Source: Nemertoderma westbladi
Lineage: Eukaryota > Animalia > Xenacoelomorpha
Reading direction: 5' to 3'
Assembly (NCBI GenBank): GCA_032718475.1
Contig: JAUCBJ010006631.1
Span: 26,448-90,447 of the forward strand
Length of the DNA stretch: 64,000 nucleotides
The stretch's first letter is position 1. Every line of letters starts with the position of its first letter. The position numbers and the translations under genes were made by a program. The notes below the pieces were generated by a model. It saw nothing but the letters and a program-made list of their open reading frames with translations, was not told the origin of the DNA and did not search any database. Positions 1-64,000 of the stretch are shown here, piece by piece.

Positions 1-44
1 TAGGAGGCGTTATTGCCAACCGTAAACTACATTCCGACACTTAC

Positions 45-3000
45 AGGACTGATAGAAGACAATGTCGGACCGTAAACATCGACTCGACACAAATTCAGTT
101 CCGGATTATCCTGAACGATAATCACATTGAGCCCGAACTTGGGTTTCCCACAACGAACCACCTCGTAACTCCTGGCAACCGATTCTAGAACGCGAATCTC
201 CCCGCACTTATTGCATTCCTCCACGGAGTCAACGTAAACTCGGATCCCGACCAGGGAATTCTTACATTTGGCCCCGCAGTTCTCCACCGTCGGGTAGATA
301 TAAACCTCGCGTACCAACGCGGTGGCCTCCAGGGTCAGCTGCACCATCTTGGGGTTGACGCCCCGGTACAGATTGCAGCTGGAGTCTGTGTACGCCACGG
401 TGCGGGCGGACATAACCGACTCGTTAACCACGTCGCTCGGTTGCCAGGCGGTCCCATCGTACTGCTTAGCAACGCCCGTCGCTATCAGGTTTTTGTACTG
501 CGGTATCCGCGGTGTGTAGACGAATAGTTCTCTGAAGGACAGCGGAAAGAATTCTAGAATATCCATTCGTAAAGAAACAATCCGACCTGAAATACAGTTT
601 AATCGTCTTTGAATGGGATAATCTTTTAGGCTCGTTAAGCCAAGGAATGCCTGCTCACCACCATGGGTGATCTTCCACAGATCACCCATGGTGGTGAACA
701 GGCATGAAAAAAAACTGTGTTTCTTGCAACTCTGTTGTTCCCATTTATAGACCGCACTGAAGGATGAAAGCCAGGATTGGGTTAGGCTGCAGCATTTAAA
801 GCACTGTGCCCAAACAGTACTGCCCCACCTAGGGATCGAACCCGGGCTCCCTAATCGGAAGCACAGTAATGTCACCACTAGACCAAGCTGCTGCTTGATC
901 GTCTTAACCGTCTTTACCGTCAATCGAAATTGTTGCTTCACGCAGAATTTATGAGATTTTTATAAATTGTACAGAGCAGCTTACGAAAATAATAATGAAT
1001 AATATATGTAATATGGATTTATATACAGACTGACACTGACAGCTTCGTTGAAAAATAGTGAACTGGTGGCCAAATAACTGCAATAATTACCGGTACTTTA
1101 CTTTACTATAACCGTATATAATGGGAAAAGGAAATGGAAGTAAATGTTTTTGTAGCCAATATTATTTATTTTGGACGAACCTCGCAGAGCCGGGGCGCAA
1201 ATAATTCCGGTAAGGACGTCGTCTTGTACCCCCTTCAGAGGATCGCCGCAATTCCGTTCCATCCCGTCGGCCTCGGTTACTATGGCGACGACTCCCTCTA
1301 GATGAGCGCCGACTACTGATTGGATAGCGACGGCTATTATGACGTAATCCTGGAGCAAATCCACCTAATATTGTAATAGTGGGACTATATAGAGAGAAAT
1401 AGTAAAATAAAAAAGTTAGAGATAGAAATAAAATAGTTGGTAGACGACAGGAGTGAGTCATAGTTCAATATGAGTCATAGAAATCAGAATAATGTTTACT
1501 ATGAAAAAAGTATAAAAATTGTATGTTGTAACTACAATATACTGAAATAGTTTCAAACAAAGACAACGTTACTAAGACATTCGCGAGTGACGTCATCCCA
1601 TGTTTACCCACCTTAAACACATGAGGCGGATACTCTGACGTCATCACCATAGACCAGCTGTCTACCAGTACGCCGTCGACTCCGTACTCGGGTCTGTAAC
1701 CCTCGTGAATCGTCGAGACCTCCGCGGGTTTCCGTAACGCGACGTTCATTAACGGCAACGGGAACTCCCCGGGGGTCAGCCGCCCCCCCTGGGCCGCCGT
1801 TAGCGAACTCGCCAACGCGTAGCGCCACACCCGGTACGAGCAGACACCCACGCTGGTGTCCGAGGTCACTCGGGTCTCCTCCAGGACTACCGCGTTGCCC
1901 CATTGGTTGCCGCAGTCCGCGGAGTACAGGGACCGGAACTCGTCTCCGTTCGCACCTGTTAATAGTAAATGACGTCATAGTATACCGTAAAATTTGTTGG
2001 TTTCAATGACGTCATGCAGGTCATAGCCGTAATTGGGAATATTCCGGAAAAACTTTATAGAAGCCAAAATTACATAGAAGATAAATTACCTAAGACGAAT
2101 AACATAACTATTGAGTGTATTTATTGGCTATCTTTATTTATTGTAAAAGTAAATTATTTAGTGTAAAAAAAAATCAAGAAAAATTCTGTCTGACAGTTTG
2201 TTGTTTATTCACAAAACAAATTAATTGTATTTTGTAATCCAAGCACTTTGTCCTAACAGTGCTGCTCCATCTAGGGATCGAACCTGGGCCTCATGATTGG
2301 GTGGGAATCCATTAATATGTACCCTAGACCATAATAAGTTATAGTAGAAGATTAATGAAACACTAGGTAACTCACCATCAATGTAACCTCCCTCATCCAA
2401 TACGAACATTAACGTCCCACACTCAACCCGCTCCTGTTGCCTCAGTAACTCCTTGGTCATAGAATCTCGAATGTTATCGGGAACGGTAACCAAACTAACT
2501 TTCATTCTGTTGGTGTTGGAGACGGTCTTGGCCTTCTTTACGCTGGTGTCCAGCAGTGCGGCGGCCCATTCCTCGTCGGTTAGACCCGGACCACGTTTCT
2601 TTATCTCTTTAACGTCGAGGGTAACCGTGGAAACGGAAACAGTCTCTCCGAGGGAGATGTAAATAATAGCCTCGTCTAAGTCGGTAAAGTCACTGTCAGC
2701 CGGTTCGCATTCTATAAACGCAACGATTTAGTTTAAACTAACCAATGTGGTAACTTAAAGGTGATTATTTCAATCGCTAATAATAAAAAATAATTCTACA
2801 CCAGGAATTTTTTATATTGGATAAAACTTTTCGTCAACAATTTATGGATTATTGGTTTTATATATTTCCTTTATCGTTTGACTGGACCACTCAACCTCAA
2901 GGATGACCCGAACATAATATCATGACAACTACAATTACAAATTATACTAAATACAATGGGGCTGTAACCTACTTACCACTTCCATAAGAATGGGTTTTAA

Positions 3001-4465
3001 GCACTTCACGAGTTCGGCCATGGGTGTAGAAAACTTTGTCAGAAATAATCTTGTACATTTTCCGTGTTTCGCTGCCACATTGGACCTGAAAAGAGTCGAA
3101 AACCTTTTAAATAATCGACGTCCTTCAATATTAACTAATAGAAACCAACGGAATACAGAGTAACATTTTCGGTCTTAGTATTTATAGGAAATATTGTAAT
3201 ACAACATAAAACAGATAATAAATATTAGTTAAGCTATAATAATGAGTTTCTATTAGTAAAACAATGTGAAACTTTATATTACAACCGCTATTATCTCAAT
3301 TTTATATAATTTTTTATGCTTGTATGACCTAAAACTGAAAGAACTATGTTTCTGTTTATTCCAGAATGTTACACGTTCTAACCCTACCTTCATGTGGTTA
3401 TTATGACTCAGAATGTTACACGTTCTAACCCACCTTCATGTGGTTATTATGACTCAGAATGTTACACGTTCTAACCTACCTTCATGTGGTTATTATGACT
3501 CAGAATGTTACACGTTCTAACCCACCTTCATGTGGTTATTATGACTCAGAATGTTACACGTTCTAACCCACCTTCATGTGGTTATTATGACTCAGAATGT
3601 TACACGTTCTAACCCACCTTCATGTGGTTATTATGACTCAGAATGTTACACGTTCTAACCCACCTTCATGTGGTTATTATGACTCAGAATGTTACACGTT
3701 CTAACCCACCTTCATGTGGTTATTATGACTCAGAATGTTACACGTTCTAACCCACCTTCATGTGGTTATTATGACTCAGAATGTTACACGTTCTAACCTA
3801 CCTTCATGTGGTTATTATGACTCAGAATGTTACACGTTCTAACCCACCTTCATGTGGTTATTATGACTCAGAATGTTACACGTTCTAACCTACCTTCATG
3901 TGGTTATTATGACTCAGAATGTTACACGTTCTAACCCACCTTCATGTGGTTATTATGACTCAGAATGTTACACGTTCTAACCCACCTTTATGTGGTTATT
4001 ATGACTCAGAATGTTACACGTTCTAACCCACCTTCATGTGGTTATTATGACTCAGAATGTTACACGTTCTAACCTACCTTCATGTGGTTATTATGACTCA
4101 GAATGTTACACGTTCTAACCTACCTTCATGTGGTTATTATGACTCAGAATGTTACACGTTCTAACCCACCTTCATGTGGTTATTATGACTCAGAATGTTA
4201 CACGTTCTAACCTACCTTCATGTGGTTATTATGACTCAGAATGTTACACGTTCTAACCTACCTTCATGTGGTTATTATGACTCAGAATGTTACACGTTCT
4301 AACCCACCTTCATGTGGTTATTATGACTCAGAATGTTACACGTTCTAACCTACCTTCATGTGGTTATTATGACTCAGAATGTTACAACCTCCAGCTAATG
4401 CGGTTTGTTGTGGTGAAGAAACTTCACTTAGCTGATTAATCCTCAAACATCTATATTTCTTCAGC
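45..4465 (-). CDS. Multi-exon host gene with two C-terminal fucolectin/FTP (F5/8 type C-like) domains; exons 4354-4465, 2977-3085, 2376-2711, 1612-1955, 1181-1364, 45-586; 5' end not found and 3' end probably continues left of the window
   Basis: Every exon is bounded by AG/GT on the minus strand. The intron phases (0,1,1,0,1) join into one open frame: ...HNNHMK|VQCGSETRK...YGS|ECEPADS...YID|GANGDEF...NVALRKPAEVSTIHEGYRPEYGVDG...HVFK|VDLLQDYVIIAVAI...NCG...ICAPALR|GRIVSL...NLIATGVAKQ...LCRVDVYG. NVAL.KPA..S, C....GR.V and LC.V.VYG are FTP-domain signatures. A GTAAGT donor lies at 44-39. Confidence 0.8.
640..895 (-). mobile_element. tRNA-derived SINE in intron
   Basis: Minus strand has an A box (TGGTCTAGTGG) and a B box (GGTTCGATCC), followed by a non-tRNA body and a 19-bp-stem hairpin. 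A related head lies at 2240-2332. Confidence 0.65.
2240..2332 (-). mobile_element. Truncated copy of the same tRNA-derived SINE
   Basis: Shares agcact.tg.cc.aacagt.ctgc.cca.ctagggatcgaacc.ggg and ctagacca with 800-885. Confidence 0.6.
3362..4386. repeat. 46-bp minisatellite, ~22 copies
   Basis: Unit cagaatgttacacgttctaacc(c/t)accttcatgtggttattatgact repeated in tandem with mainly one C/T variant position. Confidence 0.98.
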
Positions 4466-4559
4466 CTAAAAAAGGTAATAATTATCTTGTCAATGTTGCC
4501 CGATTGTTTTAAATCACATATGTTTAATATCAGCCAAAACCACTAAAACCCATATAGCC

Positions 4560-4745
4560 GTTTAAAGTTTTATTCGGTTATTTTGATGTTTGACGACTTA
4601 TTTCCAATGCGGTCCCCCTAGAACTATACTCCCCAGAGGGAATTGGTACTCATTTAGCTCACGTTGCGGGAATCGAACCCACTATCACTGAATCCAAAGA
4701 TTCGAAATTCAAGGAGAAAGGATTTAACCACTGCCTCCAGGTTTC
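4560..4745 (-). mobile_element. Degenerate tRNA-derived SINE with L2/CR1-like tail
   Basis: B box GGTTCGATTCC (minus, ~4670-4680), then ctaaatgagtacc, then ggaccgcattggaaataag, which resembles the LINE 3' end at ~44580-44597 (ggacccccttggaaataag). Confidence 0.45.
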
Positions 4746-4802
4746 CTCTAACCAGTAGTAGTAGTCCTTAAACTGTAGCATTGATCCCTTGCATTGTATT
4801 AA

Positions 4803-5260
4803 TTGTGGGGCGAGCCACGTAAGTCCAGGATGAGCCTTGGCATAGGTGTATAATTAGTGGACCCGTCCGTCGTTATCGTCGTTGTTGAACGGTAATAAGT
4901 CGGTCAATCTTAGATGAAATGGAACCAAACTTGGTACACATATAGCCTATCAAAAGTTTAGAAATTCGTGGAACAGAGAAACAGAATTGTGTAGTTCATC
5001 TGTCTGCCGCTAGGAGGCGAATTGACACAAACGTAAAAGTAGCTGTAATTATAGAGTATCCATACCATCAGACTCATCTGAGATTTGGTAGGAGTAACCT
5101 ACGGGCATTGCTGAATATAGAAATTCTGCCCACAGACAGACTTTTACAGTTCCTCTGTCTGCCGCTAGGATATGAACGACTAGGTCCACCTAATTGTACC
5201 TCTACACAAAGTCTCATCTGGACTTACGTGCTGCGCGAAGTCCCCACGTACGTTTTTTTA
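4803..5260 (+). mobile_element. Short HINE/Helentron-like non-autonomous element
   Basis: Starts ttgtggggcgagccacg, has a GTCC/GTC microsatellite and ~150-bp core repeats (tctgccgctagga), and ends acgtgctgcgcgaagtccccac + T-run. The termini match those of 45073-46408. Confidence 0.6.
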
Positions 5261-5310
5261 CTGTATTATACAAAGTTCAGGCGTTTCAGTCAGTCCAGTC
5301 AAGTAGCATA

Positions 5311-6186
5311 AAGGATGTCCTATGGGGAGTCCTTCAGTCAGGGTCACACACTTGCACCATTCTTGTAAATAATTGTGGTTGATTCTGATTATGTTCTACG
5401 AATGACCTTAGACCATCGTCATGGAGATGCGGTAACGCCCCTTACTGGCCCAAGAAGTCGTGGATATCCAGCCAAATAAATACCTCACTGATCTAGACGT
5501 GGCTGATTTATTGAAAGTTTTAATTACCATAAATTTAAAATAACAACGGATAAATACTAGTTATAGGATTAAAAAAAGAGTTTAAATGAGAGTTTATGGG
5601 AGTTTAAAAATTAAGGCAATGGTATAGCTTCTTGAGGCAAAGCATCGCTTTATAGAAGGTCCCTCCCTATAAGTGAAGTAAACACCTATAATTAGATTAA
5701 AAAAATTCATGTTAAAATTATAATCTATAAGTATTTGTCAGGTTAAAAATTGTCGGCATTCATTTTCAGTTCGGCCTTCAAAGAGGAAGTTTTTCAGATT
5801 GTGTTTCATATGACTGAATTAACAACGTTGCCGGGCAGGCTGTTCCATTTGACTTAGGAGTACTCTCAGAATCACTAGAAGAGGGGGCCGTACGGCTCAT
5901 CTACTCAATAGAACAGGCTGCTTCTAGTGTTGGTCTTTTTGTTATCTCCAAGAAGACCAACATTTTGACAGTTAACTATGAAAGTCCCCTGCAACCCTCT
6001 GACCGGATGAGCATAAGCGCATAAGCATCTTGAGGACGTGGATGACTTCAGACACTTGGGATCACGGTTCCGGAAATCAGGTGAGGACCTTCGGATACGT
6101 AGAGGGGAAGGCATGGGCAGCCTTGAATAGGCTTTCCAGGATTTGGAAAACAGAATCTCAAGGTTAGATTATTTAGAGCAGCAGCA
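5311..6186 (+). pseudogene. Degraded RTE LINE RT fragment (same family as 25770-27554), split by an insertion
   Basis: Nucleotide similarity to 26570-27095 (cacacttgcaccattcttg; gacttaggagtactctcagaatca; ggcatgggcagccttgaataggctttccaggatttggaa). Confidence 0.85.
5508..5850 (-). mobile_element. CR1/L2-type LINE 3' fragment inserted into the older RTE copy
   Basis: Minus strand encodes KWNSLPGNVV (conserved C-terminal WNxLP motif) followed by an AT-rich 3' UTR. It interrupts the RTE at the gctgat/gactta (ADD) site. Confidence 0.55.
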
Positions 6187-7119
6187 GATTTTCGTCGGGT
6201 CTACGTTTTTAAATCCCTAAACGATTCTTTTTGGGTTCGACCAGGGGTCCACCCACACACTAACAGTTTAATTATAACAGTTCGCTGATGGCTCGCAGTT
6301 TTAACTCGTCCCTCAGGGAAATATAATTTATATAAAATTTCAATAAGGTAGATATATGGTGTCTACTCCCTATGGCAGAGCACTACATCATAGCATTAGG
6401 GAAAAGGATTTTATTCAAATTTCAATTTGATAGAAGAATAACTTCTACACCATGTATGGCTCCATATAATACCCATAACGCAAAATATAAATCTATAGCA
6501 GTATTCATAAAAAGGTACCTTGGTCTACATAAAGTGCTCTAAGTCGGCTAGTGTTGACATTATGTGGTGAATAAAACCAAATTTGTGAGAAAAAGCGGGA
6601 TTTAAATCCAATGTATTCAGAAACCTTCAACCGGAATTCTGGAATATCACTGTGTTCCAGAACAACAATTGGAAAGGCCCCGACAATAGAAATCGCCATA
6701 TACTGTAACAATAACAACTCGCTTCAGTATCTACGGTGTTCACCATTTAATTTGTTCCTCCCTCGTATTCCACCCCCTACTGAGTCCTGCGTTCGCACAT
6801 TACGCGGTCTGCATGAGAATGTTTACCACTTACTGGTCTGCCCCCAAATCAGTGACAACCTAATGAAGTTGGACTTATCGGGGCCCTCCAGCGGCCTCGA
6901 GTGTGAACTGCTCGCATCACTCAGCCCAACTCGCCCCCCCCCCCCCCACCCCCTTCGTTTCATTTTTTACTCTAATTTTACTTGGTCGGTTGCGGTGCTT
7001 TTATTTATCTATTATTGTTTGAATTTATTTTACTTAGTATTTATTTGCCTTCACTTGACGTAACATTAAATATATAATTTAACAAAATAAAACTTTAAAC
7101 CATTATATCGCTCATTAAT

Positions 7120-8362
7120 AATATGTCTACAATAACATATATATGTCTATAATATATAAATATATGTCTATAATATATAAATATATGTCTACAATAACAT
7201 ATATATGTCTATAATATATAAATATATGTCTATAATATATAAATATATGTCTACAATAACATATATATGTCTATAATATATAAATATATGTCTATAATAT
7301 ATAAATATATGTCTACAATAACATATATATGTCTATAATATATAAATATATGTCTATAATATATAAATATATGTCTATAATATATAACTATATGTCTATA
7401 ATATATAAATATATGTCTACAAAAACATATATATGTTTATAATATATAAATATATGTCTATAATAACTATATGTCTATAATATATAAATATATGTCTATA
7501 ATATATAAATATATGTCTATAATATATAAATATATGTCTATAATATATAAATATATGTCTATAATATATAAATATATGTCTATAATATATAAATATATGT
7601 CTATAATATATAAATATATGTCTATAATATATAAATATATGTCTATAATATATAAATATATGTCTATAATATATAAATATATGTCTATAATATATAAATA
7701 TATGTCTATAATATATAAATATATGTCTATAATATATAAATATATGTCTATAATATATAAATATATGTCTATAATAACTATATGTCTATAATATATAAAT
7801 ATATGTCTATAATAACTATCTGTCTATAATATATAATTATGTCTATAATATATAAATATATGTCTATAATATATAAATATATGTCTATAATATATAAATA
7901 TATGTCTATAATATATAAATATATGTCTATAATATATAAATATATGTCTATAATATATAAATATATGTCTATAATATATAAATATTTGTCTATAATATAT
8001 AAATATATGTCTATAATATATAAATATATGTCTATAATATATAAATATATGTCTATAATATATAAATATATGTCTACAATAACATATATATGTCTATAAT
8101 ATATAAATATATGTCTATAATATATAAATATATGTCTACAAAAACATATATATGTTTATAATATATAAATATATGTCTATAATAACTATATGTCTATAAT
8201 ATATAAATATATGTCTATAATAACTATCTGTCTATAATATATAAATATATAAATATATGTATATAATAACTATATGTCTATAATATATAAATATATGTCT
8301 ATAATAACATATATATGTCTATAATATATAAATATATGTATATAATAACTATATGTCTACAA
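7120..8362. repeat. AT-rich 21-bp minisatellite (atgtctataatatataaatat)n
   Basis: Directly visible tandem array; it generates the spurious MSIIYKY ORFs. Confidence 0.97.
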
Positions 8363-8503
8363 ACATGACCCAATATACGAATAGCAATACTGCCAATATT
8401 GATAAAATTATTTAACAATATGTTTACAGAGTCAATAGAATAGTGCCTATTTAGAAATATAAAAAATTAATTTTTAAAGCTTTCTAATATAACTTTCCTT
8501 GAA

Positions 8504-9667
8504 TTAGTCTGAATATTTGAATTTACTTTGTTGTAGAATTCGAACTATAGCAGTAATTCCTTGTTGAAGCACCTTACATCTGTCATTCATATCTGAGGCC
8601 ATAAATTTATCTTCCATTCCTCTGTGTGGACAACCACTGACAAATACAGACCTAAGTCTACGGAACTCCGTAACATCCGCCTTCATTTGTTCCACACCAT
8701 AGACGTTTATGTGGTGGTCGAGTTTTCTGCTGAAGTAATCGTACAGCATGAAGTCAGCCTTGTTGATCTCTTTGAGTTTCTCGGTTTGTTTTGTAGTTAA
8801 ACTTTTAGTTCTTTTATTAATTCTGGGATTTATAGGAATATACACTATATCATCCATCGCCCAACCCATTAACTTCTTTAACAGGATCATTGATTCGTCG
8901 AACCTTTCCATAACCATTACTAACTCGAATTCCTTATCGATGTAGTTAATCGCTTCTTGAATTTCAGAGATATTGGCAGTTCTACTGAACCGAAAACCGA
9001 AATTTAACATCATTGGGTCCCTTAGAGGAAATTCTTTTTTTCCTTTAAAATGGAATTCGTCTGGATTCGCGATAAAATATTCCAAATGTTTATGATTACT
9101 ACAAGGAGGAAGCAATGAACACATGTACTCCATTAAAGACTCGAATTGACGGGAAGGTTCTCTAACGATAGAAACCTTTTTGTAACCCGGTTTCATTAAG
9201 AAGTCCACCGTTGTTTTATTGTATACTGTGTGAAGGTAAATTACATCTATGGTGTTCCTAATTGTACTTTTGTCTTTATCCTTGTAGTTTAACAATAATT
9301 CTGGAACAAAAGGAGTTACCCATTCCACAAAATGAAGAAGCCCTGGTTTTGGCACACCAATCCTCAGATGGTTCCGAATAGCGAACCAAGTCAGTACGGT
9401 ACTCAAGGTTTCACTGCCACATTTATGTTGCTTCAAGAAATATATCCCTGTGGAGTGCTGGGGAAGAGTAGATTCATGAATTATTGTGGTGGCATTGTGT
9501 AAAGTGAGTTTTGTAGAATTAGATAATATTGCTGAATGGTATGAATTATTGTGTTGTACTATTAGATTGTTCGTATAGATATTCTTAGTCAATAGAAATA
9601 ATGAGATATAACATATCGTTGTTAAGATAACCACCTGAGTGCATAGCAATCTGATCTTAGTTGCCAT
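8504..9667 (-). CDS. Galactose-3-O-sulfotransferase family protein (GAL3ST-like), type II membrane, single coding exon
   Basis: 387 aa with an N-terminal TM segment, 5'-PAPS motif FLKQHKCGSETL, 3'-PAPS motif SIVREPSRQFES, and family motifs IDKEFELVMVMERFDESMILLK and NKADFMLYDYF. Confidence 0.9.
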   Translation of the reverse strand: MATKIRLLCTQVVILTTICYISLFLLTKNIYTNNLIVQHNNSYHSAILSNSTKLTLHNATTIIHESTLPQHSTGIYFLKQHKCGSETLSTVLTWFAIRNHLRIGVPKPGLLHFVEWVTPFVPELLLNYKDKDKSTIRNTIDVIYLHTVYNKTTVDFLMKPGYKKVSIVREPSRQFESLMEYMCSLLPPCSNHKHLEYFIANPDEFHFKGKKEFPLRDPMMLNFGFRFSRTANISEIQEAINYIDKEFELVMVMERFDESMILLKKLMGWAMDDIVYIPINPRINKRTKSLTTKQTEKLKEINKADFMLYDYFSRKLDHHINVYGVEQMKADVTEFRRLRSVFVSGCPHRGMEDKFMASDMNDRCKVLQQGITAIVRILQQSKFKYSD

Positions 9668-9884
9668 CAGGAATAATATTAGGAATGTAAGATATTATAC
9701 AAAAGAGTTAAGGTGCTAGTCAAGAGAAAAACAAAGGCCAGCTAAGTGTTTATACAATACAAGATCTATACAGTCTAAACCCGAAATTTATTTATTTATA
9801 TGGAATTAATTTCGCACTATCAAATCGCCATGGTGACATATTTCCCAACTTTATATCGCAGTGTGACATTATTTTTCAGTATGT

Positions 9885-12040
9885 CTGATAAACAACCGCG
9901 ACCTCTATACTAACAGCAGAACTGTTGAACAGACCAATACCCGTTAATATCCTTCTGCCAACCTAATAAGTTCTCGTCTAACCAATAAGACACAAAGACT
10001 GCTCTACTGTTAAGTAAAGGGGATCAGGAGCGTGCTATTACTAAATTGTAAGGGTTGCTAAATACAAAACCGCTACTTATCGTTAGATGGCGCTAATCTG
10101 CCGTCCACTAATATATTTTACTAAATTTACACAACTCCTGCAAAATCGCTTGTTCCTTTCTCTACCGATTGCTCGATAGAGAGCTAACTGTTCGAATCTA
10201 TGAGCCACGCAGGAATAACCAAAACAATAAACCCGAGTCGGCTCCCTAAGCTTACTTAAGACGAGTGCGAGAGGCCTTGCACTCAGAGTATTCTTACGCC
10301 TAATTTTATCACTATTAAAGCACGCTATTACCTACGTCTTTCTAATCGCGAATACTGGAGGTTCCCTAACGTAATGTGTGAATGCGAGAATATTTAAAAT
10401 ATCAAAATGGTACAGTATCTGTTTCTACGTGGATAATACCACTCCGAGTCTAAAACTGCCCGCGACTGGCTTTAGGCCAGCAAAATTACTAGCGTATCGT
10501 GCGTACCGAATAGTGCGTTCTAGCTGATTGCCCGCTAATGCAAATAACCGCTCAGCGTGAATAGTTTACAGTACACTAATTATTACCTTAGCTACTCTCC
10601 GCTATGCTGCGTACTAATTCTTAATTTTTTACTAATTAATTACAGTCACAAATATTTAACAGCGTACTAATTACTAAGAGTTCCAGAATACGTAATTCTA
10701 ATTTATCACGCAACAGGTTTCGCTAGTAATAGCCTAAATTGCCGTATTACTTTGACCTAATCAATAACTAATTATTGTAACTAAGAAATAGAAATCAATC
10801 AAAGGAAAAAGAGCGCCTATCTAAGCATTCGTAATCTTAGGCACACTTCAATAACACACCAATCAGCGTTAGAAATCACAGTTTACAATTGTGCAATTCA
10901 CTACTCGTACTCCACACTCAACGTTGTAATACGCGCAGGCCTCTCCCGGGTACATCTAGGATTCCTAACTAACCCAATTCCTGCCCCCCTAATACTAAAT
11001 AGAGACAAAACCTGGATCATCAGCCCCCTAGATACTGTACCGGCGATCGGTCTGCGTGCCGCAGTGCAAGATACCCGCCCGCAACGGTGACCCTGGCCAG
11101 CGTTGCCCGCTTTGAATCCTCCGCTCTCTCCTAGTCGCTCAACCCCCCGATGCGCCCACCGCCCACTGGCACCTTAGCCCTCCATGATGCTAATAGCTAC
11201 CGTAGCGGCGCATGCAAATCACAAAGTCTGACAGTCTCAGGAATCCCTTGGGATTATTGCGCAGAAAAGAATCACATAGAACCATCAATCAAAGGTAGAA
11301 ATCATAGTTCGATTGTAATTTGCAGTAATCGAAGGAATTATTGAGAAACACAAGCAAAGTAATCGTACTAGCAAATCATTCCAAGAAATTAATCAAAATT
11401 AGCAAATTGCAGAAAATACGATATCCTAATACAAAATTAGAGACAGCTCAGCAAGTAAATTGTAACAGGGGTGTGTCATGTGATAAGGCATGAACATATG
11501 AACAACAAAAGGCCCTACCGGCACACCGCCAATTTATAGGTGATCCCGATGGGGTGATGCAATAAGGTGACTCAATCGCTCTCCCATTGGCTCTCCAGTC
11601 CATGCTAGCATTAAACCAACCTGGAAGCAGTTAATCCAATAAGGAGACCGGATTGTAGCCCTATGCCCTCAAATTATTACCATATATGGTAATGGATCAC
11701 GTCTCTGGCTGCTGAATGGCCAGGACAGCGTCCCTATATGCTAGCCCTATCAAACTAATATCAGCAAGCACAAAATCCAGGGTCCGAGTAAACTCGCTAC
11801 CCTGGAACTATCTACATATATCCTAATACAAAATTACGTAGGTAGGGCTACATACTATACAAAATGAATGGATGCAAAATATATGGGCGTTTTAACTTCC
11901 TTACCTAAATGTCACCACACTGCGCCTTATCTAAATAATTATACTGCACAACGGACTAATATTACGTACAGTATAACGGACTAATACTGCATACTGCATA
12001 ATGGACTAATACTGTGGATACAGCGCCATATACCGTAACA
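9885..12040 (-). repeat. 3' LTR-containing direct repeat (LTR proper possibly 10047-12040)
   Basis: Near-identical to 28523-30752. The minus strand begins TGTTACGG right after the purine-rich GGAGCGG. A candidate other terminus is TGTAAGGG at 10047. Confidence 0.9.
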
Positions 12041-12476
12041 CCGCTCCAAGGGAAATCATATAATGTTTCCCTCCAATTGTAGAAGAGTATAAGGTGATGT
12101 ATACAAAACAAAATAAATTTCTTCCAACCAATCTAAATAACATAATAATTCTACTATTTACAAATATTGCCATAGATATTGCATAATGAATTACATACAA
12201 ATTAAATTTACAAAATATTGTTTCTCGTTCATTCTTACTACATAATGATTACTACATACAAAATCAAATATAAAAATTTTGCTAGGGCAAGTGAAAGGAG
12301 TAAGCCAAACCCGCAGGTTTGTCTCCCCAATCACTTCCTTCGCCTCTTTCATAATATAAATTCAAATAACTCAACTAGTGTATACGAGTCTAGTCGAAAA
12401 TTTTCAAATGCTACAATATACATCAGAGCGACGATGATGTATATATCTAGAGTCTGTCGCCCTGTGCCATAATGTA

Positions 12477-15400
12477 TTATCGACCCGCTCCTGGGTTCTT
12501 TGGGCTCGCTCCTCTCTTTCGTCCCCTTCCCAGATACACTAATCTACCTCTAGTCGACTCCGTTGACGGCGTCCGTGAGGCGTCACTCCCCGGAACCGGC
12601 GACGACGTTCCCTGAGCCCCGACAGATTCTCGGCTCGAACTTCTCCCTCGGCCTCGTCCCAATTGTCGCGCTCCCGTGGTCGCTTCCGCCAACTCTTCCT
12701 TCTGCAGTTGCACACGCGCTTTCTCAGACGCCCCCTGCGCCTTGCGCTGCAACCGTTGAGCTTCTATAATGGAGTGGTAGTGGTCGTCCTTGACTTGACG
12801 CTTGTCTTGGACCCCTCCTCCTGGTTCTTTCCGCGAGCCTTGAGCTCCAGCGGTCGTCGCTGTGGTCGCTGCGATCCTTTGTTCCTGTATCCTCTCGGCG
12901 GTCAATGAACCCACTGGCACATGAGTCAACAAGAATTCGTTGCGGTATTGTATAGCCGCCATCCTCCAATCACCTCGCGCGCGTACCACTTTTCTAGTCT
13001 CCGTAAATACACCCTTCGTGATGCGATCGCAAATAGCAACGAAGTTCCATGTGTACTTATTGTCCATGTTCAATTGTCTGAAGTATTCTCGGACTACGAT
13101 AACTCCAGTGTTCTGTGGAAGGTCTTGAGCAGTTAGGATGAGCTCCTGATATTGTGGTAGCGATTGTAGATATGGCTCGTACGCAACATGCGATGGGTCT
13201 ACCGCCCAAAACCCATATCCCGCTTTAAATGGTAACCAACGCATCTGCGCTTGAATATGGTAATCCGCCACACTCTCCCACTTATCTAACATCTCCCGAA
13301 GTAGGTTAGCGCTATGGTTTTGAAAGGAATCATCTCGCAGCTGACATCTCGCGCTACGGTGTCCTTTTACTCCACAATATCCACATTGAGAAATGAAGAC
13401 GGTGCACGTGTGAAACGAATGGTCGGTCTCATTGCACCAACGACAGACCTTATGCGCCGCCTCTATTACCGCGTCGCACGACTTTAGATTGTGCCTTGTG
13501 CTGCCGCACAATTTGCACCTACGCGCTTGTGGAAACCAGGCCCTCTCGTATATGAGGTCTCCAATCGGTTTCGCACTTCCTTCCTTCCCAATGTCTAATA
13601 CGATGTCGTCCTCTCCGGTCAACGGTTGTCGATCCGGAACAAAGTAAACATCCTCGCCCTTGTCCTCTATCTCCAATATTTCCTCCCGCGTTCGTTTCGG
13701 ATATGTCTTCTCCACCGGAAGATCTACTCCGAACACCTCTACTAACGTTTCCGGCCAGCCCTCCTTAACAGGTCTATCAGCCTCCGAGTGGAAGGGAGTA
13801 CCAAACCCGCGGGTTTGATTCCCGAACCACTTCTCCAAAGCTTCTGGCGTCGGATATTCCATCGACGGTCGGTCTCCCAAATCTCCGATGTTCTGTCGAT
13901 ATACTCCTTCGAATATCGCTAATCCTCTCCTCACCATCGACGTATTCTCTAACGATTGGTTGAAGAACGGGGTTAAGAAACGCTTCATCACGTCGGATTG
14001 GATTCCCCCTTTCGAGCGAACGTATTGATCTCCTCCGAATACCAATGGATGACGCTTCAAAACTCGCGCAACGATATCCGCTAATAAACAAGTCACCGTG
14101 TTCGACTCAAGCACCAAATAATATTGTAGCGACGCACGGGGTGGCGCGCAAATGTTCCAATACACTAACGCTTGCCGCTTGAAGTGGGATTTGAACTCCG
14201 CTCCCGGTGGCGTGTTGTATTCGCCATACGCCTCCTCGTACTTCTTTTGCGTCTTCAACTTAAAGTCCCAATTATACAACAAGTGTGCTATAAAGCCCAT
14301 ACCAGTCTTGGCAGAGTTGGGATACTCCCTATAAATTCCAATATCCTGTGCCCATAGCAACAATAGCTTGGTGTCGACAAACGGTCTCGGCAATCTATCT
14401 TCCAGATCAGTCATGGCGTTGAAGTCGCTCTCCAAATCGCTCTGGACTCCCGATCCCACCTTGACGTAATCTTGGTTGAGAATAGCCTCTCTAACCTTCT
14501 TTGGTAACATCCTGGCGTCGATACGCTCCGCTCCGTGCATACCTCCTCGCCTGCATACCTCCAAAATCTGTTCCCTAGGATCCTTCCCTTTCCGATATTG
14601 TGTCGTTATGATGGGCTCCGGTCTCTCTCGATCCGCCCTCACACGCATAAACACATGAGTCACACCATCGGCCGCACGAATTTGAATACACTTGCTAGTC
14701 AAGCATTCCTGATGGGACCCTCCTTCATTGTCGTAGAACATCACTCTCCAATCCTGCAGTGATTCCTCCGTTTTCCTCCACTGACGCTGAATCTCATCTG
14801 ATGGGGTCCACATGCGCTCGATCGCCTTGTGGTCATCATATCGGGTATAAGAACCCTTCCTCCTCAGCCACGTCTGGTCTACTTCCTCGTCATCTGGGAA
14901 TGTAGCCACCGCGACCCATACCTTGATGTACTTATCCAACCATCCGAATAACTTACTCTCCTTCCCCGGAGCTCCAATCTTGTCCAAAGTGTCGTAATCT
15001 GTGATCTGCATTGGGACATCACGCAAGAACTTCGCGCATAAAACTTCCCGTAGACAGTCAACGTTCCAATGGTCCGCCATTCTTACCATCGGCAAGAATC
15101 GTATCGCTTCTCGCGACTCCGGATGATCTACTAATATCGCAGGTTCGGTGCCGTCGGAATAATACACCGGTCCGGGTTGAGATACGACCTGTGGAACAAA
15201 TCCGGTCACTCTCCTCGTCTCCTCTTGATGTCTATCCGCGGTCTTATTATACTCCGCTATCCTGTTCTCAAATAACTCTTTCGCCTTCGCCGCTCGCTCC
15301 TCCTGCCGCAACGCGTCTATGTCGTCCTGATGCTCAGGTGTGAGGCTTCTCACTCGGTGAGGTGAAGTAAACGCAGTCCAGGGACTCGAGAGCTCCAAAC

Positions 15401-16184
15401 CCACGGGTTTGGTACCCGAGTCCCGCGCCGCTTCGCGCCGCGCCTCTAGATCCTTGTAGGCTCGGTACAGCGAAATGGCCGCTGCCGTCTCTATCAAACT
15501 GGGTGTCGAACAGGGTTTAATCTCCGTATACGGATCTAATGTCGTAACGGTCGGCGTAATGGGTCTCGGAGGTCGCTTTCCGCTGAAGTCGATACTGATC
15601 ATCGGGTTGCTCATCGGGTAACCTCCCTCGTTGTATCTAAGGAATTGGTGAGCTGGACATCGCGTTAATATCGGTTCCGGATGTTGCTCGTCTAATCGGT
15701 CGGGAATCGCCACGTCCTGTTTATTCATGCATTCACCACACTTGTAGAAGAGCTTGTATACGCTGAAGACTTTCGGCGTCTCCTGATCCTCGCCTCGAGT
15801 CCTCCGATACAGGTGCATTCCGTCGAACTGGTCTCGGACTGCAGGTAGAGGCTCCTCGTGTCGTAAATACATATTCATATGGTATAGTCGTGCGATTTCC
15901 TCGTCCGGATCTGCGCTAATGTCGCACACGTCCAAAGCAAAGTCGTAGGGATACCGCGTGCGATACTCTCTCCGCAAGACTTCCATCCGGTCCCCCAACG
16001 CTCTCATTCTTTCTCTCCGTAATTCTTTATCATAACTTGGTTTATACTTCCCGTTCAGCTCCATCACGGACCGCCCATGGTAGTAAACGTTAGAGTCTTT
16101 ACATCCTGGTCGCGCGAATGGTAGCTCCGCCTCCTCTCTGGCAGTAAATCCTCTGCGCGGTTGCGCTCTAATATCCCTCTCCAT
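12477..16184 (-). CDS. Retrotransposon ORF3, 1235 aa: putative DEDDy 3'-5' exonuclease domain, three CCHC zinc knuckles and a basic RG-rich tail
   Basis: Intact ORF between integrase and the 3' LTR. Motifs VMFYDNEG / CIQIR / LPKKVREAILNQDYVKVGSGVQSD / FVDT / W...LQYYLVLE. Knuckles CKLCGSTRHNLKSC, CRWCNETDHSFHTC and CGYCGVKGHRSARC. No obvious signal peptide or TM anchor. Confidence 0.75.
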   Translation of the reverse strand: MERDIRAQPRRGFTAREEAELPFARPGCKDSNVYYHGRSVMELNGKYKPSYDKELRRERMRALGDRMEVLRREYRTRYPYDFALDVCDISADPDEEIARLYHMNMYLRHEEPLPAVRDQFDGMHLYRRTRGEDQETPKVFSVYKLFYKCGECMNKQDVAIPDRLDEQHPEPILTRCPAHQFLRYNEGGYPMSNPMISIDFSGKRPPRPITPTVTTLDPYTEIKPCSTPSLIETAAAISLYRAYKDLEARREAARDSGTKPVGLELSSPWTAFTSPHRVRSLTPEHQDDIDALRQEERAAKAKELFENRIAEYNKTADRHQEETRRVTGFVPQVVSQPGPVYYSDGTEPAILVDHPESREAIRFLPMVRMADHWNVDCLREVLCAKFLRDVPMQITDYDTLDKIGAPGKESKLFGWLDKYIKVWVAVATFPDDEEVDQTWLRRKGSYTRYDDHKAIERMWTPSDEIQRQWRKTEESLQDWRVMFYDNEGGSHQECLTSKCIQIRAADGVTHVFMRVRADRERPEPIITTQYRKGKDPREQILEVCRRGGMHGAERIDARMLPKKVREAILNQDYVKVGSGVQSDLESDFNAMTDLEDRLPRPFVDTKLLLLWAQDIGIYREYPNSAKTGMGFIAHLLYNWDFKLKTQKKYEEAYGEYNTPPGAEFKSHFKRQALVYWNICAPPRASLQYYLVLESNTVTCLLADIVARVLKRHPLVFGGDQYVRSKGGIQSDVMKRFLTPFFNQSLENTSMVRRGLAIFEGVYRQNIGDLGDRPSMEYPTPEALEKWFGNQTRGFGTPFHSEADRPVKEGWPETLVEVFGVDLPVEKTYPKRTREEILEIEDKGEDVYFVPDRQPLTGEDDIVLDIGKEGSAKPIGDLIYERAWFPQARRCKLCGSTRHNLKSCDAVIEAAHKVCRWCNETDHSFHTCTVFISQCGYCGVKGHRSARCQLRDDSFQNHSANLLREMLDKWESVADYHIQAQMRWLPFKAGYGFWAVDPSHVAYEPYLQSLPQYQELILTAQDLPQNTGVIVVREYFRQLNMDNKYTWNFVAICDRITKGVFTETRKVVRARGDWRMAAIQYRNEFLLTHVPVGSLTAERIQEQRIAATTATTAGAQGSRKEPGGGVQDKRQVKDDHYHSIIEAQRLQRKAQGASEKARVQLQKEELAEATTGARQLGRGRGRSSSRESVGAQGTSSPVPGSDASRTPSTESTRGRLVYLGRGRKRGASPKNPGAGR

Positions 16185-18750
16185 TATGTTACGCGTATAT
16201 ACATATATATATATCCCAATAAGTGCCGTTACGTAACCAATTACACTGTGGGTAAATCAGTTAGATGTCGCCGAAAGACAGACCTCCCGAACCCCCCCGC
16301 CTTCCAGCAGTTCAGGTTCGACTCTCTAGATCCCGTCTCTTCCTAACTAACTATCCTCTAACCTATTCCCATGCATAGCGCAAAAACTTTGGAGATAAAC
16401 TGGCCGTGACCAACTCACTTTTTGATGCCCAAACTACTCCCATTACTCGTACTAAACTACAGTAGTTAGAAAGGACCATAGCCACAATACTCGACTATAC
16501 CAAACCCACAGGTTTGATAATCGAACATCACACATCCTGCAAACTACTGAGTGGGATCCGTGCACCCCTCTGGTGCTACTAACCTTTAGCACCTTAGTTG
16601 CACTGTTGGCACCAATCTGTGGAAGTTGCTAAACTCAATTTACACTCCTACGTAATATAGCCGTCACCATGGTTTCTAAATGCTATTTTCCAGGCTTCAC
16701 GACTTTTCAAATTACTGTTTATCTATAGACGAATTCTAAAACGCGTCTATACACAGCGTCTGGAATTGTCTTGGGTTCACTTCTAATTTTTAAAATTTTC
16801 TAATTTTTTCCAAAATTTTGAAATAAAATTTTGTTTTGATACCCACCAGACAAAACTCAATGCAAATCACCACAACCCCGCTCCTATGCATTTCCTTGTA
16901 TTTGCATACGAGGAATGCATACGAAGTGAGTTGCGTCCAACACTAATTCAGTTTTGAGGCAGGAGACAAATTATAATCTCCCGTCTCGATACGTGTCTCC
17001 TCTAATAACACAATATCTTGGACCGGTCGGTCCAAGGTGTGTAAACCATTAGTTTTACACTTTTTTGGGTGCGGACACTTGCACCTAATTTTCACAGTGA
17101 CTGTGCGCACTATGTTTTGCACGTCTGGGTGTGTGTGCAAGATCACTCCCGTCTCCCAATACTTTCTCTTGACAATGGGTTCGGTTATCAACACGTAATC
17201 TCCCCTTTGGAGACTCCGAACCGTCTTGTACCACTTTGTTCTGGTGGATATGGTGGGAAGATAGTATTCCCGCCAATATTCCCAGAATGTGTACGCCACA
17301 AACTGTGTTACTTTCCAGCTCTTACGACTATATAGGTCGGCACTAATGGGTTCTGATGCCGGCACAAGAAATGCTGGACTCTGCATTAGCAAATGATTCG
17401 GCGTTAATGCAACACCGTCTGGCAACATAGCTATCGGCCTCGAGTTTAGGGTATGCTCGATTTCAATAAAAGCTGTGACCAGTTAGTCGTCGGTAAGTTG
17501 TTTGTTCACAGGCAATGTTTTGGCAATGGCCTGCTTCACAGAGCGAACTAAACGCTCCCAACTTCCTCCTCTCCAAGGACTTTCTGGAGTATTGAATCTC
17601 CATTCTACTCGTTGCGGCAAAAGTGCTGCAGAAATTTCCTTATTCTGTGCTGCTTTATGAGCCGCGTTCAACTCGCTATTCCCTCCGACAAAGTTTGTAC
17701 CCTTGTCAGAGTAGAACGCCTTTACTAGTCCTCTCCTGGCCATAAATCTCTTTAAGGCCAGGAGCAGAGATTTGGTCGACATGTCTGCCACACGCTCGAT
17801 GTGTATGGCTCTACTAGCCATACATGTCAGTAGCAGACCCCATCGCTTGTGGGTCAGCCGTCCACTCTTTGCTTCAATCGGACCAAAACAGTCCACCCCT
17901 GTATTCGTAAAGGGTGGGTCATATGCCTGCACTCTCGCTTCTGGGAGTTCAGCCATCTCCTGTTCCAATACTCTGGCGTTCACTCTCTTGCAAACCAGAC
18001 AGGCGTCGTACATAGTGCCTACTGCCCTGCTTGGCTGCAATAGAATGAATCGCTGTCTCGCTGCCGACAGACAGTGTAACTTTCCCGCGTGATGCAACCT
18101 CTTGTGTATATCCCATAGAATCGCTCTTTGCAATTCTATTGGGTGACTAGGGATTATCACTGGGAACCTAAACTGTGAGTTTATGTCGACAGTCTGGATT
18201 CTCGATCTATGACAAATTAAACCCTTATGGATTAATGGACTCCATTTTCTAAGGGGTTTATAGAGAACTGGTCGATGAGCCGATAATAGATGGAATTCTT
18301 TCGGGAAGGCACACATTTGATAATGCTTCAAATGCTTTAATTCCGCTTGATCAATCTCATCCTCTGCCAGAGGTTGTTTCAATTTCTGAATTCGCTCACT
18401 ATTGGTGCTCAATGGTTCTCTCAAATGTTTCGAATGTTTTAAACAAAGGTACGAAACGTATCGGCTTAACCACGCAGTTCTTTTACAAATTGTCAGCCAA
18501 GAGGCAGACGAATTTAGTAATTTGTCATAAATACTGCATGACTCTAATGCCAGCGACGGTTGTCCGCTAACTAATGGAAGTTTCGAATCCAAACCCGCAG
18601 GTTTGGAAACCAAAGACTCCATTGTGTCGGTCATTTTCTGTCCGTCACTTACCAATTGTGACTGTCGTCTAGTCTGTAAGGGTGGTTTTATGTCATAACT
18701 TACCCTTCCTGACCTAGTAGTCACGTAAGTCTGTTGATCTGACAGGTCTC

Positions 18751-18853
18751 CAGGCCGCTCCAATGACTCTTCAGGCCGCTCCAATGACTCTTCAGGCCGC
18801 TCCAATGACTCTTCAGGCCGCTCCAATGACTCTTCAGGCCGCTCCAATGACTT
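18751..18853. repeat. In-frame 21-bp tandem repeat (SLERPEE)n in the pol RNase H-integrase linker
   Basis: caggccgctccaatgactctt repeated ~5 times. Confidence 0.9.
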
Positions 18854-21800
18854 AAGTTTGGCTTTAGACTTCGACTTAGAGACTTTCTCCACTTTGACTT
18901 CTGCATCTTCAGGCATCGGATTGGTCACTATCTTTAGTCGCTCTGGCCAATGTTCCTGTGTCCTCGTTAGAAAATCAGGTCCATGCAACCAAAACTCCTG
19001 CGACTCTTCCCGACAGAATTCCGCCGGCATTGCACCTCTCGAAGTTATGTCGGCCGGGTTCAACACTCCCGGACAATGTCTCCATTGTTCCTTCGTCGAA
19101 AAATCAACGATCTGAGCGCGTCTATTGGCCACAAATGTCTTTAGTGCAATATTGTCGGCCGCAATGTATACTAACACCAAGGATGCGTCCGTCCAATAGA
19201 ATAAGGTCAATGTCGTGTCTAACTCCTCAGTTATTTGCTTACTTACCTCGACCGAAACTACAGCCGCCTGTAACTCTGCACGAGGGACAGTCATATATTT
19301 GACCGGCATTGTCTTTGATCTAGAAGTCACAAAGGCCGTCTCAAATTTGTCCTGACTTACCTCTCGGCGAAGGTAGGCTACCATACCAAAGCCGGTGTCA
19401 CTTGCGTCACTAAATAAGTGGAGCTCGAGATCAGCTGGGAATACCAGCTGATTCGGAAAGTAGGAACGGGGTACATCTATGTTTTTCAATAGATGTAACT
19501 CGGCTTCCCACTCCCTCCACTGCTTTGCATGTATAGGAGATATTGGTTCGTCCCACTCTAAGTCGGACAACCAAATTTTCCTCATGCACGCTCGTGCCTG
19601 TAATATTACCGGACTGATAAAGTTCATCGGGTCAAATAGTCTACTTAATGTCGATAAGCAAATCCTCTTTGTCAAAACTTTGTCTGGGCTACTGGGCTCA
19701 AATCTAACTCTTACCTGGAACTTATCCGAGTTCGGATTCCAAGCGAGTCCCAGTACTCGCGCCATGGGGATTGGTTCTACCCCCAATTCTATGTCTCCGC
19801 TCCCGCGATCTTTTACCGGGAACGATTCTAATAGGGCCTCCGAATTAGTAGTGAACTTGGTCAGAGGAAATCCCCCTGTAGCCAAGCACTCTTGCAGGCC
19901 GTGAGCCACTTCTATGGCTTGTTCCGCTGTGTCCTTGGACACCAATCCGTCGTCCATATAGAAGTTTCTCAAGATGGACTCGATTACTTCTACTGGGTAC
20001 TTACCAATCTGGGCTGTTGCCGTTTTCTTTAGAACGAACAGCGTGCCATTCGGACTATCGCGGGCGCCAAATATCCTAACGTACATTTGGTATGTAACCA
20101 CTGGGCCGGATAAGTCTTCATTCTCGTACCAGAGAAATCGAAGGCTATCCTGGTCTGCCTTACAGGCTCTTACCTGGTGGAACATCGCCTCGATGTCACA
20201 AGTAAATGCGAATCGCCGCTGTCTAAAACGCAACAGTATTCCAATCAAATAGTTATTCAGGTTGGGACCATCCATCAACTCTGAATTCAGGGACATACCT
20301 CTATAGACTGCTGCGCAGTCGTTGACTACTCGGACTTTGTCTGGCTTGTCAGGGTGAGTCACATAGTGGTGTGGAAGGTAATAAGTCTGGTCTGTCACTA
20401 AGTCAGGGTCCTCTACCTTCCCAGCAAATCCCTTGGCGAAATAGTTGTTGATCTGGGCGCAATACTTCTCCCTAATGCCTGGATTCTTCAACAACCGAGC
20501 CCTTACTCCGTTTAATCTTTTCAAGGCTAAGCTGTAGTTGTTCTCCAACTTAGGTGGTTGTCGACGCCACAACATTCCAACTTCAAAATGTCCAGTCGGT
20601 AGTAGACGTATGGTATCTTCCATCATCTCCAGCGACCGCTTCTCATCAGTAGACATGGCTAGGTCATATCCACCGGGTTCCATTGCGTCCCTGTCCAGCC
20701 ATTCGACGGTTCTGGCTCCTGTCTCGAGGTCCTGGCGTATCAATTCCTTCTGCAATTCCTCCTCACTGTATTGGAAAATGTCTAGGTCTCGATATTTAGC
20801 CACTTGACCCTCCACTATGTCTGTATAAGTCAAAACGTTAGTCAAATAGGTAGCGTGGGCCGCTGAACCAGACCCACGGGTCTGATAACAGTAGTCCTCG
20901 GGTTCACTATCTGTCCGGTTGTTATGAAGTGGTTCCGACAACCTAACATTATCAGGAATCAACTCCTCGTCCGACTCGCTAAAGTCACTATAGTGGTCAA
21001 TACAGGTTCTCCTAAACTCGTCTATGTCTGGTGGTTCTACTAACGGTGGTTGAATTATAGGCTGTAATTCATCGTATCTGTCCATTGGCTTGTCGCCACC
21101 TGTAAACTCATAAGACATGGGTACTCGTGTATACCAACCTAGTATAGTCCTATGGGCATGTGGTCCATTGACATGCGGCTCAGCTGGTCTCGTTTCCCAT
21201 ATCTGGTGTGCGATCAGCTGTTCTGCACCAATCAACATAGAAACATTCCTATAACCTACCTGGTGTCTGGGTATCCTGAGCTTGTCAAAATACTCCTGTG
21301 CTATGGGACTCATCGGCGGCACCTTACCTAACTGCCTGCCGAATCCCTTCATAGCTAGACACTTAAATCCGTCCAATGGCAAAGCTTTCCGTTCTTGTCG
21401 AGTGTGTTGGTCTCTCGGAAGTAGGGAATCTAGTTCCACCGAAATTCTGTGTCCCTTGAGGTCTCCTACCCCATGCATAGACTTCAACTCTATTTGGATC
21501 TCCTCGGCGTCCTGGAAGCTAGAAACGGCTCTCGCCACTTCCTCGTCGATATAAGATAATGTGGACGCAGTGTCCAACATCACATATATTCGCTTCGATC
21601 CCTTATCGCCAGTGAGTTTCACCGGAATCACGCTAAATATTTCCGACGTGGCCGATGATAAATACGTCCGCGCGCTGGTCGATGAACTATCCGCGGTGAA
21701 ACCTTGGCAGGTCACTTCTCTCGCGCTCGACTCGCCATCCTCGTCCGACGAACCTGGTTGGTAACCATCGTCCTGGATGCCAGTGTACGTATTCCTCCTT

Positions 21801-23989
21801 ATCGATACGGGTTCTTTGCTCCCCTTCCTTTGAGGATTTCGCTGTAAGTAACGGTCCGTTGGGGTGTGGAAATCCGCATGTAGCAACTTGTGATGTAGTC
21901 TGCCGCATTCCATGCATCCGTCCTTGCTGTTCGGGCACTGCCGCCGTACATGACCTGGCGCAAGACATGCCCAACAGGTGTCCAACGTCCGCACTTGAAC
22001 TCTTCTCTGTTCCGAATTTAATTCTTTGAACCGTCTGCAACTATCTAACTTATGGTCGTCAGATCTTACCTCCTTTAGTAAACAGTATTGGCAACCTACA
22101 AATCCATCCGGCAACTCCTGTTGCTTTAACCTAGGTCTATCTAACCGCTCACCTGACCATACTCGCGAGTCTGATCTAAAGGCTGGGGTATTCGAATTAT
22201 ATCTGTCTACTGAGTTAAATGTCACAGTGGTCCTGTCATCGTCAAAACTTACCATAGACTTACCGGTAACAGGTTTAGACTCCCTCATATTCTCTTCTGA
22301 GAAGTTTGATTTCATCTCTGCTACTGCGTCTGTGGCTATCATGTCATGAATATGCTGAAGTGTCAATACTTTACCTTGGCCCTCCAACTTATTCTCTAAT
22401 TTGCGCCATTTCTGTCTGTAACGCATGTTTAAACGTCTTATTACGCTTTTCAAAACTTCGGCGTGATCACCATGATGAGGTAGATTCACCGTCCTCAAGA
22501 TGTCCAATGCGTTCGAAATAGCGTTCGCTAAGTTCAACAGCTCTAACGGAGTTGTAATCCTTCCGCCCTTACCCAAGTCTTCTACTATCGACTGCGCCAT
22601 CTTGGTTTTATTCCCGTAGATGTCATTAAGCGTCTTCATCGCTAACTCAAATGCTCTTTCATTGCCGACGAAATTATCAGCAATGGCTCTAGGTTCTCGA
22701 TGGAGCATCTGAAGCAAATAGTTGAACTTTTCGTTGGGAGTAAAGGTGCTGTTGGTTAGCTGCTCGTCGATATAGGTTTTGAAGGTCCTCCAATGTTTAT
22801 GGTTACCCATAAACTTCTGGGGTTGCTGCGTCGGCAGTCCTTGCCTAGCAGCAAACTTACCTATGTCCCTAAGGGTTGCGTCGTTCCGGGTTAACAAATG
22901 GTTTAGTTCCGCAGGGTTGTTAAGTCTGGTCCTTTCCCGGTGGTTCCAACTTACCTGCTCCGCGTCCGTCCTTCTTTCCTTATAGTTTCGGGACTTCTGA
23001 CGTCTCATTTCTTCCTCTTCATCGCTTGACTCAGTGTCAGTCCTTAGCGCTCACGATGGTTTGCGCGCCGAGGCCCTGACCCAAGCTTCCTCAATAAATC
23101 TTTCTGCCGAATTTTCGAAATTGGGATTATGGATATTCGGGACAGGCGTCCTTACCTGAGGTCTATGTGGTATAGTCTCCTCCGATATGCGTACTCGTTG
23201 ACTAGGCTGGACTTTATCTAACTCAGGCCTGCTAGGATTAGAATTACTTCTTACCTGGGCTGCTTCCTTTAACCGTAGGTTGCTAAGCATGTCCGTTATA
23301 GGTTGGATGTGCGGCGATATAGCTTGCGCTAAACTAGCACTTAACTCATCCCTCGTAATAAATTCCTGGCTAGGGTTCTGTTGTATAGTCGGCTCTATCT
23401 GAGTAATCCGCTGTCTCTCATATGATCCCTCTTCCGGTTTAACCCGGAAGTTCTCCGTCGAACTAGGTCGGCGCTCCGTCCGCGTATTCCAAACCCGCGG
23501 GTTCGGTTCGCCAAGTACTCGTCCTGTCGGAGTTTCTTCTCTAAATTCTCCGTTGTCGCGTTCGGTGTATAGTGGTGCAGTGTTCCGATGACGTAGATCC
23601 TGCGCGATAGGTGAAGCACTAATACCAACTGGCGTGCGATATGTAGAGAACGGTTTAACGATCCGTGTACTCGTAATAGCTGGACCGGGTATAGGAATTC
23701 TGGTCGTCGTTGACTCGCGTATAGCCGGAGTTCTCGCTTCCTGTTCGGCCTTCTGCAGTGCGAACAGTTCTCGCAACTCTGTCCCCACACTCGCCCCACA
23801 TTCTTCGAGCATTCGCATCCCCTTCTCGGCGATTTCGTTCGCCTTCCTAGTCCGTTCTTCGCTCTCTAAACTTAATCTCGCACTTTCCAACTGCGCCAGT
23901 TTACGCTCTTCTTCTTCCCTCGCTCGTCTCGCTGCGCTCTCTTCTTCCACTCGCGCCTTTTCTTCATACAATGCGCGTCTTCTTTTCTC

Positions 23990-24280
23990 GATCTCGAGTT
24001 CGCGTTCCTTGCGTCCGCGTTCGAGTTGAAGCTCGCGCTCCTTCTGTTCACGATCGAGTTTCTTGCGCTCGCGTTCGGCTTGGAGTTCGCGTTTCTTCGC
24101 TTCCTGTTCGCGTTCGAGTTGGAGTTTGCGTTTCTTCGCTTCCCGTTCGCATTCAAGTTGGAGTTCGCGTTTCTTCGCTTCCCGTTCGCATTCGAGTTGG
24201 AGTTCGCGTTCTCTCTGTTCGCATTCGAGTTCCTCGCGCTTGCGCTCGGCTTGGAGTTCACGTTCCCTTTGCTCGCGTTC
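23990..24280. repeat. 33-bp coding repeats (RELQLECEREAK-like) in the gag coiled coil
   Basis: Recurrent gttggagttcgcgtttcttcgcttcc units. Confidence 0.8.
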
Positions 24281-25769
24281 CGCTCGCTCGCGCTTACTTA
24301 TCTCTTCCAACTCTCGTAACTCTGCGTCCAACTTACGTGTGCGCTCCCGTTCCCGCTCGGCTTCCTTCCGTGCTTCCTGTGCACGCAAAACTTCCGCCTG
24401 CTGTTCGTCTAGTCGGCGTCTTCTCTCCTCCGCCGAGTTGTGAGAAACAAGGGATCTAGCACATATTACCTTACCTCGCGCGTGACTAACCTGGGAATCG
24501 CCGCTGTCTCTAGATGCGTCGTCGGGTGGAGTCAACGTCCTCTGTTGAATGTTCTCCGTCGTCGGTAGCACCTGGCCTGGTACCACCACTCCATTCTGCA
24601 TCAGCCAGCTAGTAACTTCCCTCTGATAACGGCGCTCTTCCTTATCTTGGATCTCTTCCCGCTCCACTAACTCTCTCAACTCTGCGTCACTCACTTGAGT
24701 CGCCTGCGTTTGTGATGCCCATAGCAGCCAGTTCTCCGTCCTAACTCGTCGGAATCGCTCCGATAACTCGCGGTGCTCTAACAAGGCTGCTAAAACCCTG
24801 TCGTAAATCCTCGTTGCTACGTCGCTCGACTGAGACTCTAATGCCTTCTTCGCTAGGACTGCAAGCTCCTCTGTCTGCTTGAATAACGCTGAGTTATATC
24901 CTCTTCTAATCTCTACTAACTCTACCCTCCCGATGTTCGCTGAATCAGCTAACATCTTCCTTACCTTGTCTGCCGTCCGAGTTATATGTCCGGCATGCGT
25001 GCGAAGTTTCTTCTTTATCGCGATATCAAGTTCTCTCTCGCTTACCTGACTCACACTTGGTGGACTTGAAGGATTATTTCGGGAACTACGGGTACTCCTA
25101 ACAGCCGTCGGGACCACGGCACTTACCATACCCACAGGTCTGGAAACCGGGCTCCGGGCTCTCGCTTCTACTACACTACCCTCCCTATCACTCACCTCTG
25201 TCCGGGCTGCCGTACAGTCCTTCCTATCAGTAGCGGTAGGGGGTCCTAATACTATTACCTGAGGCTGCTGTTCTTCCTCACTAGTCACTGTCTCGTCCTC
25301 CTGTTCACTTACGTCAGCGTCGCTCGCTGCGTCGTCATAGTCGGCATTGTCATCAACAGTAATATTTACGCTATCGTCAGTCGGCGGTCCAGCCACCGTC
25401 TCATAGCTGTCCTCTAGTGCCTCTTTGTCTGAGACACTCATAGTCTAAATAATATTTGCCTTCCGGCAAAAATCTCGCAAAAGTTCGAGATATAATTATA
25501 ATTTAACCGAAATACGGTCAAATTATTTGTCAAATAATCAGTTGGTCCAAATGTCAAATAAATTCGCAATGCAATATTGTGAATTTAATGGGGTATATAG
25601 TTATAGCAAATACTAACACAATATTTAAACAAAAAATATTATTATATAGCTACTATATAGTATTAAATACCGGTATAGCACAAAATAACTTTGAATCTAA
25701 TACAAAATATTCAAAATAAACTTGCCACCCGAATATTTCTAATTTTATATATATAGCTCCAATCAACGT

Positions 25770-27554
25770 GGCATGGCATGGAAATCGATCAATCTGCTTA
25801 CTGGGCGGAAAAGCCAACCAACCACCAAGGTTAAGGCTGAATCACCAGCCGATCGCCTCAATGGTTGGAAAGCCCACTTTGAAAAGCTCCTCAATAATGA
25901 CAGGGTATTGCCTGATAACTTTATAGAAGTAAAAGTGTCTGAGTCTGTACTCCCAGATATTCCCATTGGCGATATCTCCTTTGCAGAAGTGAAGGCTGCT
26001 GCAAAGAGCATTAAGACCAATCGTGCCAGTGGAGTAGATGGTGTTCCCCCTGAGGTCTTTAAAATACCTGAGTGTCTAAAGCTCATCTATCCCATCATAG
26101 TAGACATGTACCGTACAACAAGAGTCCCACAAGAAATGAAAACAAATAAGTTGGTGCCAGTTCCCAAGAAGGGCAACCTAACACTCTATGGTTCTTTTCG
26201 GGGAATCTCATTGATCTCGATTGCTGCAAAACTATACAATAGAATTCTATTAAATCGCATCAGGGATCCCATTGAGAGACTGCTACGTGGAAATCAGAAT
26301 GGGTTCCGTAAAGGTCGTGGGACCATGGAGCCCATTTTGGCACTTAGAAGGATAATTGAAGAGTTATCAAAAAAGAAAGACAGGCATCTGGCTGTTATCT
26401 TTGTTGACTTCTTCAAGGCCTTTGATTCAGTCTCTCGCTCACGTATGTTCAGCATACTTTCATTATATGGGATTCCTGATGAAATTATTGCAGCAATCAG
26501 ATCAGTATACGATGGTTCGACAACATTTGTGTCTACTGTTGACGGTGACACAGAACCATTTGAAGTGTTATGGGGCGTCCTCCAAGGAGACACACTTGCA
26601 CCATTCTTGTTCATTATTGTGGTTGACTATGTTCTACGCATGTCCTTAGATCATCATAATGATGATGGGGTGATGATAACTCCACCTACTGGCTCCAGAA
26701 GTCGAGGAAATCCTGCCAAGTACCTAACTGATCTAGACTTTGCTGATGACTTAGGAGTACTCTCAGAATCATTAGAGGGAGCCCAGCGGCTCCTCAGCTC
26801 ATTAGAACATGCTGCTTCTAGTGTTGGTCTTTTTATTAACTCCAGAAAGACCAAAATTCTGACAGTTAACTTTGAAAGTCCTCAGCAAGTCTCTGATCGG
26901 ATGAGCATAAGCTCAAAGGATGGTATGCTTGAGCATGTGGACGACTTCTGTTACCTGGGATCATGGATCCGGAAGTCAGGTGAGGACCTTCGAATACGTA
27001 AGGGAAAGGCATGGGCAGCCTTGAATAGGCTTTCCAGGATTTGGAAGTCACCTAGAATTAATCGGAAACTTAAGGTCCGATTATTTAGAGCAGCAGTAGT
27101 TCCAGTACTCCTCTACGGGAGTCCATGCTGGGCTCTAACTGCTGAGGACACCAAATCTCTGGATGGCACATTCACAAGAATGCTACGCCGGGTACATTGT
27201 GTCAAGTACAATGCACACATCTCCAACCAGACACTATATAACATTGGAGGTGTCTCATTGGTTCCCCCAAGCTTGACACTAGAACAAAATCGCCTCCGCT
27301 TTGCAGGACATTGCTTTCGCCGTGAGGACCAGCCAGTGCATAATCTTGTACTTTGGCAGCCTCATGGAGTGAATAAGCATGGTGGACAGCCCATGACTTT
27401 CTTGAGACGCATCTTAAAGGACACTGGCCTTAAAGATGCGGATGATCTAGCAAATGTCATGGGTGATAGGGAGTTGTGGCGGCGCAATTTTGTTGACAAG
27501 CCGGCACAGCATTCTTAAAAATGCAGCTGCAATGCAGCATGCCGATCCTAGTAG
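25770..27554 (+). mobile_element. 5'-truncated RTE-clade LINE with 12-bp TSD
   Basis: TSD tccaatcaacgt at 25758-25769 and 27555-27566; short (tag)n tail; open RT frame. Confidence 0.93.
25773..27518 (+). CDS. RTE reverse transcriptase (N-terminally truncated ORF, no endonuclease)
   Basis: Motifs PKKGN, FRGISL, QNGFRKGR, FVDFFKAFDSV, GVLQGDTLAPFLF, LDFADD, FCYLGS, RLRFAGHC. Confidence 0.9.
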   Translation: MAWKSINLLTGRKSQPTTKVKAESPADRLNGWKAHFEKLLNNDRVLPDNFIEVKVSESVLPDIPIGDISFAEVKAAAKSIKTNRASGVDGVPPEVFKIPECLKLIYPIIVDMYRTTRVPQEMKTNKLVPVPKKGNLTLYGSFRGISLISIAAKLYNRILLNRIRDPIERLLRGNQNGFRKGRGTMEPILALRRIIEELSKKKDRHLAVIFVDFFKAFDSVSRSRMFSILSLYGIPDEIIAAIRSVYDGSTTFVSTVDGDTEPFEVLWGVLQGDTLAPFLFIIVVDYVLRMSLDHHNDDGVMITPPTGSRSRGNPAKYLTDLDFADDLGVLSESLEGAQRLLSSLEHAASSVGLFINSRKTKILTVNFESPQQVSDRMSISSKDGMLEHVDDFCYLGSWIRKSGEDLRIRKGKAWAALNRLSRIWKSPRINRKLKVRLFRAAVVPVLLYGSPCWALTAEDTKSLDGTFTRMLRRVHCVKYNAHISNQTLYNIGGVSLVPPSLTLEQNRLRFAGHCFRREDQPVHNLVLWQPHGVNKHGGQPMTFLRRILKDTGLKDADDLANVMGDRELWRRNFVDKPAQHS

Positions 27555-28522
27555 TCCAATCAACGTAATTTTAATTTCAAATATTATATGTATCCACTAG
27601 CGCGTGGCTACATCTTCGGGTTGCGACTCTCTCTAACTCTCTCTCTAACTTGAGCGATTCAAAAAACCATGGCCGGCTAAACCTAAATATCCTAACTAAT
27701 AAATTGAGTTCAGCTTCGCAGTTAAACAACCGGTAATTTTTTACTGCTTCCACAAACACACTGGTGCCAACAGAACAACTAACCTTGTTTGCTGTGAGAT
27801 TCCACGTCCGCGTCCAAAGATTCAGGCCCTTCGCTGATTGCAAACCGAACCCGCAGACCCACACGAACCCCAAACTCAGAAGTTCCGTCTTGCCATGTAT
27901 CTCCAGATGGTATAAAATAACTAAGCGGTTACCTAACATACCGGTACAAAACTCTAGAATTTTACAAAATAATTTTGACCGAAAACTGAATTCTCGCAAA
28001 CCTAGCTAAAATTTTCAAAAAACTTACTAATTACAATTCGCCCTAAGGCCTAAGGAACTGCTGTATTCGCAATTAGCAAAAACGCACTACCGTACATTCA
28101 CTGTATGTAGTATAGTAAGTAAAACAGTACACCAACCTAACAGCCTAATGATACTGTGTGTGTGGTACGGCAAACAAATGTCCTTCTACCGTCCGCAGTA
28201 ACAACAATCAGCCTAATGTACTACTGTACTATTGTACGCAGCCAGTGAATACAGTAATCTAAACTAGCAACCTAATAGAATAAACTCAATGTCTTACTGT
28301 ACGCTAGCCTATAGCCTACAGCAGACGATCACGTGCTCTAACTTATTACTTAATACTGTGATACTACTAATCAGCCTAAGAATACTCTATTGACTGTACG
28401 CTACAGCCTACAGCCAATAAATCGCGTATTACTGATACGAAGTATCAGTAATCTAAACTAACAGCCTAAGAATACTCTATTTACTGTACGCTACAGCCTA
28501 CAGCAAACAAGTGCGCGTATTA

Positions 28523-30752
28523 CTGATAAACAACCGCGACCTCTATACTAACAGCAGAACTGTTGAACAGACCAATACCCGTTAATATCCTTCTGCCAAC
28601 CTAATAAGTTCTCGTCTAACCAATAAGACACAAAGACTGCTCTACTGTTAAGTAAAGGGGCTCAGGAGCGTGATATTACTAAATTGTAAGGGTTGCTAAA
28701 TACAAACCGCTACTTACCGTTAGATGGCGCTAATCTGCCGTCCGCTAATATATTTTACTAAATTTACACAACTCCTGCAAAATCGCTTGTTCCTTTCTCT
28801 ACCGATTGCTCGATAGAGAGCTAACTGTTCGAATCTATGAGCCACGCAGGAATAACCAAAACAATAAACCCGAGTCGGCTCCCTAAGCTTACTTAAGACG
28901 AGTGCGAGAGGCCTTGCACTCAGAGTATTCTTACGCCTAATTCTATCACTATTAAAGCACGCTATTACCTACGTCTTTCTAATCGCGAATACTGGAGGTT
29001 CCCTAACGTAATGTGTGAATGCGAGAATATTTAAAATATCAAAATGGTACAGTATCTGTTTCTACGTGGATAATACCACTCCGAGTCTAAAACTGCCCGC
29101 GACTGGCTTTAGGCCAGCAAAATTACTAGCGTATCGTGCGTACCGAATAGTGCGTTCTAGCTGATTGCCCGCTAATGCAAATAACCGCTCAGCGTGAATA
29201 GTTTACAGTACACTAATTATTACCTTAGCTACTCTCCGCTATGCTGCGTACTAATTCTTAATTTTTTACTAATTAATTACAGTCACAAATATTTAACAGC
29301 GTACTAATTACTAAGAGTTCCAGAATACGTAATTCTAATTTATCACGCAACAGGTTTCGCTAGTAATAGCCTAAATTGCCGTATTACTTTGACCTAATCA
29401 ATAACTAATTATTGTAACTAAGAAATAGAAATCAATCAAAGGAAAAAGAGCGCCTATCTAAGCATTCGTAATCTTAGGCACACTTCAATAACACACCAAT
29501 CAGCGTTAGAAATCACAGTTTACAATTGTGCAATTCACTACTCGTACTCCACACTCAACGTTGTAATACGCGCAGGCCTCTCCCGGGTACATCTAGGATT
29601 CCTAACTAACCCAATTCCTGCCCCCCTAATACTAAATAGAGACAAAACCTGGATCATCAGCCCCCTAGATACTGTACCGGCGATCGGTCTGCGTGCCGCA
29701 GTGCAAGATACCCGCCCGCAACGGTGACCCTGGCCAGCGTTGCCCGCTTTGAATCCTCCGCTCTCTCCTAGTCGCTCAACCCCCCGATGCGCCCACCGCC
29801 CACTGGCACCTTAGCCCTCCATGATGCTAATAGCTACCGTAGCGGCGCATGCAAATCACAAAGTCTGACAGTCTCAGGAATCCCTTGGGATTATTGCGCA
29901 GAAAAGAATCACATAGAACCATCAATCAAAGGTAGAAATCATAGTTCGATTGTAATTTGCAGTAATCGAAGGAATTATTGAGAAACACAAGCAAAGTAAT
30001 CGTACTAGCAAATCATTCCAAGAAATTAATCAAAATTAGCAAATTGCAGAAAATACGATATCCTAATACAAAATTAGAGACAGCTCAGCAAGTAAATTGT
30101 AACAGGGGTGTGTCATGTGATAAGGCATGAACATATGAACAACAAAAGGCCCTACCGGCACACCGCCAATTTATAGGTGATCCCGATGGGGTGATGCAAT
30201 AAGGTGACTCAATCGCTCTCCCATTGGCTCTCCAGTCCATGCTAGCATTAAACCAACCTGGAAGCAGTTAATCCAATAAGGAGACCGGATTGTAGCCCTA
30301 TGCCCTCAAATTATTACCATATATGGTAATGGATCACGTCTCTGGCTGCTGAATGGCCAGGACAGCGTCCCTATATGCTAGCCCTATCAAACTAATATCA
30401 GCAAGCACAAAATCCAGGGTCCGAGTAAACTCGCTACCCTGGAACTATCTACATATATCCTAATACAAAATTACGTAGGTAGGGCTACATACTATACAAA
30501 ATGAATGGATGCAAAATATATGGGCGTTTTAACTTCCTTACCTAAATGTCACCACACTGCGCCTTATCTAAATAATTATACTGCACAACGGACTAATATT
30601 ACGTACAGTATAACGGACTAATACTGCATACTGCATAATGGACTAATACTGCATACTGCATAATGGACTAATACTGCATACTGCATAATGGACTAATACT
30701 GCATACTGCATAATGGACTAATACTGTGGATACAGCGCCATATACCGTAACA
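28523..30752 (-). repeat. 5' LTR-containing direct repeat (LTR proper possibly 28685-30752)
   Basis: Matches 9885-12040 apart from a few substitutions, a 1-bp indel and three extra 25-bp units (atggactaatactgcatactgcata). Confidence 0.9.
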
Positions 30753-31288
30753 ATACTGATGGAGGAAATCGCCTCCCTGGTGAAGGAAAAAAATAGTTTA
30801 TGTGGTGTCTTGTGCGTAGCCTCACACGCCATTGACGTCAGTCTTATATGTGTGCATATGTAATGCAGGATCTACATAATATTGCAGTTGTAAGATTCAT
30901 CTTTTGCAGTTGCAAAACGAGAGCCTGAATTGTTGACAGCAATACACCGTTAAATTTATCACATTGGCCATTTCCTCTTTGGATTGTAGGCTCTAGTTTT
31001 AGATTTGTTTACTCCAATTGATTGCAACCATAACTGAAGTTCTCTGGAAATCAACTGTCGCCCTCGATCAGAGTGAACATTTCCAGCAATACCGTATCGG
31101 TAGAAAAATCTCTGTAGTTGTTCTCTGACAGTAGCTGTTCTAATTGAGTCGACAACTTCTGCTTCAATGAATCTTGAGTATTCGTCAATTATAGTAAATA
31201 TGTATTTGTTACCACCTGCTGTAGATTTGGGTCCAATAAAATCCACTGAAATACGTTCCATAGGTCTAGAGGCCTTCACAACTTCGCC
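30753..31288 (-). pseudogene. Gypsy/Ty3 integrase fragment
   Basis: PMERISVDFIGP...IIDEYSRF...VHSDRGRQL...AYNP; frameshifted; cut by the BEL LTR on one side and Zator on the other. Confidence 0.8.
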
Positions 31289-31291
31289 TAA

Positions 31292-34100
31292 GGGGGGCGT
31301 TCATAAAGTATGTCACGCACTGGGGGGGGGGGTTGATTTTTGTGACGGTCACGGCGATGTTCTACGGTATGCTTTAATGTTAGCTTGACTTTGACTAACA
31401 CATTTGTAGATGGGATGGTAACTTTAAGGAAAAAACAATAACTCAATACGGGACCTGGCGCAGAAGAGCGCTGCGACCACAAAGCGGGTGTGCAGCTACC
31501 GCAATGAATGAGTGCTGCATTGAGTGCTGCTCTTTTTATGCCAGTTTACTGTACAGTAGTTGCAGACACAGGGATACTATAACTGTAGGTAGACTGGGCC
31601 TACCTAAAATGTAATGTAAATGTCCGCCACGGTACTAACTACTGTAGGCCTACACTGGAACTGGATGTTAAATATTGTTAAATTAGGATAGCAATGCTAA
31701 ACAGTAATGGACAAGGATAAGTTATTCAAAAGCCTATACAAGGCATATGAGGCTGTTCACTCGGACAAAAATAAATCAGTTATACAGAATGAAGTCACCA
31801 AAATGTGGACAAAACTGAAAACGGACAATGATAGTGTTCAGAAGTTGTCAGATAAAACTCAAGAAACTATTTACGAACTTAACAGTATTTTAATGAAGAG
31901 GAAAAGTACATCGATGTCGATGTGGGCTAAATTCGGAAATACCAGTTCGACTTGTTCAGAGGTTCGTGGTTCCAATGTCACAGAAACTGAAACTTCACAT
32001 GCAGTCGCCTGTATCACGGTAACAGAACCTACCAGTATCATAGGTGACCCAGTCTTTATGGGTACGGAGATTACAATAAATGCGCCCAAGTCCAAAGAAC
32101 CCACTTTAAATCCAAAATGCCCAGCTCAGGATGAATTAAAAAAACACTTAGATCTTGTGAACAGCGATTTGGTCGGATTGTACAAAAGGAAATCTCTTGG
32201 TGTAGCTACACTGAAGGATACCAAAATTATGGAGGTAAAAAAGAAAACAAAAAACCATTTAGAAAGAAAGCTAAAGAATAAAATTTATGAACAAAAAAGA
32301 CAGCAAAAATTTCGTGCCAAACGGAGGGCTGTTTTAATTAAATTGATGAAAGACAACCCGAAAACTAAAGATGACTTGCGAATTCGCGAATGCACTGGTA
32401 GACCATGCATAGAGACACAACAACCGTTACTGCTCCAAAGCTATTGTCGATATAGCTTTATACGGATCCGCCTCCGATGAAAGGCGTCATTCCGACTTAT
32501 ATAGAAGTGTGAAGACTCTTGATGAATTAACTGCACAGCTTAATATGGATGGCTTTGAGATTAGTAGAAGTGGCGTATATCTTCGTCTACTTCCACGAAT
32601 GAGTTCTAGTAATGAAGGGAAACGTCACATAAAAACAGTTCCAGTGAAATTAATCCGTGCCCATAATGATAAACATATAAAACATATTGACAGACGCTTT
32701 TGCACTTCTACCATTAAACAATTGGAGGAAGTAGCTTCATTATTGGGTCCGAAGGATGTCTGTTTCATCAGTCAAGACGACAAGGCTCGGGTCCATTAAC
32801 AGCAGCCAATAAGCAGGCTCCACTGCTAATGCATGTTGAATATAAGGTTTCTCTTCCTGATCACGATTGGGTTGTGGCTGATAGACATAAACTGATACCT
32901 TCAGTTTATTCTGGAATCGTAATCCAGCCGGATGGTTTTGGTAGACCGGAATGTATTGGTTATTCAGGTCCCACATATATTGCAATTAGATCTGGAAAGC
33001 ACTGTTCCTTCACTGCACATAGCCATTGTCGTGACTTTGAAAGACTGCTTACTCTACCTGAATTTGATACAGTTACTAAAGATAGCGAGGTGAATATTGC
33101 AAAGCCCGTATTTATATTAACCGTCGATGGGGGGCCGGACGAACATCCGCGCTTTCAAAAAGTCATTGGGGTTGCAATCCACCATTTTATAACTCAAAAA
33201 TTGGATGCACTTTTTGTGGCAACAAATGCCCCGAGACATAGTGCATTTAACCGTGTTGAGCGACGCATGGCTCCACTTAGCAGGCAACTTGCGGGCCTAA
33301 TTCTACCACATGATACTTTTGGCAGCCATCTAGACCATCGAGGTCGTACCACTGACGCGGATTTGGAGAAACGCAACTTTGGCTATGCAGGCGAAGCTTT
33401 AGCCGAAGTTTGGTCCGCAACAGAAATAGATCATTATCCAGTGGTTGCGGAATATATTGAGCCATCTAGGTCGGACAACTGCAATCTGGTTCATTCTACA
33501 CCCCAGTGGCAGAGAGATCATGTAAGGACAAGTCAGTATTTCACTCAGATTGTGAAATGTGAGGATAGAAAATGTTGTGCCAAACCACGCAGTTCATATC
33601 GCACAGTTGTGCCATCCAGATTCATACCGCCACCAATCCCGATTCTACAAGGCAGTTCCGGACTTCATGTACCCAACAGGAATCAATGGGAACTGCATAA
33701 CTTTCCGTCAATATTTATAAATCAATCAGTTATAGTTCCTAGCTATGAAAAGCTGCTTCCTAACAATATTTTGGATATAAAGTCTATTCCCTATGATTCG
33801 TACTGTCCATCACTATTCTCTGTACTTTTCGAACGTATATGTAAAGAGAAGGACTGCAACATTTATTTCGCGTCTAAAACATTATTAAAAATTCATACTA
33901 ACGTCGTACATGGTGCATATGATGACTATTTAGCGCCACCCGCCATTAAGGAGGACATACAAACGATTGACTCTGTATTACTGGTGATTAATATAAATGA
34001 ACATTTGTCTTTCGTTTTTTACTAATTACTATTTTAATTATTACATATTGACTGACATACTGATAGAGGCCGACAATTTTGCGAGCGAAAGTTTAAAATT
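31292..34100 (+). mobile_element. Zator-superfamily DNA transposon (left end present, right TIR not found)
   Basis: TAA|GGGGGGCGTTCATAAAGTATGTCACGC terminus, followed by a transposase with SQDDKARV, LPDHDWVV, KLIPSVY, IRSGKH, VDGGPDE and SAFNRVERRMAPLS, which I recall as Zator motifs. Confidence 0.8.
31707..34025 (+). pseudogene. Zator transposase with two frameshifts (~32440, ~32795)
   Basis: Three consecutive ORFs (257, 96 and 398 aa) in shifting frames carry collinear transposase motifs. Confidence 0.8.
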
Positions 34101-35090
34101 CTTTATTATTTCTCGTTTTTGCACCACTTATTTGCACCACAATTTTGAAATTTCGATGTATATGATAAAAAAAAAACGTGCAGTAAAGAACTCTTTTGTC
34201 ACAAAATTAATTTAACTGAAACTTCGATATTCTACCTTCATGTTTTGCACTCGATGGCATTTTAGAACTTACTTTGCTAACGTTAACGACCTCCCAACAC
34301 GTACAATACTCAATACCCTCGTACATAATAATTGATTTTCGGTCAATTAAAATTAGTGACAAAGACTCTTCTTTCCGATACTTATTCTTATCAAAGAACA
34401 TTCATTGTTTATTACAACTTCTAAATTTTTTAGAAATATAATTAATTATGTGCAATAATTATCAGTTTGTATGTCATTCAATTTAATTTCCTTTCATCAT
34501 CAACTGTCAACCAACTGCCGGATTCAAATTCCCTTTTCATCCTTGACTAGATGATCCCGACCTTCCCACCCATTTCGTCCTTTGATCTTCCTTTAATTTT
34601 CTTCCCTACTGTACGCAAAACGGCATCCGGCATCTCTTCTCACTCAATACATATCATGTTAAACCCCCAATATTCCTTACCCAATCTCATAGACCTAGAC
34701 CCATCCACGGGCTCATACCACCCCGGAGCCATAAAGAGGCAGCCTGGAGGAGAGCGAACTACAGTCTCCGTCTCACAGCACCCAGAGCTGATCCCATTGC
34801 TGCACGACCCACTTAGAGATCACTCCCACAGCAGCGAGGTATGAAGACTTCCACCTAATTCAAAAACACCGCATGTTACTTTAATTAAATAGATACAGCT
34901 GAATTCTCAATTTTACTAATTTTGCAAAAGAAATAAATTAATTGATAAATCAGTTGCCTCCAATGTATGTCGGATATCCCTCACTCTTTTATTTATTTAT
35001 TAGTAAAAATCGGTTTTACCGACGGTTTAAAAAGAGGTGCACATTCCCATTCATTTATGGGCTATTGAATTAAAACGCATGTATGTATAA

Positions 35091-36508
35091 TAGGGCGGTG
35101 CGTTTTTTACTTTTTTTCGATTTCGTTGTTCTACCGGTGCACAAAAGTTGCCAAATGGTAAAAAATTAAGGCAAAAAAATTTCTCTAAATTTCATCAATA
35201 TCTTGAAGGATCCCAAGGGGGTTGAAATTTTGAGCCTTCGCGATGCACCACAATTAAATTTATAACAATATAACACATTAATGAAAGATCAATGACCCAA
35301 GAAAGAACTTCCTGCATGCATCAAATGTCATCAAATGGGTCCAAACTTAGGTTAGATACCAAAATTTTAATTTTTGAATCAAGGGAACTAGTGCCACAGG
35401 CACATGGACAGAACCTACCATTTGGCGCAAGTGATGATAATTCTCAATTTTCGAGATGGCCAACTTTGAGTTCTCCTACTGCATTCAATATAATGCTCAT
35501 TAGAACCGCAATGGCCGATTTAGTGGGGGTAGACACCTTCAAAACAAACGTAGAGCGAATAGTTCTTGAGATATCGCAGAAAATGTGAAGTCCGGCACAA
35601 GTCTTCATTACCGCCTTGATGCGATATGGACAAATCCTCAAAAATTTTATTTTGAATTATCTCAAGGAACCAACAATAGACACATCACAGAAATGATCGA
35701 TGTAGTGGGTGTAGACACCTTTAAAATAAGAGTAGAGTCATTAGTTCTTGAGTTATTTTACAAAATGTCAAGACTATGTCCACCAATTTAGATACTTGAT
35801 ATTGAGTTGACCCATTCCACACATTTTGTACAAAAACTATAGTGAATAAATCACTACTCTTTAATTTTGAAGGTGTCTGTATACACTAAATCAATTTGTT
35901 GCAGTGATGTGTCTATTCTTGATTCCTTGAGATAATTCAAAATAAAATTTTTTGAGGATTTTTCCATATCGCACATATATCTAAGGCGGTAGTGTAGACT
36001 TGTGCCGGACTTCACATTTTCTGCGATATCTCAAGAACTATTCGCTCTACGTTTGTTTTGAAGGTGTCTACCCCCACTAAATCGGCCATTGCGGTTCTAA
36101 TGAGCTTACTATTAATGCAGTAGGAGAACTCAAAGTTGGCCATCGCGAAAATTTAGAAATATCATCACTTTGTGCCAAATGGTAGGTTCTGTCCATGTGC
36201 TTGTGGCACTAGTTACCTTGATCCAAAAATTAAAATTTTGGTTTCTAACTAAGTTTGGACCCATTTGATGACATTTGATGCATGCAGGAAGTTCTTTCTT
36301 GAGTCATTGATCTTACATCAATGTGTTATATTGTTATAAATTTCATTATGGCGCATCGCGATGGCTCAAAATTTCAACCCTCTTGGGATCCGTGAAGATA
36401 TAGACGAAATTTAATGAAATTTTTTTTGCCTTATTTTTTTACCATTTGGCAACTTTTGTGCACCAGTAGAACAATGAAATCGAAAAAAGTAAAAAACGCA
36501 TCACCCTA
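35091..36508. mobile_element. Non-autonomous hAT-type element, almost fully palindromic
   Basis: TAGGG...CCCTA termini, 8-bp TSD atgtataa (35083-35090 and 36509-36516), inverted arms of ~680 bp. Confidence 0.9.
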
Positions 36509-36559
36509 ATGTATAACTGTAAATTAGAAGTAAAATTGCACAATAATAGGAGTACATTA

Positions 36560-37580
36560 TAGTCAGAAAAACTCGAGTAAACGCCCATGTTTTGTTATAA
36601 AACGCTGTTTGAGGCTATAGTAGCCTTTTATGAATGTAGCCTGCTCTTTAGTTTTGCAACTCGGATGTAGAGGTCGTAGGCGTTCTGTTAGATGTCCTCT
36701 ATGGTAGCGGTAGTTCAGTAGAGACGATACTGATGGGAGTCCATGATCCAATGCTGCAGATTTAATGCTGCTGCTGAGTCCCATAAACTTGGAAGTTGAT
36801 CGCAGGTTTGATAGAAGGTTCACCCGAAGACTAGTTGCAGACAAGTTACAGACAAAAATTAGGGCAATTAGTTGCTCTGAGTATGGTTCCAAGACAAGCC
36901 TTGACAGATTGCGTTGTGATCTGTGGTGTGTCAAAGAGAGTGTATAAACATTCGTTAGATACATAGTTGCCGACAAAGAGTAGGCCACGGAGTAGCTTTC
37001 TATAGTAGGCGTCAAGTCGCCCTTGGTCGTCGACAGACATTGCGCCTATGCTGAATCCTTAGGAGTGTAAGTAAGAGGGGATTGCTATTGATTTCCAGAG
37101 GTGTGAAATTACTTCTATAGGGTAGTGTTTCGCAGTCCAACCATTTCTATGAAATCTGATAGTATGGTGAGAGTACGTATACAATCAGCTAGGGGCCTGA
37201 TTGCGATCCCAGAGTCACCCCCAGAAAGCTGATAAGTTTGGAGTCAGGCAAAAGTTTTCCACCAATATTTAGTGCAGCTTGAGTGTGATCGGTGTTCCTA
37301 GATTTGAAGACTGTCCATTTACTTTTGGTGGGGTCGGTTTGTAGCTTTAATTTTTCCAATTCATTGCAAATTATATGAACCATTCTTTCGAATGATTGCC
37401 CAGAATTCGCTAACACGAGGATATCGTCAGCATAGTTAATTACCCATAATGCTGCCCTGTTGCTATTTGAGACTGTTGTGCATAATGCTTCATAGATAGA
37501 CTCCGTGAAGAAGTTAAAAAGACAGGGCGAAATTAAGGATCCTTGTTTCACTCCTATTCTAACCTTGAAGCCACTGATGT
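36560..37580 (-). pseudogene. Degraded non-LTR retrotransposon RT fragment
   Basis: GVKQGSLISPCLFN, INYADD and FLGV motifs; disrupted downstream. Confidence 0.75.
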
Positions 37581-37888
37581 TGTTCGCGCTTTTGAAGACC
37601 TTTAGCAGTTTAACCTGCCAAATTTTATATGTCTTTTAGTTAATTAAAACCACTTTAGCATACGACAATAATTTATGCTAATACGCAAAACATTAGCCGA
37701 AGTCAGCCCATGCGCGATCATTCACCCGATGGATCTACACCCGGGAGACTGAATTCGGATGCTTGAATTGTATTATTACAGTGTAAGGTTGCAGTGTATA
37801 CCTAATGTATTATTCGATAGATCGTTAATAATTAATCTCTGACAGATATTATTGGCTTTCGGGAAATATTAACAGTTCCTTTAGGACG
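37581..37888 (+). repeat. Left arm of ~300-bp imperfect inverted repeat (pairs with 44152-44442)
   Basis: tgttcgcgctttt...agcagtttaacctgcc...aaacattagccgaag...ccgggagactg...ctttcgggaaatatta.cagttcc.ttaggacg occurs as the reverse complement at 44152-44442. Confidence 0.8.
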
Positions 37889-38926
37889 TGGCGCTTTATC
37901 TATTTAAACAGAACTAAGACTTATACTAAAACGCAACGATACTGCTTATGATTAAAGTATAAAACGTATTCTTTAGGAAATACTTTGTTACCAATCACAA
38001 TCATACACACTATTCTGCCGACAGTCAGTACATTTGATCACACATAAAGAGAGCAGTAATTGACTCACGTAGGGTCTGCTAAATAACATTGGATTCAATA
38101 CACACCACATTAATATAAATCGCAATTGTTATATATAGCCGGTCTCTCTAACCTGTAGTGTTATCAAGAAAATTGGGAATTGGGTGATTTATCCGTATTA
38201 TCCAAATAGCAATATTTCCATCAACAAATATTTACAATTAATAACTGACGGTAAAATAACAGTACAAACAATATGATTAATGCAATTAAGTATCAAGTGA
38301 GTTAATGCTGTATTCGATTTGATGATTAATCAAGTTGTGATTAGTTCGGTAACAGTTTATACTTTCGATAATTCAAGCAGTTTACGGTACAGCAGTATCT
38401 ATCCAAAAATGCCGGTGTTTCTGGCTTAGACAGCAATAACAACAAAGTATCAAGAAAAAACAGTAAGACTGAACACTCTCCTTATGATCGGCAGAAAAGC
38501 TACACGTCGACAGGAAAAACCGCCCTGATTGGCCCAAGCCAAACAAAGAACCACGCGTCCAATGGCTGTTTCCATGTCAGCAACCAGCTGCTAGATGTCG
38601 TAATATGAATCATCACGGCTAAGCTGTGAAAGGTGGTTGGTGCATTACAAGTTTTTTGTCTTACCATGTCCGCCAAAACACGTATATAGCAGAATGATTT
38701 TTATGTCCGTTAAAACACCTGTAAAGGTACCTTGCGGGCGAGGGGAATATATATACAGTTAGAAAACCTTTTTTAGAGTATTCCAGCGCCTGGGGGAGAA
38801 CTGGCCAGCAAAGGCAAACGTATCAGTTATCCCACAAAAGCTTTTACACCGCTCCCAGAAAATGGGATTTAAGTCTATAAAATATACCAAATCACAGTTT
38901 CTAAAATATAAAAATACTCTAAACAG

Positions 38927-40230
38927 TTAGTCTTTCTTGCGCGGACGGCGTTTACGCAGCTTTTTAAAGCTAGCAAGAGTCCTTTTCTCTTTGGGGCGAG
39001 CCACTTTACGAGGAGGGCTATAACTCCTGGGTGAAGGGTGCAATATGATTGCATCAGAAGGTATGGGATTGCGATCTGTATATCCGCCGGTCGAAGTACC
39101 GGGTTGATTGACATCAACGTCCGGGGAGAGGGGTCTAACGGCTTTGAGAGCTCGTTTCAAGACAGCCGCTCTTACGGGTCCTTTACGAGTGGTCTGAACG
39201 AGGGCCGTGGGTGGACCATAGGCAGTTAGAAACTTCCTTGGTTTAATGGTTCTTTCCAACTCGCGTTCGCGGGCTCGGCACTCGTAAGGCCGTCGATATA
39301 CTTCATGTAACTCGATATGCGTGATTTCTGTTCGACAGAAGCGAATAGATAAGGATGGAACGCATAAATTCCTTTGTAAGCGCGTCCAGGATAATAGCGA
39401 TGGCGCGAATCACGATGTAAATCAGCGTTCGCTTCCCAAGCTCTAATGTAACGTAGTGTGATCATTTCATCTACGCTTTCCAAATCGCGATTAAAAAGGG
39501 CAATCGAAACTGGCGTGTCCCTTTAGTTGACAGTGGTGACATTGAGTCATAAATTGAGGGCAAACCGCAAAAATATGCAAATTATTAAATCTGCAATACG
39601 CGCAATAAATTTCCATCGTCGGTTGTTCGTGGAAATAGGAACAGCGGACGTTTGTGTCCATGGGCGTAACATGGTCTTTCGATGCGCATAACCGACAACG
39701 TTGCCGAGAAACATAGTTGGCATGGCGATAATCGTACGCAGTGAGACACTGTGGACCTTGATACCATTCTAGGATGTAATCGTTGTCGCTGTTCCGAGCG
39801 CGATAGGCTGAATCTCTTCAGATTCCAGACATATTGGTTCGTCTTCCCAGTCTGTTACGAATAGAATTTTCGTGATCTATTCTCGGTTTATCGTTACGAC
39901 GCCGCTGGGTATGATATTTAAATAGAACCATTTCCCTTTCGGTGTCTACATCGTCCGTATCATGTAAATCGATAGGATGGCCGGTAGTTAAGAAGTCCAT
40001 ATACGTACCATTACGATGCGTATAGCGAGCGGTTAATTTTCGATAGTCCAATTCACGCGTAAGTTGCTCTTGGGACATCGGCGGTTCGATATCGTTAATC
40101 GATAAATAAACGACCATCGTCCTCCGTAATAGTCGGATCGGCTTCACCGCGTATCAAGCTATCCACAAACGCTTGTAAAGGTAGAGTATATCGCTCTCTA
40201 ATACCAAGGTCATCTTCTATCAATTCCGTC
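38927..40230 (-). pseudogene. Broken homolog of ORF3 (12477-16184)
   Basis: Fragments CQLC...PCYAH, HIFAVCPQFMTQCHHCQLKGHASFDC and WEANADLHRDSRHRYYPGRAYKGIYAFHP align with ORF3 segments CGEC...RCPAH, HSFHTCTVFISQCGYCGVKGHRSARC and WESVADYHIQAQMRWLPFKAGYGFWAVDP. Confidence 0.8.
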
Positions 40231-41854
40231 ATATCTGTTATCTGAGTTTATTAATATCAATATGAGTTAATATTTTAGGCAAGCGGGCGTCGCTGCCTAC
40301 TAGGCCTTTTGCCCCCGGACAGTGGGTTTCTCAGCGCCGATGTACCGCTGTCGCAGTGTTTACGCCAACATGTAGCAATAGCACGACAACGATAACCGGC
40401 ACAAGTCCCACCACTGTCCGTCCCAAAAGCTTGAATCCACTTGAGGTTATCTCGGTAGAGTTAGGGCTATTTTACAATTGCGATTAGCTACTGTAAACAC
40501 ACTTTAGTAGTAACATTCACCTATAAACGCACAAATTCCATACAATCATTACTTACTACACACATGCATGCCATTTGTCCGTTAGTCAGTGTCTTCCAGA
40601 ATGTCACGTTATTACTATGTATCCTTGGATACTAATAGTGCGCTATGTATACTCTTATGCTACGCAATGGGGCAAGCTTTTATTGTTCCTTTAACTTGCT
40701 TCTAATTCTAGCGTGGGTGTTGCCATGGTGACATTATGGAAAACTAGCGGTAGAATTAGGGCAATTCTCATGTATACAGATCTGGGATGTTATTTAATAG
40801 TAATTCTTTAATTGTCAATATCCTCTTTATGCATGATTTTATAAATTTTATCGGCTATTGACTATATGCTGGAGATTCTCACACTCTAGTACACTCAAGA
40901 TGAATCTCCGCTCCCATGATCTATTAATTACTGGAATTTTGGGAATGTTGTAAATTGCACAAAATGACAATTTATGAAACTCATTCGAACATGAATTTAA
41001 ATTTATTCCCGTGAATTTTATTATTTGATGCTAAAATTGACACAATTTGATTCCAGAGCAGGTCTGGGGACATAAGATCCTTAATTCTAGGAAATTTGTC
41101 TTTTAAGAGTATCGGTAAGTGCTACGATATCTTAATCGACTAGAATTGTTAACGGATCTGAATTTTACAGATTTTAATAAATATTAAATTAATATTTAGG
41201 ATGGGCACCAATTTATTCCAGAACTTGTCTGGGGACGTTAACCACTGATTCTAGAATTTGTCTTTCAAGTATATCGGTGGGTGCCACGATATCTTAATCG
41301 ACTAGAATTACAGATGGTCAAAAGTTTAACAGATTTATTTGCGATTGACGCTACTGTTAGAGGGACATCACGCTACTATATGTATTATTTGTTATAAGGT
41401 AGAAGAGCAATATCGCACGAAGCAATGTCAGTGTGAAGAGGCAAGTCGTTTCCAAGGTCTACCCAGAGCTTGGTTTAGCCGAGACACGAGGATCTGAACT
41501 TTGCATTCCTAATACTCTGCCTACCAATAATACTTAAATATAGTAGTGGCTTTATTGTACTTTAAGAAGTACTGACATGTCATCTTACTATAGTCTCGCA
41601 TTTATAATATAATACGGACAGTAAGGAAAGAGAAAATAATTACTTCTTGCCGTCGCACTAAATATATATTATAAGTAATTATGTACGTAATAAACACTAA
41701 TATATTGCACTAATCTACTAAACATTCTAAAATAACATTTTACTAAATAAAATTAAATAAAAACGATTATAATAAAGTACATAATAATACATACATAAAT
41801 ATAAAATAAAAACAAATATAAAATGATATAGTCACACGCCCACTCCATATGTTA

Positions 41855-44150
41855 TTACGTTATGGAGTCCCTAGATATTTGTCGGATTAGGGAAGTGGTC
41901 GTAGGAAGAGTATCTTGCCTTCCATAGTTTCCGGACAGTTTTCGGTCTCTTTCCAGTAAACATAAACGACTAGCTGGGCGATTGAGTGGTTGTGTTAGTT
42001 TCTCCGCTCCCTTGGCCTGTCTACTCTCCGCCGTGGTAAGATGAGGAGGCCATTCTTCTTCTTCTTTACTTAAGAAGTCGGATCCACCTAACCAGCCTGG
42101 AGTATCTATCAGTTCTTGAGGAGTTGCTCCTCTGGAAGCGATGTCGGCTGGATTAATCGTCCCAAGGCAATGTCTCCATTGATCTACATTGGAGTTAATA
42201 TCGTCATTATCTGAGGAGTATGGTGTTCCCTCAGTTGGGTCGTCCACATCACTGCTCTCCACTTCCCCCTTTACTTGGTATACCTGTTGTTGAGGTAATC
42301 TCTCTTTGAGAGTTCTACGGGAAGGGCCAGTGAAGTACCAACCTACTCTAGTTCTTACCGCATAGGTTTGTAGTGGCTGTGGTTGAGCAGGCCGTTTCTC
42401 TAATGGCTCGAGCGCCTCATGCGCGTTTTGGCCGATGAGTATTTGCACTCCAGGATAATCGGTTTGGAATCGAGGTATCTCAAGATGTTGGATGCACTCG
42501 TCCTCGTCCCAGTTATAAGGTTCTGCTTGAGTAGTAGCAAAGTTCTTTATAGCCACCATTTTTACTGACCTTATACCTTGTGTTCCTAACTTATCCTGGG
42601 GGGTGGACAACACACCTACATAGTAATCTGCCGTTAGGGTAGATTTCCAAACCTGCATAATTCCTGACATATTCAATTTAGTCCGGAACTTGGGTTGTCC
42701 AGCAAAGATATCTTCGGCTAGTTCTTGATCGATGAATGTTCCTGTGCTGCCGGAGTCAAGTAGGGCGTTCACTATGTAACTCTTGTTGGGACCATGAACT
42801 CGAACTTGCACTACAGGAAATTCTCTTATTCCTATGTTGGAAGTTGGAACTTTCCAAGATGGTTGTTTGTCAAAAGGAGTTGGAGTAAACTCGTCAGTGT
42901 CCTTTTCATCCGTAAGTGCTCGATACACTGTGGTATTTATTAGATAACAGGATTCGTTGGCATCGGAGAATTCGTCTGTATAGAATCCTTCCCACTCAGA
43001 ACCTTGGTCAGTGTCGTTCACATCACTGAATTGGACATGTAGTTCGGGCTCACTTACCTGACTCGGGTTGTCTCGTTCGAACTCACTGTGTAACAAAATG
43101 TGATGTTTCGCGCCACACTTTGCACACTTTGCGTCGGAGTAACAGGTTCGCCGTTGGTGTCCTGATCTGAGGCAATTATAGCATAACCGCTTATTCCACA
43201 GGACTGTACGTCTGTCTACAGGGGATTTCTTTAGAAATTCAGCACACGCACTCAAACGGTGAGGCCCGTCGCACAGCGCACATTTTGGTTTGATGTTACT
43301 CACCTTAACTTGGTTAACGTTATGCACTCTCGTTCTTTCTTCGGGCTTTCTTCCGTGAATTCTCTTAGGAGACGTAGGAGGAGTTGTTGTTACCTGTTCT
43401 CTCCTGTCACTGGTTCGAGACTTGTATTTACTTACGTCTTTATAGGTCTTGTTGTCATAGTAAGATTTTGCTGTGTCTTTCCCGCTGTCCTCTTCTTGAG
43501 AAGCTTGGCTTTCGCCGTCGTCAGTATAACACACTGGTATTATCCTTCTCCTAGAATCGGGTTTCTCACTTACCTTATTTTCCGATGTTTTCTCTCTGGC
43601 CTGCCTTATGAGTTGTAATTTTACTTCACTATCTAAGAAAGACATGAGATCAGCCATGGTAGGACTTCGTCGTTGTTGTTCATTCATGTACAACACTTTC
43701 TTGTCCCAGCGTGTACATACTCCACCCTTTGGTAAAGTAGAGACTACGGCTCCAATAACCATGGAACTCTGGTATTCGTGCGACTTACCTAACCAGTCCA
43801 GTTGTCTACAGATCTCTTGTATTTCATCGGAAAACTCTATAATCCCACTACTAAGGAAGTGTCGGGGGGCTACTAATTTTGTATACAAATACTTAGCTAT
43901 GTTATCTTTGTTACCATACCTGATGTTTAATGTATCCCAAACTTGTCTTAATCCATCTGGATGTCCAATAAACTTTAACGCCATTACTTGGGAGGTCCTT
44001 CCAAACACTTGATGAGGAATCTAAGTTTCTCTCCGTTAGATAGTACAGAGTTCTGTATGCTATCTTTGTAATATTCGTTGAAAGGTAACCATTTCATCTC
44101 ATCCCCATTGAATTTGACGATCTCTCCCACTTTGACCGCTTGGCGGGCTT
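41855..44150 (-). pseudogene. BEL gag-protease fused to RNase H C-terminus (RT and integrase deleted)
   Basis: 717-aa ORF plus a frameshifted upstream piece at 44010-44150. Confidence 0.85.
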
Positions 44151-44151
44151 C

Positions 44152-44442
44152 CGTCCTAAAAGGAACTGCTAATATTTCCCGAAAGTGAATAATATTTGTC
44201 AGAGATTATATATTAGTAATCAATCGAATAATACAGTAGGCTTGACCGCAAATAAATTTAAGCCCACGAATCCAGTCTCCCGGTGTTATAAACGGGTCAT
44301 TTGGACGCGCATGGACTGGCTTCGGCTAATGTTTTTGGTTTGTTTTGTATTAAATCTTATCATCTTAAAAAAGGCAGATTATCAATAAAGACATATAAAT
44401 TTCGGCAGGTTAAACTGCTGAAGGTCTATAAAAGCGCGTACA
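44152..44442 (-). repeat. Right arm of ~300-bp imperfect inverted repeat
   Basis: Reverse complement of 37581-37888; ends aaaagcgcgtaca. Confidence 0.8.
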
Positions 44443-44446
44443 TATA

Positions 44447-44930
44447 TGTAGATAGATAGATAGATAGATCGATTTATTTATACATTATGTAAAAACAATA
44501 ACAAATACACCAAACAATGTACCGGTATAAAGGTATTGTCCAACATAACATATAGGATTACCCCTAAAGCTTTGCAGCTTATTTCCAAGGGGGTCCTTTA
44601 TGTTACTTGGTTACAAATACAATATTACACTACGCTAACCTAAAACCAATATAAAACGTAATTACACTATGTACATGTACAACTTTACCGAGAGCGTGAC
44701 AATGCCCGACTCAATGATAAAGATGTACAGTAATGTACAGAACAATTAATTATAAAACGTAATTACAGTATAAATAGTAAATAATTAATAAACTAATAAC
44801 TTACTGTAGGACTATTGTACCTATTTTTACATTGCACACGGAGGTGAGATTTAACTGCAGATTTAAAAGAATGTATTGAATTTATAATAGGTCATGCGTT
44901 AGGTTCCAAAGAGCTTTAGGTCCCATTGCC
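44447..44930 (-). mobile_element. CR1/L2-type LINE 3' end with (TATC)n tail
   Basis: Degenerate GPK.LWN.. motif, a 3' UTR stem-loop (ggacccccttggaaataagc...ttaggggtaatcc) and a (gata)n tail at 44447-44470. Confidence 0.55.
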
Positions 44931-45072
44931 AGAGAGCGTGAGGTCACATTGCCATTTAAAGGAGCAGGTTAGTAAAGAAACAGGTTACAGAGGCGTGTTG
45001 GGGAACCAAAACAATAAACGAAAGCTAACACATGTGTTTTGTATTTGTACTTTATTATTTAGGTCGTTGGTC

Positions 45073-45192
45073 TTTGTGGGGCGAGCCACGAAGTTGGCGG
45101 AGCCTTAGCGAATTGACACTGTTAGGGGGTTGGTCAATTTATGCAAATAGTTGTCGTCGTCGTCGTCGTCGTTGTCGTCGTCGTCTTCGTCG

Positions 45193-45224
<32 letters not shown>

Positions 45225-46408
45225 GTCGTTACGATTTTGACATGCTAATAACTTTGTCGGATTTAAAGCTGCCAAGTTGAAAATTTGTAGGTATCAATAT
45301 GAGCAAAAGTTGAGATTTTTGAGAGACTTTCAGACACCATCAGTGCAATGGTCTCCCGCTAGAGGGCCACATGTCTAAACATTAAATGCCCTCCCATTTC
45401 TTTGCTTTTAATCCGTTTAAGCTGAAACTTGGCAGATATGTATTAGACCATTAGCTGTGACTTTCAAAGGAGGCGAATCCATCTGCAGTTCTCCAGTCTG
45501 CCGCTGGAGGGCCAAAGGTCTGAAAGTGAAATCGTTGTCGTCGTTACGATTTTGACATGCTAATAACTTTGTCGGATTTAAAGCTGCCAAGTTGAAAATT
45601 TGTAGGTATCAATATGAGCAAAAGTTGAGATTTTTGAGAGACTTTCAGACACCATCAGTGCAATGGTCTCCCGCTAGAGGGCCACATGTCTAAACATTAA
45701 ATGCCCTCCCATTTCTTTGCTTTTAATCCGTTTAAGCTGAAACTTGGCAGATATGTATTAGACCATTAGCTGTGACTTTCAAAGGAGGCGAATCCATCTG
45801 CAGTTCTCCAGTCTGCCGCTAGAGGGCCAAATGTCTGAAAGTGAAATCATTGTCGTCGTTATGATATTGACATGCTTATAACTTAGTCGAATTTAAAGCT
45901 GCCAAGTTGAAAATTTGTTTTGTTGAAAATCAGTTCAACAGTCACCCGCTATAGGACTATTTTATGCCTGAAAGTGAATAGATTCTCCCGTCTCATTGAT
46001 TTTAATCAGTTTAAGCTGAATCTTGCCATATATTCTGGACCACATGCTGCATCTTTGTGGGGGGGGGGGGGGGGGGGGGGGAGATTTAATCGGTCTGCCG
46101 CTATACGACGAAATTTCTGAAAGTGAGATCCGTCTCTCATTTCGTTATCCGTTATTCAAGATGAAACTTGGCCGATGTACGTATGTACTATTCATCCATA
46201 GGCTGTGTCTTTGTGGGGCTGGAGACCCTAATCCATCTTCAGTTCTCACTATAACGCTAGAGTCAGAAATGTCTGAATAGAAATGAAAGAGGTAAAAAGT
46301 GATTAGGCGAAATCTGCTTAAAATTTGCTAATACAGTAATACTTTCGAATTAGTACTTAAATTAAATTTAAGTCACGTGCTGCGCGAAGGCCCCACTTCG
46401 TGTTTTGT
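45073..46408 (+). mobile_element. HINE/Helentron-like non-autonomous element with (GTC)n microsatellite and satellite array
   Basis: tttgtggggcgagccacg start, (gtc)n at 45152-45230, 315-bp periodic core, acgtgctgcgcgaaggccccac end followed by T-rich sequence. Confidence 0.7.
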
Positions 46409-47572
46409 AGTCACGCAACACTGCGGTGTTGCGTGGGGGCCACCAATCCACCCACCCACACTCAACTCCCAACTTCCTGGACACTAGGATACTGAGTGAA
46501 AGCGTCTGAAACTACTACAGGAACACCATGACTAGCGACTAGGGACTGGCGCCCTTGAATATGTAAACTGTAGTACCTACTGTACCACCTACCTTAAATT
46601 GACCTGTGGGACCAGTCCATTATTAGTGAGGTCGGCATTTCTCTTTATCCTGCCGCTCTCTTTGTATTACAATATCATACAGCTAACCAATGGCAATGGT
46701 CTACCCCCAGTGCGGGAAAGACAAGCTGGCTACCATTGAAATGAATAGGGGAAGGATAATATGGTGTGTTCGTGTTCCCATCCTAATGTCTGTCGTCTTG
46801 GCTCAGCTAAGCTTTAACAGAGCCACAGCCTACAATAGAGCTTTACCTAAATACACTTCCAGTGAGCCAAGCAGTAGTGGCGGGTCAGCTCCAAAATGCC
46901 CATGTAGGATTTCTTCGAAAAAGGACCAATTGGTTGAGTTACGAGTTACAGAGAAAAAGTATTCATGATTAGATTTTGCTTTGAACAGGAGAAACAGTAC
47001 CTTCTTGTATAGTTCATATGTGTACATGTGTTAATTATTAGCGTTGGGCTTATTTCTATGTATTTTTGCCTGTATTCTATGTATGTCACGTGAAAACATG
47101 CAAGGCCACTAGCGTCCAGTTTAAAAAAATGAAAACAGGATTCACATTCCGAATTATCTACTAATTCCCCCCCCCCCCCCATGCACACTCAACTCACCAT
47201 ATAGGCCCAAGTATGATTCACACATGACCTTACATAGCCATCACACCTCTCCTGAGCCACGGTAAATAATATTAAATCCAGCGAACTTCTAATTAACTCC
47301 AGCGAAATTAATTATCAATATATTAATTATATTCAACGCAGATACACAGATAAAACACAATAATTATTTATTACATGGGAAAAATAGTTAAAATGTTTTC
47401 ACTATTAATTCTCGAGGCATTATATTTACCGTGTGCGAGCGAGGTTAATAAAGGGTCAAGAAAATATTGAAAATAAAAATGTTCTATGTTTACCTTACAA
47501 AATGAAAAATAAACGTGCGAAATATAAAACAGTAGAGTCCTACTCGAACGGAACGGAACCGTCCGGGGTTTG

Positions 47573-49580
47573 TTTTTACAGTGTCGTTTAAACATAGTTT
47601 AAAGTAAGCTATGTTTTTGACAGTGTCGTTTAAACATAGTTTAAAGTAAGCGATGTTTTTACAGTGTCGTTTAAACATAGTTTAAAGTAAGCTATGTTTT
47701 TGCAGTGTTTTGTCCAATCAAATGCGTTGTTGACAATATCTGCAATTAGTAAATAGATCACGAGAGGGCGCTGTTGAGCAATTGTTGTATTCCAGTATTC
47801 GATCAGCAAAATCGAATTTCTGATATGAAGGGTACACGGTACGGACAGTACGGGGTAATTCCATCCAAATTCGATAAATCACGGTGGCATGGGGTCATTG
47901 ATTTCGTTTATTTTTGGATATATGGTCGGAAATGGTATAAAATGACACCTGATGAAATATTTCTAATGATGGTGTATTGGTTTTCGAGATATTGCAGTTC
48001 AAAGTTTGCGATTTATTCGAACATATCCCCATTGAAATCTACAGGAAATCTTTCTGACTAGAGGGTGGAGTGTCATTTTATGTTTATTGTACACATAAAT
48101 AGGTCTCATACACATTAAAACCATGAATAAATACCACCCACTTGTCAGACCAACTTTTCTATATGGGCAAAGATTGGACTTTTCGACAAATTTTGTCTTT
48201 TTGAGGCTTGAGTTAGAGTGGTCTGATTAGTGGGTAGCCCAAAACATTTAGTAAATAGTTAGATATACCAAAGGGGGGTTCTGTGGTACAGTTTTCATGT
48301 ACCGCCAGCAAGTCAGACTTCCATACCATCATCTGGAAAATTGAAACTTTAAAAAATTGCCATACTTCAGAACATCACTGCAAGCGTCTGATAAAAGATG
48401 GGTGCTTGAAATGAATCATGAGTAGTAACATGGATAAGGGAAACATGCATGACAAGTTTCGGATCCCACCCATGCCTTCTTCAGTATATATTATTTAATT
48501 TAAAAGTTCAACTTTCAAAATTAATCATAACCAGCACACATTAAGTATTTAAATGTTTTAGACACAATAAAGGCTGTTTTTTTCACCACCCACTTGTCAG
48601 ATATTTTATGTGTAACAAACAAAGGTAAATAACTTTCACATATTATTGACTAATTTCCATACCCAATGAAGTATATACCTTCCGATACTATTAATTATGA
48701 TATCATAATAGAAAGAAAAGCTGTGGAAGAGTAAAGCTTTGCGAGGATAATTTGCTCGTAATGTGACAATTATTATATTTATTTAAATTTATTGTTTTGT
48801 AGATTACCTCGCCATCGTCTGATTGCTTTGGTTGCTGGTTGGTGTTTAATACTGTAATAGACTCCATCGCCATCGTATCAAACAAGTTTAATGGGCCAAA
48901 ATATTATGTTTTCTTAAATAGGCACCTTTTTAATTAAAACTATATTAGTTATAAATAAAACCAAAATGTTTTATCACCATTTCATTAAGTCGATGTTTCT
49001 CTAGAACTTCCAATTTCACCATGTATTTGTCATGAACTAGCAAATACAATGGCCCAATAGGTGAATAATACACCAACAACAGCTGCATTGGTAACATACT
49101 ATTACAAGACAGAAGAATTACATTCGGTTATGTGTTGTAGATGATTGTGGCCAATACTTTATATATTTACTACAATACTATTATATTTAAGTTTGAAAAT
49201 GTCTCATCTTCTGAAATTTGTTGGCACCTCCGTATTAGGCTCTCAATTTCCGAGATGAAATTTTCGGATGCCGTACGTACTGCAGTGTAACTACTGTATA
49301 CTGTTAACCGTACTGTCCGTACCGTGTACCCTACATATCAGAAATTTGATTTAGCTGTTCAAATACTGGAATACAACAATTGCTCAACAGCGCCCTCTTG
49401 TGATCTATTTACTAATTGCAGCTATTGTCAACAATGCATTTGATTGGATAAAACACTGCAAAAACATAGCTTACTATGTTTAAACTAAACTAAACTATGT
49501 TTAAACGAGACTGTAAAAACATCGCTTACTTTAAACTATGTTTAAACGACACTGTAAAAACATCGCTTACTTTAAACTAT
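47573..49580. mobile_element. Foldback-like element: ~280-bp inverted arms containing ~41-bp tandem subrepeats around a 1.45-kb non-coding core
   Basis: 47573-47853 is the reverse complement of 49308-49580 (gagggcgctgttgagcaattgttgtattccagtatt; ggtacacggtacggacagtacgg); subrepeat ttttacagtgtcgtttaaacatagtttaaagtaagcgatg. Confidence 0.75.
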
Positions 49581-49879
49581 ATTACTGCAAACAATTTTAA
49601 GCAATGTTGGAACAGAACTGCAATTAAATACCTTATTTAAAGCGATTTATTACAGTCAACTACATAAACATAGCTTACTTTTAAGCGATGTTTTAACAGA
49701 ACTTGTAAAAAATACCTTACTTTTAAGCGATTTATTAAAGTCAACTACATAAGCATAGCTTACTTTTAAGCGATGTATAAATTCAAATGAAATAAAATAC
49801 CATACTTTTAAGCGATGCTTATAAATATAAGCTAATGAAAAATGTAAGGTACACATTTGTAATTCTAAGGTATTTTGGC

Positions 49880-52800
49880 TCAAATCAGACGCCATAAACC
49901 CCCACTTACTAATTGGAATGCCTCACAACTTTGTTCCTTACCACCCATGCGTGATAATGATTTAAAGGTATTTAGGCAGACTATGGATGCTTTTGAAAGT
50001 TCGCTAAGTGAAATACGCCAACTTTCAGTTTAAATTCGGGAGGAACCAACAAGAGAGGAACCTTCGACTTCTACTGATTTAACTTCTCTCCTTTTGGCTC
50101 CACTTCTTCTGCAAAAACTTCCTTCCTTCTGATCTAGTTATGGTATGGAATCGCAATCATTCTTCTGATCGGTTTAACCTAGATTTATTGCTAGAATTCA
50201 TTCCTAAGGAGTTGGAGTCAAGGGAATCGGTTGAGTTTACTTCTAAACCATATGCATCAACCCAAGTGGTTAGAACTTCAATAGGACCGAAATTCCCTAC
50301 AACAAATTCCAAATCACATGCGGCTACAGGGTCTTTTGTTGTGCATGAGTCAATCCCAAAGTCAAATGCTTGCATATTTTGCCATACTAAACCAATTCAT
50401 CGGTTTAAGGACTGTTCTGTTTATCTATCTAAGCAAATCGAGGAACGGCTTAAAATACTTAGGCTTAGTAATATTTGTACAAACTGTTTTGGCAATCATG
50501 GTACCAAGGACTGCAAATCCTCAACTGGATGCTACTCCTGTGGGAAAAGACATAATACTTTATTGTGTTTTAAGAGGTCCCGTGAGTTAGCACAAGGATC
50601 AACCCCAGTGCATAAACCCTCTTCCCATACAACTACTTCTGCAGTTCTGCCATGTATACCTATAGCTCCATCCATTTCACCACCTCAGTCCCATGGGGGT
50701 CCTCCAGCGGTACCAAATTCCAGGGAGGCTTCTAGCCAGCCACCTCATTTTCATTGGGGTCCGACCTCAACTTCCTGGGGTGTTTCCAATAATCATAATA
50801 ACTCTATTGTTTCAGATACCCCAACCCAGGCTGAAAACTTTTCAGTGTTTGTCAAGTTGGCAATGGCTTTTATAGTTCCACCAGATAATAACCATGGTGG
50901 CTACTGGATTCATGTGTATTTGGACGATGGTTCAAAACATTCATACATTCGAACTGACTTGGCTAGTGAATTAGACTTACCCATTATTGAATCCCGAGTA
51001 ATGTCCACTGGCTCATTTGGTAATATAGTACAAACTAATCAATCAAATTTAGTCACTTTCAATTTATTCAGCCAATTCTCTCAAGATTTTGTATCTTTAT
51101 CTGCCTGGACGGCAGATAAGCTTTGTCCAACTATGAAACAGGAAAAGTTATATTCACTCCCTCAGTCTGTATCACATTTAGGTGAATGGGCTGACAATTT
51201 GAATGGTGGTAATCGCGATATTTCAATTATTATAGGAGTCTCAGACAACATATGGTCTGTAACTGACTCGGTACATAAATTTCCAAATAGCCCCACTGTT
51301 GTCAATACATTTTTTGGTAACGTTTTTTCGGGGCCTTATCGCTCTAATCCCTCTCTTCCTACGGATATTTCCCCATCAATGTATATTTCAGAAATCCCTG
51401 ATAACTCGATTGAACAGTTATGGAATTTAGAGGCAGTTGGGGTAAAAGAACAAAATGTAGATTGTAATCCTTACCCACCACCAGTAGTTTCCCAAGAAGA
51501 ATTCCCTCATTACCGTTTGCCTTTTAAAGGCATACAACGGCCCTCCACTAACTTCCCTTCTGTATTTGCAATTCAGCCGAAGGTGTTTTCCAGACTTAAC
51601 ATTAATGATAAAAATGTTTATGGTGAGAAATTGCGTAAACTTATTGCGGATGGCATTATTGAACCAGCCACTTCCGATAGCCATGAAGGTTTTTTTTCCC
51701 CCTCACCATTTGGTATATTCCTCCAATAAATACCGTATTGTCTTTAATGGTTCTTCTAGAGACTACAATGGAGTTACTTTAAACTCTTGTTTAGACCCAG
51801 GACCCAATTTGTTAACCTCATTTTGTTCGTCTTCACCCTCATGTTGTTATGGGGGATGTTGAAGCAGCATTTCATCAAGTTGCTATCCATCCTGATGATC
51901 GTAAATGGGTTAAGTTGAGATGGAATGGGTGTGATTATCAATTTAAATTTGTTCCCTTTGGTTTAAACTCCAGTTCCTTCCTACTCCATTCGACTATCCA
52001 TTTCCATGTTTCATCAGAAGCTCCACCTACTTTCAATGATGAAATTATAGAATCTTTATATTGTGATGATGTAATTCATTCTGATGATAGTTATGAGCGG
52101 GCTGGTTGGTTTATCACTGAAACAGCTGCTCTACTTTCAAGTGCAGGTATGAACCTTCGCATTGTTGATAATACAACTAAGATACTCGGCCTTCCTTGGA
52201 ACACTTCCACAGACACACTCTATATAGATACTTCCAGTATTCTTATTTGTCTAGTTATATGTCGCAGAGATGTCATAAAGGCTGTGGCACGTATTTATGA
52301 CCCACTGGGTTTGAAATGTCCTTGGACTCTTCTTGGTAGGATCATCCTTCAACTTAGCTGGAAATCTAAACTCAACTGGGATGATCCTCTGCCTGATGAT
52401 CTCCTTAAATTATGGAATAATTGGGCATCAGACTGTGGTATTCGTGTTTATTTCCCCCGGTGTGTTTACATATCCAACATTTCGGAATTGTTTATATTCT
52501 GTGATGCATCAAGAAAGGCTTACGCATTTTGGGCTTATATTGTAAATCCAAACTCCTTGCCTACTTTGTATTTTGGGAAGGCAAGGGCTGGTCCGATTAA
52601 ACCAACAACATTGTCTGTTCCACGACTTGAATTAATGGCAACAGTTCTTGGGGCTAATTTCGCCAACCATGTCACAAATAAAATTTTCCATCCAAAGCAA
52701 ATCCCCCTTCACTTATTTTCTGATGCTCTTTGTGTGCTAAATTGGATTCGTAAAGGTCCCAACAAGCGTGATATCTTCGTCTATAACCGAGTTCAAACTA

Positions 52801-54486
52801 TAGTAAAAGTAACAGATCCTACATTTTGGCACTATGTACCAACAGACCTAAATCCGACTGATATTCCATCAAGGGGCTGTTCTCTCTCCCATTTGGCTAC
52901 TTGTGATCAATACCTACATGGACCTCATTTTATAACAAAGCCACATTCAGAGTGGCCATTGATTTGATGGTCTTTGATTTGCTTGAAATCATATTCAGGC
53001 TTTTGGAAACCTGTCCACATCCTCGCTTGGATATTTAGATATATAAACAACCTACGCCATTGATTCTAAAATATCTGGACCATTAACCTTCATTGAGAAG
53101 CAGCATTCATTGAATTTATTAATTCGTATAGAACAGCGTAAAACTTACAGTGTAGAGGTTAGGGTGTTAGAGTCAAACCCTTCCTCAAGCGTCTCTCAAC
53201 AATCCCCTATTCATAAACTCCGCCCAATAATAGAAAATGGGATATTAAAATCCCAACCCCGAACTAGAGAGAATCCTAGAATTATACTACCAAAGAGCAG
53301 TGATCTAACCAAATTGATTGTTCTCCATATTCATGAAAGCCTAATGCATCAAGGTGCCAGTGGCACACTGGAGCCACACTGGCTCAAATTAATCTGAAAT
53401 ATTCCATTCCAGGTGGACGTTCATTGGTTCGTAAACTTCTACATAATGAATGTCATAAATGTAAACGGTATCGAGCATTACCATATAAGGCTAGTGAATC
53501 GTTATTACAACCTTTTCGTTGTCAACCTTTAGTTCCCTTCCAGTGTATGGGTATTGATTTCTTTGGTAACTTACGTTCCGATGATAGGGATAAATTACCA
53601 TGTTTATTGGCTACATGCACTTCAACTCGTGCCATCCACTTAGAGCTTTGTGATAATGGATCAGCTTTTCATACACATTTGGCTCTTAGAAAGGTATTCG
53701 CTCGCCGGCTTCGCCCATTTACAGAGGTGGAGATTCATTCCAACAATGCAAAGACCTTTAAGAAAATCTCACACTTGAGATTTCCTCATCATAGTACTGT
53801 TTGGCGATTTATTCCTGCTCATAGCTGAGGTGGGAAATGGTTGCTAATTCGAGACCTCTAACTTCTGTTAGTTCAGATCCTAATGCTTTTAACATAATCA
53901 CACCAAGTGATTTCTTATATGGTATCCCTCCTAAAGATGACAATGACATTGATCCCGCTGCTATAGATTCAGATAAATTGCGGCAGTGTTTATACTCCCA
54001 TGATCAAATCAGCCGCAGGTTTTGGAAGCTTTGGTCAACAGAATATTTGGCTTCTCTCCGTAACTGGCGTACTAAGAAATCACCTTCTCGTCTACCAAAT
54101 CTTAGTGACCTTGTGTTGGTTCATCAAGACAACTGTCCTCGGGGTCGATGGCCTTTATAGCCCAGGTTATAAAACCCTTTGTTGGTCCAGATGGCGAATG
54201 TCGGGCTACTGAGATACTTTTGAATGGCAAGAAAACGACACGGGCGGTTCATCTACTTATTCCACTTGAAGTCGACAATTGTTACAAGGTTCCTAACCGT
54301 GGGGGTAATGATCAACAACAAAAAACTCAGATGTCACCTGTATGTGTTGATAATGCTCAAGAAAACTCCATCGATAAAAGGGTTTGAGGTAAAAGGGAAT
54401 CTGTCCCTATTGATAGTAACCAATCTCCTTTAATTACCTCACGTGGTCGTATCTCTAAGAAACCTGATTATTTCGTAGCCCATTAG
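49880..54486 (+). pseudogene. Third, degraded BEL/Pao gag-pol (multiple frameshifts and stops)
   Basis: CTNCFGNHGTKDC/CYSCGKRHNTLLC, LDDGS, YCDD, FCDAS, NPTDIPSRG, GIDFFG, NSRPLT, FWKLWSTEYL, PRGRWPL. Confidence 0.9.
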
Positions 54487-55423
54487 CTATGTGAACTATT
54501 GTCTTATTGTTTATATCAGAAACTAATACATACTGTATACGTGTAGCCTTTCGGTTGGTGTTGGGTTTTTTTGTACCTACCAATCCCATATTTGGATTGC
54601 AGTATTTAAGTATATTTTATACGCACATGCTGGTTTCCCAACGGTATGTTTTTTTCCTCACCCTATGTAGTTTAATATGTCTATATTGGTCGTATATATG
54701 CTGTACTACATACAATTTATTGTTGTACGAAATTAAATTAAATAAATATTATCTATCCTCAATCCAACTCAGGACTAAATGGTTCTCAAAAGGGAGAATA
54801 TAACAAATGCCAATATAATACATGTTGGTTAAGTAGAGTACCGTAATGCTCTACCAGTAGGCAATTAAGAGGTCTCTTGTTATACAGACCTACTTGGTCC
54901 TGACTTAATTTAGCAATAAATAAACTTAGCAATGTTCAAGGTACTTCACTCTAAATGGATTTTAATTTATTTTCATGGTAACTCAATTTCACATGACGAA
55001 ACATTTCAGAAGGTCATTATTTGCTTGTTGCCATGGTTACAGAGAGGCTTCCAACCCCTTTCAATGGAGCAACTACTAGAAATGAAGAGAGGGACATATT
55101 CTTATAATGTTATATGATTTTTGCGGATGGGGAATACATACTATATTAATTAGGCAACAACGGTTTCATGGCAACCTGGTTTTGAAAATTTCCACAATCG
55201 ATTTTCTGATGGCGATTTAGTGGGGATAGGTAAGGGTTATAATTCTGTAGGAGTATTGGAAAATGATGTTTTGCAAATGAATGTTTTAGAACATGTTAAC
55301 ATACTACTACTATGTCGATTGAACTCGGACAGTAGAAATGAGATCCTTCCAGGCTTCCCGATTCTCCATAGTTATCGCAATTTCGTTTCTCTCAAGTTCA
55401 GTATCCATTTCAAGTTGATATAT

Positions 55424-56125
55424 TTATGTTATGGCTGGTCGTCCACGACTACGCTTTCCATGAGTTGGTTGCCAGAAAAGTAGAACTGGTATGTCCTCGT
55501 CTTTACTTCGCCAGCAGTGCCCACTGAATCTTAATCTGCGTTCACGGAGGGTGGTTGATACAGGTGGTATTGTACCATAAAGCTCGGAGTTTGTCATGTG
55601 TTGTCTCCAGCTGATGTTTAGGTCTGCCCTTAGTAGTCTTGTGTAGCAACCATCAATCCGTTGTTCAAGTGATTTAGTCAGTGTCCGGGTCTCACCCCCG
55701 TATAAAAATAAACTTTCCACTGTGGCTCGAAAGAACTTAGTCTTCAGGTGTCTGGAGAGATCTGATTTCCAGATGGTATACATTTTTGACAGAGAAACCG
55801 AAGACTTTGCTTTCCTAACTTCTATGTACTTTTTGCTACTCTCTATCCATGATCCTAGGTACTGAAAGTCGTCGACATTCCTTAGTTGATTATTATCAAT
55901 GGTTGTCAAGTTTCCATTAACATTAAAAGTCATGAATTCGGTCTTGGTAGCATTTATATGCAATCCAACCTCCTTAGCAGCTCTCTCCACTTTATTTAGT
56001 ACTGTAGAAGCTGTACATCTGCTAGCGTATTAGAGAGAAGGTCGATGTCATCCGCAAATTCGGTGTCTGTGACTGTAGTTGCCGGATATCTACTACTTCT
56101 GCGTTCTTGAAGTGTGAATCCCAGA
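55424..56125 (-). pseudogene. RTE LINE RT fragment (different family from 25770-27554)
   Basis: FADD, GLHINATKTEFM, FQYLGSWI, RRLRFSGHCWR. Confidence 0.85.
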
Positions 56126-56523
56126 TCTTATGTTAACATGTTAGCTATCAATTAACTTTCTGGAACACATTTTTTGGTTCCAGAACATTTTTTCGTAAAA
56201 AATTAAATATTACAGGGATCGCCGTTATACACAACCTATTATATTATAAAAATTTTTAAAATAATTGGTATAATTTACCTTAATTACCTTACTCTATATT
56301 TGATATAATTAATATATTTTGTATTATTTTCGTATACATTATATAATTTGCTAATTTACCCCAATAGGGTTGGTGCGCGAAAAAATTGTTGGGCTTGAAA
56401 CATTCGAATAAGGGGTAAGAAGGTGCCCTGAATCGAGTGGCGGGGTGTGTTTTTTGTAAAAACACAAGGGAACGGTGGAAATGGCGGGTTTAAGTAAGCC
56501 TGGGAAGCCAATTTTGAAAATCA

Positions 56524-57823
56524 ATGTTAACGACATACTGACTAACAGGGGGTTGGTATGTATATATTAAATTAAATTAAAGGAAGAACAGGAGTCTTAC
56601 ACCCCCAATAAAAATATAGAATCAGGACATTTAGCCCAAAATATTTCTCGACCCCTAGGGTCATCGAAGAACAACAAACACACAAACACAAAACAAATAT
56701 AAATACATGCTAAACATACAGGTATGTGTCGCAACCCTAACCCTAAGCCTACCCGCCATGCACTAAATGATACCGTTAATAAACTGCACAATAGCTAAGC
56801 CTATATTATATAAGAAAATATATGACAATTTTGTCGCCGTGAAAGGGGTATGACTGAGGCAAAAATAATTAATTTGTGAAAATATGGATGCGTTTCAGTG
56901 TCTTGGACCAGTACGCGCTAATCCTCGACACCTCGTCAGCTGGACAGGGAATTAGCCAAGCCTATCTATAATGCACCAATAACCTAAAATAATCGCACCA
57001 TCAACTCTGTTACCACCTAGCCCAAAACAGAAGTCAGACCACAGAACACAGGAACCCCATAGGCCTATGGTAAGTAAATATGTTACCAATGGGAAACTGG
57101 TGGAATGCTAGGGCACACACACAGTACAAAATTTAAATAAGATTTTATGATTTGCAGTAATGTCGGAATTCTGCTCCACTTTCATAAGATGATAATTGAT
57201 GTTAACGACATACTGACTAACAGGGGGTTGGTATGTATATATTAAATTAAATTAAAGGAAGAACAGGAGTCTTACACCCCCAATAAAAATATAGAATCAG
57301 GACATTTAGCCCAAAATATTTCTTGACCCCTAGGGTCATCGAAGAACAACAAACACACAAACACAAAACAAATATAAATACATGCTAAACATACAGGTAT
57401 GTGTCGCAACCCTAACCCTAAGCCTACCCGCCATGCACTAAATGATACCGTTAATAAACTGCACAATAGCTAAGCCTATATTATATAAGAAAATATATGA
57501 CAATTTTGTCGCCATGAAAGGGGTATGACTGAGGCAAAAATAATTAATTTGTGAAAATATGGTTGCGTTTCAGTGTCTTGGACCAGTACGCGCTAATCCT
57601 CGACACCTCGTCAGCTGGACAGGGAATTAGCCAAGCCTATCTATAATGCACCAATGACCTAAAATAATCGCACCATCAACTCTGTTACCACCTAGCCCAA
57701 AACAGAAGTCAGACCACAGAACACAGGAACCCCATAGGCCTATGGTAAGTAAATATGTTACCAATGGGAAACTGGTGGAATGCTAGGGCACACACACAGT
57801 ACAAAATTTAAATAAGATTTTAT
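56524..57823. repeat. Two near-identical ~625-bp direct repeats (56524-57148, 57199-57823) separated by ~50 bp
   Basis: Offset of 675 bp; only a few substitutions seen; the same spurious 64-aa ORF appears in both copies. Confidence 0.92.
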
Positions 57824-58070
57824 ATACAGCTGTGATTGGCTGCTAAATATTTGACATCACTACGCAGTGCTCCAATAATTTCTTATATTGTTTTCTATGC
57901 CATTAATATATACATTTAATCTCAATCATTTCACACGCCCGTATATCAATTGAAAGCGGGGAATCTTGCGCGTCTTTTTACACCACAATTAATTAAATTC
58001 ATGATGACGAACATTGATTAAATTAATCAATTCACAATTATAAACTTGCAGATTGCCTGGCCTTGTATGC

Positions 58071-58303
58071 AAGCACTCAACCATTTAGCCCTAGCCACCT
58101 ATTACATTGCAGTATCGGATTAGGCCTAATGCTGTATTGTTGCTTAAGTTTATTAAGTTGAGTAAACCTCTGTACCACTCTTACACAACCGGTGACCGGT
58201 ACACATTTCAACTTAATTAACTTAAAGCTGCAATACTGTACAGCAATACTCCGATACTAATGCATAATGCAATAGGTTGATAGGGCTAAGTGGTTGAGTG
58301 CTT
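58071..58303. mobile_element. MITE-like palindromic element (~230 bp)
   Basis: aagcactcaaccatttagcccta ... tagggctaagtggttgagtgctt, plus inner imperfect symmetry. Confidence 0.6.
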
Positions 58304-58974
58304 ATTGTCCAGATTCTCAATAATGTTCGACTATAGAGACCTACCTGGGTTTGGTGTCTAGAAAATGTCTTTGGTCTCGATGTAATGGCGATATTATATT
58401 AATCAAGTAACACGGAAGCAAATAAATTGAATTTACCAGTAGAATATCAAATATTATAACAAATAATTATAATAATATTATTGATAAAGAACAAAATACA
58501 AACAAACAAACGAAGTAATAATTCCAGTCATTTAAAGTTGACCAGGGTTTTTACTCCTTACATGTGTAAAGTATGACGCTACAAAACAATTAATGTTAAA
58601 GAGAATAGAGTGAGGGCAATGCATTGAGCCTGTAGCTTTATAGTAGTAGTAGTTTTATTGACCTAATATATATAACATTATACATAATTATAATATGACT
58701 AGAAAGCCCGTTCTAGTTTCGCTTAGTTTCTAGACGGCTTTCTAGTTCACAAGCCTATTCACCATTCCAAACATTAGATTAATTAATTAACTTAACTTAA
58801 CAAAACGTCACATGATTGAGTGTTCTCTCAAACAAAAGGACTGAGGCTGTTTTACTTTTCAAATATCTACATACTACGTACAACATAAGGCTTAGGTTGT
58901 ATAAAGTAGATAAATACCTGCCAAGTATCATTTCCAAAGGATTACAAATAGTAAAAATATGGAAGAAGGTTAAA

Positions 58975-59850
58975 CTGTAGAACTGCAGTTATCATCCTCG
59001 TAAACACAACCTATAGTTTATTTAGTTTAGTAGGTACTGTACAGTACTTTTAGATCCCTGCCAAGAATAAACTCTAAAGAATTTAAATGGGAGAAGGATT
59101 TCATTTAGAGACAATTCGTCCCCTAGTGGCGGACTGGAGAACTGCAGACTGGTCAACCAAACAGACTGGAAAACTGCAGACTGGAAAACCAGGTCTCCCA
59201 AAGACGCAGCTTATGATGTAGTACAGTAGACCTCTGCCAAGTATCAGCCTAAAAGCATTTTTAATAAATAAATGTGAGAATGTTTTCACTTTTCAGACAT
59301 TTCGCACCCTCACACTCACCCATACTGGAGAACTGCAGACTGGTTAGCATCCGCCCCAAACACACAGCCTATGGTGTAGTATACCTTTCCCAAGTATAAA
59401 AAAAGCATTAGAAACAACGAAATGGGATAAGGTTTTCACTTTCAGATATTTCTCCCCCTAGCGGCAGACTGGGGAATTGCAGATTATTCAGAGTTCTCTA
59501 CAAACACGCAGTCTATGGTGTAGTCGACTTCTGCCAAGTATCAGCAAAAAAGCATTATAAACAACGAAATGGGATAAGGTTTTCACTTTCAGATATTTCT
59601 CCCCCCTAGCAGCAGACAGGGGAATTGCAGATTGGTCAACATCCTCCGAAAACACACAGCCTATGATGTAGTAGACCTCTGCCACGTATCAGCTAAAAGG
59701 CATTAATAATAACGAAATGGGAGAAGGTTTTCAGTTTCTGACAATTCGCCCCCTAGTGGCAGACTGGAGAACTGCAGATTGATCAGTGTCTTCCCAAACA
59801 CAAAGTCTATGGTCAGGAACGTATCTGCAAAGTATCATTTAGAACAGATT
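58975..59850 (-). repeat. ~150-bp satellite-like array, antisense copy of the HINE core repeat
   Basis: Recurrent ccctag.ggcagactggagaactgcagat is the reverse complement of atctgcagttctccagtctgccgctagagg in 45073-46408. Confidence 0.75.
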
Positions 59851-60169
59851 GAGTCTGATGGTGCAACCGCTGTTATAGAGCTTCCTGCTGGTTGACAAAT
59901 TTGGCTGAAAATGGTTATGGAATAATAGCCCAATTTGACCACAAATACGCATTCACGCATAAATGATGCATAAAATTCGCCTCGATATAACGACATTTCG
60001 CGTCCATGTGCTCGGGGCAGTCTGCATCACGTAGATGCGCATCAAAAAGTAGCATAACAGTCGAGACTCAACGTGTAGAGTGTCAGAATGAACTGCTAGG
60101 CCTACTGCGCTACCGGTACCAAATTCACGAAATCTGCATCTGTGAAATCCAGGGGATTGACACATTTCA

Positions 60170-63100
60170 ATCCACATTTCAATGGCCATATCCGGGTTCT
60201 TAAGAATCTTTGTTATAAACGTCTTCCTAGCGTCCAATATTCGATATGACAATGGGGCAATGCCAGCTTCCATAAGGCACAGGTCAATTGGTGTTTGAAT
60301 ACGAACTGATAGTAAGCATTTTACCATTCTATCGAAATACTTCTGTGTTACTCCAGTGCTGTCTGTAAACCATGATTCTGCACTATACAATAGCGAGGCC
60401 ATCACGCAGGCTTCAAAGACTTGTCGCTTGAATACAAACGGGACCCTATATAATTTTTTGCACAAAAAATCGCAAATTTGTTCGGTGTTTCCTCCAACTT
60501 TGGTTCCAACAATTTAAACAGTGATTGGTATCGGCCATCTCCTGTGAACATTGCGCCCAAATAAATATAATGTGTACACAGCTTAATAGTAGTGCCGTTG
60601 TAAGTTATCGGCTCACTATCTTGTTCGTTCCCATTAATGACAAGGAATTTTGTCTTTTTATCGTTTATTGACATGCCGCACAACTCACAATATTTGAATA
60701 AGTGAATATGTGAATAATTGAATATTTGACTTTCGTTCTAAGGATTTTTGGGTACAGGCAAAGATAAACTGTGTCGTCCATTAGTAACAAAACCGAGATC
60801 AATCCAAGGAAACCATTCTCACTACAAGCATTCTTGATCATTATTACCATCTTGTTTAAATAGAAACAGAATAATACACCACTAGATGGTGCACCTTGTC
60901 TAACCCCTATCATTGTAATAAGAACCGTCGTTTTAAGTACGCTCTTAGTAGATGTGTATAAAGCACAAACTACACACAGAAAACGTTTGCCACAACCCAT
61001 CAAACGAAGCTCATTGATTAGTTTATCACGGGGTACTCGATCATAAGCCTTACTGAAATCCTCAAATAAGACAAATAGAATCTATACTTTTTAGAGATAG
61101 CTAAATCAATTAACAATCGACATATAATAGAGACATAGAGATAGAGACATATAATGTGCTCTAAGCAACCTCTTCCTTTCTGTGCACCTGCCTGACACTT
61201 GTCTAGAAAAGCCCATAACAGAACCCGTTTAGCTATAATAATATCAATGAGTTTAGCCACGCTGGTCATTATTGGGATTCCGCGAAAGTTTCCACATATA
61301 CTTCTAACTCCACTCTTAAAGACTGTAAAGAATTTACTCGTGTTCCACGACGGTGTTGCCCAACTGTAGTCAAATATTGCATTGAATATGGATAAGAGTA
61401 GCAGTAGCCATGAGCCTGGTAGAGATCCTATTAAGCCAGGGCAAATTCCAACATACCCCTTATTTGTGTTCAAATCGGCTATTGCTTCTCCCAAGTTTCT
61501 CCCGTTCAGACACGGATCATCTAAAACTGGAACATAAGGCGATTGATTCTTCGAGGTCTTCCAGAGCCAGTGGAGTTGGAGTCGAAGGGTTTAGAAGCAA
61601 TTCGAAATGGGCTTTGAACTCGATATCAGTTGGGATATCATCACCCCTGTTACCATCATCTCCGGTCAAGGTTCCGTTCCAGTCGAGTGATTTCCAGATA
61701 GCGCGACTTTCTGTCGCTAACACCAATCTTTCCCAGCGACTTGCCGTTTCCCCAAGTCCATCTCGTTCTTTAATAGGATGGTTAACGTACAGGTTCGCTC
61801 TTTCGCTAACACCAATCTTTCCCAGCGACTTGCCATTTCCCCAAGTTCATCTCATTCTTTAATAGGATGGTTAATGTACAGGTTCGCACTTGAGCTCACT
61901 GCATGTGACATTGTATCCAATGCATCCTGGATGCCGACTACGGAATCAAATCTTATCTCAGGTGGGTGTAAGCCTGACATTACCTCTGAAAACTTAGTAC
62001 AGTCTACCATTTTATGCGAACGGGTTTTCCGATCCACTTTGAGAATCTCATATGTTGCAGATGAAAAAGACTGCTCTGCATAATGACAACCAGCGGGCTG
62101 GGCGTGCTGTAGAAGGAAATCGATATCAGGGTAAAACCAAGTCGATGAGTCGAGAGAAACACAAACTGGTGCATGATCTGATCCGCTAAAAGTCTTGTCA
62201 ACATGAACATTAGAAACGAATGGTAGGCAGGGCCAGTTTGTGATACAAAGATCCAATTCAGAAACCCATCTCCTTCCTTTCCGGTATGACAATTCTCCAC
62301 CTAACTGTGTTTCCTCTGTCTGTAGGTGGTTATAAACAAGCGAATCTGTAGCGGCACATAAACCGAGTAAGTTTCGCCCGCTGGTATTTACAACTGTATC
62401 AACAATATTTACATATTTCAGTTTCGCTAAGTTATCGTATGGCAGCGACGGAGTCCCCTACCAAGCGTTAAAGTCTCCCACCACAATGCAAAATTTTTCT
62501 TTATTACATATTAATTTCCCATGTAATGATGCGAAATCGGCAGGGTTATAGTACGGCGAGTCGGATGGTGGGATCTAGCACCCACCGAGCAAACATTTAG
62601 GGAAACAAGTCAATCAAAAACAGTCATATCTGCCCTTCCCTATCACAGTCGATCAATTTAACAAATGGTAGAAAATTTCGCTTCAGTAGTAGCAGTGCCC
62701 CTCCACAATGAGCTGCAGGTTTTGAACGGTTCATAAAGCACTCATAACCCGCAACCACAACTTTTCCAACAGTTTTAGTTTCGAACAAAAAAACGATATC
62801 AAAATCAGAGATCCTATTAATAATTGTAGTATTATCTAGCTTATCCTTTAGTCCTGCAATATTCCAGCTACATATTGAAACAGATTCTAAATTGCTCTGC
62901 TGCGCTGCGCAATCCTAGTGGAGCTACACATCGAAAACAATGCCATCCCTTAACACCCCTCGTCTCCTATAATCATAGTGGATTTCCGATCCTTCATTTC
63001 CAGCTTTCAATCGCTCATCATGAACACAATGATGTAACCTGTAACCGAGCTTCTTCCTTCCTTATTAGGGGGTGCTCATCCTTCCGAATATAAACTTTCG

Positions 63101-63730
63101 CATAGGACTGAGAGTCCTTTAGGTTCTTTGCAGATTTTAAAACATCTGTTCACGTTTTCAGATTGAGGAAGCGCACCAACAGGGGACTGCACCTCGCACT
63201 GCCTGTAACATTGCCGGGGTGGGTGTGGTTCCTGTTGCCTAGCCTTGACACTTCCAATTCATCTGCCGTGGTAGGACAATTTATAGCTTGAAGAATAGAT
63301 TTCACTCGATCTTTGTTTCCCGTGTCAGTTTCGGATTCATCTTCTGAAACCCCGGAAAAAAACGAGATTATGACTACGCTCCTTGGAATCAGCATCATCC
63401 AGGTACGTCTGATCTTATAAGCTTGGTCGAGGTCTTTTGATAGTTTATTGACAGTCTCTTTAAGCGCGGAGATTTGCCGGACCTCCTTGAGCAGAACCTT
63501 GATCTCGCACAGGATATTTTCAAGTCCACCATTAATTCCACCATCATGATTGTGGGATGAGGCGATGGTACCACCGTTACTTGGTCATGCACTCCTGTAT
63601 AAACCTAATGCCAATTCTATTGCGCATTAGTCAGTTTGTTTATTTGAAAGTCAGATAACACTCGAACATCATCTAGAGTATTGATTGTTACGGAGACCGA
63701 CTTTTTTCGATTTTTCTTGTGCCATTTACA
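60170..63730 (-). mobile_element. Near full-length degraded APE-type LINE (ORF1 + endonuclease + RT)
   Basis: ORF1-like GVSE...RLG...PLLVRF; APE motifs SWNIAGL, VGDFNA, SELDL, SDHAPV; RT motifs NFRGI, QAGAQKGRGC, GVRQG, LLLMDDTV, YIYLG; many frameshifts. Confidence 0.85.
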
Positions 63731-64000
63731 ATAATTAATTATATTTATTGTAGTCCTGCAGTCCACAGTCAAGCTTTATGCAGACTCTATATAATACATT
63801 GCCGAGACCATACAATGGGTAATAGCAACCAATAGCCAGAAGAGGTAGAAGAAATGTTTGTGTCCAATCTATTGGGTAGAAGAAATGTTTGTGTCCAATC
63901 TATTGCAGTATTGATTGATAAATATGATGAAGATTGTTGTTGTAAATTTCTGTAAATTTTCAGACTTATTGATGCTTAAATGGATAATTTCACATTAAAG

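Follow-up and report, generated by a model that had tools for sequence, protein, structure and literature searches.

Juno and Vesta, two rotifer retrotransposons, are of the Ty3/Gypsy type. DEDDy ORF3s have been published for LTR elements of bdelloid rotifers, according to the available sections of PMC5408684, and the precedent given in the original prediction is genuine. What might a captured nuclease do for a retrotransposon? Candidate uses are counter-defence, RNA processing and fidelity. The extra genes of BEL/Pao elements have been described as env-like and have no known function, and a search in print, with Repbase, GyDB, subscription papers and supplements outside its scope, turned up no exonuclease gene in any BEL/Pao element. 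Here, we describe a BEL/Pao-type element in a 64,000-nucleotide window (the whole stretch of DNA analyzed) whose third gene, ORF3, is instead large, non-env and under selection, and probably contains a DnaQ-like domain.

The element spans 20.9 kb, or approximately 19 kb minus a LINE frame, and all features given below lie on the minus strand unless the plus strand is named. The 5' LTR (28517..30752, ~2.2 kb, first letters TGTTACGG), delimited by blastn and the repeat listing, and the 3' LTR (9879..12040, ~2.16 kb, with a clear inner end and an outer end placed to within a few bases) are 99.6% identical over 2136 nt (blastn, 9879-12014 versus 28517-30651). Approximately 100 extra nt are found at the outer LTR end, where a 25-nt tandem unit is expanded in the 5' LTR. 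The gag-pol frame contains two in-frame stops (23051-23053 and 17483-17485), in agreement with the original prediction. The N-terminal part of gag-pol (23051..25444, 797 aa) ends at the first of these stops, consists of charged coiled-coil-like repeats and matched no Pfam family above the cut-off. The main part (17483..23050, 1855 aa), defined by Pfam and motifs and closed by the second stop, presents DUF1759, three Cys/His motifs, a protease-like LDTAS motif, the reverse transcriptase YMDD motif, Peptidase_A17 and integrase, and the C-terminal part of integrase follows at 16943..17482 with DUF5641 (Pfam, E 6.1e-18). Pfam on gag-pol likewise returned DUF1759, Peptidase_A17 (E 4.5e-39), Integrase_H2C2, rve and DUF5641 in order. 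The Pol domain order and the paired LTRs support the BEL/Pao (Belpaoviridae) assignment, as originally proposed. The codon at the 17483-17485 stop differs in other copies (runs X1, X3 and X6), and the element represents a young, multi-copy and unusually large BEL/Pao family. Giant BEL/Pao elements may be under-counted because 20.9 kb exceeds the 15-kb bound of one genome survey, as given in the accessible part of PMC3118150.

A LINE-type reverse transcriptase frame on the plus strand (25743..27518; RVT_1 E 7.9e-29, DUF6451), which the original prediction did not mention, lies between the 5' LTR and gag. A piece of this frame, 85% identical, also occurs at 5880-6021, and the frame is likely a nested insertion in the BEL/Pao element. 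Inspection of the element ends by eye revealed no target-site duplication of 4-6 bp, and no TGG-type primer site was seen by eye beside the 5' LTR, where the inner end of the LTR passes into a 73-nt repeat. Integrase and reverse transcriptase queries found nothing in viral contigs, the integrase query retrieved two distant pieces from metagenomes, and no ORF3 was present within 3 kb downstream at locus L182.

ORF3 (12477..16184) encodes 1235 aa and, as first noted, is intact between integrase and the 3' LTR on the same strand. Its frame extends from stop to stop over 12477-16256 with the ATG at 16184, and shuffling the same DNA 300 times gave no frame longer than 269 aa. All of the motifs named originally were located in the ORF3 sequence: YDNEG at aa 484 (14735), CIQIR at aa 499, LPKKV at aa 560, AILNQDYVKVGSGVQSD at aa 567, FVDT at aa 602, GMGFIAHLL at aa 628, LQYYLVLE at aa 686 (14129) and GRGRGR at aa 1176. 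Three CX2CX4HX4C zinc knuckles (13344..13517; aa 890-903, 914-927 and 934-947) are present as predicted, and a single knuckle arose in 7 of 20000 shuffles and two knuckles in none of 20000. Matches of the knuckle region to Lin28 were weak (E 0.59 and 1.6). The protein ends in a low-complexity basic tail, apparent from sequence and composition (12480..12887; aa ~1100-1235), with GRGRGR and GRGRKRG motifs. In the N-terminal part, a Cys/His cluster (15648..15740; CxxC at aa 149-152 and CxxH at aa 176-179) is a possible zinc site, and aa 1-300 had no Pfam match. Contig depth, a quantity that cannot rank genes, was lower over ORF3 than over pol in runs X1 and X3.

Searches for relatives of ORF3 depended on shared short words and covered largely prokaryotic collections. 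Within this scope, word-indexed comparisons found no relative of aa 380-1100 among 4952 candidate proteins of 679-2162 aa or of a 350-aa domain among 1365 candidates of 192-613 aa. Metagenome, prokaryote and viral contigs contained no relatives, and an exact look-up of the ORF3 sequence was blank. Five matches in plasmids (E 0.1-5) were too weak to be accepted.

Selection on ORF3, for which the original prediction had called for an analysis among copies, was read from contig variant tables of other copies. In the nuclease-like region (14030-14790), 38 of the 40 listed variants are synonymous, versus an expectation of 21-34% (about 31%). The corresponding pN/pS is ~0.02 on listed variants and could rise to no more than 0.26 were each of the 17 unlisted rows non-synonymous. 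Over the whole of ORF3, 21 of 25 listed variants are synonymous (four are common to the nuclease-region set), and no indels occur in the nuclease-like domain among the variants listed. As a control, of the 10 differences that only this copy shows in gag-pol, 8 alter the protein. These observations support strong purifying selection on ORF3 among copies. The same observations bear on another reading, in which ORF3 encodes env or was taken up lately from the host and rides along as neutral cargo. ORF3 occupies the env position, but it has no transmembrane stretch that could serve as a hydrophobic anchor (best 19-residue hydropathy, 1.34) and no significant match to fusion proteins in Pfam or PDB, consistent with the non-env nature claimed at the outset. 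Moreover, no host relative was found among the 4952 and 1365 scored candidates, and the strong purifying selection acts among copies that include diverged ones, ~85% alike over the nuclease-like domain. Env or neutral host-gene cargo is thus largely refuted, and we regard it as very improbable.

We consider it probable that ORF3 aa 478-712 (14049..14753) form a DnaQ-like, PF01612-type exonuclease domain, judging from profile alignment (hhalign), a sliding scan and variants. When hhalign aligned aa 470-725 globally and unguided with a purpose-built PF01612 profile of mixed RNase D/PolA/WRN-like composition, the score was 22.6 (P 2.7e-4), a value that none of 40 shuffled controls attained. This P value would be unremarkable in a blind search of ~25000 families, because the family was chosen after the original prediction had named PF01612. 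The alignment places, in order, ExoI, the IQ strand, LP..KVG..D (ExoII), the DT strand (FVDT) and the G-hydrophobic helix (GMGFIA). In a sliding scan of 41 ORF3 windows, the best window starts at aa 481 with a score of 21.1. Against the same profile, 118 windows from eight other frames peaked at 12.7, and 218 further windows without exonuclease overlap peaked at 12.8; the latter set comes from 494 windows, of which 256 were first removed because their score marked them as exonuclease-positive, a step that can lower the tail; of the remaining 238, 20 that overlapped exonuclease domains were then set aside. The reference alignments exclude loci L097 and L116 (wrong frame) and L155 (stop). Three of six HMMER profiles gave single-comparison E values of 0.0025-0.005, with the match at aa 557-585 in the two alignments shown; the other three gave nothing useful on the domain, and our own HMMER profiles score it at 2-6 bits. 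In the MAFFT alignment, D485, E487 and D583 fall in columns that are invariant across 33 bacterial members. The predicted ExoI pair, D485 and E487 (14732-14724), is a D-x-E at a strand end that aligns to the invariant D and E in both hhalign and MAFFT, and the predicted ExoII aspartate, D583 (14438-14436), follows the KVG strand within the aa 557-585 local match found by HMMER and hhalign.

Could this resemblance arise by chance in a real, selected gene whose product binds nucleic acids but has a different or unknown fold? Several results point in that direction. Neither the whole of ORF3 nor the domain alone matched PF01612 in Pfam at E up to 1, contrary to the family named originally; NCBIfam and PHROGs contained no family match, and no exonuclease was matched among PDB sequences. 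HH probability is low (18.6% at best with the mixed profile and 2.5% against a WRN-like set), and a colinear block-chain motif test was not significant in any of eight settings. The single-sequence fold of the domain is unreliable (pLDDT 33.7), and the resulting model matched no exonuclease among known structures. On the other hand, five motifs occur in family order, the score exceeds those of the 336 control windows by ~10, and the order of secondary structure in the unaided, unreliable model, with strands at aa 480-484, 490-494 and 510-514 ahead of the helices, fits a DnaQ fold. A second AlphaFold run started from an alignment in which the query had been forced onto known exonucleases. Its model (mean pLDDT 54.8) matches the DnaQ fold (Z up to 8.0, rmsd ~4), but this match is circular since the alignment supplied known exonucleases. 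We judge a chance likeness to be quite unlikely; should the nuclease call fail, ORF3 would be a selected orphan gene with no relative in the collections searched.

Whether the probable DnaQ-like domain is catalytically active, cutting with two metals, is an evenly balanced call from the motifs. D485, E487 and D583 would bind two metals together with a fourth acid, for which the candidates are E693 (14108-14106, with Y689) and D703 (14078-14076). A YxxxD ExoIII motif is absent from ORF3, and ExoIII as YLVLE (Y689-x3-E693) would carry E in place of D. The DEDDy claim of the original prediction gains moderate support at ExoI, the IQ strand, ExoII, FVDT and GMGFIA from unguided hhalign, and YLVLE is a candidate ExoIII. 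Automatic alignments put the YxxxD motif at aa 654-658, so that neither the fourth acid nor the tyrosine is placed at YLVLE, as might be expected of a pseudo-nuclease whose DnaQ fold would bind RNA or a host protein but not cut, similar to EXD1, Maelstrom and Egalitarian. The last helix of the forced-alignment model falls at the position of ExoIII, where D155 of RNase D faces S694, the neighbour of E693; this register is not independent because four end columns of the alignment impose it, and it was not counted. A pseudo-nuclease could serve RNA export, transport or decoy functions. EXD1 and Maelstrom are named as inactive derivatives in the available text of PMC5408684, and in the LTR element Cer1, RNA export requires the accessory protein CERV, according to excerpts of PMC10309623. 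Nevertheless, three of the four acids occur where the family would place them, and D485, E487, D583 and both ExoIII candidates are unchanged in every listed variant. We therefore regard loss of catalysis as unlikely.

We tentatively propose, somewhat short of an even call and largely by analogy, that ORF3 is an RNA-held accessory nuclease that trims or blocks small silencing RNAs of the host. Selection keeps ORF3 as an accessory gene of the multi-copy BEL/Pao family, and its domain would be a divergent DnaQ-like 3'-5' exoribonuclease that the three zinc knuckles and the basic tail hold on RNA. RNA is the presumed substrate because of the knuckles. The small-RNA target is suggested by analogy with Mut-7/Nibbler and by the RG motifs. 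RG motifs are bound by Tudor proteins. Because 11 ATGs precede its start after the integrase stop, ORF3 may be translated from a message of its own, either spliced or subgenomic. A stronger form of the proposal, in which a giant BEL/Pao lineage disarms host piRNA or siRNA silencing with its own active, highly divergent Nibbler/Mut-7-like enzyme, the knuckles and RG tail mimic germ-granule proteins and strong selection keeps the gene for this use, is a doubtful extrapolation; if true, a retrotransposon would encode an enzyme that suppresses the small-RNA defence of animals.

Alternatively, an active DnaQ-like nuclease could work inside the element's own particle, brought in on genomic RNA by the knuckles, and trim element RNA or primers or remove mismatched cDNA 3' ends. 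The knuckle spacing is of the retroviral nucleocapsid type, a canonical primer site was not seen beside the 5' LTR, and the element is approximately twice the ICTV range of 4.2-10 kb (PMC8742986), which recalls the nidovirus link between proofreading ExoN and large genomes described in the available part of PMC7968707. Furthermore, Rodriguez et al. propose, in the available text of PMC5408684, that the rotifer ORFs act in processing 3' ends. Against these points, ORF3 is not fused to Pol, ORF3 and its spacer themselves account for ~4.9 kb of the extra length, and both packaging and a lower error rate are hypothetical. We find a role in the particle improbable.

The accessory-nuclease proposal can be placed among known systems at four levels. 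Like Belpaoviridae (PMC8742986), the element has LTRs, the BEL/Pao Pfam markers and the order gag, protease, reverse transcriptase, RNase H region and integrase; it differs in total length (20.9 kb versus 4.2-10 kb), in LTR length (2.2 kb versus 0.2-1.2 kb), in a third gene that is not env-like and in that a tRNA primer site and a target-site duplication were not found by eye. With the PF01612 nucleases RNase D, Rrp6, WRN-exo, EXD2 (active site from the available part of PMC6648332) and Mut-7/Nibbler, the ORF3 domain shares the order ExoI D-x-E, IQ strand, LP..L..L....KVG...D, DT strand and G-hydrophobic helix. In contrast to them, it is only 9-20% identical in alignment, carries an insertion of ~35-40 aa, shows no clear YxxxD, has no HRDC match in ORF3 and is joined to knuckles. 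Dada DNA transposons also bear a DnaQ-like (DEDDy) exonuclease, but in the available text of PMC3706591 that domain resides inside the DDE transposase, keeps all four acids and has DNA ends as its proposed substrate.

The closest likeness is to the rotifer Juno, Vesta and Terminons, in which, according to the accessible sections of PMC5408684 and PMC6431247, a separate non-env ORF downstream of pol likewise encodes an RNase D-like exonuclease domain. As far as those sections describe them, the rotifer DEDDy ORF3s also have E in place of one D of the motif set (giving DEED) and no transmembrane region, and the nuclease role is putative in both cases. The two differ in carrier, which is BEL/Pao here, BEL being unmentioned in those sections, and in the three CCHC knuckles, RG tail and ~470 N-terminal residues of ORF3 that lie outside the assigned domains. 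Set side by side by description, the rotifer ORFs have clear HHpred matches whereas ORF3 is borderline. Conversely, purifying selection on ORF3 is strong, whereas no significant departure from neutrality is reported for the rotifer ORFs in the available text of PMC5408684. The selection evidence is new relative to the rotifer exonuclease ORFs, and because such clear selection is lacking there, ORF3 offers a good handle on what captured nucleases do for retrotransposons.

ORF3, the accessory gene of a BEL/Pao LTR retrotransposon, encodes an intact, selected and soluble protein. It is a single open frame on the minus strand that runs from an ATG at 16184 to 12477, flanked by the integrase end at 16943 on one side and by the inner border of the 3' LTR at 12040 on the other. 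The 1235-residue length compares with a longest frame of 269 aa in shuffled DNA (300 trials). ORF3 carries three nucleocapsid-type zinc knuckles and a basic RG tail, and at least two knuckles were obtained in none of 20000 protein shuffles. An env protein is ruled out because the best 19-residue hydropathy is 1.34. The original prediction of an intact, non-env frame with three CCHC knuckles is borne out, and every motif that it quoted lies at its assigned place. Low-depth contigs skip parts of ORF3 (12971-13796, 14312-16296 and 15709-16039), and thus internally deleted copies exist.

Is ORF3 neutral cargo of the element? The stretch or part of it is present in six sequencing runs from four studies, one run possibly being the source of the window, and two runs supply thousands of contig pieces that map across the element, including ORF3. 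Some pieces are only ~85% alike over the nuclease-like region. The dN/dS comparison among copies that had been proposed was run as synonymous counts from contig variant tables, which favor common variants and do not amount to a formal dN/dS. In 14030-14790, 38 of the 40 variants listed (from 57) are synonymous, against an expected share of 21-34%, depending on transition bias, and no indels occur among them. The resulting pN/pS is ~0.02, or 0.14-0.26 if all 17 remaining variants are protein-changing. Among the variants listed for ORF3, 21 of 25 are synonymous. As a control, 8 of 10 gag-pol differences that set this copy apart from nearly all the others, and that therefore arose in it, are non-synonymous. 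The selection signal on ORF3 is far beyond chance and of the purifying type, which rules out neutral cargo; ORF3 is a real feature and, judged by its evolution, a functional one.

The nuclease-like region (~aa 478-712, 14049-14753) had been read as a DEDDy exonuclease of the PF01612 family. Pfam, NCBIfam and PHROGs yielded no significant exonuclease match to ORF3, hits among PDB sequences were limited to weak matches to Lin28 knuckles and one to VP4 that is due to chance, sequence searches found no relatives, and a single-sequence fold of the domain produced no usable model. Given these blanks, PF01612 reference sets were built from bacterial RNase D, short RNase D-like proteins, PolA and WRN/EXD2-like proteins. 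Local HMMER returned single-comparison E-values of 0.0025-0.005 in three of six profiles (shuffle controls reaching those scores: 0/1000, 2/2000 and 1/2000), with the match at aa 557-585 in both alignments displayed. Global hhalign of aa 470-725 against the mixed profile scored 22.6, with a P-value of 2.7e-4 for a family chosen in advance and a probability of 18.6%, whereas the best of 40 shuffles scored 11.2; the WRN-like set alone gave a probability of 2.5%. This unguided alignment pairs YDNEG with FDTE (ExoI) and IQIRA with IQLA, and it matches LP..V..AI...YVKVG.G...D to ExoII, PRPFVDT to the strand that follows and GMGFIA to the G-hydrophobic helix. When 41 ORF3 windows were scanned along the protein, the score was highest at aa 481, and none of the controls (118 windows from other frames, 218 from unrelated proteins) exceeded 12.8. 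The DEDDy reading is moderately supported for these five elements. Against it, a block test that tolerates gaps gave no positive result in any of eight settings, and the domain contains no YxxxD for ExoIII. MAFFT places ExoIII at aa 654-658, and Y689-x3-E693 or D703 are possible candidates. A model from a forced alignment is compatible with a DnaQ-like fold but circular. Because ORF3 falls under the Pfam cut-off, it is filed as resembling PF01612 and not as a tested member. On these alignments, ORF3 probably holds a DnaQ-like domain, the chances that this predicted domain is catalytically active are even, and the nuclease reading is likelier right than wrong.

The polyprotein contains DUF1759, Peptidase_A17, integrase and DUF5641 (Pfam), which marks the element as BEL/Pao, as predicted. 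The LTRs are 99.6% identical across 2136 nt, indicating a young insertion. All 8 LTR differences over 9879-12014 fall within the first 430 nt (9879-10306 versus 28517-28944) and the remaining 1.7 kb is identical, a clustering that may reflect conversion or template switching. The two gag-pol stops noted originally lie at 23051-23053, which has no entry among the 40 variants listed of 972, and at 17483-17485, where other copies differ. The element spans 20,874 nt, compared with 4.2-10 kb for BEL/Pao in the ICTV profile (PMC8742986), and includes a 1776-nt plus-strand LINE reverse transcriptase frame (25743-27518, 591 codons, open throughout) between the 5' LTR and gag. No target-site duplication was seen at the flanks, and no canonical primer site was seen. 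The flanks at 9874-9882 and 30753-30758 are reverse complements (CAGTAT/ATACTG) and not a direct duplication; 3-4 copies of a ~73-90 nt unit (28252-28528) extend from the 5' LTR, at its inner end, into the leader sequence expected to hold the primer site. By eye, a spacer stretch in 16200-16940, between integrase and ORF3, resembles the leader near 27700-27760 in opposite orientation, unreported by blastn at E 1e-4. Two older, broken BEL/Pao elements (41855-44020, minus strand; 50083-53828, plus strand) contain no ORF3 by tblastn. An intact, single-frame galactose-3-O-sulfotransferase gene (8504-9694, minus strand, Pfam E 1e-42) starts ~200 nt from the 3' LTR, and two plus-strand frames of 259 and 435 aa (31701-34025), with no Pfam family over cut-off, probably represent a disrupted gene from a DNA transposon or a similar element.

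How might ORF3 serve the element? We infer that it would be made from its own message, given that 11 ATGs lie between the integrase stop and ORF3 and that rotifer ORF3s are spliced (PMC5408684). The protein would bind single-stranded RNA via its knuckles and tail, and its putative two-metal site would act on 3' ends. The same parts would allow processing or proofreading inside the particle, or binding without cutting, each about half as likely as counter-defence. A combination of knuckles with RG motifs is characteristic of germ-granule proteins. In Mut-7 and Nibbler, the fold predicted here acts in trimming small RNAs (PMC11347159). On both grounds, counter-defence through trimming of host small RNAs appears to be the likeliest use.

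The predicted rotifer precedent exists: Rodriguez et al. 2017 (PMC5408684) describe DEDDy ORF3s in Juno and Vesta elements and Terminons, and a DEDDy-type domain also appears in Dada DNA transposons (PMC3706591). No BEL/Pao element with an exonuclease gene was found in the open-access article texts searched. The rotifer ORF3s, in which DEDD is changed to DEED, have no demonstrated activity and do not depart significantly from neutrality, whereas the ORF3 of this BEL/Pao element is under selection. Thus, we propose that ORF3 is, with better than even likelihood for its nuclease nature, a captured-nuclease gene of a known type that here resides in a giant BEL/Pao element, is fused to three knuckles and is selected.
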